Shown: positions 1 to 64,000, counted from the stretch's first letter. The stretch is DNA of 64,000 nucleotides from Candidatus Peregrinibacteria bacterium (GCA_018658105.1 JABHVW010000012.1:9604-73603); one strand, 5' to 3'. A program made the numbers and translations. Notes: generated from the sequence alone by a model not told the origin.

Positions 1-2265
1 AAGCGGATCGCCACCTGTAATATATACTTCAATTCCATCTTGAATCCCACCATCATCACTATCTGGGTTGAGAGGGTCGGTATCGTATAGATCGATTTCA
101 TCGTTATCATTTAATCGATCTTCATCTGTATCTGCATTATTTGGGTCGGTTCCATGAAGATTAACTTCATCACCGTCGATTAGGCTATCTTCATCGCTAT
201 CTTCTAATAGTGGATCGGTGAAATATACTAGGACCTCTTCGCCATCATTTAGTCCATCAGCATCTGTATCTGCTCTCATAGGATATGTTCCAATTATACC
301 TTCTTCATAATCAGTTAGGCCGTCATCGTCAGAATCATAATCTGATGGGCTTAATAGGAATTCAAATATAACTTTTTCGTCAGAATTACTTGTTCTAGCA
401 ATTGTAAATGATTCATCAATTATTTCTTCATAGTCGACGAGACTTGTAGTTGCAGTAAAAGTAGGAATTTCTGGAGAAGGTGGGATCGGACATGAAAAAG
501 TTCCATGTTGTCCCCAAACTCTATTTAACAGATAGAAACAGTCATATTCAGCTCCTTCTGAATTTGCAGTTACTACAAATGTTTCGGCAAGATGATCTGA
601 ATCAGCTATGTATTCATCTTCTGAATTATATAAGAGAAGCTCATAGGCAAAATCAGGATGAATTGAGACGGCTTCAGATTGTTCTAAAATTCTTTCTGTA
701 TCTAAATTGCCACTTTCCATTTCTATAAAGCCATCCATGTCATTTACTAGGAAATTAAATGCATCGTCTGTGTTTACTGTTATTAGGTAAGATGGCCTGC
801 CAATTTCATAAATATCACCATAACTTGGATAGTCGTAGTGAGTGTCTGTTCTTTCTACTGAGAGAATTTCTCCATCAACTGGTCCATCGATAATTGTGAA
901 ATTGCTTTCATCAAGGCCTTCAATCAAATTAGACCAAGGGCCATTTTTGTATTCGACACTTACATAAGTATATGCAATTGATTCCATTTCATCAGGACTA
1001 ATGTAGTCTACGATGCTATCAATATTTAAAACTTGACTGTCACTATCAGCGAAATATAAATTATGATTTATGTCGCTAGCTGCAATGTTATCTTCTACTC
1101 TTGACCTTTCTAAAACTAAGAAAACGCTCTCGTTTAGAAGTATTCCACCTCCAGTAAAGCTAGATTCATTATCATAGATTTCAGTATCTTGAATAAGTAT
1201 TGATTCTTCTTCTGTACCCGGGCCATACCATTCTGGTCGGCCCTCTAGATTAATTGCTGCACCTTCGACTGCTGTATTACCCGTGAAAGTACTTCCAATA
1301 ATTTCCATTAAATAGTGACTATGGTCATAAATTGCCCCACCATAATCTGCGCTGTTATTTATAAAACCTGAATCAATTATTCTTGTATTACCATTCCCAT
1401 GTATTGCACCACCGTAACTATTGGCACTATTGCTATCAAAAATTGATCTTTCAACTGTTAGGTCTGAAAAGCTACCTTGTTGGTGAATTGCTCCACCAAA
1501 TGTTCCAAAATTATTCTCAAATATTGAGTCGTAAACATTTGCAACACTTAGGTTATTTATTGCAGAACCACCACCATATTCATTGTTTACGTTATCTATG
1601 AATAGTGAATCTCTAACTTCTAAAATTTCTTGGTTGTATATTGAGTGCAGTAAGTTGGCCTCAAAGGTAGAATCATTGATATGAGCTGTACCTTCATTAT
1701 CAATTCCTATGTCAGCATTTGAAATATGGATGTTATTCAATTGTAAAATTGCATCTTCTTCTACTTGAAATAAGATTTTATCAATGGGTTCCCTCATCCA
1801 TTCAGGTAATTCTGGGTCACCATCTTCATCTGGGTGGTGCAACTGAATTATTTGTACATCTTGGTCAGCTTCAGCTATAAAAATGATTTCTGAGCTAATT
1901 GTAAGAGTGTCATCTATTGTGATGGCGAAAGGTTCAACTCCATCGTATTCGAAACGAATTTCTGAAGCAGTATCTGGAGGTGTAACATTTGCTATGCTTA
2001 AGGCCGTTCTTAGGTCACATAGAGTTAGTGGATTATCATCAGCACATGTGAGTGGATCTGTTTCTAAGATCCTGCCCGAAAATTCGTCTGTGTTTGTGTT
2101 AACTGTATAAACAATTGGGCCTATTTCGATTACATCATCAAGATCACCTTTAAATAGGGAAGAATTGCTGAATATAAATGCTAGGCCACTTAAAGTAATT
2201 AAACCAATAAGTAGGAATATGAGCTTCTTTAAACTGTGCTTAGGCGCAGGTGTAATATTGTCCAT
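1..2265 (-). CDS. Giant surface protein; only the N-terminal 755 codons are in the window (3' end runs off base 1). Signal-anchor, Pmp-type beta-helix repeats, Cys-pair module, TSP3-like acidic repeats
   Basis: Absent from the ORF track because no stop lies in the window. My reverse translation from the ATG at 2263-2265 gives MDNITPAPKHSLKKLIFLLIGLITLSGLAFIFSNSSLFKGDL... and stays open in frame to base 1. It shows GGAIH/GGAIY plus FxxN repeats, then DSDDDGLTDYEE, DTDADGLNDGEEV and DSDEDSLIDGDEV repeats. The N-terminus is paralogous to the next three genes. Confidence 0.8.
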   Translation of the reverse strand, partial: MDNITPAPKHSLKKLIFLLIGLITLSGLAFIFSNSSLFKGDLDDVIEIGPIVYTVNTNTDEFSGRILETDPLTCADDNPLTLCDLRTALSIANVTPPDTASEIRFEYDGVEPFAITIDDTLTISSEIIFIAEADQDVQIIQLHHPDEDGDPELPEWMREPIDKILFQVEEDAILQLNNIHISNADIGIDNEGTAHINDSTFEANLLHSIYNQEILEVRDSLFIDNVNNEYGGGSAINNLSVANVYDSIFENNFGTFGGAIHQQGSFSDLTVERSIFDSNSANSYGGAIHGNGNTRIIDSGFINNSADYGGAIYDHSHYLMEIIGSTFTGNTAVEGAAINLEGRPEWYGPGTEEESILIQDTEIYDNESSFTGGGILLNESVFLVLERSRVEDNIAASDINHNLYFADSDSQVLNIDSIVDYISPDEMESIAYTYVSVEYKNGPWSNLIEGLDESNFTIIDGPVDGEILSVERTDTHYDYPSYGDIYEIGRPSYLITVNTDDAFNFLVNDMDGFIEMESGNLDTERILEQSEAVSIHPDFAYELLLYNSEDEYIADSDHLAETFVVTANSEGAEYDCFYLLNRVWGQHGTFSCPIPPSPEIPTFTATTSLVDYEEIIDESFTIARTSNSDEKVIFEFLLSPSDYDSDDDGLTDYEEGIIGTYPMRADTDADGLNDGEEVLVYFTDPLLEDSDEDSLIDGDEVNLHGTDPNNADTDEDRLNDNDEIDLYDTDPLNPDSDDGGIQDGIEVYITGGDPL

Positions 2266-2293
2266 ACGTGTTTTTATCTACTTATTATAACAT

Positions 2294-2321
2294 AAAACCT
2301 CCTTTTTAGTAAGGAGGTTTT
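2294..2321 (-). terminator. Stem-loop between two giant surface-protein genes (AAAACCTCC-N9-GGAGGTTTT), a likely intrinsic terminator or attenuator
   Basis: A 9-10 bp GC-containing stem flanked by A and T runs, 22 nt below the stop at 2343. A TATAAT (reverse complement of 2284-2289) follows on the minus strand, ahead of the ATG at 2265. Confidence 0.5.
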
Positions 2322-2342
2322 ATTAGATTTAGCTTTTGTTTA

Positions 2343-5300
2343 TTACCTTGAGGAGATTTGACCTAGGCCTGTGTAAGCTCTAAGTACATATGTTATTGCT
2401 TCAGCACGGTTAGTGTAACCTTGAGGTTTACATGATCCGTCTGGGTAACCAGTAATCATAGGGGTTGTGAACCCAGTAGGGAACTCAACAATCCAATCTG
2501 TCATTATTGCGAAGGCATATGCCCAAGGATCACTATTTCTTATGTCATTACAGACTTTAGTAATGTCGTAATCGAATGAGGTTAATCCGTATAATCTTGC
2601 TTCCCACACCACCATATCTGCACGAGTTGCAGGCAGGTTAGGATTAACGAATCCACCATCGCTTACGTGAGTAATGTTGTAGAGTTTATCTAGTGCATAT
2701 AGATTTCGGTACCAGTCTCCATCGCTTACATCTGCGTAATTTACGGGTAAGCTGCTCCCTTCGTATTCGCTGATACCAGCTGCACGTAATATAAATGCGA
2801 GTAGTTCAGCTCGAGTAACAGTTCCGGCAGGATCGAAGATCACATTTGTTTTACCTTTAGCGATTCCTAGGCTGTAACCTATACAAACTGCTTTTTCATA
2901 CCAAGGTTCTCCAGTGTGAGTATCGATAAATGGATCTCTACAGCTATTTACTGCATCAATAATACTTTGTCTCTTGTCGTCATCTGTTTCTAGTGGGGGG
3001 TCTGGATCAACTTGAGTAGTTACTTCTTCTTGAACTTCAACTCGACGTCTTACTTCGAGTGCAGGGTTTCCAGCTGCATCACTTACATTGTAAGTTACAT
3101 AGTAAACTCCAGAAATAAGATTGTTAACAGGGTTGTTAACAGAGATTTGATCTGTAATGTCACCGTCAGTATCGTCTGTTGCAGTTGCACCTTGATCAGC
3201 ATATGCACTTGCATATGGCATGATTTCATCTGAACCGTTCATAGTGATTACAGGTGGGGTAGTGTCTGCTAGTGGCACGCCGTCTGCAAGCACTGTTACA
3301 GTTCTTATAACTTCTACAGCAGGGTTTCCAGCCACATCACTCACATTGTAAGTTAGAAGGTATTCACCGGCTATATTCGTATCTACTACTTCGCCACCAA
3401 TTACAATTGAATCAGTGAGATCTCCGTCACGGTCATCTGTGGCAGTTGCGCCTGGCTCGGTATAGATGCTAGCAAATAATAGTGTTTTATCTCCTTCTAC
3501 AAGTGTAATTACAGGTGGTGTTGCATCTAAGCCGACACCTTCTTCAAGTACTGTTACAGTTCTTATAACTTCTATAGCAGGGTTTCCAGCAGTGTCAGAA
3601 ACGTTGTAGGTCATAGTGTAAACTCCAACGATGCTTGAGTTGACTGTGTCTCCGCCAACAATGATTAAATCTGTAATGTCACCATCAACATCATCTGTGG
3701 CAGTTGCGCCTAAGTCTTCATAGATTGAATCAATTTCTATTGTTTCATTTGCTCCGATTAGAGTTATGACAGGTGCTGATATGTCATCAACAATAGTGAT
3801 GTTTCTTGTTTTTTGTATTGCAGGGTTCCCAGCAGAATCACTTACATCATATGTTAATGTGAAAGTTCCTACTGTGCTTGTGTCGATAAAGGTTCCACCG
3901 AGCACAACGTTATCTGTTAGAAATCCATCTACATTATCAGTAGCTGAATAACCTGGTTCTTCATATACAGCGCCCTTGCTGATTTCTATTGAATCAGGTG
4001 GGAAAAGAGAAATACTGGGTGGGGTAGTATCTGGAGCTCCATCAAGATCTTCAGTTACTATTATTGAATCTTCACAATCTACGCCATTACCCAGAGCTCT
4101 TGCTGTAATAATGTCGCCAATTCTTATTCCTGAATGATAAACCGTTGTTAATGTGTTGTTCCCAACAATAGGTACAGCGATTGGGCTTCCAATAATATCT
4201 TCTTCTGGTATTAGACCACCAAAAGTGAATTCAGAATCTAAATTGTTATTTGAGAAGTGTAAGGTTCCAGACCAAATATCATGATCTGAAGCAGTGTATA
4301 CGTTGATAAAACTTAGTACATCATATATCCAATTTGGGAAGAAGCTAATAACTACTTCTTCACCAGAAATATTTAATGACACTTCGATATCAGTATCTGC
4401 TACTCCTGACATTTCCTCGGTTATAGAGAAAGAACTTGGGATTAAATTTATAAGGTCACATGAAAATTCGTATGGGATTTCTGTAACTGTTACAAAACGA
4501 TATACAGGATCTGCATAATTGAAAACTCTATCATTTGCTTTGTATTCAATAGTGTAAATAGCTGGAGTGCTTGTGTCGATATAATCAGATACGGTTTCTT
4601 CTTCACCTACATCGAAAGTATCACCTTCAAGCTCACTTACTCTTATTCGTACTTGATCACTTATGTCTCCTTCAACATCATCGATGACAGTTACGCCTGC
4701 ATCTGTATATTCTTCGCCTATATAAACAGTGAGTTCTTCTTCACCAAGTAATGTTATTATTGGGGCTTCTTCATCGAAATCTGTATCTTCTCTGACTCCA
4801 ATGAATGCGCCACAGTCACCGCTGATTGCGCCATCGGGCCCTTGTGCACGGAAGTTAAGGGTTGTTCCTATTTTTACTCCTGTAACTCTTAGGTCGAAAC
4901 TATGTTCATTTCCAGTAAGAGGGAAGGCTAGTTCTGTTCCATCAAATGGTTCACCTTCAATTGGTTCGTAGTAGAAATGAGTTGGTACTTCCATATCTTC
5001 TGAGCCAGTGCTCAGTGCAGTAAATTCACCTTCAAAAATTCCACCAATAGGTGAACTGACTGCTTCAAAGTCAATATGTACAATTGTATCAACATCATGA
5101 CTTTCATCATCAATATGAGTTACTGCTATACCTGCTTCAGGAGAGTCTATAGGGTCAGTTGTAATTGTACATGAGAATTCAGCATCTTCTGGGATTGCAG
5201 GAATGTCATCTAAAGGTTCAAATGGGTCACGACCAGCTTCTACTTCTGACCCATCCCATTCACCGCCATCATCTGTATCAGGATCTAAATGGCTTGTGCC

Positions 5301-7286
5301 TAGTGCACTTTCTTCGTCATTTGTTAGTCCGTCTCCGTCTGGATCTAAGTAGATTTCTAAGCGGAAATATTTTTCAATTTGAGCATCTGCGTGCGCAGTT
5401 CTTGCATCTGCAGATTCTTCAATAATGATTGTTTCATCACCTAGTCTCTCTAAGGAGTAAGTTATGATTTCTCCGTCGCCCATTAATGGGACAAGACATG
5501 TAAATACACTTGAGTCGAATTCATCCCCTTCAGTTAACTCATCTTTAAGATAAGTACATGCAGTGTCGTTTGCTGTGATTGTCCATTCTAGAGTTGTGAA
5601 CTCATCATTTGTAATATCTGGAACTTCGATTAGGTATGCGTGATCCATAAAAACTTCTGTTTCTGGGAATTCATAATCTAATTCGCCTTCTTCTGGGCTG
5701 ATCTCATCAATTGTATATACTTCATCTGCACTAAGAATTAGTACTTTATCAACAAAGCCAGTTACGTTTTGAATTGTGATCGTATGGTCTTCATCATAAT
5801 TTACAAGTATCTGGTATCTTGAATAATCTTCATCGTTTGATGTGAAGTTTAAGATTTCACTATCAGACTCGCTAGTTAATAAGAAATTTTCTTCAGTTAA
5901 ATTTTCAATTTCGTCTCCAGCTTCATCTTTTAAGTCTATGTTAATAATGAACATATCACCTAGAATTGACTCAATATTCACTATTGCTTCGTCTCCATTT
6001 ACATTATGGATGTTGTCTTCTCCGTCATCTGCAATGTTGCTTGAAATGAATGATCTTTCAATTGTTAATGGATTCTCAGGGTAAAGTGAGTTGTAAAGGC
6101 CACCACCAGATTCCGTCGCGTGATTTTCTGTGACAACTACATCGTTAAATACTTGTTCACCCACTGATGGAGATTCCTCTTCTGAGTGTGGAGAGCCTAT
6201 GTAGATTGCTCCACCATATGGAGCTTCATTAGCGGTTAATGCTATTGAATTTAGGTTGAATGCACCTGGCCCGGTTTTGAAGATTGCACCACCAGAGCTT
6301 GAAGCCGTATTATTTGCCATTCCAATTCCTTCAGCTCCTGTGATTGTATTGTTAGTACCTTCTAATGCATCGATGTATATTGCAGCACCTCTTGTAGCCA
6401 TATTGTTGAGGAAGCTTGTGCTAGCTATTTCTAAATCACCATTACCTGTTTTGTAAATTGCTCCACCAGGGTTAACTATTGAAATTGCTTCAGTAACAGT
6501 GAAGTCACTAAATACTGAGTTATTAATTGTTAAATCACCTTCGTGAATAGCTATACCTGCAACATTGTCTGTATTGCTGTTATCTGTGAAAGTTGAGTCT
6601 TCGATTGTAACTGTGCCCCCTCTACTTACGATTAGACCTTCATTGTCTGAGCTTGCTTGTAATTCGTTTTGATCAAATAATCCGTTTGTTATTGTTGTGT
6701 GTGAATCTGCTGTACTATTTAATACAACATAACCCGCATTGAATTGGAAAGTACCATTTTCGATGCTTAGAGTTCCACCCGCATTTTCTATTCCATTTGT
6801 ACTATTAGATAAAGTCATATCTACTAGCCTAAGATCTGTACCAGCATTCATTTTGAGCAATTTGCTTAAGTGCCCCTCAGCAAATAGTGTGGTTGTTTGT
6901 AGTGTAACTCGATCTTCAAAATCGATTACTACTTGGGCAGCAGTATTTGTTATTACTAATGTTTCAGATTCATCATCTTCTAATGGAGTTGCGTCTTCAA
7001 TTGAGACTGAAATTACGCTTTCATCAAATTCAATAAGTACGTCTTCAATACTTTCATTTGCTGCAGCGATTGCATCTTGAAGATCACAAAGAGTATCGGG
7101 GTCTTCATCTGTACAGTCGAGAGCTGTTGGAATATCAGCTGAATATACGAAGCTGGACTCTACAGTGTATTGAGGGCCTTCCCAGAAATCGGTGAAATCA
7201 CCTTTGAATAAATTGGTATTGCTAAGCAAAAAAGCTACTGCTCCGATTGTTACTATTGCGAGCAGGATATATAGGACCTTTTTCAT
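2343..7286 (-). CDS. Giant S-layer-homology-anchored surface protein (1647 aa): signal-anchor, Pmp-type beta-helix, Cys-pair modules, TSP3-like repeat, 5 Ig-like (DUF5011/HYR-type) domains, 3 C-terminal SLH domains
   Basis: ORF track. Contains GGAIYKTG, GGAIFKTG and YGGAIYIG Pmp-like motifs. Repeats of PPVITLxG...Y.D.GATATDD.DGD.TD...G.Y..TYNVSD.AGNPA...R.V.V. The C-terminus has WY..AV...GI..G...FDP....TRAE SLH-like units. Confidence 0.9.
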   Translation of the reverse strand: MKKVLYILLAIVTIGAVAFLLSNTNLFKGDFTDFWEGPQYTVESSFVYSADIPTALDCTDEDPDTLCDLQDAIAAANESIEDVLIEFDESVISVSIEDATPLEDDESETLVITNTAAQVVIDFEDRVTLQTTTLFAEGHLSKLLKMNAGTDLRLVDMTLSNSTNGIENAGGTLSIENGTFQFNAGYVVLNSTADSHTTITNGLFDQNELQASSDNEGLIVSRGGTVTIEDSTFTDNSNTDNVAGIAIHEGDLTINNSVFSDFTVTEAISIVNPGGAIYKTGNGDLEIASTSFLNNMATRGAAIYIDALEGTNNTITGAEGIGMANNTASSSGGAIFKTGPGAFNLNSIALTANEAPYGGAIYIGSPHSEEESPSVGEQVFNDVVVTENHATESGGGLYNSLYPENPLTIERSFISSNIADDGEDNIHNVNGDEAIVNIESILGDMFIINIDLKDEAGDEIENLTEENFLLTSESDSEILNFTSNDEDYSRYQILVNYDEDHTITIQNVTGFVDKVLILSADEVYTIDEISPEEGELDYEFPETEVFMDHAYLIEVPDITNDEFTTLEWTITANDTACTYLKDELTEGDEFDSSVFTCLVPLMGDGEIITYSLERLGDETIIIEESADARTAHADAQIEKYFRLEIYLDPDGDGLTNDEESALGTSHLDPDTDDGGEWDGSEVEAGRDPFEPLDDIPAIPEDAEFSCTITTDPIDSPEAGIAVTHIDDESHDVDTIVHIDFEAVSSPIGGIFEGEFTALSTGSEDMEVPTHFYYEPIEGEPFDGTELAFPLTGNEHSFDLRVTGVKIGTTLNFRAQGPDGAISGDCGAFIGVREDTDFDEEAPIITLLGEEELTVYIGEEYTDAGVTVIDDVEGDISDQVRIRVSELEGDTFDVGEEETVSDYIDTSTPAIYTIEYKANDRVFNYADPVYRFVTVTEIPYEFSCDLINLIPSSFSITEEMSGVADTDIEVSLNISGEEVVISFFPNWIYDVLSFINVYTASDHDIWSGTLHFSNNNLDSEFTFGGLIPEEDIIGSPIAVPIVGNNTLTTVYHSGIRIGDIITARALGNGVDCEDSIIVTEDLDGAPDTTPPSISLFPPDSIEISKGAVYEEPGYSATDNVDGFLTDNVVLGGTFIDTSTVGTFTLTYDVSDSAGNPAIQKTRNITIVDDISAPVITLIGANETIEIDSIYEDLGATATDDVDGDITDLIIVGGDTVNSSIVGVYTMTYNVSDTAGNPAIEVIRTVTVLEEGVGLDATPPVITLVEGDKTLLFASIYTEPGATATDDRDGDLTDSIVIGGEVVDTNIAGEYLLTYNVSDVAGNPAVEVIRTVTVLADGVPLADTTPPVITMNGSDEIMPYASAYADQGATATDDTDGDITDQISVNNPVNNLISGVYYVTYNVSDAAGNPALEVRRRVEVQEEVTTQVDPDPPLETDDDKRQSIIDAVNSCRDPFIDTHTGEPWYEKAVCIGYSLGIAKGKTNVIFDPAGTVTRAELLAFILRAAGISEYEGSSLPVNYADVSDGDWYRNLYALDKLYNITHVSDGGFVNPNLPATRADMVVWEARLYGLTSFDYDITKVCNDIRNSDPWAYAFAIMTDWIVEFPTGFTTPMITGYPDGSCKPQGYTNRAEAITYVLRAYTGLGQISSR
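3036..4030 (-). repeat. Four tandem coding repeats of about 250 bp, one Ig-like DUF5011/HYR-type domain each; a fifth diverged copy lies near 4500-4775
   Basis: The DNA strings gggtttccagc...acattgtaagt recur at roughly 250-bp spacing. Protein repeats run from TTPPSISL... to ...EVRRRVEV. Confidence 0.85.
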
Positions 7287-7298
7287 GGTTGAAGGGGA

Positions 7299-10200
7299 TT
7301 AGAGATCGAGTCTCCCGGCTCCTGCTAGAACTCTAAGTGTGAAGGTTACAGCTTCAGCACGATTCATATATCCGCTTGGACTACAAGTTCCATCAGGGTT
7401 TCCGGTAAGTATCGTGGTCATATGACCAGTAGGCATTTCAACGTCCCATTGTGCCGCAAGCGCGAAGGCGTAGGCATAAGGATCATATTGGTTGATATCG
7501 CTACAATACTGCCTTATCTCAAAGTCGTAAAGCGTGAAATTGTATAGTCTGGCAAACCAAACGAGCATATCAGATCTAGTGGCTGGTAAATCTGGGTTTA
7601 CAAAGCCAAATTCTTCAGCATGAATCACTCCGCGTGCGTATGCAATTGCGAAATAATCTCTTGCCCAATGTTCATCCGGCATGTCAGCAAAGTTAGTATC
7701 TATGTAATAACCTTCACTTGCATATACGCCAGCAGCTCTTAATAGCATAGCCAGATATTCTGCTCGAGTTACATTTGTTACTGGATCGAATAAGTAAGCT
7801 GTTTTTCCTTCAACAACTCCAAGCTCCCAACCAATACATGCTGGGTCTGTGTACCAAAGTTCTTCTCCAAAGGCTCCTCGAGTATCAATAAATGGATCGC
7901 TATGACATGTGAAGTCGGTCTTATTATTGTCGTTATCTGTTTCTGGATTTGGCACAGGTTTTTCTTCTTGAATATTAAGTGTGTCAGTACAATCTGTTTC
8001 TTCACCGATTATGCTGGCTGTAATAATATCGTCGATACTTGCGCCAGAGTAAATTACTTGAATTTCTTCTTCACTATTTACTTCAAGCTCATAACTTGTT
8101 TCGCCGTTAGGGAAGGTCCCAGTACCTGTTGTTTCTAGTTTAAGTGTTCCAAGCCAATCAATAGCTGGTTCTTCACTAAGGAAAACTTGTGAAAAGGCAA
8201 AGATTTGTCTGAACCAATTTGGTAGAGCTACTTCATCTTCTATTTCTTCAACTTCAAGTTCAATGTCTAGAAGAATTTCGATTGTACCATTGTCTCTCTC
8301 AAGAACTCTAAAGTCATCTGGGCTTAGGTCTAGGGAAGTACAAGCATAAGTAGGTTCTTCTGGTTCACTTCGTACATCGTCTAGTGGATCAAGTGGATCT
8401 GTTAGATTGATATTTACTTCAGTACCGTCATCTACAGTTCCGCCATCAGTATCAGCCAGTAGTGGATCTGTTTCATGTGTATTTACTTCTGCACCATCTA
8501 AGAGAGTGTCATTGTCTGTGTCAGCATCAAGTGGATCAGTGAAGTGAGTATTAACTTCTTCACCATCGTTAAGGCCATCTTCGTCTGTGTCTGGTAAACG
8601 TGGGTCAGTGCCGTAAGTATTTACTTCGGCCCCATCTAGCAGATCGTCACCATCGGTGTCATCAAGTAGAGGGTCTGTTCCGTGAATATTTATTTCATCA
8701 TCGTCAGTTAAGCCGTCACCATCTGTATCTATTGGTTCGAGGGGGCCTCCTGGATCTTCAGGAAGATCATCATCTGGATCTAATGGGTCTGACCCTCTAT
8801 TTACTTCTGTTCCATCATCTATGGTTCCAAAGTCTGTATCTGCTTCAGTTGGACTAGTTCCATGAACATTCACTTCATTACCATCTGTAAGTGTATCACC
8901 GTCAGTATCTGGTAAAAGTGGATCACTGCCATATACAAGCACTTCATCTCCATCTGAAAGTCCATCGCCATCTGTGTCAGGATTGTCAGGTAGAGTTAAA
9001 TGTAAATAAGTTTCTTCATTGTCTGCAAGGCCATCACCATCTGAATCCATATTTATACTGATACTTACAATTACAGCTGGATCACTGTGTGCAGTTCTAA
9101 TTTCAGGATGATCAGCTTCTTGAGTTGATAAATGGCCAAAAGTGTTTGCTTGATAAGTGATTGTGTCACCTATGGTGCTAAGTGGTTGAGCACATCCATA
9201 AGAGCCATCTTGTTCGTAAAGTGGAAGATAGTGACATGGAATATTTGCAATATCATCTAAAATAATTACAGATGCGTAATCTATATAACCTTCTGCACCA
9301 CTGAAAACACGCACAATGTGTGAGTGGTCCATCTTAATTGTTTCTCCAATATAAATACCTAATTCTCTATTACTTAGCATGGAATATTCTGAACGAGTAT
9401 TTACAAAACCTTCGTTATCTATAACTTTTATGTAATAGAATAGATCAGAGTGCTCCTCGAAATAAGTTGCAGGGTCATATTTGATTGCTAAGATATAATC
9501 TTCAATATCTTCTGTTGCTTCTACAACTGTTGCAGGAATTAGCTCTTCTTCATCAGAGAATGCTTGGAAGTTCTCTTTGCTTAAGCCACCGATTTTTCGG
9601 CCAGCTTCATCGGTAATTTTAGCTCTGATATATGCATATTTTAAATCATCGGCGTCATTTAGTGGGTCGGTTCCATCAATTGTTTCTTGAAAGTCATCAA
9701 CTCCACCACCGTCTGAGTCTAAGCCGACTTGGTATAGAGTTACTTCATCTGTGACTTGAGGGTCATCGTGAGTATTTCTTGAAGTGTCGAATTGATTAGT
9801 GATTAGTGGGCGTCTTTCACTGGTGTGATATGTGACGTCATCATGATCTACACTGTAGTAGATAAGATCGGGTCTTATGCCTGCATTACAGCCGTAAACG
9901 CCGTCTCTGCCAATTGAGCCATGAGTTAAATGTATACAATCCAGTCCATCAGGCCCCTCTGAGGGGATACTGACATTTGCATCTGTGATGCCTGCTCCAT
10001 CTACTTCATTTACAGTTATTGTATAGCCATGGTCACTAAGGATTAGGCTAGGCTCTACATCGACAAAATCTTCTAATGGCTCATATACATCTGGCAGAGT
10101 TTGGTCAATGTAGCCATCAATGTCATGAACTTCTAGTGTGAAATCAAATGAATATGGGAATACAAATTTGTAGACTTTTTGGCTAATTACTTCACCTTCA

Positions 10201-10655
10201 AATGTATAACCTGAGTATTGCCCAACTTCGTACTCTCCAATAATTTCAGGGGTGTCAGTGAAGGTAAAGTTTGATTCATCTAGCCCTCCAATGAATTGAC
10301 CTGCTTTGTTTTTAACTTTCAAGCGAAGTACGAATTCTGAAGAAACTGGTGCGCCACCATCTATTATTAGATCGATTTCATCTAGGTCTATTTCCCCTAA
10401 ACGTGCTTCATATTCCTCTTCAGTTATAAATTCATACCCTTCTGGTAAACCTTCTTCAAATGTGGCAACTGCTAGTGGATCGTCACAAATTTCATCATGG
10501 TGTGGAGTTCCATCAAGATCCTCCCAATAAAAGTCGATACATTCTGGTTCGATCACTGGCTCTAATGCACCTTTGAATAGATTCGTATTGCTTAGTGCAA
10601 ATGCGAGTCCACCGATTATTAGCACTCCAAGAAGGGCGTAAAAGAATTTTTTCAT
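7299..10655 (-). CDS. Giant SLH-anchored surface protein (1118 aa): signal-anchor, two Cys-pair modules, long TSP3-like acidic repeat array, 3 SLH domains
   Basis: ORF track. The N-terminus MKKFFYALLGVLIIGGLAFALSNTNLFKG is paralogous to its neighbours. About 11 repeats of DTDGDxLxDGxEVNxxGTDPL. The C-terminal SLH triplet aligns with the 2343..7286 protein. Only 12 nt separate it from the downstream gene. Confidence 0.9.
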   Translation of the reverse strand: MKKFFYALLGVLIIGGLAFALSNTNLFKGALEPVIEPECIDFYWEDLDGTPHHDEICDDPLAVATFEEGLPEGYEFITEEEYEARLGEIDLDEIDLIIDGGAPVSSEFVLRLKVKNKAGQFIGGLDESNFTFTDTPEIIGEYEVGQYSGYTFEGEVISQKVYKFVFPYSFDFTLEVHDIDGYIDQTLPDVYEPLEDFVDVEPSLILSDHGYTITVNEVDGAGITDANVSIPSEGPDGLDCIHLTHGSIGRDGVYGCNAGIRPDLIYYSVDHDDVTYHTSERRPLITNQFDTSRNTHDDPQVTDEVTLYQVGLDSDGGGVDDFQETIDGTDPLNDADDLKYAYIRAKITDEAGRKIGGLSKENFQAFSDEEELIPATVVEATEDIEDYILAIKYDPATYFEEHSDLFYYIKVIDNEGFVNTRSEYSMLSNRELGIYIGETIKMDHSHIVRVFSGAEGYIDYASVIILDDIANIPCHYLPLYEQDGSYGCAQPLSTIGDTITYQANTFGHLSTQEADHPEIRTAHSDPAVIVSISINMDSDGDGLADNEETYLHLTLPDNPDTDGDGLSDGDEVLVYGSDPLLPDTDGDTLTDGNEVNVHGTSPTEADTDFGTIDDGTEVNRGSDPLDPDDDLPEDPGGPLEPIDTDGDGLTDDDEINIHGTDPLLDDTDGDDLLDGAEVNTYGTDPRLPDTDEDGLNDGEEVNTHFTDPLDADTDNDTLLDGAEVNTHETDPLLADTDGGTVDDGTEVNINLTDPLDPLDDVRSEPEEPTYACTSLDLSPDDFRVLERDNGTIEILLDIELEVEEIEDEVALPNWFRQIFAFSQVFLSEEPAIDWLGTLKLETTGTGTFPNGETSYELEVNSEEEIQVIYSGASIDDIITASIIGEETDCTDTLNIQEEKPVPNPETDNDNNKTDFTCHSDPFIDTRGAFGEELWYTDPACIGWELGVVEGKTAYLFDPVTNVTRAEYLAMLLRAAGVYASEGYYIDTNFADMPDEHWARDYFAIAYARGVIHAEEFGFVNPDLPATRSDMLVWFARLYNFTLYDFEIRQYCSDINQYDPYAYAFALAAQWDVEMPTGHMTTILTGNPDGTCSPSGYMNRAEAVTFTLRVLAGAGRLDL
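8380..9050 (-). repeat. Coding tandem array of thrombospondin type-3-like Ca-binding repeats (about 23-aa, 69-bp period)
   Basis: Periodic DxDxDGxxDxxE motifs read from MDSDGDGLADNEE to DPLDPLDD. Similar arrays occur at 1-330, about 11340-11640, about 12240-12440 and about 38760-39200. Confidence 0.8.
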
Positions 10656-10666
10656 GTATAAATTAT

Positions 10667-13600
10667 TTATTCAAGAGATTCTGAGAATCCTTGTGCAATG
10701 TAAAGTCTAACTATGAATGCAGCGGCTTCTGCGCGGTTTGTGAATGCGTTTGGCCTACAAGTTTCGTCTTCGAATCCTGTGATTATATTTGTGAAATCAT
10801 CGTCGTAGTATACTTCTGTATTTGTCATTGCTGCCCATGCTTCATATGAATCGTCATCTTCATCAATGTCGTCACATACATCTGGGTCTAGTTCAAAGTC
10901 ATCGTCCCATTCGTATAAGTCGTAAGCCCATGTAACCATGTCTTCACGAGTTGCATTGTCGTTAGGGTAAACATAAAGTTCGTTTTCTAGTAGGCCTTCT
11001 TCTTTAGCTAGGCCAATGTAGTTGTAGTACCAGTCGCCAGGGTTAACATCGATGTAACTTTGAGGAACATCGTAACCTGAGAATTCAGAGAAACCAGCAT
11101 TTAGCAGTAGCATCTTAAGAATTTCGGCTCTAGTAACTTCGTCTTCAGGCACATAGTGTAGTCGGTCACGTCCACGAATTATTCCCCATTTATATAGGGT
11201 ACAAACTGTATCTGTGTACCAACGTCCTTCACCGTCTCCTTCTCGTGTATCAAGAAAAGGGTCATTACAATCTCTTTCAAGAATGTCATTCTTTTCTTTC
11301 TCATCAATAACAACTTCTATTACATCGTCCTCTGGATCTAGAGGATCTGTAGCATCTTCTTCAAGATCTACAATTACTTCTTTACCGTCATCGACTCCAC
11401 CATCATCTGTATCAGCATCAAGTGGGTCAGTAAGGTAAATAAGAACTTCATCGCTATCTGATAGATCGTCATCGTCTGAGTCACTATCTGTAGGATCTGT
11501 AAAGTATGTGAAGATCTCATCGTAATCATTTAGTAAGTCTCCATCTGTATCTGCAAGGAGAGGGTCAGTTATGTAGCCGTTGTCTTCGCTTAGTTCGTCT
11601 TCGTCTAGAATTCCGTCTTCATCTGTATCTAGAGGAGCAAGAATAATTGTTTCGATCAGAGTTGCTTCTGCAATTACTGCGGGGTCTGCTTGATCTGTTC
11701 TTGTTTCAAGAAAGGCACTTTTTATAGTGTCGTAGCCTTCGTATTCGACTGAATAGTCATAGGGAAGGGCAAGTGGATCTTCATTTATTTCAAGAAGACA
11801 ACCATAAGTGCCTTCTGTAGCGGCTTCAGCTAGATATTCACAAACTGTGTCTTCGCCTGCAGTTACAGTTGCGTCTAAAATTGGGCTTTCTTCAGCATCT
11901 TTAACAATGATCTTGTATCCCATTTCCATACGCATTGTTTGGAGTGCGCCACCTTCTAAAGTTGCGGATGCGGTTACGCTTTCGATTTTTGTATTGTCTA
12001 CATAACCGGAGATATTTCCTACTTTTATTGTATGTTCGTCTTGGCTGCGAACTGCGATTTCATAATAAGATGAATCTATATTTTCAGTTACGCTGAGGAC
12101 TTTGTTATGCAGTTCTTCGTCTGGGAAAAATGCTCGAATGTTTAAATAGCCAAGATCACTTATAATGTTGTCTGGCTCAGCTTTTGTATTTTTTATGCGA
12201 AGTCGAATGTATCCAGTGAGAACGATGTCGTCAGTGGGGTCATCGATTGCATTGGTTCCATCTGCGATTTCGGCTAAATCGTCTGCACCACCACCGTCGG
12301 TGTCAGCAAGGATAGGGCTTGTTTCGTGAATTCTTACTTCATCCCAATCTGATAGGCCATCTCCGTCGGTATCGACTTTTGTGTCTAGTGTGCCTAGTGC
12401 TTCTTCTTCGGTAAGTGAGAGGCCGTCTCCATCTTCGTCGGTGAGGTCTACGCCGAGTGCAACAGTAACCAGAACTTGTGCGTCGTTTCCTCCAGTTCTA
12501 ATGCTAGGGAAGTTTGCGACAGCGTCTTCATCGTAGTCAGGATGGCTCACTGTATAAGTGATAATTGTGTCGGCTGATTCTGAAGGTTTTTGGTCACAGC
12601 CATATAGTTCGACACTTGGCATGTATGTACATGAGCCTTCAATTAAATCTTCTTTTGTAGTAATTGTTGCGTCATCGAGAATTGTTCCCAGTGGATCTGT
12701 AATTTCTAGGGCATAGCCGGGGATAAGTACGATATCTTGAGGGAAGAGTTTTCTTTTATCGGTTGAGATTTTGAGGTTTCTATCTTGGATTTGGTGGTTG
12801 ACGTATCCATTTGGAAGGTCTTTTAATGTGAGCTTGTCGTATCCATCTCCGGAGTCTTCATAAACTTCTATGACGTAAATAGTGTAGTGATATCTTGTAT
12901 CAAGACCGCTTGGGTCTATGTAGTGCCATGAATCATTCGTTTCGACGGAAAGAATTGTTCTTGATTCACCACCTATTAGTTTGAAATTATCTATGTCGAG
13001 AGTTTCTCTTGGTATAGCGCCGTTTTGATTTGTTATATTTAGACGAATCCAGGCGCTGGTACCATCACCGCCTGCTTCGGCATCTGTTGCATATGAGGCT
13101 GCCATGTCAGCACTATCACGCGCGTCGTCACGGTCGATTTCGGCGGTGGTCTGTATGGCTAGACCATCTTTATGAGCAGTCTTAGCCTCGCTGAGCTCCC
13201 CTTCAGTGGGAATCGCAACTTCGACTTCGGGCGGGTACCCTTGAAGAATTACCAGTTCGCCTTCAAGGCTTTCGAGTTTATCTACCTGCACACCTATATT
13301 GCGGACCTGTATGTTTCTTTTGCCTTCTGCTGCCTCTAGTGCAGGTATTGCAATGTCTTGCCATGCATCCCAGGCATTGTCCATTTCTACCCTCTGTACG
13401 GTGCAGAGATCACTGTCACTTGCTATACATACGTCGAAGTAGCTTTTTTTGGTTCTGTAGTCTAGTTCAGCTGCAGCTTCCTCTTCTTCTTTGAGAATGA
13501 CATCTGCCTCCAAATCCTCTATGAGTTCTTCTAGGTCTTCTATTTCCTCTTTAGTATCTTTTATTTCTTTCTCTATTACATCTATTTCTGCATTTATTCT

Positions 13601-13996
13601 GGTAACTTCATCAGATAAGTCATCTATAAAAGGTTGAATTCTGTCATATGTCTCTTCTGCTTCAGAGGCTTCGATTTCGGCGCTGTCGGCAGCGATTTGA
13701 GCTGTATCTGCGTGGCCTATTTGCTCTTCTGAGAGGGGAATGCTAGTAAAGCTAAGATCCATTTCTTCACGAGCTGTGGCTTCATATTTGGCTGCTTCGC
13801 TTGCGTTTGTAGTAATTAAACTTGCCAGACTTGCGGGGCTGCGAAGGAAATAATCTTCTGTTGGCTCTGAGTCACCTCCAAATTCACCTCCAAAGTGACC
13901 TCCAAATTCACCTTTAAATAGTCCAGTTTCACTGAAAGTGAAAGTAATTCCGGCGATCACAATTAGTCCCGTGAGGAAATAGAAGAGTTTTTTCAT
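10667..13996 (-). CDS. Giant SLH-anchored surface protein (about 1109 aa): signal-anchor, Gly-rich and coiled-coil region, two Cys-pair modules, TSP3-like repeats, 3 SLH domains
   Basis: The ORF track runs to 14035. I prefer the internal ATG at 13996 (MKKLFYFLTGLIVIAGITFTFSETGLFKG) because it aligns with the MKK starts of the paralogs and leaves the upstream palindrome non-coding. Confidence 0.85.
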   Translation of the reverse strand: MKKLFYFLTGLIVIAGITFTFSETGLFKGEFGGHFGGEFGGDSEPTEDYFLRSPASLASLITTNASEAAKYEATAREEMDLSFTSIPLSEEQIGHADTAQIAADSAEIEASEAEETYDRIQPFIDDLSDEVTRINAEIDVIEKEIKDTKEEIEDLEELIEDLEADVILKEEEEAAAELDYRTKKSYFDVCIASDSDLCTVQRVEMDNAWDAWQDIAIPALEAAEGKRNIQVRNIGVQVDKLESLEGELVILQGYPPEVEVAIPTEGELSEAKTAHKDGLAIQTTAEIDRDDARDSADMAASYATDAEAGGDGTSAWIRLNITNQNGAIPRETLDIDNFKLIGGESRTILSVETNDSWHYIDPSGLDTRYHYTIYVIEVYEDSGDGYDKLTLKDLPNGYVNHQIQDRNLKISTDKRKLFPQDIVLIPGYALEITDPLGTILDDATITTKEDLIEGSCTYMPSVELYGCDQKPSESADTIITYTVSHPDYDEDAVANFPSIRTGGNDAQVLVTVALGVDLTDEDGDGLSLTEEEALGTLDTKVDTDGDGLSDWDEVRIHETSPILADTDGGGADDLAEIADGTNAIDDPTDDIVLTGYIRLRIKNTKAEPDNIISDLGYLNIRAFFPDEELHNKVLSVTENIDSSYYEIAVRSQDEHTIKVGNISGYVDNTKIESVTASATLEGGALQTMRMEMGYKIIVKDAEESPILDATVTAGEDTVCEYLAEAATEGTYGCLLEINEDPLALPYDYSVEYEGYDTIKSAFLETRTDQADPAVIAEATLIETIILAPLDTDEDGILDEDELSEDNGYITDPLLADTDGDLLNDYDEIFTYFTDPTDSDSDDDDLSDSDEVLIYLTDPLDADTDDGGVDDGKEVIVDLEEDATDPLDPEDDVIEVVIDEKEKNDILERDCNDPFLDTREGDGEGRWYTDTVCTLYKWGIIRGRDRLHYVPEDEVTRAEILKMLLLNAGFSEFSGYDVPQSYIDVNPGDWYYNYIGLAKEEGLLENELYVYPNDNATREDMVTWAYDLYEWDDDFELDPDVCDDIDEDDDSYEAWAAMTNTEVYYDDDFTNIITGFEDETCRPNAFTNRAEAAAFIVRLYIAQGFSESLE

Positions 13997-14012
13997 GCGC
14001 GCGTGGATTAGT

Positions 14013-14082
14013 GCCCTATATGTAAGGGCATTCAATAATTAAATATGATACTTTTGTTTATTTCAACCCTTACATATAGGGC
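14013..14082 (-). promoter_or_regulatory. 5' UTR structure: 17-nt arms (14013-14029 and 14066-14082) that are near-perfect reverse complements, enclosing a 36-nt loop
   Basis: GCCCTATATGTAAGGGC at 14013-14029 and ACCCTTACATATAGGGC at 14066-14082. In the minus-strand RNA they give 16 Watson-Crick pairs plus one G-U. The element lies between a predicted promoter and the ATG at 13996. Confidence 0.55.
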
Positions 14083-14094
14083 ATCAATCTTGTA

Positions 14095-14123
14095 ATTATA
14101 GCATGAATTCACTTTTTCAACAA
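14095..14123 (-). promoter_or_regulatory. Sigma70-like promoter for the giant surface-protein operon (TTGTTG-17-TATAAT on the minus strand)
   Basis: TATAAT is the reverse complement of 14095-14100 and TTGTTG the reverse complement of 14118-14123, with a 17-nt spacer. It sits just downstream of the trpS stop. Confidence 0.45.
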
Positions 14124-14133
14124 GAGTTTGTGG

Positions 14134-15099
14134 CTAGGAGAGGCCTGTTTTTACGTATACATCTGACATTGTTGTGATGGCGATCTTTTGTGCTTTTTTT
14201 GCACCTTCATGCATTATTTCTTTAATGTTATCTGATTCAGCAAGTTTTGTGCGGCGTTCGCGAGCTTCGGCGAAGTGTTCAATAATTTTGTTCAACAATG
14301 CTTTTTTGGCATTGCCATAGCCAAATCCACCGGCTTTGTAGTTTGCTTTGAGCTCATCTAGCTCGGCTGAACTAGAAAATTGTTCATAAAGTCCAAGGAT
14401 AATATCATTTTCAATTGGCATTGGCTCAGCTAGCTCAATACTGGCTGTAGTAATGCTCATTACTTGTTTTTTAATTGTGGCTTCATCTTCGAAAATTCCA
14501 ATAGTATTGTTGTAACTTTTGCTCATTTTTTGACCGTCTGTACCTATTATAGTTGCAACATCCTCAGGGATGTCTGGTTCAGGTAAGGTGAATGTATCGC
14601 CGAAAGTATTATTAAACTTTTCAGCAATGTCTCTTGCGATTTCAACATGTTGTTTTTGGTCTTTTCCAACAGGCACGCTATCTGCATTGTAGAGCAAAAT
14701 GTCTGCAGCCATTAAGATTGGATATGTGAACAGGCCTGCATTCATTTCGCGATTGCCTTTTGCTTTAGTGTCTTTCCAAGCATGGGCTCTTTCGAGTAAA
14801 CCGTGTGGTGTGATTGTTGAAAGAATCCAAGCTAGTTCAGCGTGCATTGGTATGTCGCTTTGAAAAAAGAAGATCGCTTTTTCTGGGTCTAGGCCAAGCG
14901 CAAGATAATCTAGGGCAATGCCTCTGCGATATTCGCGCATAAGGTCAGCATCCCTAAGAGTCGTGAGGGCGTGGTAATCTGCAACCATATAAATGCACTC
15001 ATTGTTTTTTTCTTGAAGTGCGATATGTTGCCTAATTGCTCCGAGATAATTGCCGACATGTGGTCTGCCGGTTGGTTTTACACCTGAAAGAATTCTCAT
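14134..15099 (-). CDS. trpS: Tryptophan--tRNA ligase
   Basis: Class I synthetase motifs: PTGRPHVGNY (HIGH-type) and KMSKS. At 321 aa it is typical for TrpRS. Confidence 0.93.
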   Translation of the reverse strand: MRILSGVKPTGRPHVGNYLGAIRQHIALQEKNNECIYMVADYHALTTLRDADLMREYRRGIALDYLALGLDPEKAIFFFQSDIPMHAELAWILSTITPHGLLERAHAWKDTKAKGNREMNAGLFTYPILMAADILLYNADSVPVGKDQKQHVEIARDIAEKFNNTFGDTFTLPEPDIPEDVATIIGTDGQKMSKSYNNTIGIFEDEATIKKQVMSITTASIELAEPMPIENDIILGLYEQFSSSAELDELKANYKAGGFGYGNAKKALLNKIIEHFAEARERRTKLAESDNIKEIMHEGAKKAQKIAITTMSDVYVKTGLS

Positions 15100-15133
15100 A
15101 GTCTATTTATACCGTATTGTGTAATGTTGGTCT

Positions 15134-15529
15134 ATGAATTATTGGCTTTTAAAAACTGAACCTGATTGTTATAACTGGAGCGAAATGCTTACAGACAAGA
15201 AGACTGAATGGGATGGTATTCATAACTATCAGGCTAGGAATTTTATGCGAGAAATGAAGAAAGGTGACAAGGCTTTTTTCTATCATACGGGTGGTGAGAG
15301 GCGAATTATGGGCATTGTAGAGATTATTAAAGAGGCTTACCCAGACCCAGAAGATGAGCGATGGACTTGGGTGGATGTGAAAATGTTAAAGGGTCTTGAG
15401 CGGCCAATTGGGCTGCGTGAGCTTAAAGAGCACCCGGGGTTTCCACCTGATATGAAGCTTTTTAAGCAAGGGAGGTTGTCTGTTGTTCCAATTGAAAAGC
15501 AAGAGTGGAATTTAATTTTGAGTCTATAA
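15134..15529 (+). CDS. EVE (PUA-like) domain protein
   Basis: MNYWLLKTEPDCYNW...WDGIHNYQARNFMREMKKGDKAFFYHTG...IMGIVEI matches the EVE/thymocyte-nuclear-protein-1-like pattern. Confidence 0.8.
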   Translation: MNYWLLKTEPDCYNWSEMLTDKKTEWDGIHNYQARNFMREMKKGDKAFFYHTGGERRIMGIVEIIKEAYPDPEDERWTWVDVKMLKGLERPIGLRELKEHPGFPPDMKLFKQGRLSVVPIEKQEWNLILSL

Positions 15530-15531
15530 AT

Positions 15532-17481
15532 TTAGACGGTGTGTACAGGGTCTACATCTATGCGCCAATTTTCTAAGGCTTCTTTGTTGGCTTTGATTAA
15601 TTCACTCGGAGTCGGGCCTTCAATTATTATATGCCAATAGTATTTATTGTTAATTCGTGGGATAAGTGCGGGGGATGAATAAATTTTATGTTCAGTGTCG
15701 GTGTTTAATATTGCTTTTAATTTTTGCGCAGCTAAGGCGCTGGCTTCTTTTGAGTCTGTGACATGAATTAATTTGATAATCTTGCAAAAAGGGGGAAGGA
15801 TTGCGGCTTCTCTTGCGCTAATTTCTTGTTCATAAAAGCTGTCATAGTCGTGTTTTTTACTGTGGACTAGGGAAGGGTGGCCTGGGTTGTAGGTCTGAAT
15901 GAATACATCTCCTTGGGTTTCACGGCGGCCGGATCTTCCTGCAACTTGAGTGAGTAGCTGAAAGCTGCGTTCACTGGCTCTAAAGTCTGGAATATGTAAA
16001 CCCATGTCTGCGAGGATTACGCCGACAAGAGAAACTTTGGCAATGTCGAAGCCTTTCCCAATCATTTGTGTTCCTACTAAAATATCAATTTCACCTGCGT
16101 TTAAGGCTTTGTGCAGTTTGTCGAAACTGTCTTTTTTGCTCATGGTGTCGCGGTCTGCACGATGAATGCGAGCAGTGGGGAAGAGCTTTCTAAGTTCACT
16201 TTCTACTTTTTCTGTACCTGTTCCAAAATGTTTTATTCTAGTGCTTTTGCAGTTTGCACAGTTGTCCTGCATTTTTTCGATGATGCCACAGTGATGACAT
16301 ATTAAGGTTTTATGTTTTAGTTTTCGAGCATGGTAGGTGAGTTTAGTATCGCAATTCTTACATGAAATTGCTAAACCACAGTCACGACAAACCGTTGCAG
16401 ATGCTGAACCACGTCGATTTAAAAATAATATGATTTGCTCTTTTTTCTCTAAAGTTGAGCTAATTTTTTGTTCAAGTTTGTAGCTGAACATGCTGTAGTT
16501 TCCTCCTTTTAGTTCTTCACGCATATCGACGATTTCTACTTTTGGTAATTCTGTGCCAGAAAATCGTTCTTTTATAGTGAAGAGTTTGTATTCTTCGATT
16601 TTGGCATTATACATACTTTCAATGCTTGGTGTTGCAGAGCCGAGCACAACTTGGCAGCCTAATAAGTCGCGCATTTTTTTTGCGAGATCTCTAGCGTGAT
16701 AGCGTGGGCTTTGATCTTGTTTATAGGTCCATTCATGTTCTTCGTCCATAATGATTATTCCTAGGTCGTGAAATGGTGAAAACATTGCAGATCGAGAGCC
16801 AATGATTAGTTTACATTCACCACTGTATATTTTTCGCCAATTCTCGGCTCTTTTGCCATCGCTTAATCTGCTGTGAATTACTGCTGTATCAGTTGAAATC
16901 TCCTCAAAATATTTAAGTAGTTGAGGTGTTAATGAAATTTCAGGAACAAGTAGCAAAGCTTGTTTGCCTTCTGCAATTTTTGCATTTATTAATTGTTTGT
17001 ATATTTCAGTTTTGCCTGAACCTGTTATTCCGTGAATTAGAGAAACGCCAGGCTTGTCGTTTAAGATTGAATCTACAATTTCTTTTTGTTCTTTGTTTAG
17101 TTTTTTTAATTTTACACTTTTATTTTTTATGTTATCTTTTTTTCTGGCACGTTCTTTTTTTGGTACACGCCAAATATGTTTTGGAAGGAATAAACGTAGT
17201 GCGTCGTATTCTGAACAAAAATAGTATTCAGAAATCCATTTAATTAAGTCTAGCTGCCATTTTTTGAGCAGTAGATTTGGGTCTAAAAGTTGACTAATCT
17301 CTTTGGTTTGAAACTCTGGCTTCTGTTTATTTATCTTTAATATAATGCCTGCTTCCTTTTTATTTCGAAAAGGTACAACAACACCACTGCCGATTTCTGC
17401 ATTTAAATCTTCAGGAATTTCGTAAACGAAGCTTTTTTGTTTACGGGAATATGCGTGATTTAGTAGTACTTCTGCGAACAT
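15532..17481 (-). CDS. priA: Primosomal protein N' (replication restart helicase PriA)
   Basis: Walker A GITGSGKTE, DEEHE box, Cys-rich zinc insertion (CRDCG...CKNCD...CHHCG...CANC), and C-terminal helicase motifs TQMIGKGFD and QVAGRSGR. Confidence 0.92.
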   Translation of the reverse strand: MFAEVLLNHAYSRKQKSFVYEIPEDLNAEIGSGVVVPFRNKKEAGIILKINKQKPEFQTKEISQLLDPNLLLKKWQLDLIKWISEYYFCSEYDALRLFLPKHIWRVPKKERARKKDNIKNKSVKLKKLNKEQKEIVDSILNDKPGVSLIHGITGSGKTEIYKQLINAKIAEGKQALLLVPEISLTPQLLKYFEEISTDTAVIHSRLSDGKRAENWRKIYSGECKLIIGSRSAMFSPFHDLGIIIMDEEHEWTYKQDQSPRYHARDLAKKMRDLLGCQVVLGSATPSIESMYNAKIEEYKLFTIKERFSGTELPKVEIVDMREELKGGNYSMFSYKLEQKISSTLEKKEQIILFLNRRGSASATVCRDCGLAISCKNCDTKLTYHARKLKHKTLICHHCGIIEKMQDNCANCKSTRIKHFGTGTEKVESELRKLFPTARIHRADRDTMSKKDSFDKLHKALNAGEIDILVGTQMIGKGFDIAKVSLVGVILADMGLHIPDFRASERSFQLLTQVAGRSGRRETQGDVFIQTYNPGHPSLVHSKKHDYDSFYEQEISAREAAILPPFCKIIKLIHVTDSKEASALAAQKLKAILNTDTEHKIYSSPALIPRINNKYYWHIIIEGPTPSELIKANKEALENWRIDVDPVHTV

Positions 17482-17539
17482 ACGCTTAGCTTAACACAAA
17501 AGTTTTTATATTTTTAGATTCTGTGATTTAATTTATTTG

Positions 17540-19720
17540 ATGAAACTACGTCTATTCATTTTTGCATCCCTGTTTAATGTTCTAATTGCTGTTCCAGCAA
17601 TGGCGGTTTCTTTTGATGAAGGTATTTTTAAAAAAAATGCATATTTAACTAATCATTTTCAAATTGAATTTTCAGACCTTATTAAAGATCAGCCTGATGA
17701 AGATGGCGATGGTTACTCAGATATAATAGAGATTGTTTCAGAGGCAGCTGAAGATAGCTGGGATCACATTTTTGGTGAGCTGAACTATCCTGAGCCTGAA
17801 TTAACTTTGTCTCATTTAATATTGGTATTAGATGATAATCAGTTTTTGCTAGAACATGGGGCAATTGGAGTGACTACATATTTAAGTAATGGTGACCCTG
17901 TAATCGGGGTTGATGCGTGGCTTTCTGAGGATTATTTGCAGATTACAACTGCACATGAGCTTTATCATGCGATGCAATTTACTATTGGTGATTTGTATCC
18001 AACAACTGCACAAGAGGTTAATTGGGGCGAAGCAACTGCAGATTGGGTGACCGAAGAAATTTATGACTCTATAGATGATTACCTTTTGACCATGCCTGAT
18101 TTTTTGGACAATGTAGATTATTCAGTATTTGCATCAATAATTCCTACTGATTCTTATTTCCCATATGGTTTGAATATTTGGCCAAGGTTTTTGTCTGAGT
18201 ATTATAATGACAATTTTATTAAAGATATTTGGGAAGAATACCTGGATTCATCTAGGCTCTCTTTGAACCATATTAAATTTTATGAATCATTTGATGCTGC
18301 GGTTGCAGGTAAGGGTGATGATTTAGGTGAGGTTTTTCAAGACTTTACTCTTTGGAATTTAGATTCTGAGCAATATGAAGAGGGGCATAAATATCCTGAG
18401 CCGACTTATTTAATGGGTGGTTCGACTGGTGAATATTTTGTTGTTGAAGATAAATATGCACCGGCTTTATTTGGTACTAATTATGTTTATTTTGAAAATT
18501 CTTCATCTGAAAGCGAATTTTACTTTCATGTTGTAAAGCCTGAAGGTCTTAGGTTTGCGATTTCTTTGGTGCCGATTGTAGATGATAATCCGGATTTGGA
18601 TTCTACAGTATCCTTAATTTTAGATAAGGATGAGTTTATGGAGACTGAGATGGTTTTAGGTGGGATTACTTCTTATGACTCGGTGATGGCGGTTTTGTCC
18701 CCACTGGATAAGGATTTTGAAGATGGCTTAAACTTAAATGCTTTTGATGTTGGATATCGTTATTTTTATGCTGCGGAATTTGGATCTCCAATCGATTCGC
18801 TGCTTGCAGAAGGTGACGAAGAAATTGAAGGGCCTGCAGATGACAAGGAGGGTGAAGAAGCGACACAGGATTCTGGCGGTCGTGAGCTAGATGGTTTGAG
18901 TTTACAGATTTTGGATTATGACGAAGACTCTGTGACTTTCTCTTGGAATAGACCTTCAGATAGTGATGTAGATGGTTATGAGATTAATTTCGGTAAAGAT
19001 TCAGGTGATTATGATCATCTTTATGATGTAGATAAGGCTTATACGACTTTTGCAACAATCAACGATTTAGATGAGGGTGATACTTACTATTTTGAGTTGA
19101 TTGCTGTTGACGATGGAGGGCGACAAGAAGGTGATGAAAGTTCAGAGGTTTCTGTAACGCCGAAAGAGTGGTTGTTTGAAGATATTTCTTACCTAGATAA
19201 GCACTATGATGCTATCTCAACTTTAGTTGATATTGGAGTTTTAGAAGGTTACCCAGATAATACATTTAGATCTGATTTAGATATAAATCGTGCGGAGCTT
19301 TTGAAAATCTTGCTTGAAGCTCAAGGAATTAGCCCAAGTGTAGATGAGTATAGTAATTGTTTTTCAGATGTAGGAGCTGAATGGTTTGCGCCTTATGTTT
19401 GTTATGCAGAGGAGCATGACTGGGTAGATGGTTATCCTGGTGGCTTCTTTGATCCAGGTCGAACTGTGAACAAAGCTGAGGCTTTGAAAATCCTATTCAA
19501 CTCATATGAAGAAGGTTTAATCGAGGGTTCTAGTGTTGATTCACTACCTTATCCAGATGCTCCAACGGATGCATGGTACTCAATTTACATCTTTCAGGCT
19601 TCTGAGCTTGGAATATTAGAAGAAACACCTGGTGAAGACTTTAATGCTGACTCTGGCCGAGATCGTGGTGATATGTCAGAAGAGCTCTATCGTTATTTGA
19701 TAGTGAAGGATTTGTTGTAG
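17540..19720 (+). CDS. Secreted HExxH metalloprotease-like protein with a fibronectin type III domain and C-terminal SLH domains
   Basis: Signal peptide MKLRLFIFASLFNVLIAVPAMA, zinc motif TTAHELYHAMQF, FN3-like LQILDYDEDSVTFSWNRP...YYFELIAVD, and SLH-like units (YPDNTFRSDLDINRAELLKILL; WFAPYVCYAEEHDWVDGY). The track start at 17537 is TTG and the ATG is at 17540. Confidence 0.8.
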   Translation: MKLRLFIFASLFNVLIAVPAMAVSFDEGIFKKNAYLTNHFQIEFSDLIKDQPDEDGDGYSDIIEIVSEAAEDSWDHIFGELNYPEPELTLSHLILVLDDNQFLLEHGAIGVTTYLSNGDPVIGVDAWLSEDYLQITTAHELYHAMQFTIGDLYPTTAQEVNWGEATADWVTEEIYDSIDDYLLTMPDFLDNVDYSVFASIIPTDSYFPYGLNIWPRFLSEYYNDNFIKDIWEEYLDSSRLSLNHIKFYESFDAAVAGKGDDLGEVFQDFTLWNLDSEQYEEGHKYPEPTYLMGGSTGEYFVVEDKYAPALFGTNYVYFENSSSESEFYFHVVKPEGLRFAISLVPIVDDNPDLDSTVSLILDKDEFMETEMVLGGITSYDSVMAVLSPLDKDFEDGLNLNAFDVGYRYFYAAEFGSPIDSLLAEGDEEIEGPADDKEGEEATQDSGGRELDGLSLQILDYDEDSVTFSWNRPSDSDVDGYEINFGKDSGDYDHLYDVDKAYTTFATINDLDEGDTYYFELIAVDDGGRQEGDESSEVSVTPKEWLFEDISYLDKHYDAISTLVDIGVLEGYPDNTFRSDLDINRAELLKILLEAQGISPSVDEYSNCFSDVGAEWFAPYVCYAEEHDWVDGYPGGFFDPGRTVNKAEALKILFNSYEEGLIEGSSVDSLPYPDAPTDAWYSIYIFQASELGILEETPGEDFNADSGRDRGDMSEELYRYLIVKDLL

Positions 19721-19721
19721 A

Positions 19722-19798
19722 TGGTACACCCGGAAAGATTTGAACTTTCAGCCTCTGGTTCCGAAGACCAGCGCTCTATCCAGTTGAGCTACGGGTGC
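19722..19798 (-). tRNA. tRNA-Arg (anticodon TCG), CCA encoded
   Basis: Hand-folded cloverleaf: acceptor GCACCCG/CGGGTGT, D arm GCTC-AACTGGATA-GAGC, anticodon arm CTGGT-CTTCGGA-ACCAG, T arm GAAAG-TTCAAAT-CTTTC, then ACCA. Length 77 nt. Confidence 0.9.
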
Positions 19799-20232
19799 AT
19801 ATTGTCAGTTAATTTATACCAATTGAAGTCTTTTGCAGTTTTTCTTCTATGGCAGTTGGCACATCTTACCACACATTTTGTAATTTCTCTTTTTATAGTA
19901 TTTAAGGGAAAGCCACCACTTAATAAATATCCAATTTCTTTCTTTTTGTCTTCAATGTGGTCGAATTCTAGCACTACTGGATCAGTTTCGCTACAGTCAA
20001 TGCATGGATGGGATTTTAAGTAATCGAGTATGTATTCTTGAATTACTATTCGATTCTTCTTATTTCTTATTTTGGCTTTAGTGAGGTAATAATCTTGGTT
20101 TCTATGGTAATGACCCCTAATCGCTTTTCTTGTGCATATCTTGCAGGTATTTTGCCTTATACCTTTGTTTTTATTGCGAAAACAGAAGTCATCTTCTTTT
20201 CTTTTTTCTTTGCATTTAATGCATATTTTCAT
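19789..20232 (-). CDS. Free-standing HNH endonuclease (phage/homing-type)
   Basis: CxxC zinc knuckles (CIKCKE, CKICT, CIDCS) and the HNH core LEFDHIEDKKK...CANCHRRKT. The last 10 nt overlap the 5' end of tRNA-Arg. Confidence 0.8.
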   Translation of the reverse strand: MKICIKCKEKRKEDDFCFRNKNKGIRQNTCKICTRKAIRGHYHRNQDYYLTKAKIRNKKNRIVIQEYILDYLKSHPCIDCSETDPVVLEFDHIEDKKKEIGYLLSGGFPLNTIKREITKCVVRCANCHRRKTAKDFNWYKLTDNMHP

Positions 20233-20287
20233 GTGAATACTATATCATTTTGGTTTCGAAAATAATATTCAAGCCGAATACTGTATT

Positions 20288-20319
20288 CTTAAAGACCCAC
20301 CATTTGGTGGGTCTTTAAG
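20288..20319. terminator. 14-bp perfect hairpin (CTTAAAGACCCACC-ATTT-GGTGGGTCTTTAAG) between the secDF stop and the HNH start
   Basis: The inverted repeat was read directly. The T-rich tract is on the plus-strand side only, so the direction is ambiguous. It lies 17 nt below the secDF stop. Confidence 0.5.
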
Positions 20320-20335
20320 TTTTGTTCATTTTTAC

Positions 20336-23300
20336 TTAGGCTTCTTTGTTTGCTCTGTCATTCCACCAAACTAGTAGTGGGCTTGCCACGAAGATTGATG
20401 AGTATGTTCCTGCAACGATACCAACCGCTAGTGCGAGGACGAACATTCGTATGCTTTCTGCACCGAAGATTAGTAATGCGAGGATTGTTATCAGGGTTGA
20501 TATAGAAGTGTTGATAGATCGAGCCATAGTTTGGTTTAGAGCGTCGTTTGCGTTCTTAGCTAGGCTGTCTTCGGATTTTCTGTAACGAAGGTTTTCTCGT
20601 ACACGGTCGAACACTACGATAGTGTCGTGAACAGAGAATCCCATGATAGTTAGAAGTGCTGTTACGAAGAGGGCATCGATTTCTACACCGGCGAATTGGC
20701 CGAGAAGAACGAATACACCTGTTACGATTAGGATATCGTGAACTAGTGCAGCGATTGCCGCCATTCCAAAGCGCCATTTACTTACTTCTTTAGGAATCTT
20801 TCTAAAGGCGAAAGCGATGTATAGAACTATCATGAACAGAGTTATGACAAGAGCTGTGAAGGCTTTCTTTTTAAGAGTTGAGCCTAGAGTTGGACCGACA
20901 GTGCTGAAACGAACTTCTTCGAAGCTAGTTGTGTTTTCGCTGAATTTTGCAATGAGTGAGTCATGTTCTGATTCAGATACATGTTTTAGTCTGATGATGA
21001 ATGTTCCTTGATCGGTTGAGACGATTTGTGGAATTCCAAATTCAGATTGCATTTCTTCTTCAATTTCAAGGACTTTGTTTGCAAGAGTTTCGCTTGTAAC
21101 TTCTTCTTCAGTTTCAAACTGAATTTCCATTAGAGTTCCACCTGTAAAGTCGATTCCGAAATTTAGTCCAAAGATTGCAATACTTAAGATTGAAATTGAA
21201 ACTAATACTCCTGAAATTGTTGCCCAGATTTTACTATTTTTAATGATAGGTAGTTTCTTTGTGTGTTTTCTAGGTTTACCATATAGAGCAAGTTTTTCAC
21301 CTAGTTTTGTTTCTGCTGAAAGTTGTAAGAAAGTGTAAGTAAGTGTGATTGCACTGAACATTGAAACAAGAATACCGAGTGCGAGATTAAGCGCGAAACC
21401 ACGGATGATTGATGTTCCAAAGTAGAATAGAATCGCACAAGTGATTAATGATGAGAAATTTGAATCACGAATTGAATCCCATGCGCGTTCAAATCCATCA
21501 TGAATTGATGTTTTAAGATCTTTTCCATCTGCAAGTTCTTCTTTCATGCGTTCGAAAATCAGTACATTTGCATCAACGGCCATACCAATAGATAGAATTA
21601 CACCGGCGATACCTGCCAAAGTCATTGTGATTTGGCTTGAGAGTACGAATGTTGCGAAGAATAGAACCACACAGGCAAGAATGAAAGACACAATTTTTTC
21701 CCCTCCGGAATCCTTATTTTTGAGAATTATATGGACTAAGTAAACGAAGAGAGCCAAACCTGCTAGAAGAGCCAGGGATGTGCCAACACTTGCTTTGATG
21801 AAGAATAATAAGATTACTGCGTAAATTGTAAGTGCGAGGTCTGCAAATAGACCAGGTAATCGGTAGAACACCGCCATGTAAATGGCTAGGATGATAAGCC
21901 CGATAATTCCGGCTTTTGTACTTAGTTCAAGTGCTTCTGCACCTAGCGTTGCACTGATTGTATATTGTCCAGCGAGTTCAATTGGGGCTGGAATTGCACC
22001 TGTATTAAGATCACGAGCTAATTCTTGTGCTTCTTCAAGGCTGAAGCTACCTGTAATTTGTGCTTCACCACCTGCAATTGCAGTGTTAACTGTTGGTGCA
22101 GAAATTACATCTCCACCTACGAAAATTGCGATTCGTTTACCAATATTTCTTCCTGTTAATTCTTCGAATAATGTAGCGCCTTCTTTAGTGAAGCTGATTG
22201 CTACGTAAGGTTCGAATCCACTTTGGCTGTATGCAACGTCTGCATGTTTGAAGTGTTCACCTGTTAGGAATGAGTCTTCTGCCCAAGTATCTGGAGTTGT
22301 GTCGAAGATTACTCTGTTAACTGCATAGCTTTCAACGGTTTCACTTGATGAGCTAGCTTCAGTTTTTGTGTAATTTTTGATGATGTGAAATCCAAATTCT
22401 GTTTCAACTAGATCAGAATAGACTCCTAATTCTAGGTTAAATGCTACATCTTCAAATGCTTGAGTCATTACTCCGCGTTTGAAAAGCCCAAGGTCTCCGC
22501 CTTTAGATGCGCTACCTGCGTCGTCTGAATATTCACTAACTAATTCGTCCATTGCTGCGCCATCAACTAATCTGTCGCGAAGTTCTTGTGCTAGTGTTTC
22601 AGCTTCTTCTTTTGTTCTTGTTGCCTCACTTCTTTCTGCACCTTCATATGCAATTAAAATGTGATTAGCGCCTACTTCTTCCTCTACAACTGTTTCTACC
22701 ACTTCACTTGATTTATCTACAATTTGAAAAACACCCATTCCACGTGATGCAGTTATGTTTCCTTCTCCAGTCACAGTATAGCCAGCATCTACTTCAGCTG
22801 GATTTGTGATTGCGCCGATTGCTTTACCTTTAATTGCTGCTTGAATATCTTCTGAGTAACTACTTATGCTCATTAGTTCAGCTTCGTAACTGCTGCTGAT
22901 TTTAGATTCATACTTTTCTTCAGCTGCATCTGCTAGTTCAATGAAATCACCACCAGCAATAAGGTCGATGTAAAAACTTTGTGATTCAGTTTGAGCGACT
23001 TCAAGGGCTTCAAGGTCATTTGGATTTGGATTTTCTTCTCTAAATTCAAGCTGAATTGTTTTACCAACAGTATTTTTGGCTTCGTCAATGTCAGATATTC
23101 CAGCTAGCTCCACAATAATGTGATGCTCGTCTGCAATGCTAGAGCTGTAAATGCTTGGTTCTGAAACACCTAAACTATCTACACGACGGCGAATAACCTC
23201 TTGAACACCTTCAACGATTTGAAGCTGATCAATTTCTGGTACATCACTTAGATCGATCTTGTAATCGAGCTGAGTTCCTCCACTAAGGTCTAGACCTAAT

Positions 23301-23395
23301 TTTAGGTCAGTAGCGGTGTCTATATAAGCTAAACCGCCGGCTGCAAGTAAAATAAATAATACTTTTGCAGTTAAGAATTTCTGAAATCTTTTCAT
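20336..23395 (-). CDS. secDF: Fused protein-export membrane protein SecDF with a parvulin-type PPIase insertion in the SecD periplasmic head
   Basis: SecD start LKLGLDLSGGTQL, SecD base IAIFVGGDVISAPTVNTAIAGGEAQITGSFSLEEAQELA, SecF start GIDFTGGTLMEIQF, and 12 TM-like segments. Residues about 241-342 match PrsA/PpiC (NHILI...EYSDDAGSASKGGDLGLF...FGFHIIK). Confidence 0.9.
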   Translation of the reverse strand: MKRFQKFLTAKVLFILLAAGGLAYIDTATDLKLGLDLSGGTQLDYKIDLSDVPEIDQLQIVEGVQEVIRRRVDSLGVSEPSIYSSSIADEHHIIVELAGISDIDEAKNTVGKTIQLEFREENPNPNDLEALEVAQTESQSFYIDLIAGGDFIELADAAEEKYESKISSSYEAELMSISSYSEDIQAAIKGKAIGAITNPAEVDAGYTVTGEGNITASRGMGVFQIVDKSSEVVETVVEEEVGANHILIAYEGAERSEATRTKEEAETLAQELRDRLVDGAAMDELVSEYSDDAGSASKGGDLGLFKRGVMTQAFEDVAFNLELGVYSDLVETEFGFHIIKNYTKTEASSSSETVESYAVNRVIFDTTPDTWAEDSFLTGEHFKHADVAYSQSGFEPYVAISFTKEGATLFEELTGRNIGKRIAIFVGGDVISAPTVNTAIAGGEAQITGSFSLEEAQELARDLNTGAIPAPIELAGQYTISATLGAEALELSTKAGIIGLIILAIYMAVFYRLPGLFADLALTIYAVILLFFIKASVGTSLALLAGLALFVYLVHIILKNKDSGGEKIVSFILACVVLFFATFVLSSQITMTLAGIAGVILSIGMAVDANVLIFERMKEELADGKDLKTSIHDGFERAWDSIRDSNFSSLITCAILFYFGTSIIRGFALNLALGILVSMFSAITLTYTFLQLSAETKLGEKLALYGKPRKHTKKLPIIKNSKIWATISGVLVSISILSIAIFGLNFGIDFTGGTLMEIQFETEEEVTSETLANKVLEIEEEMQSEFGIPQIVSTDQGTFIIRLKHVSESEHDSLIAKFSENTTSFEEVRFSTVGPTLGSTLKKKAFTALVITLFMIVLYIAFAFRKIPKEVSKWRFGMAAIAALVHDILIVTGVFVLLGQFAGVEIDALFVTALLTIMGFSVHDTIVVFDRVRENLRYRKSEDSLAKNANDALNQTMARSINTSISTLITILALLIFGAESIRMFVLALAVGIVAGTYSSIFVASPLLVWWNDRANKEA

Positions 23396-23458
23396 AATTG
23401 TTTGTTAAAAAGCGCGCTGCCATTATACGGCGAAAGGCTGCGAAAACAAGCCAATTAC

Positions 23459-23860
23459 TTATGTATTTGATGAAAGTTTGTTGTCTAACTCAAAATTATT
23501 GCCTTTTCCGCTACGGCCGTAGTCGTCTGAGAGCTTTACTACGTCGTCTAGGTCGCTGGTTGAAACTTCAACAAGTTCGCTGTCTTCTAGGGCTTCGGCA
23601 CGGTGAACCATTCCGGGTAAGACTGTGAGTTTTTCGCCGGGTTCTAAAATATGTTCTTCTAGTTCGTTTTCGTTTGGTCCAAGGGAGAATTTCACTTTTC
23701 CTTTTAGCAAATATTGAGTCTCTTTCTTTTTTTCGTGATATTGAAGTGAATAGCGGTGTCCTTTGTTTAAGCAAAGGATTTTACCGGCAAATTCAGGTTC
23801 ATCGGCGAACCAGATTTCTTGGCCCCAAGGTTTTGGAATGATTTGTGGTTTTTTATCCAT
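23459..23860 (-). CDS. Cupin-type mannose-6-phosphate isomerase-like protein (type II PMI C-terminal domain as a stand-alone protein)
   Basis: PWGQEIWF...GHRYSLQYHEKKKETQYLLKG...VHRAEA is the cupin pattern seen at the C-terminus of bifunctional ManC/CpsB. Confidence 0.7.
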   Translation of the reverse strand: MDKKPQIIPKPWGQEIWFADEPEFAGKILCLNKGHRYSLQYHEKKKETQYLLKGKVKFSLGPNENELEEHILEPGEKLTVLPGMVHRAEALEDSELVEVSTSDLDDVVKLSDDYGRSGKGNNFELDNKLSSNT

Positions 23861-24869
23861 TTAGTTTTTCGAGTAATTTTTTAAGATCTGCTGCACGGCT
23901 TTTGTGGCAGACAAGTGTGTGGCCATTTGCGTTTACAATTACAATATCTTTTAGGCCTAGCGTTGATATTTTGTCTTGGCCTTGATTGTAAATGAGGCAG
24001 CCTTCGGAGTCTACGCTGAGTACGTCGCCCTTCTCTACATTATTGTTGTCTTCTGATAATTCATCGTGCAGAGCTGCCCAAGTGCCAAGATCGCTCCAGG
24101 CAAAGTCTGCAGATATAATGCGAACCTGAGATGGATTAACTTGCTCCATTATTCCGTAATCAATAGAGATTTTTGTGCATTTTGGGTAATGCTCTTCAAT
24201 TGGTTCCCCAGATTGAATCGCCATTAAATGTTCGTAAGTTTCGGCTTGGTGTTCTTTAAACGCTTCGAGTAGAGTGCTTACTTTCCAAACATAAAAGCCA
24301 GTGTTCCAAAGGTGTTTGCCACCTGCAATATAAGCTTTTGCGGTTTCTAAATCGGGCTTTTCGGTGAACTTTACTAATGAATAAACTCCACTTTCTAGTT
24401 CTTCGCCGATTTCTACATAACCAAGGCTAGTATCGGGGGATTTAGCTTCGACTTCTACAATGTTTAGAGTGTTGTCGCGTTTTGCAATTTCTGCTGCAAG
24501 CTTTAGTTTTTCTGCGAGCTTTTCTGGTTCTCTTAATAGGTGATCTGCTGAAATAGTTGCCATAACAGCATCTGGATTTTCTTTCGCAATGATTGCAGCG
24601 GCAAGGCCCATTGATGGTGCAGTGTCTTGAGTGCTTGGCTCCGTAATTATGTGGCTTTCAGCTAAATCGGGCAATTGCTCTTTTACTAAATGTGCATGTG
24701 TAGCGCTTGTGCTGACATAAATGTTATCTGCAAAATCTTTAACACGATCGTAAGTGTCTTGAAGCATGCTTTTGTTCGAAACAAGTGCCAGAAACTGTTT
24801 TGGGGTTTCTTGATTGCTCATTGGCCAGAGCCTTTTTCCTACTCCGCCGGCTAGTATAACAATGTCCAT
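23853..24869 (-). CDS. Mannose-1-phosphate guanylyltransferase-like sugar nucleotidyltransferase
   Basis: N-terminal ILAGGVGKRLWPMS nucleotidyltransferase signature. The length and layout match the ManC N-terminal module. It overlaps the downstream cupin gene by 8 nt. Confidence 0.82.
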   Translation of the reverse strand: MDIVILAGGVGKRLWPMSNQETPKQFLALVSNKSMLQDTYDRVKDFADNIYVSTSATHAHLVKEQLPDLAESHIITEPSTQDTAPSMGLAAAIIAKENPDAVMATISADHLLREPEKLAEKLKLAAEIAKRDNTLNIVEVEAKSPDTSLGYVEIGEELESGVYSLVKFTEKPDLETAKAYIAGGKHLWNTGFYVWKVSTLLEAFKEHQAETYEHLMAIQSGEPIEEHYPKCTKISIDYGIMEQVNPSQVRIISADFAWSDLGTWAALHDELSEDNNNVEKGDVLSVDSEGCLIYNQGQDKISTLGLKDIVIVNANGHTLVCHKSRAADLKKLLEKLNG

Positions 24870-25609
24870 AGGTACCAGTTAATTATGGTTTCTCCGAAAA
24901 AGAAAGCTATCATAGATCCAAGCACTAGAAAAGGGCCTAGAGGTAATGCTGTGCCGGCTTTTGCTCTTTTGGTGACAAGTAGAAATATGCCGAGAACACT
25001 GCCTATAATGTAGCTAATGAAAAGGGCTACTGCCATATTTTGCCAGCCGAGTGCTAATCCCATAAAGATTCCTATGCGAATATCGCCTGAGCCAAGCCAT
25101 TTGCCTTTTGAAACTAGGTATTGGAGGCCGAAAAATACAAAGCCGATAATTGCTCCGATAAAGCTGCTTAGGGGGTCGCCAATTAAAAAGCTTGCGACTA
25201 TTGCGAAAAGAATTCCTGGAAGCATGATTGCGTCATGAATTTCTTTGTAGCGGAGGTCGTAGAAGTAGATAAATAAAAATACGAAAAATAGTGCTGCTAA
25301 AATGAGCCATTCCATAATTGAAGCTGAATATAAGGTTAGCGCACCAAATGTTAGAGCAGTTACAAATTCGGTTGTTGGGTACCAGTGTGATAATTTCGTT
25401 TTGCATTTTTTGCATTTTCCTCTTTGAACTAAAAAGCTAAACAAAGGTATTAACTCGAAGGGGCCCAATTGTTTTTTGCATTTTCTGCAATGTGAACGGC
25501 CCATGATTATGCCTTTCTCTTCAAAGTGTAGCCGTGGAATGATTACGCTTAAGAAGCTGCCCATGAAGAGTCCTAGTGTGAATGCAGCTAAAAAGAAGTA
25601 TAGGGTCAT
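24851..25609 (-). CDS. Prepilin peptidase (A24 family, PilD/ComC-like)
   Basis: Polytopic membrane protein with an N-terminal CRKCKKQL...CKKCKTKL zinc-ribbon segment followed by an A24-like TM core (GSGDIRIG). Confidence 0.82.
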   Translation of the reverse strand: MTLYFFLAAFTLGLFMGSFLSVIIPRLHFEEKGIIMGRSHCRKCKKQLGPFELIPLFSFLVQRGKCKKCKTKLSHWYPTTEFVTALTFGALTLYSASIMEWLILAALFFVFLFIYFYDLRYKEIHDAIMLPGILFAIVASFLIGDPLSSFIGAIIGFVFFGLQYLVSKGKWLGSGDIRIGIFMGLALGWQNMAVALFISYIIGSVLGIFLLVTKRAKAGTALPLGPFLVLGSMIAFFFGETIINWYLWTLLY

Positions 25610-27015
25610 TCGCTTAGGCTTAGTTCGTTAAATTTTTGTGCTGCTAGGTCTTTAATTGAATTATCTGGGCCAGCGAGTTCATATGCTGTTTTGTATGAAT
25701 CGTGCGCATCTAAAGTGTTGCCTTTTTTCTCTTCTAACATTGCTTTGTTGAAATGTGCTTCAGGTAATTTTGGATCCATAGTTAGTGCTTTATCGATTTC
25801 GTTTTGAGCTTGTGGCAATTCATCTCGTTGGATATGAACCCACGCAAGCAAATTATGGCTCATAGATTCGTTAGGGAAGAGGCTTGCGCTTTCTTCGGCA
25901 ATACTTAGGGCGCGGTCTAAATCTTTTAAAATATCTAAGCTGAGCCAGACTGGTTTAACAAAGAGGTCAATACTGGTTTGGTCGATTTTGATGAGATATT
26001 CATATGCTTCTAGTGCTGCTTCGTATTGTTCAAGTTCTAAATAACTCTCTGCAAGTAATCTATATGCTTCGGTTTGAGGTTCAAACCCATTTAAAAGTGC
26101 GAGTTCGAAACTGTTAACTGCATCTTGGAATTCATTTTGTTCGAAATGGGTGCTGCCCAAAAAGTAATGTGTGTTTGGGTTGATTGAATCTAAATTTTTA
26201 GCCGCTTTGAATGCGTCTTCAGATTCTTGGAAGTTTTTCGTTTTCAAGAGGGCATAGCCAAGCATGATCCAAACGTCTCTGTAGCTTTCTTCTTTTTCTA
26301 GAGTTTTTCTTGCGAGATCTTCTGCAAGTTCAAATTCTTCTAGATCGATAAATGCGTTTGTGAGTAAAGCCTCAATGTAAATTTCTTGGCCATCTTGTTG
26401 TGAATTGTAATTTATATAGGCGTTTTGAACAGATTGAAATGTAGATGAGTCGACGGTGTTTTCATTCTCGTTGGTTTTGCTGAGTTTTTTTTGTGCATCT
26501 TCATGAGCGCCGTTGAAACCGTCTAGCAATGCACTGTAAAAGAGTGCTTCGCCGCTTTCTGGATGTTCATTTAATATGTTTGAAGCAGCTTCGTAATTTC
26601 GGCTGTGAATCAGGCTGATTGCGTAGTTTGTTGCGTAGTGTGAATTTTGAGGGTCGAGTTCGCGTGCACGTTTGAACTGTTCTTGAGCTTTTAAATCTTC
26701 ATCGAGTTTCAGGTAAGTTTCGCCAAGTTTAGAGTGGCCTTCGGGATTTTCTTCGAGCAATTGAATCGCAAGTGCATATTCACTGGCTGCAAGTGTGTAG
26801 TATTCGTTTAAAACCAGCTGATCGCCTTTTGCGATGCGGGTTTCGTAGCTTACTGGGGCCGCTATTTCTTCAATGCCAGTTAAGTTGCTTTTGAATAGAT
26901 TGCTTTCTGCCTGAAAGTTTTCTTTGGCCGCGCTATATGTGAAAAATACAGCTGCAAGCGAAAGCAAGCTGGCAAGGCTAACTATTCCGAATTGAATGGC
27001 GTTTTTACTTTTCAT
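25606..27015 (-). CDS. Membrane-anchored tetratricopeptide (TPR) repeat protein
   Basis: N-terminal TM segment, then repeated 34-aa A/Y/L-patterned helices (for example AASEYALAIQLLEENPEGHSKLGETYLKLDEDLKAQEQFKRARELDPQN). Confidence 0.8.
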   Translation of the reverse strand: MKSKNAIQFGIVSLASLLSLAAVFFTYSAAKENFQAESNLFKSNLTGIEEIAAPVSYETRIAKGDQLVLNEYYTLAASEYALAIQLLEENPEGHSKLGETYLKLDEDLKAQEQFKRARELDPQNSHYATNYAISLIHSRNYEAASNILNEHPESGEALFYSALLDGFNGAHEDAQKKLSKTNENENTVDSSTFQSVQNAYINYNSQQDGQEIYIEALLTNAFIDLEEFELAEDLARKTLEKEESYRDVWIMLGYALLKTKNFQESEDAFKAAKNLDSINPNTHYFLGSTHFEQNEFQDAVNSFELALLNGFEPQTEAYRLLAESYLELEQYEAALEAYEYLIKIDQTSIDLFVKPVWLSLDILKDLDRALSIAEESASLFPNESMSHNLLAWVHIQRDELPQAQNEIDKALTMDPKLPEAHFNKAMLEEKKGNTLDAHDSYKTAYELAGPDNSIKDLAAQKFNELSLSE

Positions 27016-27020
27016 CCGCT

Positions 27021-27491
27021 CTATCTTAATTCAGTTGCAAGGGTCAGGGCAAGGCTGAGTGCATCTGCTGCGTCGTCAGGTTTTGGTGGCTCGTCTAGAT
27101 TAAGTTCGAGGCATAACATCTTCTGTATCGCCTTTTTATCTGCTGTTCCGTCACCTGTCATTGCGAGTTTCATGGCGCTTGGGCTGTACTCCCTAATTTT
27201 AATTTTCGATTTCTCAAGAGCCAATAATATTGTCCCGCGCGCTTGTGCCACATTGATTGCGGTGCTGACATTATTTGAAAAGAAAATCTGTTCAATAGAG
27301 CAGTGTTCTGGTTTGTATTCTTTTAAGAGTTCTTCCATATCTTTATATATTTCGAGAAGCCTTTCTGAAATGCTTAGTTCTGGGGCAGTGCGAATTACTC
27401 CAACATCAATGAGAGTTTTTTTGCCACGTTCAAGATCGATAATTGCAAAGCCGACTATGGCTAAACCCGGATCTATTCCTATTATCCTCAT
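27021..27491 (-). CDS. ruvC: Crossover junction endodeoxyribonuclease RuvC
   Basis: MRIIGIDPGLAIVGFAII start, 156 aa, and a C-terminal DAADALSLAL motif. Confidence 0.9.
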   Translation of the reverse strand: MRIIGIDPGLAIVGFAIIDLERGKKTLIDVGVIRTAPELSISERLLEIYKDMEELLKEYKPEHCSIEQIFFSNNVSTAINVAQARGTILLALEKSKIKIREYSPSAMKLAMTGDGTADKKAIQKMLCLELNLDEPPKPDDAADALSLALTLATELR

Positions 27492-28888
27492 ACTTTCATG
27501 ACTACGAGTGACCTTTTCTTATCTGATAGTTTGATTAGAACTACGTCTTCACCTTTATTTAGGTAGCAATGTTTTAGTAGGAGATTTTTTGTTTCTTCAG
27601 ATCTGAGCTTTTCTTTTCTAACAATAATTTCATCTGCACCCCATAAGAAATTTAGTTGCCCTGCAATTTTTGCGTTGCTTGTTACAATTATGGCTTGCGT
27701 TTTTGGCCTATGTTTTAAAACAGTACGAGCCGTGAAGCCCTCTGCAGTCATAATTACAATTGCGCTGGCGTTAATTTCATCTGCTACGCGACAAGCATTT
27801 AAGGCCATGCTTTCGTCGACAATGTCGTCGAGTTGGTCGAAGGCTGGGCTAGGGAAGAGTTCGGTTTCTTTAAATATGGATTTTTCAATGGTGCTGGCAA
27901 TTTTGGCTAGAGTCTCTACGGCTCTCACTGGATATTTGCCGACAGCACTTTCGTTTGAAAGCATTACCGCATCTGCGTGTTCGAAAATTGCATTTGCTGC
28001 GTCGCTGACTTCAGCGCGAGTAGGCAAGGGGTCTTCAACCATTGATTGCAGCATTTGCGTAGCAATAATTACAGGCTTGCCGTGGCGACGTGCCAATTTG
28101 ATTATTCTCTTTTGTGTAAGTGGGACTGTTTCTGCTTTTGTTTCGATTCCTAGGTCGCCGCGGGCAACCATTACTCCGTCTGCTGTATCAATTATTTGTT
28201 CAAGATTTCTGAGTGCTTCTTCACGTTCGATTTTTGCAACTATCATGATTGGCTTTTTTGTGTGTTTTGCGATTTCTTTGCGAACTCTGATTATATCTTC
28301 AGCAGTTTCAACGAAAGAAACGGCTATGGCATCTACTTTAAGTTTCTTAACGCCAAACTCGAGATCTTTGCGATCTTTAGGGGTGAGGCTTGCTGAACCG
28401 GGTAGTTTTGAGTCTGGGATGTTGATTCCTTTGCAGGCTTTAAGTATGCCACCGGCAATAACTTTGGCTTTAATTTTGTGGCCACGTTTCGATAGGATTT
28501 TTGTTCGTATTAATCCGTCTTCAATTAATAGTCGATCGCCAGCTTTTACGATTTTTGAAAGCATATTGCAGTTTGGAACGAATATGCAGTCTTTCTGACC
28601 GGCTTTGGTTGAGAAGGTGATTATGTCACCCTTTTTTACTTCAGTTTCTTTTTGTTCTGGTGATAGGCGAATTTTTGGCCCCTGCAAATCTTGCATGATG
28701 GTAATAATCTCGCTGCTCTCTTTTTCTACCTTTCTAATGTTTGCCGCTATCTTTTTGAACTGCTTGTAAGTGCCATGCGAAAAGTTAAGTCTGGCAACAT
28801 TTAAGCCAGCATTTAGGAGTTCGCGAATAACTGCTTTATCTTCTGTAGCAGGTCCAAGTGTTGCAACAATTTTTGTTCGGCGTGGCAT
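27488..28888 (-). CDS. pyk: Pyruvate kinase
   Basis: RRTKIVATLGPA, NFSHG, MVARGDLG and ATQMLQSM motifs. Confidence 0.95.
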   Translation of the reverse strand: MPRRTKIVATLGPATEDKAVIRELLNAGLNVARLNFSHGTYKQFKKIAANIRKVEKESSEIITIMQDLQGPKIRLSPEQKETEVKKGDIITFSTKAGQKDCIFVPNCNMLSKIVKAGDRLLIEDGLIRTKILSKRGHKIKAKVIAGGILKACKGINIPDSKLPGSASLTPKDRKDLEFGVKKLKVDAIAVSFVETAEDIIRVRKEIAKHTKKPIMIVAKIEREEALRNLEQIIDTADGVMVARGDLGIETKAETVPLTQKRIIKLARRHGKPVIIATQMLQSMVEDPLPTRAEVSDAANAIFEHADAVMLSNESAVGKYPVRAVETLAKIASTIEKSIFKETELFPSPAFDQLDDIVDESMALNACRVADEINASAIVIMTAEGFTARTVLKHRPKTQAIIVTSNAKIAGQLNFLWGADEIIVRKEKLRSEETKNLLLKHCYLNKGEDVVLIKLSDKKRSLVVMKV

Positions 28889-28897
28889 GTGCCTACT

Positions 28898-30676
28898 TTA
28901 CTTCACCGTAACTGACTTCGCAAGATTTCTTGGCATGTCGGGGTTGTTTTGGCGGGCGAGGGCGAGTTTGTATGAGAGGATTTGAATTGGGATGATGTTT
29001 ACGATTGGTGCTGCTGCGCCTACATCTGGGACTTTTATCCAGAGGTCGAAGACTTCGGCGTTTTCGGGTGCGACTCCAATGATTAGACCGCCGCGTGATT
29101 TGATTTCCATTGCGTTAGATAGGATCTCGGCTTTGTAGTCGTCGTTTGAGACGAGCACTATGCAGGGTGTTCCTTCTTCGATTAATGCGATTGGGCCATG
29201 TTTTAGTTCACCGCCGGCGAAACCTTCGGCATGTATATATGAAAGTTCTTGGAGTTTGATTGCTGACTCTAATGCCATAGGGAAGTTTAAGTCGCGGCCA
29301 ATTACCATTATGTCGCTTGCTTCTTTTATTTTTTCTGCAACGCTTGCGATATGCTCTTCGTATCTAGGGTTAAGCATGTCGTTTATTTTTCCTGCTGCTT
29401 GTATAAGTGTTTTTTTGCCTTCATCTAGCTTTTCAGCCAAGGCATATGCCATAAGAGTTATAATTGCGAGTTGAGATGTTGTAGTTTTTGTTGATGCAAC
29501 TGCTTTTTCAAGACCTGCTTTAATTGGTAGAATTATGTCTGACATTCGCGCCATTGTTGAGGTTTCTACATTTACAATAGATACAATTTTTGCACCTTTA
29601 GATTTTGCAATTTCCATTGCTTCGAGAGTGTCTGCTGTTTCGCCAGATTGAGAAATCGCAATTATTAATGATTGTTCCGTTAGAAAGTGTCTTGCACTTT
29701 GAAATTCTGAACCAAACTTCACATTCACGTGTTTCTTAGCAACGTTTGCAAATAGATACTCTGCCGCCATTGCGACTTTGCCTGATGTTCCACATCCAAC
29801 AAAATATGTTTCGGATGCATTTTTTATAGCCTCTGCTACTTCACGTATTTTTTCTTCATCTGTGTTGATTGCTTTTGTTAAAGTTTCTTTTTGATCCATG
29901 ATTTCTTTAATCATGAAATGTGGGTAGTCGCCCTTTTCGGCTTCTTCAACTTCCCAGTCGATTGATACGACGCGTTTATCGATTTTCTCGCCAGTTTCTA
30001 GATCTGAAAATTGTGATTCATTGTTTTCAATTACAACCATTTCATTGTCGTCTAGGTACATTACTTCTTTGGTGTACTCGAGAAAGGCAGGAACATCTGA
30101 GGCAATGAAGTGTGTGCCGTTTTCGTCACGGCCAATAATTAGAGGTGATCCGCGGCGAGCTGCGATGAGTTTGTTTTCTGCTTTGCACATTGCAATTACT
30201 CCATAGCGGCCATCAACACGTTTTGTTGCGAGTTTAAATGCTTCTTCGAATCCTTTGTCTAGATTGTCTGCGATTAGATGTGCGAAAACTTCGGTATCTG
30301 TTTCGGATTGAAATTTATAGCCTTTGCCAATTAACTCTTCTTTTAACTCTGTGTAGTTTTCGAAAATTCCATTATGTGCAATTACGACTTCGTTATTTGC
30401 GCTGTTATGTGGATGTGCATTGTATTTGGTTACGCCGCCGTGAGTTGCCCAGCGAGAATGACCAAGTGCTAAATGAGCAGATTTGGTTAGCTCATCATTC
30501 AAATTTATTACTTCAGAAATCTTGCCGACATGCTTTTCGATTTTGACTTCGCCATCTTGCATTTTAGCTGCAATTCCCCAGGAGTCGTATCCACGGTATT
30601 CGAGCTTTTTTAGTCCTTTCAGAACGATTTCTGCGGCTTTATCGCTAGAGCCGAAATAGGCAAATATCCCACACAT
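28898..30676 (-). CDS. glmS: Glutamine--fructose-6-phosphate aminotransferase
   Basis: The true start is MCGIFAY (catalytic Cys2) at 30674-30676, while the track ORF extends to 30745. Two SIS domains are present, and the protein ends in the GlmS-typical LAKSVTVK tail. Confidence 0.95.
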   Translation of the reverse strand: MCGIFAYFGSSDKAAEIVLKGLKKLEYRGYDSWGIAAKMQDGEVKIEKHVGKISEVINLNDELTKSAHLALGHSRWATHGGVTKYNAHPHNSANNEVVIAHNGIFENYTELKEELIGKGYKFQSETDTEVFAHLIADNLDKGFEEAFKLATKRVDGRYGVIAMCKAENKLIAARRGSPLIIGRDENGTHFIASDVPAFLEYTKEVMYLDDNEMVVIENNESQFSDLETGEKIDKRVVSIDWEVEEAEKGDYPHFMIKEIMDQKETLTKAINTDEEKIREVAEAIKNASETYFVGCGTSGKVAMAAEYLFANVAKKHVNVKFGSEFQSARHFLTEQSLIIAISQSGETADTLEAMEIAKSKGAKIVSIVNVETSTMARMSDIILPIKAGLEKAVASTKTTTSQLAIITLMAYALAEKLDEGKKTLIQAAGKINDMLNPRYEEHIASVAEKIKEASDIMVIGRDLNFPMALESAIKLQELSYIHAEGFAGGELKHGPIALIEEGTPCIVLVSNDDYKAEILSNAMEIKSRGGLIIGVAPENAEVFDLWIKVPDVGAAAPIVNIIPIQILSYKLALARQNNPDMPRNLAKSVTVK

Positions 30677-30824
30677 ATGGTCTTTTATTAAGTGCGAGAA
30701 TTCTAGTCTAAATGAGGTGTGAGCGCAAGTAGTGTGGCGGCACAATTTCCTGACACAAAAGGCAAGTACAAAGGCTTGATCTAGCCAAATCTTAGCATTA
30801 ATGTGCGCGTGTAAAATTTTGATT

Positions 30825-32480
30825 ATGTCTGAAGCATTACAATTAGATACTAGTCCTCATGTTGAAATTGAACGAGGAAATATTATTATTGATCATGGAG
30901 AGGGCTTGATTGGTCCTAATGTGAAATCGATAGATGGATTAGAATGGCAATCACCTCCAGCACAAGATTCTCTTGGAGCTGATGTTTTTCAAACTAAATC
31001 AGTAAGAGTTGGTACTCGTGAGGAATTAGCTGCAGCTTTGCAATTTGCAAGAGAGCAGAAATTATTGGTTAGGCCTGCAGGAGCTCTTACTTCATCTAAA
31101 GCTTTTGTCTCGCCGCCTGCTTCCTTTATGAAGCGATTTGATAAGACAGGAGTTATGCTTCTTGGATTTAATCCAAGTGGTGACTTTTCTAAAATTACTG
31201 TTGATGAAGATAGACGGCTAGTTCGAGCTGGAGCAAGTGTTACTTTGGCTGAAGTTGCTGAGGCAGTCAGGTTAGCGACTTGGGATAATGATTTAAAACG
31301 TCCTAGATTAGAATCTTTGATGACGATTACAACAATGGACGCAATGCTTGTAGCAACTGCTCTTGGGAGTGGTGGAGTAGCAGATTCATCTCATTCGTCG
31401 ACTACTTTGATGAGAAGTGCGCAGTGGATGGATGGTAGAGGGCGCTTACATGATGAAGCAAATAGGCCAAGTGCAAGTTATTTTGATTATAGTAGTTTTA
31501 ATGAGGTTCACTCTGGCCGTATTGCCAAAGAGATGACAGGTCGTGGGGCGCCATTTGGCATTGGTACTGAGGTTGTTTATAAATTAGGAGAAGCTCCTGT
31601 GAGAAGGCATCAGTTGATTATTCCATTTAGAGGTTCAAATGAAGAGGTTCGCGAAAAACTTCAAGAATTTATTGTTGCTGCAAATTTAGCTGATGAACGA
31701 GTTAAAGGTTCAAGAGGTGTATTGTATGAATTGAAATCATTAGAATTAATGGGGATTGATGCAATGGAAATGGCAAAAGATGGAATGAATGGATGGACTC
31801 CAGAATTTGAAGGTGAAGAGCCTAAGGCGATTATTATTGTTGATGTAGCAGAATATCAAAATGGTCATGAGCTTCCTGATGAATTCGACTCAATTGGTAA
31901 GATTGTTGAGCTAGGTTTAATCCCAGAAGAATTTTTTGATGAAGCAGTTTATATTGATTCGTCAAAACATAAGAAATTAGATGCATTTAGGCTGCAAGGG
32001 CCAGAACATATTAGGTCGGTAAGAAAACGGAAGTATTCAAATGCGCCTACTTGTTCAACAGATTGGGCTGTTTATCCAGGTGATGAAAGATTGGTGGAAT
32101 GGTATTTTGACCGATTCTTTGATTTGCATGATCAAATTGTTCCTCATGCAGATGTGCGTGCCTTATATGGTCATTGTTTGAGGCGGCTAGATTTACATCA
32201 TCGTGTAGTTGTTTCAGATAGGGACGCTATGGCTGCACATTTAGCTAGAAAAATTGAATTTGGTCATGAACTTGTGAATAGACAAGTTGAAGGTGAATGG
32301 GTGAGAGTACGAGGTGAAAAAGTAGAGCTTCCTTTTGGTGAACATTTGGCATGTATAGGTATGCGAAGAGGTAATCAACATGGAAGTACAAATGTTGCTT
32401 TGTTGAGAGAGCTTGATCCATCTGGTTTATTTTCTTCAATTGCTCCTGAAAGATGGGGTGGACGTTACGATTGGAGATAA
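30825..32480 (+). CDS. Divergent FAD-linked oxidase (PCMH/FAD_binding_4) family-like protein
   Basis: VRVGTREELAAALQFAREQKLLVRPAGALTSS, ITVDEDRRLVRAGASVTLAEV, and a C-terminal GEHLACIGMRRG...LLRELDPSGLF resembling the oxidase C-terminal domain. The start is ambiguous (30801 or 30825). Confidence 0.55.
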   Translation: MSEALQLDTSPHVEIERGNIIIDHGEGLIGPNVKSIDGLEWQSPPAQDSLGADVFQTKSVRVGTREELAAALQFAREQKLLVRPAGALTSSKAFVSPPASFMKRFDKTGVMLLGFNPSGDFSKITVDEDRRLVRAGASVTLAEVAEAVRLATWDNDLKRPRLESLMTITTMDAMLVATALGSGGVADSSHSSTTLMRSAQWMDGRGRLHDEANRPSASYFDYSSFNEVHSGRIAKEMTGRGAPFGIGTEVVYKLGEAPVRRHQLIIPFRGSNEEVREKLQEFIVAANLADERVKGSRGVLYELKSLELMGIDAMEMAKDGMNGWTPEFEGEEPKAIIIVDVAEYQNGHELPDEFDSIGKIVELGLIPEEFFDEAVYIDSSKHKKLDAFRLQGPEHIRSVRKRKYSNAPTCSTDWAVYPGDERLVEWYFDRFFDLHDQIVPHADVRALYGHCLRRLDLHHRVVVSDRDAMAAHLARKIEFGHELVNRQVEGEWVRVRGEKVELPFGEHLACIGMRRGNQHGSTNVALLRELDPSGLFSSIAPERWGGRYDWR

Positions 32481-33482
32481 TTACTTCACAATCTTTGTAA
32501 AGTTTTCGTAGCCAGTTTTTGTGACGCGGCCCATGTCTTCGATGCGTACGCCGAATTTGCCTGGTAGGTAGATTCCGGGTTCTGCTGTGACAATCATGTT
32601 TTCTTTGAGTATGTCTTTGCTTTTGCTGCTGAGGTTTGGACTTTCGTGAACGTCGAGGCCTATGCCGTGGCCGAATGAGTGGCCGAAGTATTTTTCATCT
32701 TCGCCCATGCTTTTGCGTGCGGCTTTGTCGACGCTTGCTGCTTTTGCGCCGGCTTTTATTTGTGCGATTCCGGCGAGCTGTGCGTCGAGTACTTTCTGGT
32801 AAACATTTTCTTGCTGTGTTGTGGGTTTTCCTAGGAAGAAAGTGCGGGTCATATCGCTGCAGTAGCCTTTGTATTTCATCCCCATATCTATGAGCACGAT
32901 ATCGCGTTTTTTTAGTTTGCGATTGCCGTTTTGGTGGTGTGGGCTAGAACTGCTTGGCCCGAATGCAACGATGGGTTCAAATGAGATATCTTCTGTGCCG
33001 AGGTCATGGCCGATGGTTTTGATTTTCCAGGCGATTTCTAATTCTGTTAGACCTGGCTTGCATAACTTTTTTATTCGCTTTAGTGTTTCTCCGTTTATCT
33101 GCTGCGATTTTTTGAGTGCGTGAATTTCACTTTTGTCTTTTGTTAGGCGCATTTTTTCTGGAGTGTTTTTTATTGTTTGCCATTTTTTCTTTGGCAAAAG
33201 CTTTTTCCAGTGATTGAGCCCATTAACGGTGACATGGTTTGCTTCAAACTCGATTGTTTTTGATCGGGCACAGATTTTCTGTAATTTTTCTTTGAAGTTT
33301 TTGTCCATTTCTACAAATTCGAATGGAATTCTTGTGTTCGATTTCTCTAATTTTTCTGCGATTTGCCTGTAGCGAAAATCTGTAAAGAAGTAGTTTTTAT
33401 TTTCCCCTCGAATTAAAAAGCCGCTTGAGCCGCTGAAATTTAACAGGTAGAGAAGGTTTGTGGAGTGGGTGATGAGTTGCAT
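32481..33482 (-). CDS. Xaa-Pro aminopeptidase/dipeptidase (M24B)
   Basis: M24 pita-bread motifs: DMGMKYKGYCSDMTRT, GHSFGHGIGLDVHE, EPGIY and RIED. Confidence 0.87.
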   Translation of the reverse strand: MQLITHSTNLLYLLNFSGSSGFLIRGENKNYFFTDFRYRQIAEKLEKSNTRIPFEFVEMDKNFKEKLQKICARSKTIEFEANHVTVNGLNHWKKLLPKKKWQTIKNTPEKMRLTKDKSEIHALKKSQQINGETLKRIKKLCKPGLTELEIAWKIKTIGHDLGTEDISFEPIVAFGPSSSSPHHQNGNRKLKKRDIVLIDMGMKYKGYCSDMTRTFFLGKPTTQQENVYQKVLDAQLAGIAQIKAGAKAASVDKAARKSMGEDEKYFGHSFGHGIGLDVHESPNLSSKSKDILKENMIVTAEPGIYLPGKFGVRIEDMGRVTKTGYENFTKIVK

Positions 33483-33487
33483 AGGTT

Positions 33488-34048
33488 CTATACTGACTTA
33501 AGAAAGACTCGAATAATTTCTTCGGTTTCTGTAATTTCTCGATCCATTGAGCTAAAGACATTTTGAATGTGTTTGCGTTTGTAGCCAAGAGTTTCGAGTG
33601 CGGCTGTGGCTTCTTCGTTTGAATTTGTACTTTGAAGTTTACTGACGCTTGCTTCGAGGCCAGTGACTTTATTTTTGAGTTCGAGTATGAGTCTTTGTGC
33701 AATTTTTTTACCAACTCCTGGAATGCGAGTTAGAAATGCTATGTCGTCTTCTAGGATTGCTTTTTGTATTAGTTCTGCAGGTTCGTTAGCAAAGGCGAGG
33801 GCCATTTTTGGGCCGACTCCATTTATGCTGAGTAAAAGTTCGTAAAATTGCATGTCAGATTGTGTGCGGAATCCATAAAGTGTGATTTGATCTTCGCGGA
33901 CGTGAGTGTGAATGAAAAGTGTTAGCTCTTCATCGTTTTCGTCGAGAATTTGGCTTGATACAAAAACTTGGTAGCCTACGCCGCCGGTCATCAAAATTAT
34001 TGAGCGGGCTTCTTTGCTGTGTACTTTTCCTTGGAGGAGCCTGATCAT
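33488..34048 (-). CDS. ruvA: Holliday junction DNA helicase subunit RuvA
   Basis: MIRLLQGKV...GGVGYQV start, helix-hairpin-helix motifs INGVGPKMA and IPGVGKKIAQRL, 186 aa. Confidence 0.9.
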   Translation of the reverse strand: MIRLLQGKVHSKEARSIILMTGGVGYQVFVSSQILDENDEELTLFIHTHVREDQITLYGFRTQSDMQFYELLLSINGVGPKMALAFANEPAELIQKAILEDDIAFLTRIPGVGKKIAQRLILELKNKVTGLEASVSKLQSTNSNEEATAALETLGYKRKHIQNVFSSMDREITETEEIIRVFLKSV

Positions 34049-35175
34049 GCTTGGTATTTTTTAAGAAAGTCTTCTTTGAATTTGAGGAAAGTTCCCTCGG
34101 CAATATGATAGCGAATTTGATCGATCAAATGAAATAGAAAGGCAATGTTGTGCATAGAAAGCAGTCTGAAGCCAAGTAGTTCATTTTCTTTGAAGAGATG
34201 ATGAATGTAACTTTTGGAAAATTCATTTGATGAATAATGTGGAACCCAATCACAAAGTGGCTCGGGGTCTGTATTATAGCATGTGTTGCTAATGTCGTGA
34301 CGTCCGTTTAAGTCCCAGAATGCTCCATGACGAGCTAGACGAGTTGCGAGTACACAATCGAACATATCGATGCCGCGTTCAATGGCATGTAGAATGTCAT
34401 CTGGAGTGCCGACTCCCATTAAGTAGTGCGGTTTGTTTTTTGGAAGGTGAGGCATTACATAGTCGATTGCCTGGAATTTTTCTTCGAAATTTTCACCGAC
34501 GCTAACTCCGCCGATTGCTATACCTGGTAAGTCGAGTGCGGCCATGAATTTTGCAGATTCTTCTCTAAGATTTTTGAATGAACTTCCTTGTACAATTGGG
34601 AACAAGGTTTGGTCTTCGCGTGTTTTTGCTTTTATGCAGCGCTCAATCCAGTCGTGAGTTCTTTCCATCGCTTTGCGAGCGTGTTTTTCGTCGACTCCTG
34701 CGGGTGCACATTCGTCGAATGCCATAATAATATCTGCACCTAATTCTTCTTGAATTTCAATTGCTCGCTCAGGAGTAATGAAGTGTTTGTCGCCGTTAAT
34801 GTGTGACTGAAATTCAACTCCTTCATCTGTTATTTTCACTGTGTCGCCAAGTGAGAAAACCTGAAATCCGCCAGAGTCGGTTAGGATCGGTCTGTCCCAG
34901 TTCATCCACTTATGTAGTCCGCCCATTTTTTTAACTAGCTCTGACCCTGGGCGCATTGCCATGTGGTAAGTGTTTGTCAGAATAACTTCTGCGCCAAGAT
35001 TTTCTAAGTCTTTATAGTCTAGAGATTTAACTGTTGCTTTGGTTCCTACAGGCATAAAGACAGGAGTTTTTATGTTTCCGTGTGGGGTTGTGAACTCGCC
35101 GAGACGAGCTTCACATTCTGATGATTCTTTTAATATTTTAAAATCAAACATGTTTTCTTGTGAAAATATCTGCAA
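34045..35175 (-). CDS. tgt: tRNA-guanine transglycosylase (queuine tRNA-ribosyltransferase)
   Basis: GEFTTPHGNIKTPVFMPVGT, LTDSGGFQVFSL and GVGTPDD. The start may be the internal ATG at 35151. Confidence 0.9.
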   Translation of the reverse strand: MQIFSQENMFDFKILKESSECEARLGEFTTPHGNIKTPVFMPVGTKATVKSLDYKDLENLGAEVILTNTYHMAMRPGSELVKKMGGLHKWMNWDRPILTDSGGFQVFSLGDTVKITDEGVEFQSHINGDKHFITPERAIEIQEELGADIIMAFDECAPAGVDEKHARKAMERTHDWIERCIKAKTREDQTLFPIVQGSSFKNLREESAKFMAALDLPGIAIGGVSVGENFEEKFQAIDYVMPHLPKNKPHYLMGVGTPDDILHAIERGIDMFDCVLATRLARHGAFWDLNGRHDISNTCYNTDPEPLCDWVPHYSSNEFSKSYIHHLFKENELLGFRLLSMHNIAFLFHLIDQIRYHIAEGTFLKFKEDFLKKYQA

Positions 35176-36130
35176 TTAAATCTTCCATGGGTTTTTCGTG
35201 AACAGAAATGTCTTCAACGGGAAGTTTATTCATAATGTCGGTAATGACTTTGTTGCTGTCTTTTCTTGGGACGCTGAGTGTAACTTTGCCATCATGACAG
35301 GAAATAACTTTACCAAAACTTTTGATTTCGCTTTTGCTTACTTCTTTGGAAAGGCTAAGATCGATCATTTTTTCGTTAGCAAAGTTTTCTGTAAGTTTTT
35401 TGTAAGATCCATCATATAAGATTGCCCCATGATCGATAATAATCACACGTTTTGCAAGCTGGCGAATATCCTCCATATAATGTGATGTGAGAATGATTGT
35501 TGCCTTTGTTTCTTTGTTATATTGCTTCAAGAAGTCACGGATAGTTTTTTGTGCAATTACATCTAAACCGATGGTCGGTTCATCTAGAAATAAGACTTTT
35601 GGGCTATGTAAAAGAGCGCCAATAAGTTCTGCTTTCATGCGCTGACCAAGACTCATTTTTCTGGTTGGAATGTTCACGAGATCTTCCATACCCATGAGTT
35701 CTGTAAGCATATCAAGAGTTTTTTTGTATTGTTTCTCAGGGATTTCATACATGTGTTTGAAAAGTTCATAACTGTCCATTGGTGGAAGGTCCCACCACAA
35801 TTGGTTTTTTTGTCCCATGATTAATGAGAACTGTTTTTTGTACTCATTTTTTCTTTTCCAGGGAACGTGTCCGAGAACTGTTGCTTCACCGCCAGTTGGT
35901 GTGAGAATTCCAGTTAGCATCTTTAAAGTTGTAGTTTTTCCTGCACCGTTTGGCCCTAGAAATCCTACAAATTCTCCTTCTTCAATGTCGAATGAAATTT
36001 CTTTTACTGCTTCTGTAACTACGACTTGTCTGTTGAAAAAGTCTTTAACCGAAGCCATTATTCCTCCACTTTTTTTGAAGCTGAAGAATGTTTTTTTGAG
36101 CCCTTTGACTTGAATAATATTTTTGTTCAT
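35144..36130 (-). CDS. ABC transporter ATP-binding protein (ABC-2 type exporter family)
   Basis: Walker A GPNGAGKTT, signature MSLGQRMK, Walker B LFLDEPTIGLD. Confidence 0.9.
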   Translation of the reverse strand: MNKNIIQVKGLKKTFFSFKKSGGIMASVKDFFNRQVVVTEAVKEISFDIEEGEFVGFLGPNGAGKTTTLKMLTGILTPTGGEATVLGHVPWKRKNEYKKQFSLIMGQKNQLWWDLPPMDSYELFKHMYEIPEKQYKKTLDMLTELMGMEDLVNIPTRKMSLGQRMKAELIGALLHSPKVLFLDEPTIGLDVIAQKTIRDFLKQYNKETKATIILTSHYMEDIRQLAKRVIIIDHGAILYDGSYKKLTENFANEKMIDLSLSKEVSKSEIKSFGKVISCHDGKVTLSVPRKDSNKVITDIMNKLPVEDISVHEKPMEDLIADIFTRKHV

Positions 36131-36136
36131 AAGTAA

Positions 36137-36295
36137 GCCCCTATTGTAAGGGGGTGAGTTTAGTAAATATGGAAGATTTTTTTATCAAACAAGGCGATGC
36201 GACGAAGGAGTAGCAATGCTTACTTTTAGGAGCTTCAACGATGTTTGATGATAAAAGATGCATTTTTAATTATTGAATCCCCTTGTGATAGGGGC
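36137..36295 (-). repeat. Pair of inverted 18-nt palindromic arms (36137-36154 and 36278-36295) bracketing a 123-nt spacer inside the ABC operon; the motif resembles the one at 14013-14082
   Basis: GCCCCTATTGTAAGGGGG and TCCCCTTGTGATAGGGGC. In the minus-strand RNA the arms can pair as 8 bp, a 3x3 internal loop, then 6 bp. One arm abuts the permease stop and the other ends 7 nt before the ATPase ATG. Confidence 0.5.
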
Positions 36296-37101
36296 TAGTT
36301 TGCTGAGCTGTATTTTCTCAGCCCTAAGTTAAATAGTAAGGTTCCGAGTCCCCAGAAAAAGAACGCTAAAAATGTGAAAAATCCTACCCAATATAAGCTA
36401 CTTTTGCCGAGAGCGACTTCTGCAGGGATTGCTGCAAGAAGGGCAGCAGGGAATACGAATTGGACTGCAACCTTTGCTGCACCTGTATAAACTTGTCTTG
36501 GGTAACGAGAAATTTGACTGATATTCCAGAGTGTTGATCCAATTACTTCAATACGATCAAAGAGGAAAACTACGTTAATGATGCAGAGAAGTAATCCGTA
36601 AAATAGAATATTGCTGATTATACTTAGCAAAGTTCCTAAAGCTATTAAAGGCCATGAGAGTTCCATTCCGATTTGGAAGTGAACATAGCCAAAAATAATG
36701 AATGTTATTAAAAAATCGATAACATGATCGATTCGCATATCTACAAAGAAACTTAATAATTGCATGGATGCTGGTTTTGTGATGAGTGGATCGAGGTCGC
36801 CACGTCTTAGTTTGTAGTCGAAATTTTCGAAACTTTCGCGAAAGAATATATTTGATACACCTTGAATCATGTAATAAAAGCCGAGTACAACTAGGGCTTC
36901 ACCTTTGCTCCAGCCGGCGAGTGAGTCTATGTGTGAGAAAATTACTTCGAAAAATAGTATATAAAGTACTATCCAAAGTGAAATTGAAAGTACAGTTACG
37001 GCAAAATTTACTCTGTAAACGAGACTTTTTTTGATGTTGATTCTAAACAACTGCCAGAAGATTTTTAAGTTTTTAGTCATATTATTGGCCAACTGCCTCA
37101 T
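36295..37101 (-). CDS. ABC-2 family transporter permease
   Basis: A polytopic protein of about 6 TM segments immediately after a paralogous permease and upstream of the ABC ATPase. An alternative start at 37080 is possible. Confidence 0.72.
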   Translation of the reverse strand: MRQLANNMTKNLKIFWQLFRINIKKSLVYRVNFAVTVLSISLWIVLYILFFEVIFSHIDSLAGWSKGEALVVLGFYYMIQGVSNIFFRESFENFDYKLRRGDLDPLITKPASMQLLSFFVDMRIDHVIDFLITFIIFGYVHFQIGMELSWPLIALGTLLSIISNILFYGLLLCIINVVFLFDRIEVIGSTLWNISQISRYPRQVYTGAAKVAVQFVFPAALLAAIPAEVALGKSSLYWVGFFTFLAFFFWGLGTLLFNLGLRKYSSAN

Positions 37102-37894
37102 ATTTTCTGAGGCCTAAATAAAATACGAAATGTAGTAAAATCATGAGACCAATTGAGTAAACAAAGGTCATTGTTAATCCGAAGCTTAGACTTTCTGTCC
37201 AGGTTTTGCTTTGAATTAATTCAGCAATGTAGCTGTAATTGTAAGGGAATGGAGTCCATTTTAGTATGTTTTGAAGCCCTTGTGGGAAAAATGCGATAGG
37301 TATTAAGAAGCCAGAAAGTAGCGTGTGTATCGCGAAATATACGAATATGAGACGTTTTGCTGTAGAAAGCCAGAATGCTAGCATTCCTATCAAAGCTATC
37401 ATTGAGAAGGCAATTAAATAGGAAAAAAACATTACTGGGAGGCTTAAGAGTACAAAAAGCCAGTTGAAGTCTAGGGTGAGGCTATCTTTGAATATTAATG
37501 CGATTCCACCGTAAATTACTATGTGTGATATGAAAAAGAAGAAATTCTGACCAAAGTCACGTGCAATTTGTAAATAAATATAATTTACTGGCAGTATTAG
37601 TTTTGAAGATAATTCTCCGGACTGAATTTGGTTTGAGATCATGAAGCCAGCGCGAGAGAATGTTAATGATGTAATAACTTGTAGAATCAAAAAGTAGGTG
37701 AGGGTATCTGACAGGCTGAAGCCTGCGATATCACCTTCTTTGGCTGCGAAAATACTAGTCCATAAATAGGCTAGTACAAAAAATCGAATAATCCAGTTTA
37801 CATATCTAAAGATGAAATTAGCGCGATACACCAAAGTATCCTGGATCATCATTTGCATCTGCTTCAGGTAGATTGCGCTTCTAGAAAATTTCAT
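37082..37894 (-). CDS. ABC-2 family transporter permease
   Basis: A polytopic protein of about 6 TM segments in operon context with the ATPase at 35144..36130. Confidence 0.72.
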   Translation of the reverse strand: MKFSRSAIYLKQMQMMIQDTLVYRANFIFRYVNWIIRFFVLAYLWTSIFAAKEGDIAGFSLSDTLTYFLILQVITSLTFSRAGFMISNQIQSGELSSKLILPVNYIYLQIARDFGQNFFFFISHIVIYGGIALIFKDSLTLDFNWLFVLLSLPVMFFSYLIAFSMIALIGMLAFWLSTAKRLIFVYFAIHTLLSGFLIPIAFFPQGLQNILKWTPFPYNYSYIAELIQSKTWTESLSFGLTMTFVYSIGLMILLHFVFYLGLRKYEAVGQ

Positions 37895-38328
37895 TATTCA
37901 GCCTTATCAAGTTCGGGCAGCAATTCTACCTGCTCGACTTGAGTTTGTGCAATCTCTATTTCTTCAGTTGCTTCTTTAGCAGCTTCCTTTTCAGCTTTTT
38001 TAGCTTCTTTCTTAGCTGAAGCTTTATCTTCAGTAGCTTTTTCTTTTTCTAGTTGGTTTGCAATTTCTTTGTTAACTTTGTCCTCAAGAGTTAGCTTCTT
38101 ACGAGCTTTCTTCTTGCGACCAGTTGCTCCATCAGATTTTTTACGGAATTTATCAACACGTCCTTCAGTATCGATAAGAACTTTCTTACCTGTGAAGAAT
38201 GGGTGACATTGGCTACATATTTCAATATTTAGTGCTTCTTGAGTTGCACCTGTTTTGAATATGTGACCACAGTTACTACATGTTATGGCAGCTTCTGTGT
38301 AATAAGTTGGATGTAAACCTTGTTTCAT
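37894..38328 (-). CDS. rpmE: 50S ribosomal protein L31 (zinc-ribbon type A) with a Lys/Glu/Ala-rich C-terminal extension of about 75 aa
   Basis: MKQGLHPTYY...CSNCGH...CSQCHPFFTGK...GRVDKF is canonical bL31. Residues from about 70 to 144 are low-complexity K/E/A. Confidence 0.85.
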   Translation of the reverse strand: MKQGLHPTYYTEAAITCSNCGHIFKTGATQEALNIEICSQCHPFFTGKKVLIDTEGRVDKFRKKSDGATGRKKKARKKLTLEDKVNKEIANQLEKEKATEDKASAKKEAKKAEKEAAKEATEEIEIAQTQVEQVELLPELDKAE

Positions 38329-39614
38329 TTCTTTTTCTTAATCTTTTTGCTCGTTTTTTTGGCTTTAGCAGTTGCTTTCTTAGCCGGTTTCTTGTTTCGA
38401 GCCTCGCGATTATAGCGATAGATAAGGTAGTATGCAAGGGAAATCAACGTAAGTGCGAATAGTAATGCCCAAATGATGAATCTTAAGTTCAAAACTCTTA
38501 CTTTAAATTCAGTTGTATCAGATTGACCATTCTCGTCGTAGACCGTTAAAGTGGCTGTTTGAAGACCTTTAGCGTCGAAATTTCTAGTTATTACTGGACC
38601 ATCTAGTATCTCACCATCGAAGTCCCAAATATAGTTTATGATGCTTCCATCATCGCTTGATGCACTTGCATCGAAAATTACCTCATCACCTATATTTGTT
38701 AAATAAACTTCTTTATCTGTGTCAGCAGAAGGGGAGCTGTTGTATGGGTCTGAATCTGAGTCGTTATCAACTAAATCTCCATCGATATCTGGGTCACTGT
38801 TGTCACCTTGGCCATCACCATCGGTGTCTTGCCATTCAGATGGATTAGTAGGGAATGGGTCGTGGCCATCTAGATAGCCGTCTCCATCTGTATCTGGGTT
38901 ATCTGGGTCTGTGTCAGCTTTATCTTCGTCATCATTTGAAAGGCCGTCACCGTCACGATCGTCGTCTTCGTCATCTGGAATGCCATCGTCATCTTGATCA
39001 CTATGGTGATAAGGGTCATCTGGAAAGGCATCGTCGTCGTCTAAAACGCCATCGTTGTCATCGTCATCATCTGCGTTGTTACCGATTCCGTCACCATCTG
39101 TATCTTCTGATTCGCCAGAGTCATCTGGGAAAGCATCGTCATCGTTTGAAACACCGTCACCGTCGCGATCGTCATCTTCGTCATCTGGAATGCCATCATG
39201 ATCCATATCTGCTTCTACAAATATTTGCTTTGCAATAACATTGTTGCTGATATCGTCATCAGTTGGATCCCAAGGAATTACTGTAGTTGTAATTGTGTAA
39301 TAACCTGAACTTGGCGGGAACCAGTCGACAAAAACATCATCGGTGTTACCTGCAAGTGCAGAAATTGGTTGATCTACATTGATAATCCCAAATTGATTTG
39401 AAAAGCGGATTGAGCCGAGCAGATCGTAAGGGCTGTTGTTTAGAGCTGAAGCCCAAATTCGAACGCTTTGGCCTTCGAGAATCCTTTCAGTACTAAATGA
39501 CATACTTGATAAGCTGATGTCACCGCTAGCAGCGGCGGCACTAGGAATAAGCATAAGTGAACTTAGAGCTATAGCTAAGCCGAACTTTGATAATAAGACG
39601 TGGAGTCTGTTCAT
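38325..39614 (-). CDS. Surface protein: signal peptide, CARDB-like domain, TSP3-like acidic repeats, PKD domain, C-terminal TM anchor with Lys-rich tail
   Basis: Signal peptide ...LMLIPSAAAAS. CARDB-like stretch ending DDISNN. Repeats DMDHDGIPDDEDDDRDGDGVSNDDD. PKD-like IINYIWDFDGE...ATLTVYDENGQSD. TM segment FIIWALLFALTLISLAYYLIY followed by a K-rich tail. A 4-nt overlap joins it to rpmE. Confidence 0.8.
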   Translation of the reverse strand: MNRLHVLLSKFGLAIALSSLMLIPSAAAASGDISLSSMSFSTERILEGQSVRIWASALNNSPYDLLGSIRFSNQFGIINVDQPISALAGNTDDVFVDWFPPSSGYYTITTTVIPWDPTDDDISNNVIAKQIFVEADMDHDGIPDDEDDDRDGDGVSNDDDAFPDDSGESEDTDGDGIGNNADDDDDNDGVLDDDDAFPDDPYHHSDQDDDGIPDDEDDDRDGDGLSNDDEDKADTDPDNPDTDGDGYLDGHDPFPTNPSEWQDTDGDGQGDNSDPDIDGDLVDNDSDSDPYNSSPSADTDKEVYLTNIGDEVIFDASASSDDGSIINYIWDFDGEILDGPVITRNFDAKGLQTATLTVYDENGQSDTTEFKVRVLNLRFIIWALLFALTLISLAYYLIYRYNREARNKKPAKKATAKAKKTSKKIKKKK

Positions 39615-39632
39615 GATTGTGTGGTGTGACGA

Positions 39633-42218
39633 CTAAACAAGTGCGGTTTGTTTGCTTTCTTTTGCCACTTCTTCCTCTTCGATTTCTTTGAGGATGAATG
39701 ACATTGAAGCAACAATATCGTTTTTCTTCGTACGCATTATATACACACCTTGTGTAGCTCGTCCACGTTTTGGAACATTTTTCACTCCTGTTCTAATCAT
39801 TACTCCATTTTTTGAAACAACAATGATATCTCCGTCATCTTCAGGTGAAAGTACTTTTGCGCCAACGATCTTACCAGTTTTCGCATTGAGATTTGCAGTT
39901 TTTACTCCGCTACCTCCACGAGCTTGGAACCGATAATCTTTAACTGGTGTTCGTTTTCCTAGGCCGTTTTCCATTACTACAAGCAAGCTTGCATCTGGAC
40001 TTCTAACTACATCCATTTCTACAACTATATCTTCTGGCTTAAGTTTGATTCCGCGCACACCCATAGATGAGCGACCCATAGTTCTAACATCGCTTTCGTC
40101 GAATTGAATACATTTTCCTTCTTTTGTAACCATCATAATGTGGTCTTGAGGACTAGTTTGTTTCACCCAATTGAGTGAATCATCTTCTCTAAGTTTAATA
40201 GCGATTAAACCTGATTTTCTAACTTTTTGGAATTGTTCAACAGAAGTTTTCTTGATGGTTCCCAGTTTAGTTGCCATCACAAGAGTTTCACCTTTGAATT
40301 TATCGTTTTTAACAACGAGCATTGCGGTTACTTTTTCTGATTTAGCTAATTGAATTAGATTGATTAGTGGTGTTCCTTTGGCCTGTCTTGAGGCTTGAGG
40401 AAGCTCGTAAACAGGAATTTGGAATACGCGACCTGTATTTGTAAATACAAGAAGTTTATCGTGATTTTCTGCATATCTTACGATTGCAATTTCATCTTCT
40501 TCTTTAGTTTTCATTGCTACTTTACCTTGGCCTCCACGTTTTTGCTTTTTGAAAGCAGAAGGTGGAACACGTTTGATGTAGTTTCCAGCCGTTAAAGTAA
40601 CAACCATTTCTTCATTTGGAACTGTGTCTTTAATTGAGAATTTACCTAGTCCATGAGGAATAACTTCTGTTCTTCGTTTGTCGCCATATCTCTTTGTGAT
40701 GTCTTCAAATTCATCTTGCATGATTTTTAAAACCTTTGTTTTATCAGCAAGAATGCCTTCAAGTTCGGCGATTAATTTAAGTTTTTCAGCTAATTCGTTT
40801 TCAATCTTTTCACGTTCAAGACCAGCAAGTGTTTGCAAGCGCATTTCTAAAATTGCAGTTGCTTGCAAGGCACTTAGCTTGAATTTTTCCATCAAAGATT
40901 TGTGTGCATCTTCTTTGGCACGACTCTTTTTGATAGTTTCGATAACTTTATCAATATTATCTAGAGCGATTTTCAATCCTTCAAGAATGTGTGCTCGAGC
41001 TTTTGCGATCTTTAATTCGTATTCTGTTCGGCGAGTAATTACAACTTTTCTGTGTTCAATGAAATATTCAAGTACTTGTTTAAGGTTGAGAAGCCTTGGT
41101 TGAAGGCCATCAACAAGAGCAATCAGATTCATATTGAAGCGAGATTGCATTTGAGTTTGTTTGTACAGTTGATTTAAGACCTTATTAGGGTAAGAGTCTT
41201 TTTTAAGTTCGATAACGACTCGGATTCCTTCTCGGTTAGATTCGTCACGAAGGTCTGTAATTCCTTGGATTTTTTTATCACGAACCAACATTGCAATTTT
41301 TTCTACAAGTGATGATTTGTTTAACTGATAAGGGATTTCAGTCACAATAATTCTGTGTTTTCCATTCTTCATTTCTTCAATAGTTGCACGAGCTCGAACT
41401 GTAATTCCGCCACGACCAGTTAGGTACATTGTTTTGATTGCCTCTTTGTCGTAAATAATTGCTCCAGTAGGGAAATCAGGGCCTTTAATGTGTTTCATTA
41501 GGTCATCAACTTCTAGTTCAGGATTGTTTGAAAGTGCCATTAAGGCAGCCATAAGTTCGTTTAAATTGTGCGGTGGTATGTTTGTAGCAAGACCAACGGC
41601 AATACCCATTGTTCCATTTAAGAGCAATTGAGGAATTCTTGTAGGTACGATTCTAGGTTCTTTTTTTCGTCCGTCGTAATTTGGCACAAAATCAACAGTT
41701 TCTTTCTCGATATCAGCGAGCATTTCATCTGCAATTTTCTCCATTTTTGCCTCGGTGTAACGCATGGCAGCAGGATTGTCTCCATCGATAGAACCAAAGT
41801 TACCTTGGCCGCGAATTAATGGATATCTCATTGAGAAGTCTTGAGCCAAACGCACCATAGACATATAAACGGCTGAATCGCCATGAGGATGGTAATTGGC
41901 AAGTACTTCACCAACTACGGCTGCAGATTTTCTGAAACCAGCGCTAGAGCGAAGGCCCAGTTCATGCATCGCAAAAAGAACACGTCTATGAACGGGTTTT
42001 AGTCCGTCACGAACGTCTGGAAGTGCACGCGAAACAATAACGCTCATGGCGTAGTCTAGGTAGGATTCCTCCATTTCTTGGACTACGTTACGTGCCTTAA
42101 TGTTCCCCATTGAGAAGAGTTCATCGTTGTCTGCAGTGAGCTCAGCTTTTTCAACTTTCGGCTCAGATTCCTCTGGGTTTTCTTGCTCTTCGTTGCTTTG
42201 GTCGTCCTTTTTTGCCAT
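39633..42218 (-). CDS. gyrA: DNA gyrase subunit A
   Basis: DGLKPVHRR, the AAMRYTE active-site Tyr region, NYHPHGD, and C-terminal beta-pinwheel repeats. Confidence 0.95.
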   Translation of the reverse strand: MAKKDDQSNEEQENPEESEPKVEKAELTADNDELFSMGNIKARNVVQEMEESYLDYAMSVIVSRALPDVRDGLKPVHRRVLFAMHELGLRSSAGFRKSAAVVGEVLANYHPHGDSAVYMSMVRLAQDFSMRYPLIRGQGNFGSIDGDNPAAMRYTEAKMEKIADEMLADIEKETVDFVPNYDGRKKEPRIVPTRIPQLLLNGTMGIAVGLATNIPPHNLNELMAALMALSNNPELEVDDLMKHIKGPDFPTGAIIYDKEAIKTMYLTGRGGITVRARATIEEMKNGKHRIIVTEIPYQLNKSSLVEKIAMLVRDKKIQGITDLRDESNREGIRVVIELKKDSYPNKVLNQLYKQTQMQSRFNMNLIALVDGLQPRLLNLKQVLEYFIEHRKVVITRRTEYELKIAKARAHILEGLKIALDNIDKVIETIKKSRAKEDAHKSLMEKFKLSALQATAILEMRLQTLAGLEREKIENELAEKLKLIAELEGILADKTKVLKIMQDEFEDITKRYGDKRRTEVIPHGLGKFSIKDTVPNEEMVVTLTAGNYIKRVPPSAFKKQKRGGQGKVAMKTKEEDEIAIVRYAENHDKLLVFTNTGRVFQIPVYELPQASRQAKGTPLINLIQLAKSEKVTAMLVVKNDKFKGETLVMATKLGTIKKTSVEQFQKVRKSGLIAIKLREDDSLNWVKQTSPQDHIMMVTKEGKCIQFDESDVRTMGRSSMGVRGIKLKPEDIVVEMDVVRSPDASLLVVMENGLGKRTPVKDYRFQARGGSGVKTANLNAKTGKIVGAKVLSPEDDGDIIVVSKNGVMIRTGVKNVPKRGRATQGVYIMRTKKNDIVASMSFILKEIEEEEVAKESKQTALV

Positions 42219-42337
42219 TTATGGATATTAAAAGTCTTGCGCCGGGATTTTAGCATAAGTGCGGTCGCGGGCGAAGAGGAAATGCGTTTCAGCTTTTATT
42301 CAGGACTTTTGTATGAGCTTATGTTTAAGATGCTTTT

Positions 42338-42730
42338 ATGTATATAAAACGATTTTTTGAATGGATAGGTTTGAAGGAGAAGTTGAATTCAATTGACTGT
42401 GATCTGCCTTATGTCAATGTGGGAGATATTTGGTGGGCTAGCCTTGGTGAGAATGTTGGATCGGAAATTAATGGGAAAAGTGCTTTGTTTTCACGTCCAG
42501 TTGTGATTTTTAAGAAATTATCGCACAATTTTTATTTGGTTATTCCGACAACAACTAAAGTGCGTACTGGATCTTGGTACGTATTATTCAGGCAAAAGAG
42601 TATAAAGATGAATGCTTGTTTACATCAGGTGAGGTCTATGGATTACCGTAGATTTTCCAATAAATTGGGAAGATTAGATGATGAAGATTTTGAGAGAGTG
42701 AAGAGTAGTTTTTGGAAATTGTATAGATAA
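42338..42730 (+). CDS. PemK/MazF-family endoribonuclease toxin-like protein with no adjacent antitoxin
   Basis: VNVGDIWWASLGENVGSEINGKSALFSRPVVIF...LVIPTTT...LHQVRSMDYRRF...LDDEDFERV aligns by eye with B. subtilis EndoA/MazF (GDVYFADLSPVVGSEQGG.RPVLVI...LEQIRTIDKQRL...LDDEMM). Confidence 0.72.
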   Translation: MYIKRFFEWIGLKEKLNSIDCDLPYVNVGDIWWASLGENVGSEINGKSALFSRPVVIFKKLSHNFYLVIPTTTKVRTGSWYVLFRQKSIKMNACLHQVRSMDYRRFSNKLGRLDDEDFERVKSSFWKLYR

Positions 42731-42830
42731 AAATATTCCCCTCCAGGAATGGAGGGGCCGCGAGAAAATCTCGAATGTATTTCTATTGTATTGCAATCGC
42801 TTTTTGTAGTCAATTTAAAGCTTTAAAACC

Positions 42831-42859
42831 TGGTAAATTAGGCTGTTTTGTGCTAAAAT
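42831..42859 (+). promoter_or_regulatory. Candidate extended -10 promoter (TGGTAA-17-TGcTAAAAT) upstream of the VirB4-like gene
   Basis: TAAAAT at 42854-42859 is preceded by TGC. The -35 element is weak. Confidence 0.4.
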
Positions 42860-42888
42860 GATAGGATAAAAATATAAATTTAACAGGT

Positions 42889-45231
42889 ATGGCAGACGAT
42901 TCTACGCCCGGAAACGATCAAAGCACTGCAGTAAGCCAAAATCAGGCTGCTTCGTCTGTGCTTGTTCCGAACCCTGAAATTGCTCAAGAGGCTGTTAAAG
43001 CGCCTGTTAAGGGTGCTCCTGAGACAAAAGCTCAAGTGAAAGAGGAAGTTGCAGCGCAAAAAGAGGCTCAACCAAAAACAACAGTTTCGAAGGGTGTTCA
43101 GAAAAAAGCTGCGGCAGCGGCTAAGCAAATAGATGCTGCAAAGAAAAAAGAAGAAGTTGAGCAAAAGAAGAAAATTATGGAGGCTGAAGGGCTTTTCCAA
43201 GAAGGTATTGCCTCAATTAGAGATTTAATTGCACCTTCTTCATTTGAAATAAATTATGATCATGTAAAGATTGATGGGCTGTATTCTCAGACTTTCTTTG
43301 TTTATACCTATCCACGTTATATTGATACGAACTGGCTTTCGCCAATTGTGAATTATGACGTAACTATGGACGTTTCTCAGTTTATTTATCCGATTGATTC
43401 GGTGCAAATAATGAAAACTCTTAAGACGAAAGTTGCTCAACTGAGTTCGTCTATAAGGATTAGTTCAGAAAAGGGTAATGTTCGAAATCCGGCGCTTGAA
43501 ACTGCGCTTGAAGATGCTGAGCAATTACGTACTGAGCTACAACGAGGTCAGGAGAAATTCTTTCAATTTGGAATGTATTTTACTCTTTATTCAGAGGATG
43601 AAGATGAATTAAGACGTGCATCAAAGGAGCTTCAGAGCTTGCTTGCTGGTAAACTTGTTTTGACTAAACGTGCAGATTTACAGATGGAGCGTGGCTTTAA
43701 TTCTACAATTCCAATTTGTCTTGATGAACTTGAGACGGATCGAAATATGAATACTTCGCCGCTTTCTACGACTTTCCCGTTTATTTCTTCGGAGCTAACT
43801 TCGAATGATGGGGTGCTTTATGGTTTGAATCGACACAATGAATCATTGATTATTTTTGATAGGTTCTCGCTTGAAAATGCTAATAGTGTTGTATTTGCGA
43901 AATCTGGTGCTGGTAAATCTTATGCTGTGAAACTTGAAATTTTGCGGTCATTAATGATGGATACGGATGTGATTGTGATTGATCCTGAAAATGAATATAA
44001 ACCGCTTTGTGACACTGTTGGTGGTACTTATTTGAATGTTTCTTTGAATTCAGATAGACGTATTAATCCCTTTGATTTGCCGACTCCACTCGAGGGTGAA
44101 GAGGTTAAGCCAGGTGATTTGCTGCGTAGTAGTATTATTAATCTGACGGGTTTGATGCGATTGATGCTTGGTGAGATTTCTCCTCAAGAAGAAGGTATTT
44201 TAGATAAAGCTTTGATTGATACATATTCAACAAAAGGTGTGACAATGGACACGGTTGATCCTTCACAATTTAAGGTGCCGACCATGGAGGATTTTTACAG
44301 TGTGCTTTCATCGATGGATGGAGCTGAAAATATGGCGCAGAGGATTGCAAAATATGTAACTGGTACTTATGCTGGTGTGTTTAATCAAGAAACGAATGTG
44401 ACGCTCGATACTGGTTTGATGGTGTTTTCTGTTCGTGATCTTGAAGATGAGCTGCGGCCGATTGCGATGTATATTATTTTGAATTACATCTGGAATCGAG
44501 TTCGTTCGACTTTGAAAAAACGTATGCTTGTAATTGATGAGGCGTGGTCTTTGATGCAACATGAAGATAGTGCGAAGTTCTTATTTGGACTTGTGAAGAG
44601 GGCGCGTAAATATTATTTGGGTGTGGCGACAATTACTCAAGATGTTGAGGATTTTGTGCGCAGTCCATATGGTAAGCCGATTATTACGAATTCGTCGATG
44701 CAGCTGCTTTTGAAGCAGTCGCCTTCGGCAATTGAGCCGCTGACTAAGATTTTTAATCTGACAGAAGGGGAGAAGTATATGCTTCTGAATTCTGGGGTTG
44801 GGCAAGGGCTTTTCTTTGCTGGACTGAAACACGTTGCTATTCAAATTATTGCTTCATTTAGTGAAGATAAAATTGTTACTACAAATCCTGAAGAGCTTTT
44901 GGCTCAAAGTAATGCGACGGCTGAATATGAAGAGACTGCTGCTGAAGAAGCAGCGCCTGCTGCACCGGCAGTTGCCGATGCTCCTGTTGAAGCCACTCCT
45001 GAACCTGAAACTGAAGTGCCTGTGGCTGAAACTGTGGCGCCAGTTGCACCTGAAGCGGCTGTAGTGGCTGAGCCGGCTGTTCAAGAAATTCCTATTCAAG
45101 AAGCTACACCTGCTGTTGCAGAGGTGCCGATTGCGCCGGCTACACCAGTTGCTGAAGCTGTTGTGACTCCAGAAGAGCAAGCATTAGCAGAAGGGTTTGA
45201 GGATAATTCTGGGGATGTGCTTGGGGCTTAA
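42889..45231 (+). CDS. VirB4/TraC/TrbE-like type IV secretion or conjugation ATPase with low-complexity N- and C-terminal tails
   Basis: Walker A VFAKSGAGKSYAV, Walker B MLVIDEAWSLM, and ATITQDVEDF. The N-terminal 100 aa are K/A/E/Q-rich and the C-terminal 120 aa are A/P/E/V-rich (APAAPAVADAPVEATPEPE...). Confidence 0.72.
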   Translation: MADDSTPGNDQSTAVSQNQAASSVLVPNPEIAQEAVKAPVKGAPETKAQVKEEVAAQKEAQPKTTVSKGVQKKAAAAAKQIDAAKKKEEVEQKKKIMEAEGLFQEGIASIRDLIAPSSFEINYDHVKIDGLYSQTFFVYTYPRYIDTNWLSPIVNYDVTMDVSQFIYPIDSVQIMKTLKTKVAQLSSSIRISSEKGNVRNPALETALEDAEQLRTELQRGQEKFFQFGMYFTLYSEDEDELRRASKELQSLLAGKLVLTKRADLQMERGFNSTIPICLDELETDRNMNTSPLSTTFPFISSELTSNDGVLYGLNRHNESLIIFDRFSLENANSVVFAKSGAGKSYAVKLEILRSLMMDTDVIVIDPENEYKPLCDTVGGTYLNVSLNSDRRINPFDLPTPLEGEEVKPGDLLRSSIINLTGLMRLMLGEISPQEEGILDKALIDTYSTKGVTMDTVDPSQFKVPTMEDFYSVLSSMDGAENMAQRIAKYVTGTYAGVFNQETNVTLDTGLMVFSVRDLEDELRPIAMYIILNYIWNRVRSTLKKRMLVIDEAWSLMQHEDSAKFLFGLVKRARKYYLGVATITQDVEDFVRSPYGKPIITNSSMQLLLKQSPSAIEPLTKIFNLTEGEKYMLLNSGVGQGLFFAGLKHVAIQIIASFSEDKIVTTNPEELLAQSNATAEYEETAAEEAAPAAPAVADAPVEATPEPETEVPVAETVAPVAPEAAVVAEPAVQEIPIQEATPAVAEVPIAPATPVAEAVVTPEEQALAEGFEDNSGDVLGA

Positions 45232-45247
45232 TTTTGTGCCTTGCGTT

Positions 45248-45649
45248 TCACTTGAACAAACGTGTTATTTGTCTTTTGAAAAAATCAAGTATGGTACCGA
45301 AAATATAGCCAACCAGGAAGAATTGGAAAAATCCAAGGAATATTGCGAAAGGTGCTGCTGCAATTATTAATATAATTTCTAGTGGTCTTGAAACTGCTAA
45401 ACTAGTTAGTGCTTCGAATCCTGCTACTATTAAACCTATTAATACTAATGGAAGTGTTCCTAGGGTATGAGTCATCATAATAACAAATCCACCTTCGCTA
45501 CATGACTTATCAAGTATGCCAAGGCATGAAAGTGTGATTGGTAGAATGATTATTAAGAGGTCTAGGGCAATTAAGGTCATACCAATGTGTATACCAAATT
45601 GGTTTTTGAAGACCTTTTTAAATAGATTTTTTGCTTTTGTTAATTTCAT
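45248..45649 (-). CDS. Small polytopic membrane protein (hypothetical)
   Basis: The track ORF runs to 45916 but then overlaps the divergent gene. I chose the internal start MKLTKAKNLFKK at 45649. It has 3-4 TM segments. Confidence 0.45.
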   Translation of the reverse strand: MKLTKAKNLFKKVFKNQFGIHIGMTLIALDLLIIILPITLSCLGILDKSCSEGGFVIMMTHTLGTLPLVLIGLIVAGFEALTSLAVSRPLEIILIIAAAPFAIFLGFFQFFLVGYIFGTILDFFKRQITRLFK

Positions 45650-45683
45650 TGATTTGATTCTTTCATAGATGTAGGTTTTTGTC

Positions 45684-46178
45684 ATGCGAGAAAATGATTT
45701 TTTACAGGAGAGGTTGGATGTTCTGCTTAAGAATAATTTTGCAGATGTTGAGCGGCCGAATGAGATTAAAATTGCTTTTGGGCGCCGCGCTAAGCGGCGT
45801 TTTGGTTCTATTAAAATGGATAGGCCGACTTTGCTGAAGAAAAACCCGGCTAGTATTATTACTATTAATGGTTTGTTTCGTGATGAGAAAATTCCTGCAC
45901 AAATTATTGAAGCCACTATTGCACATGAGCTTTGCCATTATGCACATGGATTTTCTTCGCCTTTGCCAAAGAAATATGAAAAGCCACATCAGGGTGGTGT
46001 GATAAAGCGTGAAATGAAAAAGCGTGATTTAGTTTTTTTGTATGACTATGAGCAGCTTTGGACGAAGCAAAATTGGGTGAAAATTCTGGGTGAATCTTTC
46101 CCTCAAACTAGAAGAGTGAGGCGCCGTAAGCAGCCAAAAACATTATCTCAACTCTTGGCTCAGCTTTTGAAACCATAG
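45684..46178 (+). CDS. SprT-like/HExxH zinc metalloprotease-domain protein
   Basis: IAHELCHYAHG motif preceded by FGRRAKRRFGSIKM...IITINGLF, and a basic C-terminal tail. Confidence 0.55.
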   Translation: MRENDFLQERLDVLLKNNFADVERPNEIKIAFGRRAKRRFGSIKMDRPTLLKKNPASIITINGLFRDEKIPAQIIEATIAHELCHYAHGFSSPLPKKYEKPHQGGVIKREMKKRDLVFLYDYEQLWTKQNWVKILGESFPQTRRVRRRKQPKTLSQLLAQLLKP

Positions 46179-47777
46179 TTCGTCTTCGTCGCCATCAATC
46201 ATAATATCTGGAGTAACTCCGACTTCTTGTATTGAGACTCTTTCTGAATTGAGCCACTCGGCAATCGTTAATTTAATGCCTGAGCCGTCCCAATAGTTAA
46301 TGATTTGTTGAGCTGTGCCTTTGCCATAGGTTTGGTGGCCGATTACTGTTGCGTTACCAGTTGCTTGCAAAGTTGATGTAACAATTTCAGATGCAGATGC
46401 GCTGAGGCCATCTACAAAAATGTATAAAGGATAGTCTTGGTAAGGGCCGAAGTCACCGTTGTATAGAGTTTCTTCTGTTCCGCCGTAATCAAAAGTCATC
46501 AGTGGCTCAAGGTGGTCAAGGAATAGGCCAGAAATATAATTTGCGGCGTTTACATAACCTCCAACATTTCCACGAAAATCTAGAACGATGGCTTTTGGCC
46601 TTTTAACTTCTGATTCAAGTTCTGCAAAAATTGCATCGAGTCTTTTTGGAGTTTGGCTCGCGAAAGTGTTGACGTCTATGTACCAAACGTTGTTTTCAAT
46701 TATTTCTCCAGTTTCAGATTTTGAAACTAATGCTTTACGTGTGATGTTGAAATCTAGCTCTTTGTGATCTCTTAAAATTGTGATTTGTACGTCTGTCCCT
46801 TCTGCTCCACGAATTCTTGAAACAACAGTTTCAATTTGCATTTCCCCAACAAAAATTCCATCTACATGAGTAATGATGTCACCTTTTTCTACGCCCAGTT
46901 CTTTAGCGGGTGAGCCTTCTACAAAATCTGTGATGATTACCTCAAGATTTTCTGGATCTTGATCTACATATACGCCAATGCCTTGGTAGTCGCCTTCAAT
47001 ATTTCCTGTAAAAATTTGATTTTCATCTTCGCTGAAATATGTGGTGTATTTGTCGTCGAGGCTTAGAAGCATGCCTTTGATTGCTGCTTGAAAGAGAGCA
47101 TCTGGGTCAATTCTTGTGCCGCTTGGGAGATATAAATCGTTGTTAATTCGATTCCATATATCAGCGAAAATACCTGACTTGTGAAAAAGCTCTTCTTCGC
47201 TCGCGAGTTCAAGATTGTTGTCTTGTTCGAATTGGAAAATCAGATCTGCAAATTCACCTCTTGTAATGGAGACGTTGGGTCTGAATTTCTGGGCGGTGTT
47301 CTCACTTAAAATTCCGTTATCGACTGCTCTTTTAATGATGTCATATAAAGGGTAGTCGGCTTTTACGTCGCTAAATAGGTCGTATCGGTCTTGGCTTCTA
47401 ACGATTTGGCTGCCCATTCCATAGGCTTTTAGTAAAATGTTTAGCGCATCAACTCGGCGAATTGCTCTTTCTGCCTCAAATGTTTCTGAATTTAATAGGT
47501 TGTTTTCTTTTGCTAATGCGGCATATGGGGCAAACCAAGCGTCTGCTGGGACGTCATTATAGTTGGATTTTACGTCATTTTCGCCGTTTTCGCCTGCAAC
47601 TCTAAAGGTGATTTTGAAGAGTGCGGCTCTATTTATGAGCTTTTCTTCGTGGAATTCCTTGCTGGTGTCTATTGCACCAACTAATTCTAAATATTCAATT
47701 GCAGACTGAAAATCGCTTGCTGCTGCGAATGGAATGCTTATAAGTGAGATTATTAGGCCTAAAAGTAGTTTTTTCAT
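46143..47777 (-). CDS. C-terminal processing peptidase (S41, Ctp/Tsp-like) with N-terminal SLH-like repeats and a PDZ domain
   Basis: Signal peptide MKKLLLGLIISLISIPFAAAS, SLH-like NYNDVPADAWFAPYAALAKENNLL, PDZ-like GDIITHVDG, and S41 core RGNVGGY...DGLSASASEI...YGKGTAQ. Confidence 0.85.
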   Translation of the reverse strand: MKKLLLGLIISLISIPFAAASDFQSAIEYLELVGAIDTSKEFHEEKLINRAALFKITFRVAGENGENDVKSNYNDVPADAWFAPYAALAKENNLLNSETFEAERAIRRVDALNILLKAYGMGSQIVRSQDRYDLFSDVKADYPLYDIIKRAVDNGILSENTAQKFRPNVSITRGEFADLIFQFEQDNNLELASEEELFHKSGIFADIWNRINNDLYLPSGTRIDPDALFQAAIKGMLLSLDDKYTTYFSEDENQIFTGNIEGDYQGIGVYVDQDPENLEVIITDFVEGSPAKELGVEKGDIITHVDGIFVGEMQIETVVSRIRGAEGTDVQITILRDHKELDFNITRKALVSKSETGEIIENNVWYIDVNTFASQTPKRLDAIFAELESEVKRPKAIVLDFRGNVGGYVNAANYISGLFLDHLEPLMTFDYGGTEETLYNGDFGPYQDYPLYIFVDGLSASASEIVTSTLQATGNATVIGHQTYGKGTAQQIINYWDGSGIKLTIAEWLNSERVSIQEVGVTPDIMIDGDEDELWFQKLSQELR

Positions 47778-47838
47778 CGGGATTTTTTAAGGACGCTTAG
47801 AATACGGGTATATTTTGGGATTTGCAAAGTTTTATCCC

Positions 47839-47867
47839 TTCAAAAAATGGCTGAAATCTGGTATAAT
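47839..47867 (+). promoter_or_regulatory. Sigma70-like promoter TTCAAA-17-TGgTATAAT
   Basis: Read directly. It lies 21 nt upstream of the ATG at 47888. Confidence 0.5.
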
Positions 47868-47887
47868 TAAGAGATTAAAACCATGAA

Positions 47888-50140
47888 ATGAAAGTACCAG
47901 TTCTAGTAAATATGTTGGTTGTGGCGGTGATAGCGCTGACTGTGGGAATGTTCAGTCTGATTAGCTATGGTGAGCCTGATTTTAGTGTGATGAATGATTT
48001 TGAGCTTTCAGGTGAAATGGCCTTTGATGAGCTTGTGAAATCAACTTCAACGAGTGTGCTTAGGCAAAACGGAAGAGATTCTGTAGTGCTGATGTCTGGT
48101 GCTGAAGCTGAGCTTCATTTCGATGAGGAAACTGGGAATGTAAATGTTGATTTGCAGTCTGGTGCAGTGCTTTTTGCAACTTTGGCTGGTGACTTTACAG
48201 TAAGTGTTACTAGTGATTTTGCGAGAGTTGATTCACGAGGAAATATGGCATATGTGGAGCTTGAGGAATCTTCAATGCAAGTTTACGCATTGGATCATCC
48301 TTCGGAAATTACTTTCACACTTGAAGATGAAGATTTGAATACACTTTCTGTGCCAGCGTTGCATAGGGTTAAAGTGTCATCTGCGAAAGTTACAGATACA
48401 GTTGGCCGTTTGCGTTTAGCGAAATTGTCTAAGGAGTTTCCTGCAATTGATTTAAAAGATGAAGATTATTCAGTTGATTTGTTAACTCAGATCTCTGCAA
48501 TTGAGGCTTCATATAGTGAATCTTCGATTGAGCTTTTGAATGCTTTCCAAGTAAATAGTGATTTTGGTCCTGATAGGGATGGAGTTGCTGGAGGTTTAAC
48601 TGATGTGCTTTCTACATTTGAGGAGACGGTGACTGTTTTGCCACATGCTGAAGAGCGATTGCTTTCGGATTCTGGTGAAGATGCGCTGACTTATGCGGTG
48701 AGTCATTATTTATATGGTGAAGAGCGCGAAGGTGATTTGTGGCTTGCGGAATGGGAAATGGGTGAATATGCAGATGAGGAGATTGAAGAGCTTTATGCGT
48801 CTTTATTCTTTGTTTTGCCTGGTGATCAGCTTTATTCGTTGAAGTCGGCCGTTTCTAAAAAATTATATTCTGGTGATGCACTTTTGGATTCGCTCCGAAG
48901 GCAATATCAAGAAATTGAAAGTCTTTTAGATAGATCATCTTTGCTTGCGGCTGAAGAAGCTTTTGCGAGTTATAAGATGGAATTTCAAAATGCTTTGAGA
49001 AGTGGAGTATTTGATGAGGCGCGTTATTTGCCGGAAATTAATCGTGAATATGTTTTACTTGAGCTTTTATTGAGAAGTCATGCAGTTTTTTATTCAGTTG
49101 ATGATGTTGTGCTTTTATCTGATTTGGAGGCGAAGATTCTTTCTCTTTCAGGTAGTACAAAAGATCTAGATGAAGAAAGACAGACATTCATTCAAAGTAA
49201 GCTAAGATTTTTAGCTAATCTTTTTGAATTCGTAATTGATAAGAAAGTTTCTCCTGCAGATGCTGAGGGGCTTGCGAATGATCTCTTGATTGCTGCTCAA
49301 TCTTATTTGGGTGGAATATCTTCTGAAATTGCAGTTTATGATTACTTTGTTTCTGAACTGGATTTATATGAGCTTTCAATTGATTTCATGAGTTCACTTG
49401 AATTTTATTCTTACGCTTCGTTTGAAGAAGGTTTGGCTGCGTATTCTGAAAAAGTTGAGGATGTTGATGAGCTAAATGAATATTTGCAAGAAATTCGAGT
49501 TGGTGTTGATGTGAATCCTATTGTTGAGATTACTTTGGAGGATGCGATTATCGAGGTAGGGCAAGCGATGGTTTACAATCAAATTCAATATGCAGATTTG
49601 GATTCTCTGGGAGATGCTGAATTGCGATTGTTTGATGTGATTGGTGGGCGAACTGCCGGATATAAATTTGAAGCGAGATACGATAGAATTACAGGTCTAT
49701 TATATGACTTGGTTGTTGAAGAAGATTTGCGGTTTTCAACTGGAATTGCCATTGAATCTGCACATGATGTAATTGAGCAAGCTTTGGCTGAGCCTGAAGA
49801 AGAAGAAGAGGTTTTGGAGGATGAAGTTACTGATGAGCCTTCGCTTAGAGATGGCGTTGCATATGCTCATGCTGAATCTCAATTTGAGGCAGCAGGTTTC
49901 GATTTAGACTCTTTGACTTTGGAATTGCTTGCTGAGGATTCATTCTCATTTGAAGGTGAATTAGGCGCAAGTCGTTTGCCAGTTTCTGGTGTATATGACG
50001 GTGAAACTGAAAAAGTGAGCCAGATATTTTGGGAGTTTGATGATGGCTTACAAAGTTTACCTAGTACAGACTTATCAAATCTGAATACTGCGATTATGGC
50101 GATGAAGGCTGCATTAGAAGCTGCAGAGCTTGAGGGGTAA
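47888..50140 (+). CDS. Membrane-anchored acidic protein with a FecR-like beta-sandwich followed by a long helical region (hypothetical)
   Basis: N-terminal TM segment. VLMSGAEAELHFDEETGNVNVDLQSGAVLFATLAGDFTVSVTSDFARVDSRGNMAYVEL resembles the FecR domain pattern. Confidence 0.55.
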   Translation: MKVPVLVNMLVVAVIALTVGMFSLISYGEPDFSVMNDFELSGEMAFDELVKSTSTSVLRQNGRDSVVLMSGAEAELHFDEETGNVNVDLQSGAVLFATLAGDFTVSVTSDFARVDSRGNMAYVELEESSMQVYALDHPSEITFTLEDEDLNTLSVPALHRVKVSSAKVTDTVGRLRLAKLSKEFPAIDLKDEDYSVDLLTQISAIEASYSESSIELLNAFQVNSDFGPDRDGVAGGLTDVLSTFEETVTVLPHAEERLLSDSGEDALTYAVSHYLYGEEREGDLWLAEWEMGEYADEEIEELYASLFFVLPGDQLYSLKSAVSKKLYSGDALLDSLRRQYQEIESLLDRSSLLAAEEAFASYKMEFQNALRSGVFDEARYLPEINREYVLLELLLRSHAVFYSVDDVVLLSDLEAKILSLSGSTKDLDEERQTFIQSKLRFLANLFEFVIDKKVSPADAEGLANDLLIAAQSYLGGISSEIAVYDYFVSELDLYELSIDFMSSLEFYSYASFEEGLAAYSEKVEDVDELNEYLQEIRVGVDVNPIVEITLEDAIIEVGQAMVYNQIQYADLDSLGDAELRLFDVIGGRTAGYKFEARYDRITGLLYDLVVEEDLRFSTGIAIESAHDVIEQALAEPEEEEEVLEDEVTDEPSLRDGVAYAHAESQFEAAGFDLDSLTLELLAEDSFSFEGELGASRLPVSGVYDGETEKVSQIFWEFDDGLQSLPSTDLSNLNTAIMAMKAALEAAELEG

Positions 50141-50196
50141 ACTTGACGTGGTGGATTTAATGGCGTAAAGCTGTTTTGTATTTTACAAATAATTTT

Positions 50197-50670
50197 ATGT
50201 CTAGGCGTTATACGGGTCACCTGAAATATTTTCAACCAAGGGATGGTATTCTTGGTGGATCAGAGGGTGAAGTTCAACCGGAGCTTGTGCCTGCTAATAC
50301 TGTTGTTGATCCTAGGGTTCAGAGGTCTAATGAGACTCATGCTGAATGGCAAACTAGGCTTCTTTTAGATGAAATAGCTGAAGAGGAAGCAGAAGCGGAA
50401 AGGGCGTGTGTTGCTGAACAGGTTAAAGGTACTGCTGAAATTGGTGGTTTGATGTCTGATATTTATGCTGCAATAAATGAACATGGCTATTCACGTCCTA
50501 TTGAAATTACATATTCAAATGGTAGCACTTTTACAGTACCTCTTTCTGAAAATGTTAGAGTAGAGGGTTTTACCTTGCTTTATACTCCGAATCAAAACTT
50601 GAGATGTGGAGGGCGTTTTAGAGAGGAACAGGTCTCTCTGCGTGGGGCTGTTTCTGTGAGAAAAAAATAA
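50197..50670 (+). CDS. Hypothetical protein
   Basis: The track start at 50176 is TTG and the first ATG is at 50197. No motif was recognised. Confidence 0.45.
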   Translation: MSRRYTGHLKYFQPRDGILGGSEGEVQPELVPANTVVDPRVQRSNETHAEWQTRLLLDEIAEEEAEAERACVAEQVKGTAEIGGLMSDIYAAINEHGYSRPIEITYSNGSTFTVPLSENVRVEGFTLLYTPNQNLRCGGRFREEQVSLRGAVSVRKK

Positions 50671-50728
50671 AAAAGATGTGACACTTGGTGGCTTGTCTGC
50701 TAGAATTCCGGCGCATTAATTTTGATAA

Positions 50729-53556
<2,828 letters not shown>

Positions 53557-53676
53557 TTAGTTGTTTGTCTAATAGGCTATAGATTTTTGATCTGTTTTTC
53601 AATTGTTTTTTCATGTCTGGCAAGTATTCAGGAAAAATTCAGCTTTTTTTCAGGTGGATTTGTTTATTGTTTGTTT

Positions 53677-54237
53677 ATGAAAAAAATATATCTATTACCG
53701 GTCTTAAGCGCTGCTTGTGTGCAGAGTATTTATGATGGGCCTGAGCAAGGTTATTTCGATACTGGTTTTGTTTCTTACTTGGCTGCTGAGTGTCACGATA
53801 AGGTAATGCAGCTTGAGCCGAATTTTTTGGTGGTCAGGCAAAATGCAAATGTGTCGCCAGTTTTGCGTGGTAGTGACGATAAAGTTTTCTTTACAGATGG
53901 CTTTATTGTGCCGCAGGAGCATCCGGGTGCTTTTTTGCAGCATACTGGAGCTTATTTGAGTTCGGCAGGTCAAAATCAGTATTGTTTCGGCAAGATTGAT
54001 CCTTTGAGTACTTCTAGAAGTTTTGAAATTGAGTTCAACTTGAGTAAGGAAGCCTGTGGTGATTTGGATATTTTTGAAGAGGAAAAACGCTTAAAAGTAT
54101 TCATTTATCATGATGATGGGGGTGAATGTACGGCACTTTATTCTAGGGGAAATGCTAAGGCAGCGGTCTTTAATTATGAAATATGGCTTAATTTAGAGGA
54201 TTTATCGTCTTCGACAGTTAAGAGGGATTCGGGCTGA
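53677..54237 (+). CDS. Putative lipoprotein (hypothetical)
   Basis: The internal start MKKIYLLPVLSAAC has a lipobox-like LSAAC. The track ORF from 53500 would overlap the divergent gene. Confidence 0.5.
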   Translation: MKKIYLLPVLSAACVQSIYDGPEQGYFDTGFVSYLAAECHDKVMQLEPNFLVVRQNANVSPVLRGSDDKVFFTDGFIVPQEHPGAFLQHTGAYLSSAGQNQYCFGKIDPLSTSRSFEIEFNLSKEACGDLDIFEEEKRLKVFIYHDDGGECTALYSRGNAKAAVFNYEIWLNLEDLSSSTVKRDSG

Positions 54238-54242
54238 TAATC

Positions 54243-54271
54243 TTGAATATTAACCTGCAATATGGTATAAT
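54243..54271 (+). promoter_or_regulatory. Sigma70-like promoter TTGAAT-17-TGgTATAAT
   Basis: Read directly. It supports the ATG at 54297 rather than the TTG at 54243 as the start of the next gene. Confidence 0.5.
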
Positions 54272-54296
54272 TATTAGAAATGTAAAGTTATTAAAT

Positions 54297-54593
54297 ATGG
54301 ATTACCTCGTCGAATTAGCAGAAGAGCAAGATATATTACTTGAGATTGGTGATTTTCAAGATTTGAAGCATTTAATTGAGATTTTGAATAATGTTTTTGA
54401 ATCTGTTGAATATAGACTTGAAAAGGTTGAGGGTAAAAAAGATACATATTTATTTTGTGAAGATCCTGATGGTGATGATGAATATGAGTGTGGAATGATA
54501 ATTAAGATGGGAAAAAAAGCTTATGCGTTTTCACCTGTTGTTCATGAATTAGTGCTTGGGGCCTACCAAAAATACCTTGATGAAACGGAGTAA
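54297..54593 (+). CDS. Small acidic hypothetical protein
   Basis: ATG at 54297 (MDYLVELAEEQ...), 98 aa, no recognised motif. Confidence 0.45.
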   Translation: MDYLVELAEEQDILLEIGDFQDLKHLIEILNNVFESVEYRLEKVEGKKDTYLFCEDPDGDDEYECGMIIKMGKKAYAFSPVVHELVLGAYQKYLDETE

Positions 54594-54611
54594 AGGTTTT
54601 TGAGTTTTGTG

Positions 54612-54640
54612 TTGACCTTATGGATTAGATTCCCTATAAT
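54612..54640 (+). promoter_or_regulatory. Near-consensus sigma70 promoter TTGACC-17-TATAAT
   Basis: TTGACC at 54612-54617 and TATAAT at 54635-54640, 22 nt upstream of the ATG at 54662. Confidence 0.55.
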
Positions 54641-54661
54641 CGGCGGGCTAATTTAATATAT

Positions 54662-54889
54662 ATGGCAAGAGCAAAAAACTATTTCGTTAAGTTCGATCCG
54701 AAAGAATCATCTGAAAAACGTGTTTCACGTTTGAAACAGTGGTTTAATCGTTCTCGAGTTGGGAATCTTGTTAAATCTCGCCGTTACCGTGACGATAAAA
54801 GGCACGTTAGCAAAAGAAAAGTAAGAGGTTCAGCTTTGATCCGTGAAAAGTACAGAGCAGAGCGTGAAAGAAAGAAATACTACCTATAG
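54662..54889 (+). CDS. rpsU: 30S ribosomal protein S21-like small basic protein
   Basis: 75 aa and highly basic. RLKQWFNRSRVGNLVKSRRYRDDKRHVSKRK resembles bS21 RFKR...G...RRR.FY.KP...RK. It has a strong promoter. Confidence 0.5.
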   Translation: MARAKNYFVKFDPKESSEKRVSRLKQWFNRSRVGNLVKSRRYRDDKRHVSKRKVRGSALIREKYRAERERKKYYL

Positions 54890-54915
54890 TCTTAATTCTA
54901 GTGTAATCTGATGCT

Positions 54916-55731
54916 ATGAATGTTGGACGTATTTTGGAGCAGGCACAAAAGGAAGAACTCCGTGTAGAAATGGAGGTTTTTTTATCTGCGCTTTTAGATA
55001 CAGATCGACTGCAATTGCTTGCTCATCCTGAGGTGGAAATTCCGGTAGATAAGCTGGGTGATTTGCAAATAGCTTGGACTAAGATTAAAGAAGGTGTTCC
55101 GGTGGCTTACTTAATTAATGAAAAGGAATTTTATGGTTTGAATTTTTATGTTGATGAGAGGGTTTTGGTGCCACGTGGTGAAACTGAACGCTTAGTGGAT
55201 TATATTTTGGATAGGGCTCATGATTCGGCTCGTGTGCTTGAGCTTGGAACTGGCAGTGGGGCGATTGCGGTTTCTTTGAAAAAAACTAAGCCGAAATTTG
55301 AACTGACAGCTACGGATGTGAGCAAAGACGCTTTGAAAGTTGCTACTAAAAATTGTGCTTTGCATGATGTAGATTTGACGCTTTTGGAGTCTGACTTGTT
55401 AGAAAAAGTACCTCATGAAGATTATGATGTTTTGGTGGCTAATCTGCCTTATATTGGTGTTGAAACGAATAATTTTATTTCAGAAAACGTTAAACAACAT
55501 GAGCCGCATACTGCGCTTTTTGGCGGTAGTGATGGCTTAGCTTTATATGAAAAGCTATTTAAACAGATTAACGATCAAGAGAGGGCATTTAAGTTGATTT
55601 TGGGTGAAATCGGTTTTACTCAAGGTAGAGGGATTGAAGCTTTGGCACGAAAACATCTTTCTCATTATGAGTTTTCTTTGTGCCGTGATTATCAAGATTT
55701 AGATAGGCACTTTATTTTAGAGAGGAAATAA
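54916..55731 (+). CDS. prmC: Release factor glutamine N5-methyltransferase PrmC/HemK
   Basis: SAM motif LELGTGSGAIAV and the substrate motif variant ANLPYI. It sits immediately upstream of prfA. Confidence 0.88.
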   Translation: MNVGRILEQAQKEELRVEMEVFLSALLDTDRLQLLAHPEVEIPVDKLGDLQIAWTKIKEGVPVAYLINEKEFYGLNFYVDERVLVPRGETERLVDYILDRAHDSARVLELGTGSGAIAVSLKKTKPKFELTATDVSKDALKVATKNCALHDVDLTLLESDLLEKVPHEDYDVLVANLPYIGVETNNFISENVKQHEPHTALFGGSDGLALYEKLFKQINDQERAFKLILGEIGFTQGRGIEALARKHLSHYEFSLCRDYQDLDRHFILERK

Positions 55732-55748
55732 CCTAGTATGGCCGCGAA

Positions 55749-56816
55749 ATGAAAGATAAATTACAAAAATTAAAGGAGGAATTCGATGAGCTGGAAAAGC
55801 AAATGGCTGATCCTGAAGTTATTGCTGATCAACCGGTTTTTCAAAAACTAATTAAGAGACGTCGAGAAATTGAAAGAGCGGTGACTTTGTATGTTGAAAT
55901 GCAAGGTTACGAAAAAACAATTGAAGAAAGTGAGCAATTATTGAGTGATTCAGATGAAGAGATGCGCGAAATGGCAAAGGAGGAGTTGAAAGGGGCGAAA
56001 GAGAATCTAACAAAAGCAGAGGAGGAGTTGAAACTTGAGCTTGCGCCGAAAGATCCAAATGACGGGAAAAATTGTATTATGGAAATTCGTGCAGGTGCGG
56101 GTGGTACTGAAGCTGCGATTTTTGCTGAAGAAATGTCTAGAATGTATTTGCGTTACGTTAAAGAGCAGAAATTTTCTACAGAAATGATTAGTGAAAGTCC
56201 TGGTGATAAAGGTATGAAAGAGATGATTTTCAAAGTTAATGGCGCGAATGCATATGGCCGAATGAAATATGAAAGTGGTGTGCACAGGGTGCAACGTATT
56301 CCTGAGACTGAATCGAAAGGAAGAGTGCATACTTCGGCAGTTTCTGTTGTGGTTTTGCCTGAAGTTGAAGAGATGGATGTACAAATTGATCCGAATGATA
56401 TTAGAATTGATGTGTTTCGAAGTGGAGGAAACGGTGGGCAAAGTGTGAATACGACTGATTCGGCTGTTCGTTTGACGCACGTGCCGAGTGGTTTGATTGT
56501 GATTTGTCAGGATGAAAAGTCGCAGCATAAAAATAAGGCTAAGGCTATGGGTGTTTTGCGCTCACGTTTATATGCAGCAGAAGAGGAAAAACGGTCTAAA
56601 GAATTGGGTGAGGCGCGTTTAGCTCAGATTGGAAGTGGAGATCGTAGTGATAAAATTCGCACTTATAATTTCCCGCAAGATAGGGTGACGGATCACAGGA
56701 TCGGGAAAAATTTCAGTAATCTGCCAGGAATTATGGATGGCAATATTGACCAAATTGTGGAGTCTTTAATTATGGAAGATCAAACAAGGCGTTTGGCAGA
56801 AGCTTCAAAGGATTAG
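55749..56816 (+). CDS. prfA: Peptide chain release factor 1
   Basis: GGQ motif ([20 protein letters not shown]) and the P-x-T tripeptide region [15 protein letters not shown]. Confidence 0.95.
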
Positions 56817-57076
56817 TATCCGAATTGTTCTAATATGCCGTCGATTTGATTTGAGCCGGCATCTTCGATTTGTGTGCCAATAGTATTTGGTAAATCTGTG
56901 ATTGTATTTTGTACTTGTTCAAAAAGTATTACGCTACCGTAAATGCTCAATATGATGAGTGCAAACATTGGGAGTGTAATAAATACGAAACGTAGAGCGG
57001 CGCGTATTTGCATGCCTTTTAATTCTTTCTTTTTTAGATCTACAAGCTCTTGTAGGAGCATTTCAGTTTTTGCCAT
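56813..57076 (-). CDS. Small single-pass membrane protein (hypothetical)
   Basis: 87 aa with the TM segment [23 protein letters not shown]. Confidence 0.45.
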
Positions 57077-57114
57077 GGCGTAAGGGTGTTATGATGCGGG
57101 TGTAATTCTATCAT

Positions 57115-57882
57115 ATGTGGATTGATACTCATTGCCATCCTTTCGCGAAGCCTTTCAATAAAGATCGGGCTGAAATGATTCAGCGTGCTCGTGATGCTGG
57201 TGTAGATAAAATGATTTGTGTGGGTTTTAATCCATGGGCAAATAGAGAAACTTTGAAGCTTCTTGAAAAGTATGACTTTATGTATGGAACTTTGGGTGTG
57301 CACCCTTGTGATTGTGATGAGTTAACTGATGAGGAAATTGTTTGGATTCGTGAGGCGGCTTTGGCGAGGCTAGGGCGAATTGTTGGGATTGGTGAGACTG
57401 GTTTGGACTATCATCATATGAGCCATTCAAAAGAGGCACAGCAGGAGGCTTTTCGTAAACATATTCGTTTGGCAAAGGAGCTCAATTTAGTTTGCATTGT
57501 GCATTCGAGGGATGCTGCTGATGATACTTTGCGGATCTTGTTGGAAGAAAAAGCTGAAAAGGTTGTTTTTCATTGTTATAGTTATGGGCTTGAATTTGCT
57601 AAACAGGTTTGGGCTGAGGGCTTCTATACTTCATTTAGTGGAGTTGTTACTTATCCGCAGGCTGCCGATGTTCAGGAGGCGGCGAAGCATGCGCCGGCAG
57701 ATTTGATCTTGATTGAAACTGATTGCCCATATTTGGCGCCACAGTCAATAAGGGGTAAGCGAAATGAAATCTCGGGTGTAGTTGAGGTGGGGGAGAAGGT
57801 GGCGGAGCTTCGTGCTATGCAGCCTCAGCAACTTGCCACTCAGCTAAGTAGCAATTTCCAGACCTGCTTTATGAGCTCTTAA
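57115..57882 (+). CDS. tatD: TatD-family metal-dependent hydrolase/DNase
   Basis: MWIDTHCHP start, GETGLDY, IVHSRDA and ETDCPYLAP. Confidence 0.9.
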   Translation: MWIDTHCHPFAKPFNKDRAEMIQRARDAGVDKMICVGFNPWANRETLKLLEKYDFMYGTLGVHPCDCDELTDEEIVWIREAALARLGRIVGIGETGLDYHHMSHSKEAQQEAFRKHIRLAKELNLVCIVHSRDAADDTLRILLEEKAEKVVFHCYSYGLEFAKQVWAEGFYTSFSGVVTYPQAADVQEAAKHAPADLILIETDCPYLAPQSIRGKRNEISGVVEVGEKVAELRAMQPQQLATQLSSNFQTCFMSS

Positions 57883-59619
57883 TCGTTTTCTAGTTGCTGT
57901 GTTTAAGGCTACTATTTCAGGATGACTAGTGTCGCGATGTAGAATAGCGTTAACTTCAAGCCCTCTTTCGAGATCATAGTACCAATGGCTCTTTGGGGAG
58001 TTCATGTCGTTACTTGCTCTAAATTCATCTTCTAAAATTATTTGAATTTCTACTTTTGTTCCAGGATTTTCTGCTGTCCCTGTATAACCGCATATTTTCA
58101 TTGCCCTGTATTTGGCTGATTTTCTGTTTTTACCATTTCCTTTGAAGTTATTTTTGACCATAAATTCACCAGGATTTAGTTCGTCTCTGGTTTTCCCATC
58201 TGCGTGTGCCATTCCTAGCTTTTGTCCTGTTTCTATACCAATCTCTCTTAACTCTTGAATTTTCTTTGGATCCAAATCTTCATAATTTAGATCCCACATT
58301 ATAAGAGTACCAGCGATATAGTCTGGAATGTCTTCTAAGTCGTAGCTTGGGTAAATTAGTAGCTTTGTTTCTACAGAGTCTTCTGTTTTAAATCTAAGGT
58401 CTACAAAATGTACTCGCTGCTCGCTATCGCTCCCCTTTATTTTACGAAGGCTCACTCGTATATCATTTCCATCTGTAGTAGCTTCTTTTACAATTCTTTT
58501 CTCTGAATCTCTGAATATGGTGATAACCTCTGTGGCTTCAGTTAAGATTTCTTCAGCAAGGATTCTATCAATTTTCTCACAAGCAGATTCTGTTTTTTGG
58601 AATAACTCATTTTTTAAAATTAGATAAAATAAACCACTTAAATGTGCAACCGCTTTCATGGTTGCTCTGTCTGCGATGCTGCCCCCTTCGGATGCATGTA
58701 GTGCGTAATTTAACATTGCATATAGGCTGTTACATCGAAAGATTATGGATCCGTCTACTGAACCTTCTTGTGTATCTGTATCATCACCTTCTGTTGAGTC
58801 GGTTAATCTAATCAATCTTTTATTTGCTGTAGAGAGCTTCTCAAGGTGTTTGAAATAGTAACTCCAGGCAAGTTGTCTACTTGATACAAGTAGATTTTGA
58901 TCAAGATCAGTCAGACCAAGTTTTTCTGCTAAGATGGTATCTTTTTCTTCGGGGGTTTTTCTTTGTCCATTTATTTCTTCTTTTGCTAGGGCCACTGCAT
59001 CGCGGATTTCTTTTGCAGAAAATATGGTGTCGCCAAGTCCTATAACTTTTTGTTTGTCAAAGCGTTCAATGGCTTCTCTTAACAGGTAAATGAGAGTATT
59101 CTTAACTGTATCTTTAGCTTTATTTCTTGTTTCATCATGTACCGTATGAGTCTCTTCGATAATTGCCTTTACTAAAGCTTCAGATAAAGCATCAAGTTGT
59201 TCGTAAACACGTTCTTCGTTGATTACAAAAGGGAAGAAACCAAGTACATTTCTGAATTTTATAGGGGTTAATTCAGTGACATAATCTAGATCATCTGCAA
59301 TCAATTGTTTTTCAGCATCAACTGCGATTTTCGTTGGCATTCTTTTGCCAACGAAATGAGCGTAAATTGGATTATCTCTGATCCCAGCGGGGATTTCGAA
59401 TGTTTCACTTTTTAAACAATGGTCAATTGCGAATAATACTGCTTTGATCGCTAAATCTATCTCTTCTTTGCTTGTAGCTGTTTCGACATCTTGTTGAAAT
59501 CGAGATAGTTCCGGATGAGGAATATCTTTTACGTTTGAAGCGGCAAGTTGTCCAATTGTGTTTTCACGTAGTACGCGATTACCATCTGGGTCAACTGCTG
59601 AAATACGTAGAGGTTTCAT
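57844..59619 (-). CDS. Protein with a C-terminal RelA/SpoT-like (RSH, small-alarmone-synthetase-type) nucleotidyltransferase domain and an N-terminal region of about 400 aa of unknown function
   Basis: Ordered motifs against B. subtilis SAS (YjbM): LRFKTEDSVETKL vs GRVKPVASILEKA; DYIAGTLIM vs DIAGLRIM; KYRAMKI vs GYRSYHL; KVEIQI...SHWYYD vs LVEIQIRT...HSLNYKY. It lies 35 nt downstream of radA on the same strand. Confidence 0.65.
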   Translation of the reverse strand: MKPLRISAVDPDGNRVLRENTIGQLAASNVKDIPHPELSRFQQDVETATSKEEIDLAIKAVLFAIDHCLKSETFEIPAGIRDNPIYAHFVGKRMPTKIAVDAEKQLIADDLDYVTELTPIKFRNVLGFFPFVINEERVYEQLDALSEALVKAIIEETHTVHDETRNKAKDTVKNTLIYLLREAIERFDKQKVIGLGDTIFSAKEIRDAVALAKEEINGQRKTPEEKDTILAEKLGLTDLDQNLLVSSRQLAWSYYFKHLEKLSTANKRLIRLTDSTEGDDTDTQEGSVDGSIIFRCNSLYAMLNYALHASEGGSIADRATMKAVAHLSGLFYLILKNELFQKTESACEKIDRILAEEILTEATEVITIFRDSEKRIVKEATTDGNDIRVSLRKIKGSDSEQRVHFVDLRFKTEDSVETKLLIYPSYDLEDIPDYIAGTLIMWDLNYEDLDPKKIQELREIGIETGQKLGMAHADGKTRDELNPGEFMVKNNFKGNGKNRKSAKYRAMKICGYTGTAENPGTKVEIQIILEDEFRASNDMNSPKSHWYYDLERGLEVNAILHRDTSHPEIVALNTATRKRLRAHKAGLEIAT

Positions 59620-59654
59620 AAAACAGGGTAAGGTTCAAATTTACCCATAATGCA

Positions 59655-60950
59655 CTAATTTGTCAAGTTTTTGATCTGGTTAAGTAGGCATTTATTTAGT
59701 CCGAGTTTCTTTGCAGTTTTGTCTCTTTCTTTCTCTCTTCGAACTGGACGGATTTCACCTGTTAAGCCAACTTCACCGTAAGCACATGTGTTTTTGGGCA
59801 ATGGCTTTTTAGCAAAACTGGAGGAAATTGCAAGGCAAATGGCAAGGTCTGCGGCGGGGTCACGTAGGCGAAGTCCACCGACAATATTGATATATACATC
59901 GTGTTCGTGGAGTTTAATTTTGCTGTGTTTTTGCATAACAGCAATTAATAATTCGAGACGATTTTTGTCGAAGCCACTCGCGGCTCTTTTAGGGTAGCCA
60001 AAGTGAGTGTGGCTTACTAAAGCCTGAACTTCTATTACAAGAGGTCGATTGCCTTCCATGGTAATTGTGAGGCAACTGCCTATTGAGTTTTCTGGTCTGG
60101 ATTCAATTAATTTTTGGCCGGGATTTTTAAGTTCAATTAAACCTTTCTCTTGCATCTCGAAGATCCCAATTTCGCTGATGCTTCCAAAGCGATTTTTTAA
60201 TGCCCGAAGCATTCGGAGCTCGTGGTCGCGTTCACCTTCAATTATTAAAACTGTGTCTACTAGATGTTCAAGGAGTTTTGGGCCTGCGATGTTACCGTCT
60301 TTAGTTACGTGGCCGATTAAAAGGGTAGGTATGCCGAGGGTTTTGATCGTATTCATTATTGCCTCGGTAACGTACCTTACTTGGCTTAAACTGCCAGCTA
60401 CGCCTGAGATTTCTTGTGAGGCGATTACCTGGATGGAATCCAAAACTAAAAATTCTGGTTTTTCTTTGTTGATAGTTTCAATAATATTTTCGAGATTTGT
60501 TTCGTATAAGATTTCTATATTTTCTTGAGTGACACCAAGCCTTTTTGCTCTGCTAGAAATTTGCTCAACAGATTCTTCGCCACTGATGTAGATAACTTTT
60601 TCTTTCTGTTTTGCTATGCGGTCAACAATTTGCAAGGTGAGGGTTGATTTGCCTATTCCTGGCTCACCGGAAAGTAGAATTAAGCTACCTTCAACAATTC
60701 CGCCACCGAGTACTTGGTCGAACTCTTCAATATTTGTTTTGCAACGTTCTTTTGTTTTTGGGATTTCACTTATTTTTTTTGGTTTTTCGCGTGTTCGAGG
60801 ACGAACAACACTAGAAATTTTTGCTGCTTTACCAACATTGATTACGTCTTCTACAAAGCTGTTCCAACTTTCACAAGATGGGCATTTGCCTACCCATTTA
60901 CTTGTTTGGAATTCACATTTTTGGCAGAGGAAAACTGTTTTTAATTTCAT
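59655..60950 (-). CDS. radA: DNA repair protein RadA/Sms
   Basis: Start at MKLKTVFLCQKCEFQTSKWVGKCPSCESWNSF (zinc ribbon); the track ORF begins 15 codons earlier. Walker A GEPGIGKST, the KNRFG motif, and a Lon-like C-terminal domain. Confidence 0.92.
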   Translation of the reverse strand: MKLKTVFLCQKCEFQTSKWVGKCPSCESWNSFVEDVINVGKAAKISSVVRPRTREKPKKISEIPKTKERCKTNIEEFDQVLGGGIVEGSLILLSGEPGIGKSTLTLQIVDRIAKQKEKVIYISGEESVEQISSRAKRLGVTQENIEILYETNLENIIETINKEKPEFLVLDSIQVIASQEISGVAGSLSQVRYVTEAIMNTIKTLGIPTLLIGHVTKDGNIAGPKLLEHLVDTVLIIEGERDHELRMLRALKNRFGSISEIGIFEMQEKGLIELKNPGQKLIESRPENSIGSCLTITMEGNRPLVIEVQALVSHTHFGYPKRAASGFDKNRLELLIAVMQKHSKIKLHEHDVYINIVGGLRLRDPAADLAICLAISSSFAKKPLPKNTCAYGEVGLTGEIRPVRREKERDKTAKKLGLNKCLLNQIKNLTN

Positions 60951-60988
60951 GTGTATATTGTAGCGTTTATGATGTTGGTTTGCACCCA

Positions 60989-61017
60989 TTGACATCTCGA
61001 ATTTTATTGTGTAATAT
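60989..61017 (+). promoter_or_regulatory. Sigma70-like promoter TTGACA-17-TGtgTAATAT
   Basis: TTGACA at 60989-60994 and TAATAT at 61012-61017, upstream of the ATG at 61033. Confidence 0.5.
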
Positions 61018-61032
61018 TCGCTGGATTTAAAA

Positions 61033-61467
61033 ATGTTTATGTATACTCCTCTGTTGTCACCATCGATTGGTAAGATTCGAATAGTTGTTGAATCTGTTTC
61101 AAGAGTGAGGGAGGTATTAAGTGATGTTACTGATGTATTTGCTGGTATGGTACATAGGATTCTGTGTGTTTCAACGTGTTCAGTTTTATCTTTTGTAGTT
61201 AAGTTTGGAGATAGATTGACTTCTGTTACGAAGGATGATCTTAAAAAAGTTGATACTCCAATTTCTATGCATGCTAGGGCTCAATCTATGCTTCCTGAAA
61301 TTCCTGTTATTCAGAGAGGTGTTTTCCCTCCAATTGATTTAACTGCTTTAGCTCCTCTAACTTCTATAGCTACTGATGTTATTGAGGAAGATGCTCCTGA
61401 GGAACCTAAAGTTATTGAGTATTTTCTTAGACTTGTTCCTGATCTTGAGGAGGATAATTCTAATTAG
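61033..61467 (+). CDS. Hypothetical protein
   Basis: 144-aa ORF behind a good promoter, with no recognised motif. Confidence 0.4.
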   Translation: MFMYTPLLSPSIGKIRIVVESVSRVREVLSDVTDVFAGMVHRILCVSTCSVLSFVVKFGDRLTSVTKDDLKKVDTPISMHARAQSMLPEIPVIQRGVFPPIDLTALAPLTSIATDVIEEDAPEEPKVIEYFLRLVPDLEEDNSN

Positions 61468-61515
61468 TAATAAACTTGAGTCTGGGCTCGCACTTTGTTA
61501 GGATCCTTTCGGTGT

Positions 61516-61591
61516 GGATCAGTAGCTCAGTTGGTAGAGCATCGGACTCTTAATCCGCTGGTCCTGGGTTCAAGTCCCAGCTGATCCACCA
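61516..61591 (+). tRNA. tRNA-Lys (anticodon CTT), CCA encoded
   Basis: Aligns position by position with E. coli tRNA-Lys. Acceptor GGATCAG/CTGATCC, anticodon loop CTCTTAA, T arm CTGGG-TTCAAGT-CCCAG. Confidence 0.9.
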
Positions 61592-61596
61592 TTTTT

Positions 61597-61720
61597 CACG
61601 AAAGGGCACCGAAGGTTCCCTCTCGTGGGCTCTCCCTCCTAGCTGTTATTCGTCATCATAGCTTCACTTAGGCTCGTGATTTTTTTCTTAGGGAACCCAC
61701 AAGACCCTAAGAAAAATCAC
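61597..61720 (+). other. Two long imperfect hairpins in the 250-nt non-coding tract after tRNA-Lys (61597-61627 and 61676-61720); candidate structured RNA or processing element
   Basis: Hairpin 1 is CACGAAAGGGCACC-GAA-GGTTCCCTCTCGTG, with 12 pairs and 2 mismatches. Hairpin 2 is GTGATTTTTTTCTTAGGG-N11-CCCTAAGAAAAATCAC, with 16 pairs and a 2-nt bulge. TCACGAAAG recurs at 61596 and 61769. Confidence 0.4.
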
Positions 61721-61793
61721 TACGCGTGCTCAGCTCTTCTTCCTCATGCTTTTTAGCGCAATTAAATCTCACGAAAGCAAAACCTAGCGGCTA

Positions 61794-61821
61794 TTGACAA
61801 AAGCTGAGTTTAATGTAGAGT
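61794..61821 (+). promoter_or_regulatory. Candidate promoter TTGACA-16-TAGAGT
   Basis: Read directly, 20 nt upstream of the ATG at 61842. Confidence 0.4.
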
Positions 61822-61841
61822 GATGGTCTAATCAAATATAT

Positions 61842-62201
61842 ATGTTATCAGATGGATTATCTTCAAGAAGGGGTGAAAAAATTGCGATGAGTATTGCTTG
61901 CATGGGACTTGGGGTGATTACTTTTACGATCTTGGATGAAGTAGCCGGTTTTTCAAAACGAGTCAAAGCCATGACATCTGCTAATGATGTAGAGCTAACA
62001 GTTGTTGAGGCAGATACGGATGGCTGTGATAGAAATTGTGAGCTAGCTGTACTTGAAAAAATGCTAAGTGAATCTGATGGGACTTGTGTGGATACTAAGT
62101 ATCGTAGACTTATTATGGCTCGTTGCCCTGAGCTATCCAGTGTAGGCTATTGCATTAAGGTTGATGCTGTACCTGAATTGATTGATGCGCATTGCGACTA
62201 G
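61842..62201 (+). CDS. Hypothetical Cys-rich protein with one N-terminal TM segment
   Basis: 119-aa ORF with the TM segment IAMSIACMGLGVITFTIL and six further Cys residues. Confidence 0.42.
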   Translation: MLSDGLSSRRGEKIAMSIACMGLGVITFTILDEVAGFSKRVKAMTSANDVELTVVEADTDGCDRNCELAVLEKMLSESDGTCVDTKYRRLIMARCPELSSVGYCIKVDAVPELIDAHCD

Positions 62202-62491
62202 AGCCCTGCATACAGGAAAATGGAAAGTATTGTGCCAATGCTAGCAAGGGCGCATGCTGCGCCGCCGATTTTGATGTTGATGAGTAGGAATTTTTTGCCG
62301 AACATTTGTATCATTGCACGTTGTGACCATGCGTTTGGGCCGGCGAACCAAATTAGACCAAAGAGGTCTTTTCTTTTGCCTGATTTGTAATCGTCGAGAT
62401 TTTTTTCTGCGTCTTTAACTCTTAAAAGTACTTGTGCGCTTTTTGCGAAAAAGATAAATGCGAATATTGAAAAGATTATGTATTGGATCAT
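62198..62491 (-). CDS. Small two-TM membrane protein (hypothetical)
   Basis: 97-aa ORF with hydrophobic N- and C-terminal segments. Confidence 0.45.
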   Translation of the reverse strand: MIQYIIFSIFAFIFFAKSAQVLLRVKDAEKNLDDYKSGKRKDLFGLIWFAGPNAWSQRAMIQMFGKKFLLINIKIGGAACALASIGTILSIFLYAGL

Positions 62492-62597
62492 GTGGTGTGG
62501 TTAATTGAGGTAATGGTAACACTCGTTACATTTTGGACCAAGTTTGCTGTTGCGTTTTTTTGTTTACTGGTAAAATTTGAATACTTAAATTGAATTT

Positions 62598-63140
62598 ATG
62601 AATACTCGAAATGATATTATTGCAGGACTTTGTTTTGTAATTCCTTTGGCTGAAATTCGAAGTACGCCAAGTGTGCAGTTTCATAATATTCCGGGGATTG
62701 TGGAGGGGCTTTCGGCTGTGGATAGGGTCGAGCATCAGGCTGGGGCGCAGAGCCCGAGTATTGCCGAAGATGATTGTGCTAGGCCTTGGTATATGCATCC
62801 GAATCAGGAAGATAATTTGATTGTTTTCGAAGGTAAGCGTGTTGTGGATTTATATAATATTGCTCATGCGAAAGTTGAGACTTTTGAAGTTTATAAGAAT
62901 AAGCTTTTGCATAATGGCGAAATTATTCATGAGGGGGCGCATATTTTTGGTTGGCCTACGGATGTTTTTCATAGGGTTCAAAGCCCAGATGGAAGTCTTT
63001 CAATGAATTTTGCAAGACACTTTGATGGATTTGATATTAAGTCGAATTTTAATATTTATGATTTGGATGAAGCCAGTGGTGAATATAGAGTTTTGAGGGC
63101 TGGGCATTTGGATCAGCCAAAGGTAGAAATAGGCGAGTAA
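62598..63140 (+). CDS. Cupin-fold (RmlC-like) protein, function unknown
   Basis: WYMHPNQEDNLIVFEGKRVVDLY...GAHIFGWPTDVFHRV resembles the cupin two-motif pattern. Confidence 0.45.
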   Translation: MNTRNDIIAGLCFVIPLAEIRSTPSVQFHNIPGIVEGLSAVDRVEHQAGAQSPSIAEDDCARPWYMHPNQEDNLIVFEGKRVVDLYNIAHAKVETFEVYKNKLLHNGEIIHEGAHIFGWPTDVFHRVQSPDGSLSMNFARHFDGFDIKSNFNIYDLDEASGEYRVLRAGHLDQPKVEIGE

Positions 63141-63196
63141 TTTTTTGCATGAAGATGGACCTTCTGGTTCTGATGTGATACAAATCTTGTACGAAT

Positions 63197-63271
63197 GGCA
63201 AGGTGGCGGAGCGGTTACGCAGCGGTTTGCAAAACCGTACCACACGGGTTCGAATCCCGTCCTTGCCTCCA
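63197..63271 (+). tRNA. tRNA-Cys (anticodon GCA), CCA encoded
   Basis: Acceptor GGCAAGG/CCTTGCC, anticodon arm GCGGT-TTGCAAA-ACCGT, T arm ACGGG-TTCGAAT-CCCGT, discriminator T plus CCA. Confidence 0.9.
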
Positions 63272-63326
63272 AATCTCACTTAATTCGCATTGTTGTGTGG
63301 GCTAGGCTTTGTTAAACTGCGCCCGT

Positions 63327-63413
63327 GCCTGGGTGGTGGAATTGGTAGACACGCGAGACTTAAAATCTCGTTTCCTCCGGGAAGTGCGGGTTCAATTCCC
63401 GCCCTAGGCACCA
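63327..63413 (+). tRNA. tRNA-Leu (anticodon TAA), long variable arm, CCA encoded
   Basis: Acceptor GCCTGGG/CCTAGGC (one G-T pair), anticodon arm CGAGA-CTTAAAA-TCTCG, variable arm TTCC-TCCG-GGAA, T arm GCGGG-TTCAATT-CCCGC. Confidence 0.9.
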
Positions 63414-63427
63414 CTTAATTTTTTATT

Positions 63428-63727
63428 ATGGAGAATTTTGCCGTTGAATATTTAGATAGGACTGATCTAACTTTTAATGAGGGATTAACTGCATATCTTG
63501 ATTCTCATGAGAAGTTAGATGCTATTACGCTTTCTGAGTTAGATGGCATTATGGATATGTCTGCTCCTGAATTTATTTCAGCCTTGGTAAAGGCGAATAT
63601 TTCACATGTTTTAGCATGTACTGAAAGTTTAATTGTTGCATTCGAAAATGGCTGGCTTGAATTAGCTGTGAGGGTGGCTGGGCCGGTTGTGGCATTAGAC
63701 ACTTTACTTAGATTTTTTGATTACTAG
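63428..63727 (+). CDS. Hypothetical small acidic protein
   Basis: 99-aa ORF whose 3' end overlaps the convergent lgt by 24 nt. Confidence 0.4.
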   Translation: MENFAVEYLDRTDLTFNEGLTAYLDSHEKLDAITLSELDGIMDMSAPEFISALVKANISHVLACTESLIVAFENGWLELAVRVAGPVVALDTLLRFFDY

Positions 63728-64000
63728 GTAGATTCCAATTAATGCAAATGGAATGCTTAAAAGTTGACCGGTTGTGAGGCCGAGTAAGTTCTCATGAATG
63801 GCGAGTTCTTTTGTGAATTCAGTGAGAAAGCGTCCGCCAAAGTAAATCATGAAAAATAGACCGAGGAAAAAGCCAGGTTTTGCTGTGCGATGTTTTTTGA
63901 GCCAAAGTGAGTAGAGAATTGCTAATACGATTAAGCCGAGCAGAGCTTCGTAGAGAACTGTTGGGTGCCTTGGAATTTCATCGATTCTGTTGAATGTAAT
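63704..64000 (-). CDS. lgt: Prolipoprotein diacylglyceryl transferase, C-terminal 98 codons only (5' end beyond the window)
   Basis: Absent from the ORF track. My reverse translation from base 64000 reads ITFNRIDEIPRHPTVLYEALLGLIVLAILYSLWL...YFGGRFLTEF...TTGQLLSIPFALIGIYLVIKKSK*. The motifs RHPTxLYEA and GQ.LSI are Lgt-typical. Confidence 0.75.
   Translation of the reverse strand: MTFNRIDEIPRHPTVLYEALLGLIVLAILYSLWLKKHRTAKPGFFLGLFFMIYFGGRFLTEFTKELAIHENLLGLTTGQLLSIPFALIGIYLVIKKSK

Follow-up and report, generated by a model that had tools for sequence, protein, structure and literature searches.

An apparently intact, very divergent RelA/SpoT-like domain in a protein encoded beside radA in Candidatus Peregrinibacteria

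Directly downstream of radA, a genome fragment of Candidatus Peregrinibacteria carries a gene whose product, here called protein X, is named 'hypothetical protein HOH67_03095 [Candidatus Peregrinibacteria bacterium]' at NCBI. What this protein is, and whether its place beside a DNA repair gene bears on what it does, are the questions that the locus raises. A first-pass annotation had read it as a RelA/SpoT-type (RSH) nucleotidyltransferase with a large N-terminal domain, placed where other phyla carry disA. For Peregrinibacteria or CPR, a literature search yielded nothing relevant on RSH, ppGpp or genes linked to radA.

The gene and its two domains

The features of the locus are collected in Table 1, with positions counted in the window, which is the whole 64,000-nt stretch of DNA that was analyzed. 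The gene for X lies 35 nt from radA on the same strand, and its 3' end overlaps that of the convergent tatD gene by 39 nt. The reading frame, each motif position cited in the first-pass annotation and the radA gap were all exact on re-examination. Translation of radA probably starts at M16 (60950).

Table 1. Features of the radA-X-tatD region, in window coordinates
Feature	Coordinates	Strand	Basis
CDS of protein X, 591 aa, ATG start	57844..59619	minus	ORF list; identical database protein P0001
N-terminal all-alpha domain of X, residues ~20-358	58546..59562	minus	AlphaFold2 model with family MSA
C-terminal alpha/beta domain of X, residues ~360-591; RSH SYNTH-like core 400-560	57847..58542	minus	hhalign, column conservation, model
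radA/sms (DNA repair helicase), directly upstream of X	59655..60995	minus	TIGR00416 E=4.2e-160
tatD-family DNase/hydrolase, convergent with X	57115..57882	plus	PF01026 E=7e-80
Sigma-70-type promoter-like element for X	59638..59666	minus	scan match 10 of 12

The N-terminal domain is predicted to be all-helical over residues ~20-358 (helices H21-H358), with pLDDT mostly 80-94 from residue 120; model confidence is low at residues 1-19 and 92-117. It has no match in Pfam, PDB or PHROGs, and P130 is its only nearly invariant residue. The first-pass description of some 340-400 N-terminal residues that are helical and match nothing is borne out by a helical model of ~360 residues with no detectable relatives. 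The possibility of a degenerate HD hydrolase domain, and hence of X as a decayed form of long Rel, was considered and rejected (hhalign 0.1%, no conserved His or Asp). The domain is presumed to be regulatory or sensory. Both folded domains are acidic, with a pI of ~5. About 30 residues remain at the C-terminus after the catalytic core. Some relatives of X have strongly basic C-terminal tails, which are suited to nucleic-acid binding.

Evidence for RelA/SpoT homology

X belongs to a small and highly diverged family. An exhaustive HMMER search of 1.84 billion sequences recovered about 28-29 cluster representatives (E<1e-3) from Peregrinibacteria/Peribacteria, "Patescibacteria" and Gracilibacteria. 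These homologues are 520-772 aa long and share 18-26% identity with the window protein across the family alignment. A word-index search with X or with the family alignment returned only X itself, and a scan of the genome collection gave no close relative with X as a single protein and two Peribacteria loci with a tight subgroup as query. The mean pairwise identity is lowest in the N-terminal domain (20-22%, against 30% in the catalytic domain). The invariant columns of the family are K411, D433, G520 and E524, and Q526, Y548, G465, G484, G511 and P130 are conserved in at least 90% of members.

The homology is visible at the level of profiles. Searches of Pfam, NCBIfam, PADLOC, PHROGs and PDB sequences started from X, from either half of it, from the family profile and from each member, and gave nothing significant. 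PF04607 did not match the window protein even at E<=10; its best score among the 28 members was E=0.076, for one member, and a home-made RelA/SpoT HMM reached E=0.26 with X. The hhalign comparison of the C-terminal family profile with 17 genuine RelA/SpoT synthetase domains gave 95.8% (P=6.6e-9, score 61.3, 110 columns) and aligned K411, S415, K419, D433, Y504, E524/Q526 and H545/Y548 one-to-one with the catalytic motifs of Rel. The decoy scores were far lower than 61.3: 100 column shuffles had a mean of 12.9 (sd 2.7, maximum 25.7), 100 shuffles of 8-column blocks a mean of 22.6 (sd 3.4, maximum 35.9), and reversed profiles scored 16. Leaving out the window protein gave 95.7%, restricting the references to long RSH 95.1% and restricting them to SAS 85.9%; the value fell to 21% when the window sequence alone replaced the family profile. 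The profile check proposed in the first-pass annotation came out divided, with no significant HMM-versus-sequence match to PF04607 and a strong profile-profile match to the RelA/SpoT synthetase domains.

The predicted structure points weakly in the same direction. The AlphaFold2 model, made from an MSA of 28 sequences, has a pLDDT of 81.6 and a pTM of 0.83; a single-sequence model was unusable (pLDDT 33.7). With the whole 591-aa model as query, the best Foldseek match in the PDB was the catalytic domains of S. aureus Rel (7oiw_A), a weak one (E=0.016, prob 0.90, TM 0.18/0.29), which is put down to the use of the full-length model; the polymerase-beta-type NTases Pol beta, MenT3 and TglT were about 100 times weaker. 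On the viral side the best matches were large multidomain phage proteins, one of which, within the top three, is named 'RelA/SpoT'. The modeled order of strands and helices, b1(402-410)-a(413-422)-b2(435-441)-a(451-467)-b3(485-491)-loop-b4(506-514)-b5(519-529)-a-a, fits the SYNTH topology given for FaRel2 (PMC11782079).

The motifs occur in the order expected of an RSH synthetase. The donor-site stretch LRFKTEDSVETKL lies at 408-420 (R409, K411, S415, K419) and is followed by DYIAGTLIM (433-441), KYRAMKI (503-509), VEIQI (523-527, with E524) and HWYY (545-548). The motif residues cited for X are invariant or near-invariant columns of the family. In the donor motif R-x-K-x3-S-x3-K, the Lys at 411 is present in 28/28 members, position 415 is Ser in 21 and Ala in 5, and position 419 is Lys in 22 and Arg in 6; the leading Arg, which the window protein has as R409, occurs in only 12/28. 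In the D-x-x-G-x-R region, D433 is found in 28/28 and G437 in 19/28, and the Arg at 438, the position of Rel R269, in only 16/28, the window protein having Thr. Position 504 is aromatic in most members (Phe in 12 and Tyr in 11 of 28), and the window protein has Y504. Gly and His of the GYxSxH motif are not retained, and the His position (508) is Lys in 25 and Arg in 2 of 28. The Glu motif followed by H-x-x-Y is present, with E524 in 28/28, Q526 in 27/28, H545 in 17/28 and Y548 in 27/28, and the R-T of ExQxRT is lost to a hydrophobic residue and Pro.

Roles have been described for the FaRel2 donor-site residues K66, S70 and K74 and for D90 and Y128 (PMC11782079). By their counterparts in Rel, RelP and FaRel2, K411, S415 and K419 would bind the ATP triphosphate, D433 and E524 together with Q526 would bind Mg2+, and the aromatic residue at 504 would stack on the acceptor base; these residues are retained family-wide. 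The claim of a C-terminal RelA/SpoT-type nucleotidyltransferase with its motifs in order is thus upheld for a domain of ~200 residues, which is apparently a very divergent but catalytically intact relative of RelA/SpoT. The donor or acceptor could differ from ATP/GTP, because the adenine-stacking arginines are kept in only part of the family, GYxSxH has lost its G and H, and ExQxRT has lost its R-T.

Gene neighborhood and transcription

The position beside radA is widely shared. Thirteen contexts of X were examined, and the upstream side was visible in 12. radA lies directly upstream in nine of these, representing nine lineages, and is absent from that position in three. Adjacency to radA in relatives, which the first-pass annotation had put forward as a check, is therefore conserved across nine lineages despite the divergence of X to ~25% identity; the radA genes upstream of X homologues are 50-68% identical to the window radA. 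Both radA and tatD flank X in 7/9 of the radA-linked lineages. An unknown 440-aa gene takes the place of tatD downstream in a further locus (P0017), and another contig ends before the downstream gene (L031). The convergent tatD (L001, L002, L003-5, L006-7, L009 and L033) overlaps X by -1 to 104 nt.

In a Gracilibacteria genome, X stands away from radA and is divergent to a cho/uvrC-like nuclease gene; recG is the third gene downstream, and a uvrD/PD-(D/E)XK (AddA-like) helicase-nuclease gene is also nearby. No repair genes adjoin X at loci L028 and L034. Unknown neighbors at loci without radA (606 aa in L027, 440 aa in L029) have no informative Pfam matches and were rejected as paralogues of X. 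The whole neighborhood, including gyrB, prmC-prfA, tatD and aro genes, is collinear in these genomes, and as a result the radA adjacency may be only inherited gene order. No canonical RSH was found within the 64-kb window, nor a diadenylate cyclase among the larger ORFs scanned there, although 64 kb says little about a genome.

The first-pass annotation considered co-transcription with radA likely, and this expectation is weakened by a strong promoter-like element of the sigma-70 type that overlies the stop codon of radA. In the window, the -35 box TTGACA (59666-59661) falls in the last codons of radA and is separated by a 17-nt spacer from the -10 box TAAATT (59643-59638). An equivalent element scores 9-11 of 12 in 7/7 loci checked (background P(>=10)=0.008); across these loci the -35 box coincides with the stop codon of radA, in a reading frame that varies, and the -10 box ends 18-24 nt before the start of X. 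Its recurrence at the radA stop codon in all seven loci suggests that X probably has its own, putative promoter, which makes an obligate radA-X co-transcript doubtful. A scan found no intrinsic terminator between radA and X, so read-through from radA is possible. The spacer holds a weak 6-bp hairpin between the -10 box and the start codon (-6.7 kcal/mol for a 68-nt stretch), which is not kept in relatives. No riboswitch or other known RNA was found in the spacer or the rest of the window, apart from four tRNAs.

Proposed activity, alternatives and known systems

X can be pictured as two tightly packed parts, the ~360-residue helical N-terminal domain and the ~200-residue RSH SYNTH-type domain. 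The latter would be an active Mg2+-dependent pyrophosphokinase: an acceptor would stack on Y504 and receive, at its 3'-OH, the beta,gamma-pyrophosphate of ATP. A purine nucleotide is the most likely acceptor, and the product would then be an alarmone-like nucleotide; the conserved K500, S501 and K508 may replace the phosphate contacts of PK..GYxSxH. The fast-evolving N-terminal domain would gate this activity. The gene would be inherited vertically in the slot between radA and the convergent tatD, and expressed from a promoter of its own at the radA stop codon, with read-through as a possible second source of transcripts. We consider it somewhat more probable than its opposite that X represents an undescribed, architecturally distinct and very divergent subfamily of the known RSH synthetase superfamily, seen to date only in Peregrinibacteria/Peribacteria and Gracilibacteria-type CPR bacteria, with the activity and gating proposed here.

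The gene context suggests a tie of X to DNA repair or recombination, and the most far-reaching form of this idea is a DNA-integrity-linked signaling enzyme, a functional analogue of DisA. Such an enzyme would act at stalled forks or recombination intermediates together with RadA and perhaps also TatD; RadA or branched or damaged DNA would be sensed by its N-terminal domain, and its RSH domain would make, or stop making, an alarmone, whereby replication is slowed or repair adjusted. The persistence of radA upstream in nine lineages while X itself diverged so much further than radA is consistent with this, as are the repair genes around the unlinked Gracilibacteria copy, the DNase family of its convergent partner tatD, and the strongly basic C-terminal tails of some members. 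Reviews also tie (p)ppGpp to replication and repair (PMC7483579, PMC12880726). The argument is nevertheless one of guilt by association: X probably has its own promoter, the collinear neighborhood means that the linkage may be historical, loci L028 and L034 lack repair genes beside X, and X has no detectable DNA-binding domain (HhH, OB and others) in addition to being acidic in both domains. By this analogy with DisA, such a function appears unlikely. The stronger proposal, that Peregrinibacteria and Gracilibacteria possess a private RSH-derived second-messenger synthetase wired to repair and recombination (RadA, TatD, Cho, RecG), a counterpart of the RadA-DisA c-di-AMP checkpoint that would combine the alarmone-synthetase fold with a ~360-residue sensor domain of a new kind and might make a new nucleotide, is slightly less likely.

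X could instead be a fused toxSAS-like effector of the CapRel type, in which a growth-arresting RSH toxin would modify tRNA 3' ends with pyrophosphate or produce (pp)pApp, and the N-terminal domain would restrain the toxin until bound by a phage or stress trigger. Such chemistry is documented (PMC11782079, PMC7229694). An RSH SYNTH fold with intact active-site residues would suit it, as would the phage proteins among the Foldseek matches and the pace at which the N-terminal domain evolves, which exceeds that of the catalytic domain and by far that of the neighboring genes. tRNA-targeting toxSAS proteins are basic, and the folded domains of X are not. X also occupies a fixed position between core genes in all nine radA-linked lineages rather than a variable island, has no adjacent small antitoxin or SAH gene and no PADLOC or PHROGs match, and carries its extra domain of ~360 aa at the N-terminus, as opposed to the C-terminal ~80-aa pZFD of CapRel. 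This alternative, also raised in the first-pass annotation, is consequently disfavored and looks improbable. About equally doubtful is a degenerate RSH fold, serving as a nucleotide-binding or structural pseudoenzyme, or an NTase of other chemistry, e.g., NMP transfer as in MenT or TglT. The loss or variability of Rel R241, R269, the GYxSxH G and H and the ExQxRT R-T speaks for it, together with the failure of PF04607 to recognize any member significantly and the appearance of Pol beta, MenT3 and TglT among the weaker Foldseek matches. Against a pseudoenzyme, invariant K411, D433 and E524 and a nearly invariant Q526 at 18-30% overall identity indicate a maintained active-site signature. Classical NTases carry G[SG]...DxD, unlike RSH; X has one Asp with a distal Glu-x-Gln and a K-x3-S-x3-K helix, which is the RSH arrangement, and Rel is its best structural match by about two orders of magnitude in E-value.

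The reading of X as a divergent RSH synthetase has several implications. HMM-based methods have catalogued 30 SAS, 11 SAH and 13 long-RSH subfamilies (PMC7229694). The family of X goes unnoticed in such searches. Its large novel N-terminal domain joined to SYNTH would be a new architecture, and with it the superfamily would reach into CPR lineages that are poorly understood. It is a candidate for a new substrate or product because its phosphate- and metal-binding residues are kept and its acceptor-side signature is changed. Its position beside radA, or beside other repair genes where unlinked, offers a testable hypothesis of nucleotide signaling tied to DNA repair in not-yet-cultured organisms. 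Motif reading combined with profile-profile comparison can recover enzymes annotated as 'hypothetical'.

Among known systems, DisA shares the place directly downstream of radA, as in Bacillota and Actinomycetota, and a multi-domain build in which a nucleotide-signaling-type catalytic domain is combined with helical parts. A sub-operon promoter is described for M. smegmatis disA as well (bioRxiv 10.1101/2022.06.29.498085). X is unrelated to DisA in fold and opposite in domain order, and no Pfam match to DAC (PF02457) or HhH domains was found in any of the 28 members; the analogy would be one of gene position only. The toxSAS enzymes FaRel2, CapRel and Tas1 appear to share the catalytic fold and have the same donor-site residues, and CapRel is a precedent for the fusion of an RSH domain with a sensor domain that is autoinhibitory. 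X differs in lying outside any toxin-antitoxin operon, secretion locus or defense island, in an apparently vertically inherited core position, and its extra domain is unrelated to pZFD.

The small synthetases RelQ and RelP (PF04607) resemble the ~200-residue catalytic domain of X in how the motifs follow one another: K-x3-S-x3-K comes after beta-1, and next come the Mg2+ Asp ahead of beta-2, an aromatic residue in the beta3-beta4 G-loop, E-x-Q in the last strand, and then H..Y. They differ in that X has x-[FY]-x-A-x-K in place of GYxSxH and ExQ-[ILV]-[IVL]-P in place of ExQxRT, keeps the adenine-stacking arginines only partly, gives no significant HMM-versus-sequence match, and has a family-specific insert between beta-2 and beta-3 (W/D...PGEF). 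X is moreover fused to its ~360-aa helical domain, and no SAS has one. In contrast to the long RSH proteins (Rel, RelA and SpoT), X lacks the HD hydrolase (no PF13328) and the TGS (PF02824), ZFD and ACT/RRM domains, with no sign of ribosome-dependent control. It is nonetheless this group, exemplified by S. aureus Rel (7oiw), that provides both the best structural and the best profile match to X and, in its HD-SYNTH order, likewise places a helical domain ahead of SYNTH.

The RelA/SpoT-type domain of X

Profile comparison places a divergent synthetase (SYNTH) domain of the RelA/SpoT homologue (RSH) superfamily in the C-terminal part of X, the 591-residue protein encoded beside radA. Neither the whole protein nor either half has a significant match in Pfam, NCBIfam, PADLOC or a PDB sequence search, and PF04607 (RelA_SpoT), the family proposed as a check in the first-pass annotation, is absent even at E<=10. 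A word-index homologue search returns X itself only. An exhaustive phmmer search against 1.84 billion cluster representatives yields 29 proteins at E<1e-3, with lengths of 520-772 residues apart from a 1,728-residue outlier (P0027), which was left out of the 28-sequence family alignment. Identity to X is 23-39% over the stretches matched by phmmer and about 17-26% over the family alignment. Where named, the sources are Peregrinibacteria, "Patescibacteria group", Peribacteria and Gracilibacteria. Judged by these homologues, the family is real, yet small, fast-diverging and lineage-specific, and X is confined to a small number of CPR lineages.

The reference alignment comprised 17 genuine RelA/SpoT synthetase domains, including that of E. 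coli RelA; the other references were long RSH enzymes and small proteins of the "GTP pyrophosphokinase family", obtained by tblastn of phage and plasmid collections. Family residues 380-591 match the RelA/SpoT reference in hhalign at 95.8% (P=6.6e-9, score 61.3, 110 columns). Reversed profiles score 16, and 100 column shuffles average 12.9 (sd 2.7, maximum 25.7). Shuffling 8-column blocks, which preserves local motifs and loses their order, gives a mean of 22.6 in 100 trials (sd 3.4) and the highest decoy score, 35.9. The N-terminal region of the family scores 23 against the same reference (2.6% probability). The match stands at 95.7% without X in the family profile, at 95.1% against the long RSH references only, and at 85.9% against those of the small alarmone synthetases (SAS) only. 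The sequence of X alone reaches only 21%, and annotation pipelines therefore miss it. The first-pass call of a RelA/SpoT-type fold, made from that one sequence, was at the detection limit; the profile match bears it out, and each cited motif lies at the residue given for it.

In the alignment, K411, S415, K419, D433, Y504, E524/Q526 and H545/Y548 pair with their Rel counterparts. After M1, only K411, D433, G520 and E524 are invariant in the 28 sequences; conservation is 90% or more at Q526, Y548, G465, G484, G511 and P130. Other elements of the Rel signature are eroded. The leading Arg of RxK is kept in just 12/28 members and the Arg of DxxGxR in just 16/28 (T438 in X); the Gly and His of GYxSxH and the R-T of ExQxRT are not conserved, the His position being Lys in 25/28. 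In the crystal structure of FaRel2, a toxic SAS (toxSAS), the ATP phosphates are bound by K66, S70 and K74 and Mg2+ by D90, and the acceptor base stacks on Y128 of the G-loop (PMC11782079); the X-family positions that match Rel would have exactly these roles. The putative phosphate-binding, metal-binding and base-stacking residues of X are thus under strong constraint.

Features of X, its neighbours and the window (nucleotide positions unless marked as residues of X)
Feature	Position	Strand	Remarks
X ORF	57844-59619	-	ATG start, 591 residues
radA/sms (RadA/Sms)	59655-60995	-	TIGR00416, E=4.2e-160; upstream of X
tatD family	57115-57882	+	PF01026, E=7e-80; convergent with X
X/tatD overlap	57844-57882		39 nt between coding 3' ends
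Promoter-like site	59666-59638	-	TTGACA, 17 nt, TAAATT; 10/12 match
Motif LRFKTEDSVETKL	residues 408-420		R409, K411, S415, K419
Motif DYIAGTLIM	residues 433-441
Motif KYRAMKI	residues 503-509
Motif VEIQI	residues 523-527
Motif HWYY	residues 545-548
K411	residue 411		Rel K243; 28/28
S415	residue 415		Rel S247; 21 S + 5 A of 28
K419	residue 419		Rel K251; 22 K + 6 R of 28
D433	residue 433		Mg2+ Asp; 28/28
Y504	residue 504		Rel Y308, G-loop; 12 F + 11 Y of 28
E524	residue 524		catalytic Glu; 28/28
Q526	residue 526		Rel Q325; 27/28
Y548	residue 548		Tyr of H-W-x-Y-K; 27/28
Three successive giant surface proteins	2343-14035	-	1647, 1118, 1122 aa; S-layer-homology (SLH) domains, Ig-like, HYR and TSP3 repeats
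Another SLH/fn3 protein; SLH-bearing S41 peptidase	17537-19720; 46143-47777	+; -	near the giant surface proteins
SecD/SecF with PPIC-type peptidyl-prolyl isomerase domain	20336-23395	-	one 1019-aa ORF
P-loop ATPase, TraG/VirB4-like	42889-45231	+	780 aa
ORF with zero Pfam matches	47888-50140	+	750 aa
ORFs with no informative family match	52621-53556; 53500-54593; 61033-61467	-; +; +	between gyrB and prmC, or upstream of radA; a 311-aa one has only a weak N-formylglutamate amidohydrolase match (E=0.005)

Predicted structure and the N-terminal domain

AlphaFold gives X a pLDDT of 33.7 without an alignment, and a mean pLDDT of 81.6 with a pTM of 0.83 from the shallow 28-sequence alignment; most of the C-terminal half exceeds 90. 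In this model, a helical region with a single short hairpin spans residues ~20-358, and residues 360-591 form an alpha/beta domain in the order beta(402-410), alpha(413-422), beta(435-441), alpha(451-467), beta(485-491), loop, beta(506-514), beta(519-529), helices. K411 ends the first strand, S415 and K419 lie on the next helix, D433 precedes the second strand, Y504 sits on the beta3-beta4 loop, and E524 and Q526 are on the last strand, a predicted placement that corresponds to the SYNTH topology described for FaRel2 (PMC11782079). The top Foldseek match in the PDB is the catalytic domains of S. aureus Rel (7oiw_A, E=0.016, probability 0.90), which is weak because the SYNTH domain was searched only as part of the full-length model. 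The runners-up are Pol beta, MenT3 and TglT (E of 2-8), and a phage protein named RelA/SpoT ranks third in the viral library (E=0.05). The predicted fold agrees with the profile match and is unconvincing by itself.

The N-terminal domain is mostly helical and without a match in Pfam, PDB sequences or PHROGs, as had been anticipated from the sequence. It is unrelated to the HD hydrolase domain that lies ahead of SYNTH in long RSH enzymes (hhalign 0.1%). The 28-sequence alignment reveals no conserved catalytic-type residues in this domain, whose mean pairwise identity of 20-22% is the lowest in the protein, against 30% for the catalytic domain. The high pTM suggests that it packs against the catalytic domain in the model, and we infer a regulatory or sensor role. 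X thus joins an RSH SYNTH domain to a novel helical domain. In most members the two domains each have an acidic pI (~5). Several homologues (P0005, P0007, P0010, P0014, P0003 and P0013) nevertheless have C-terminal tails of 20-60 residues with an extremely high Lys/Arg content, such as KKPSRKRKLKKKRRKGQKRSR, which may be nucleic-acid tethers; the tail of X itself is merely mildly basic.

Gene neighbourhood and transcription

X is stably placed beside radA. The same-strand order and 35-nt spacer reported earlier are confirmed in the window, and radA lies directly upstream in nine of the 13 contexts examined (the window, loci L001, L002/L032, L033, L003-5, L006-7, L031 and L009, and that of homologue P0017). 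tatD converges from downstream in 7/9 of these; a 440-aa gene without a known family replaces it at the P0017 locus, and the L031 contig stops short of the downstream gene. Identity to the window genes is 50-68% for radA and 41-67% for tatD, against only 22-33% for X, often across part of its length, so X has kept its position despite much faster evolution than that of the adjoining genes. The wider neighbourhood is also collinear (aro genes, prfA-prmC, gyrB), and shared ancestry alone could account for the linkage. radA is missing upstream in three contexts, one Gracilibacteria genome and two short contigs with unrelated neighbours; one further contig starts at the homologue, its upstream side lying outside. 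In the Gracilibacteria genome (L027 1-11794, L030 8267-21920), the homologue is divergent to a cho/uvrC-like nuclease (a DnaQ-like exonuclease/GIY-YIG/UvrC_M/Cho_C fusion). recG lies three (L027) or four (L030) genes downstream, and a 1127-aa UvrD/PD-(D/E)XK helicase-nuclease is within about 8 kb. This second, independent association with DNA-repair genes is suggestive only. A 606-aa protein convergent to this homologue carries a hydrophobic segment in its N-terminal part and lacks any Pfam match.

Co-transcription with radA had been considered likely. A terminator scan finds none in the radA-X interval and read-through is possible; a promoter-like element, however, precedes X and has an equivalent in 7/7 radA-linked loci checked, scoring 9-11 of 12, where 0.8% of random 70-nt windows of the same DNA score >=10. 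The -35 hexamer always falls on the radA stop codon in differing reading frames, which favours a signal at the DNA level over a constraint on coding. The -10 box ends 18-24 nt from the start codon in 6/7 loci. At L001 the distance to the called start is 96 nt, and an in-frame ATG 26 codons upstream, in agreement with the longer cluster member P0150, would give 18 nt. X very probably has its own promoter.

No recognisable Shine-Dalgarno precedes X (59619) or other well-defined genes of the window (gyrB 50729, prmC 54916, prfA 55749, tatD 57115, gyrA 42218, priA 17481, secDF 23395), and several of these eight have a TAAT/TTAA-like box 9-13 nt ahead of the ATG; together these features suggest that mRNAs of this organism have very short leaders or none. 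The tail-to-tail order of X and tatD is kept in relatives, with overlaps of -1 to 104 nt, and the two genes might thereby affect each other by transcriptional interference or antisense effects. The called radA ORF begins 15 codons upstream of its probable true start, M16 (60950), which is where the homologues, of 433-437 aa and with MKLKTV(Y/F)xC at the N-terminus, begin. The NCBI entry identical to X is a hypothetical protein from a Candidatus Peregrinibacteria MAG (111-kb contig). The SLH-type genes of the window form a cell-envelope gene cluster.

Function and comparison with known enzymes

From the conserved residues we infer that X is an active ATP-dependent pyrophosphokinase. The most economical guess for its acceptor is a purine nucleotide, because position 504 stays aromatic, conserved K500, S501 and K508 would replace the acceptor-side signature of Rel, and an acidic, core-genome protein is unlike a nucleic-acid-targeting toxin. 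The altered acceptor-side residues would leave room for a different product. A toxSAS-type toxin of the FaRel2 or CapRel kind is disfavoured, as X is acidic and its genomic context, with radA-linked loci and no PADLOC match, counts against that reading. A role like that of DisA, the c-di-AMP synthase encoded downstream of radA in other phyla, could be proposed by analogy, gene position being its sole basis. (p)ppGpp has been linked to replication and repair (reviewed in PMC7483579, PMC12880726).

Our literature search found no paper tying RSH enzymes to Peregrinibacteria, nor any radA-linked RSH. The HMM-based RSH census of 2020 recognizes 30 SAS, 11 SAH and 13 long-RSH subfamilies, with CPR lineages unmentioned (PMC7229694). 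We rate the pyrophosphokinase candidate X as a new subfamily and architecture within a known kind of enzyme, rather than a new kind of system.
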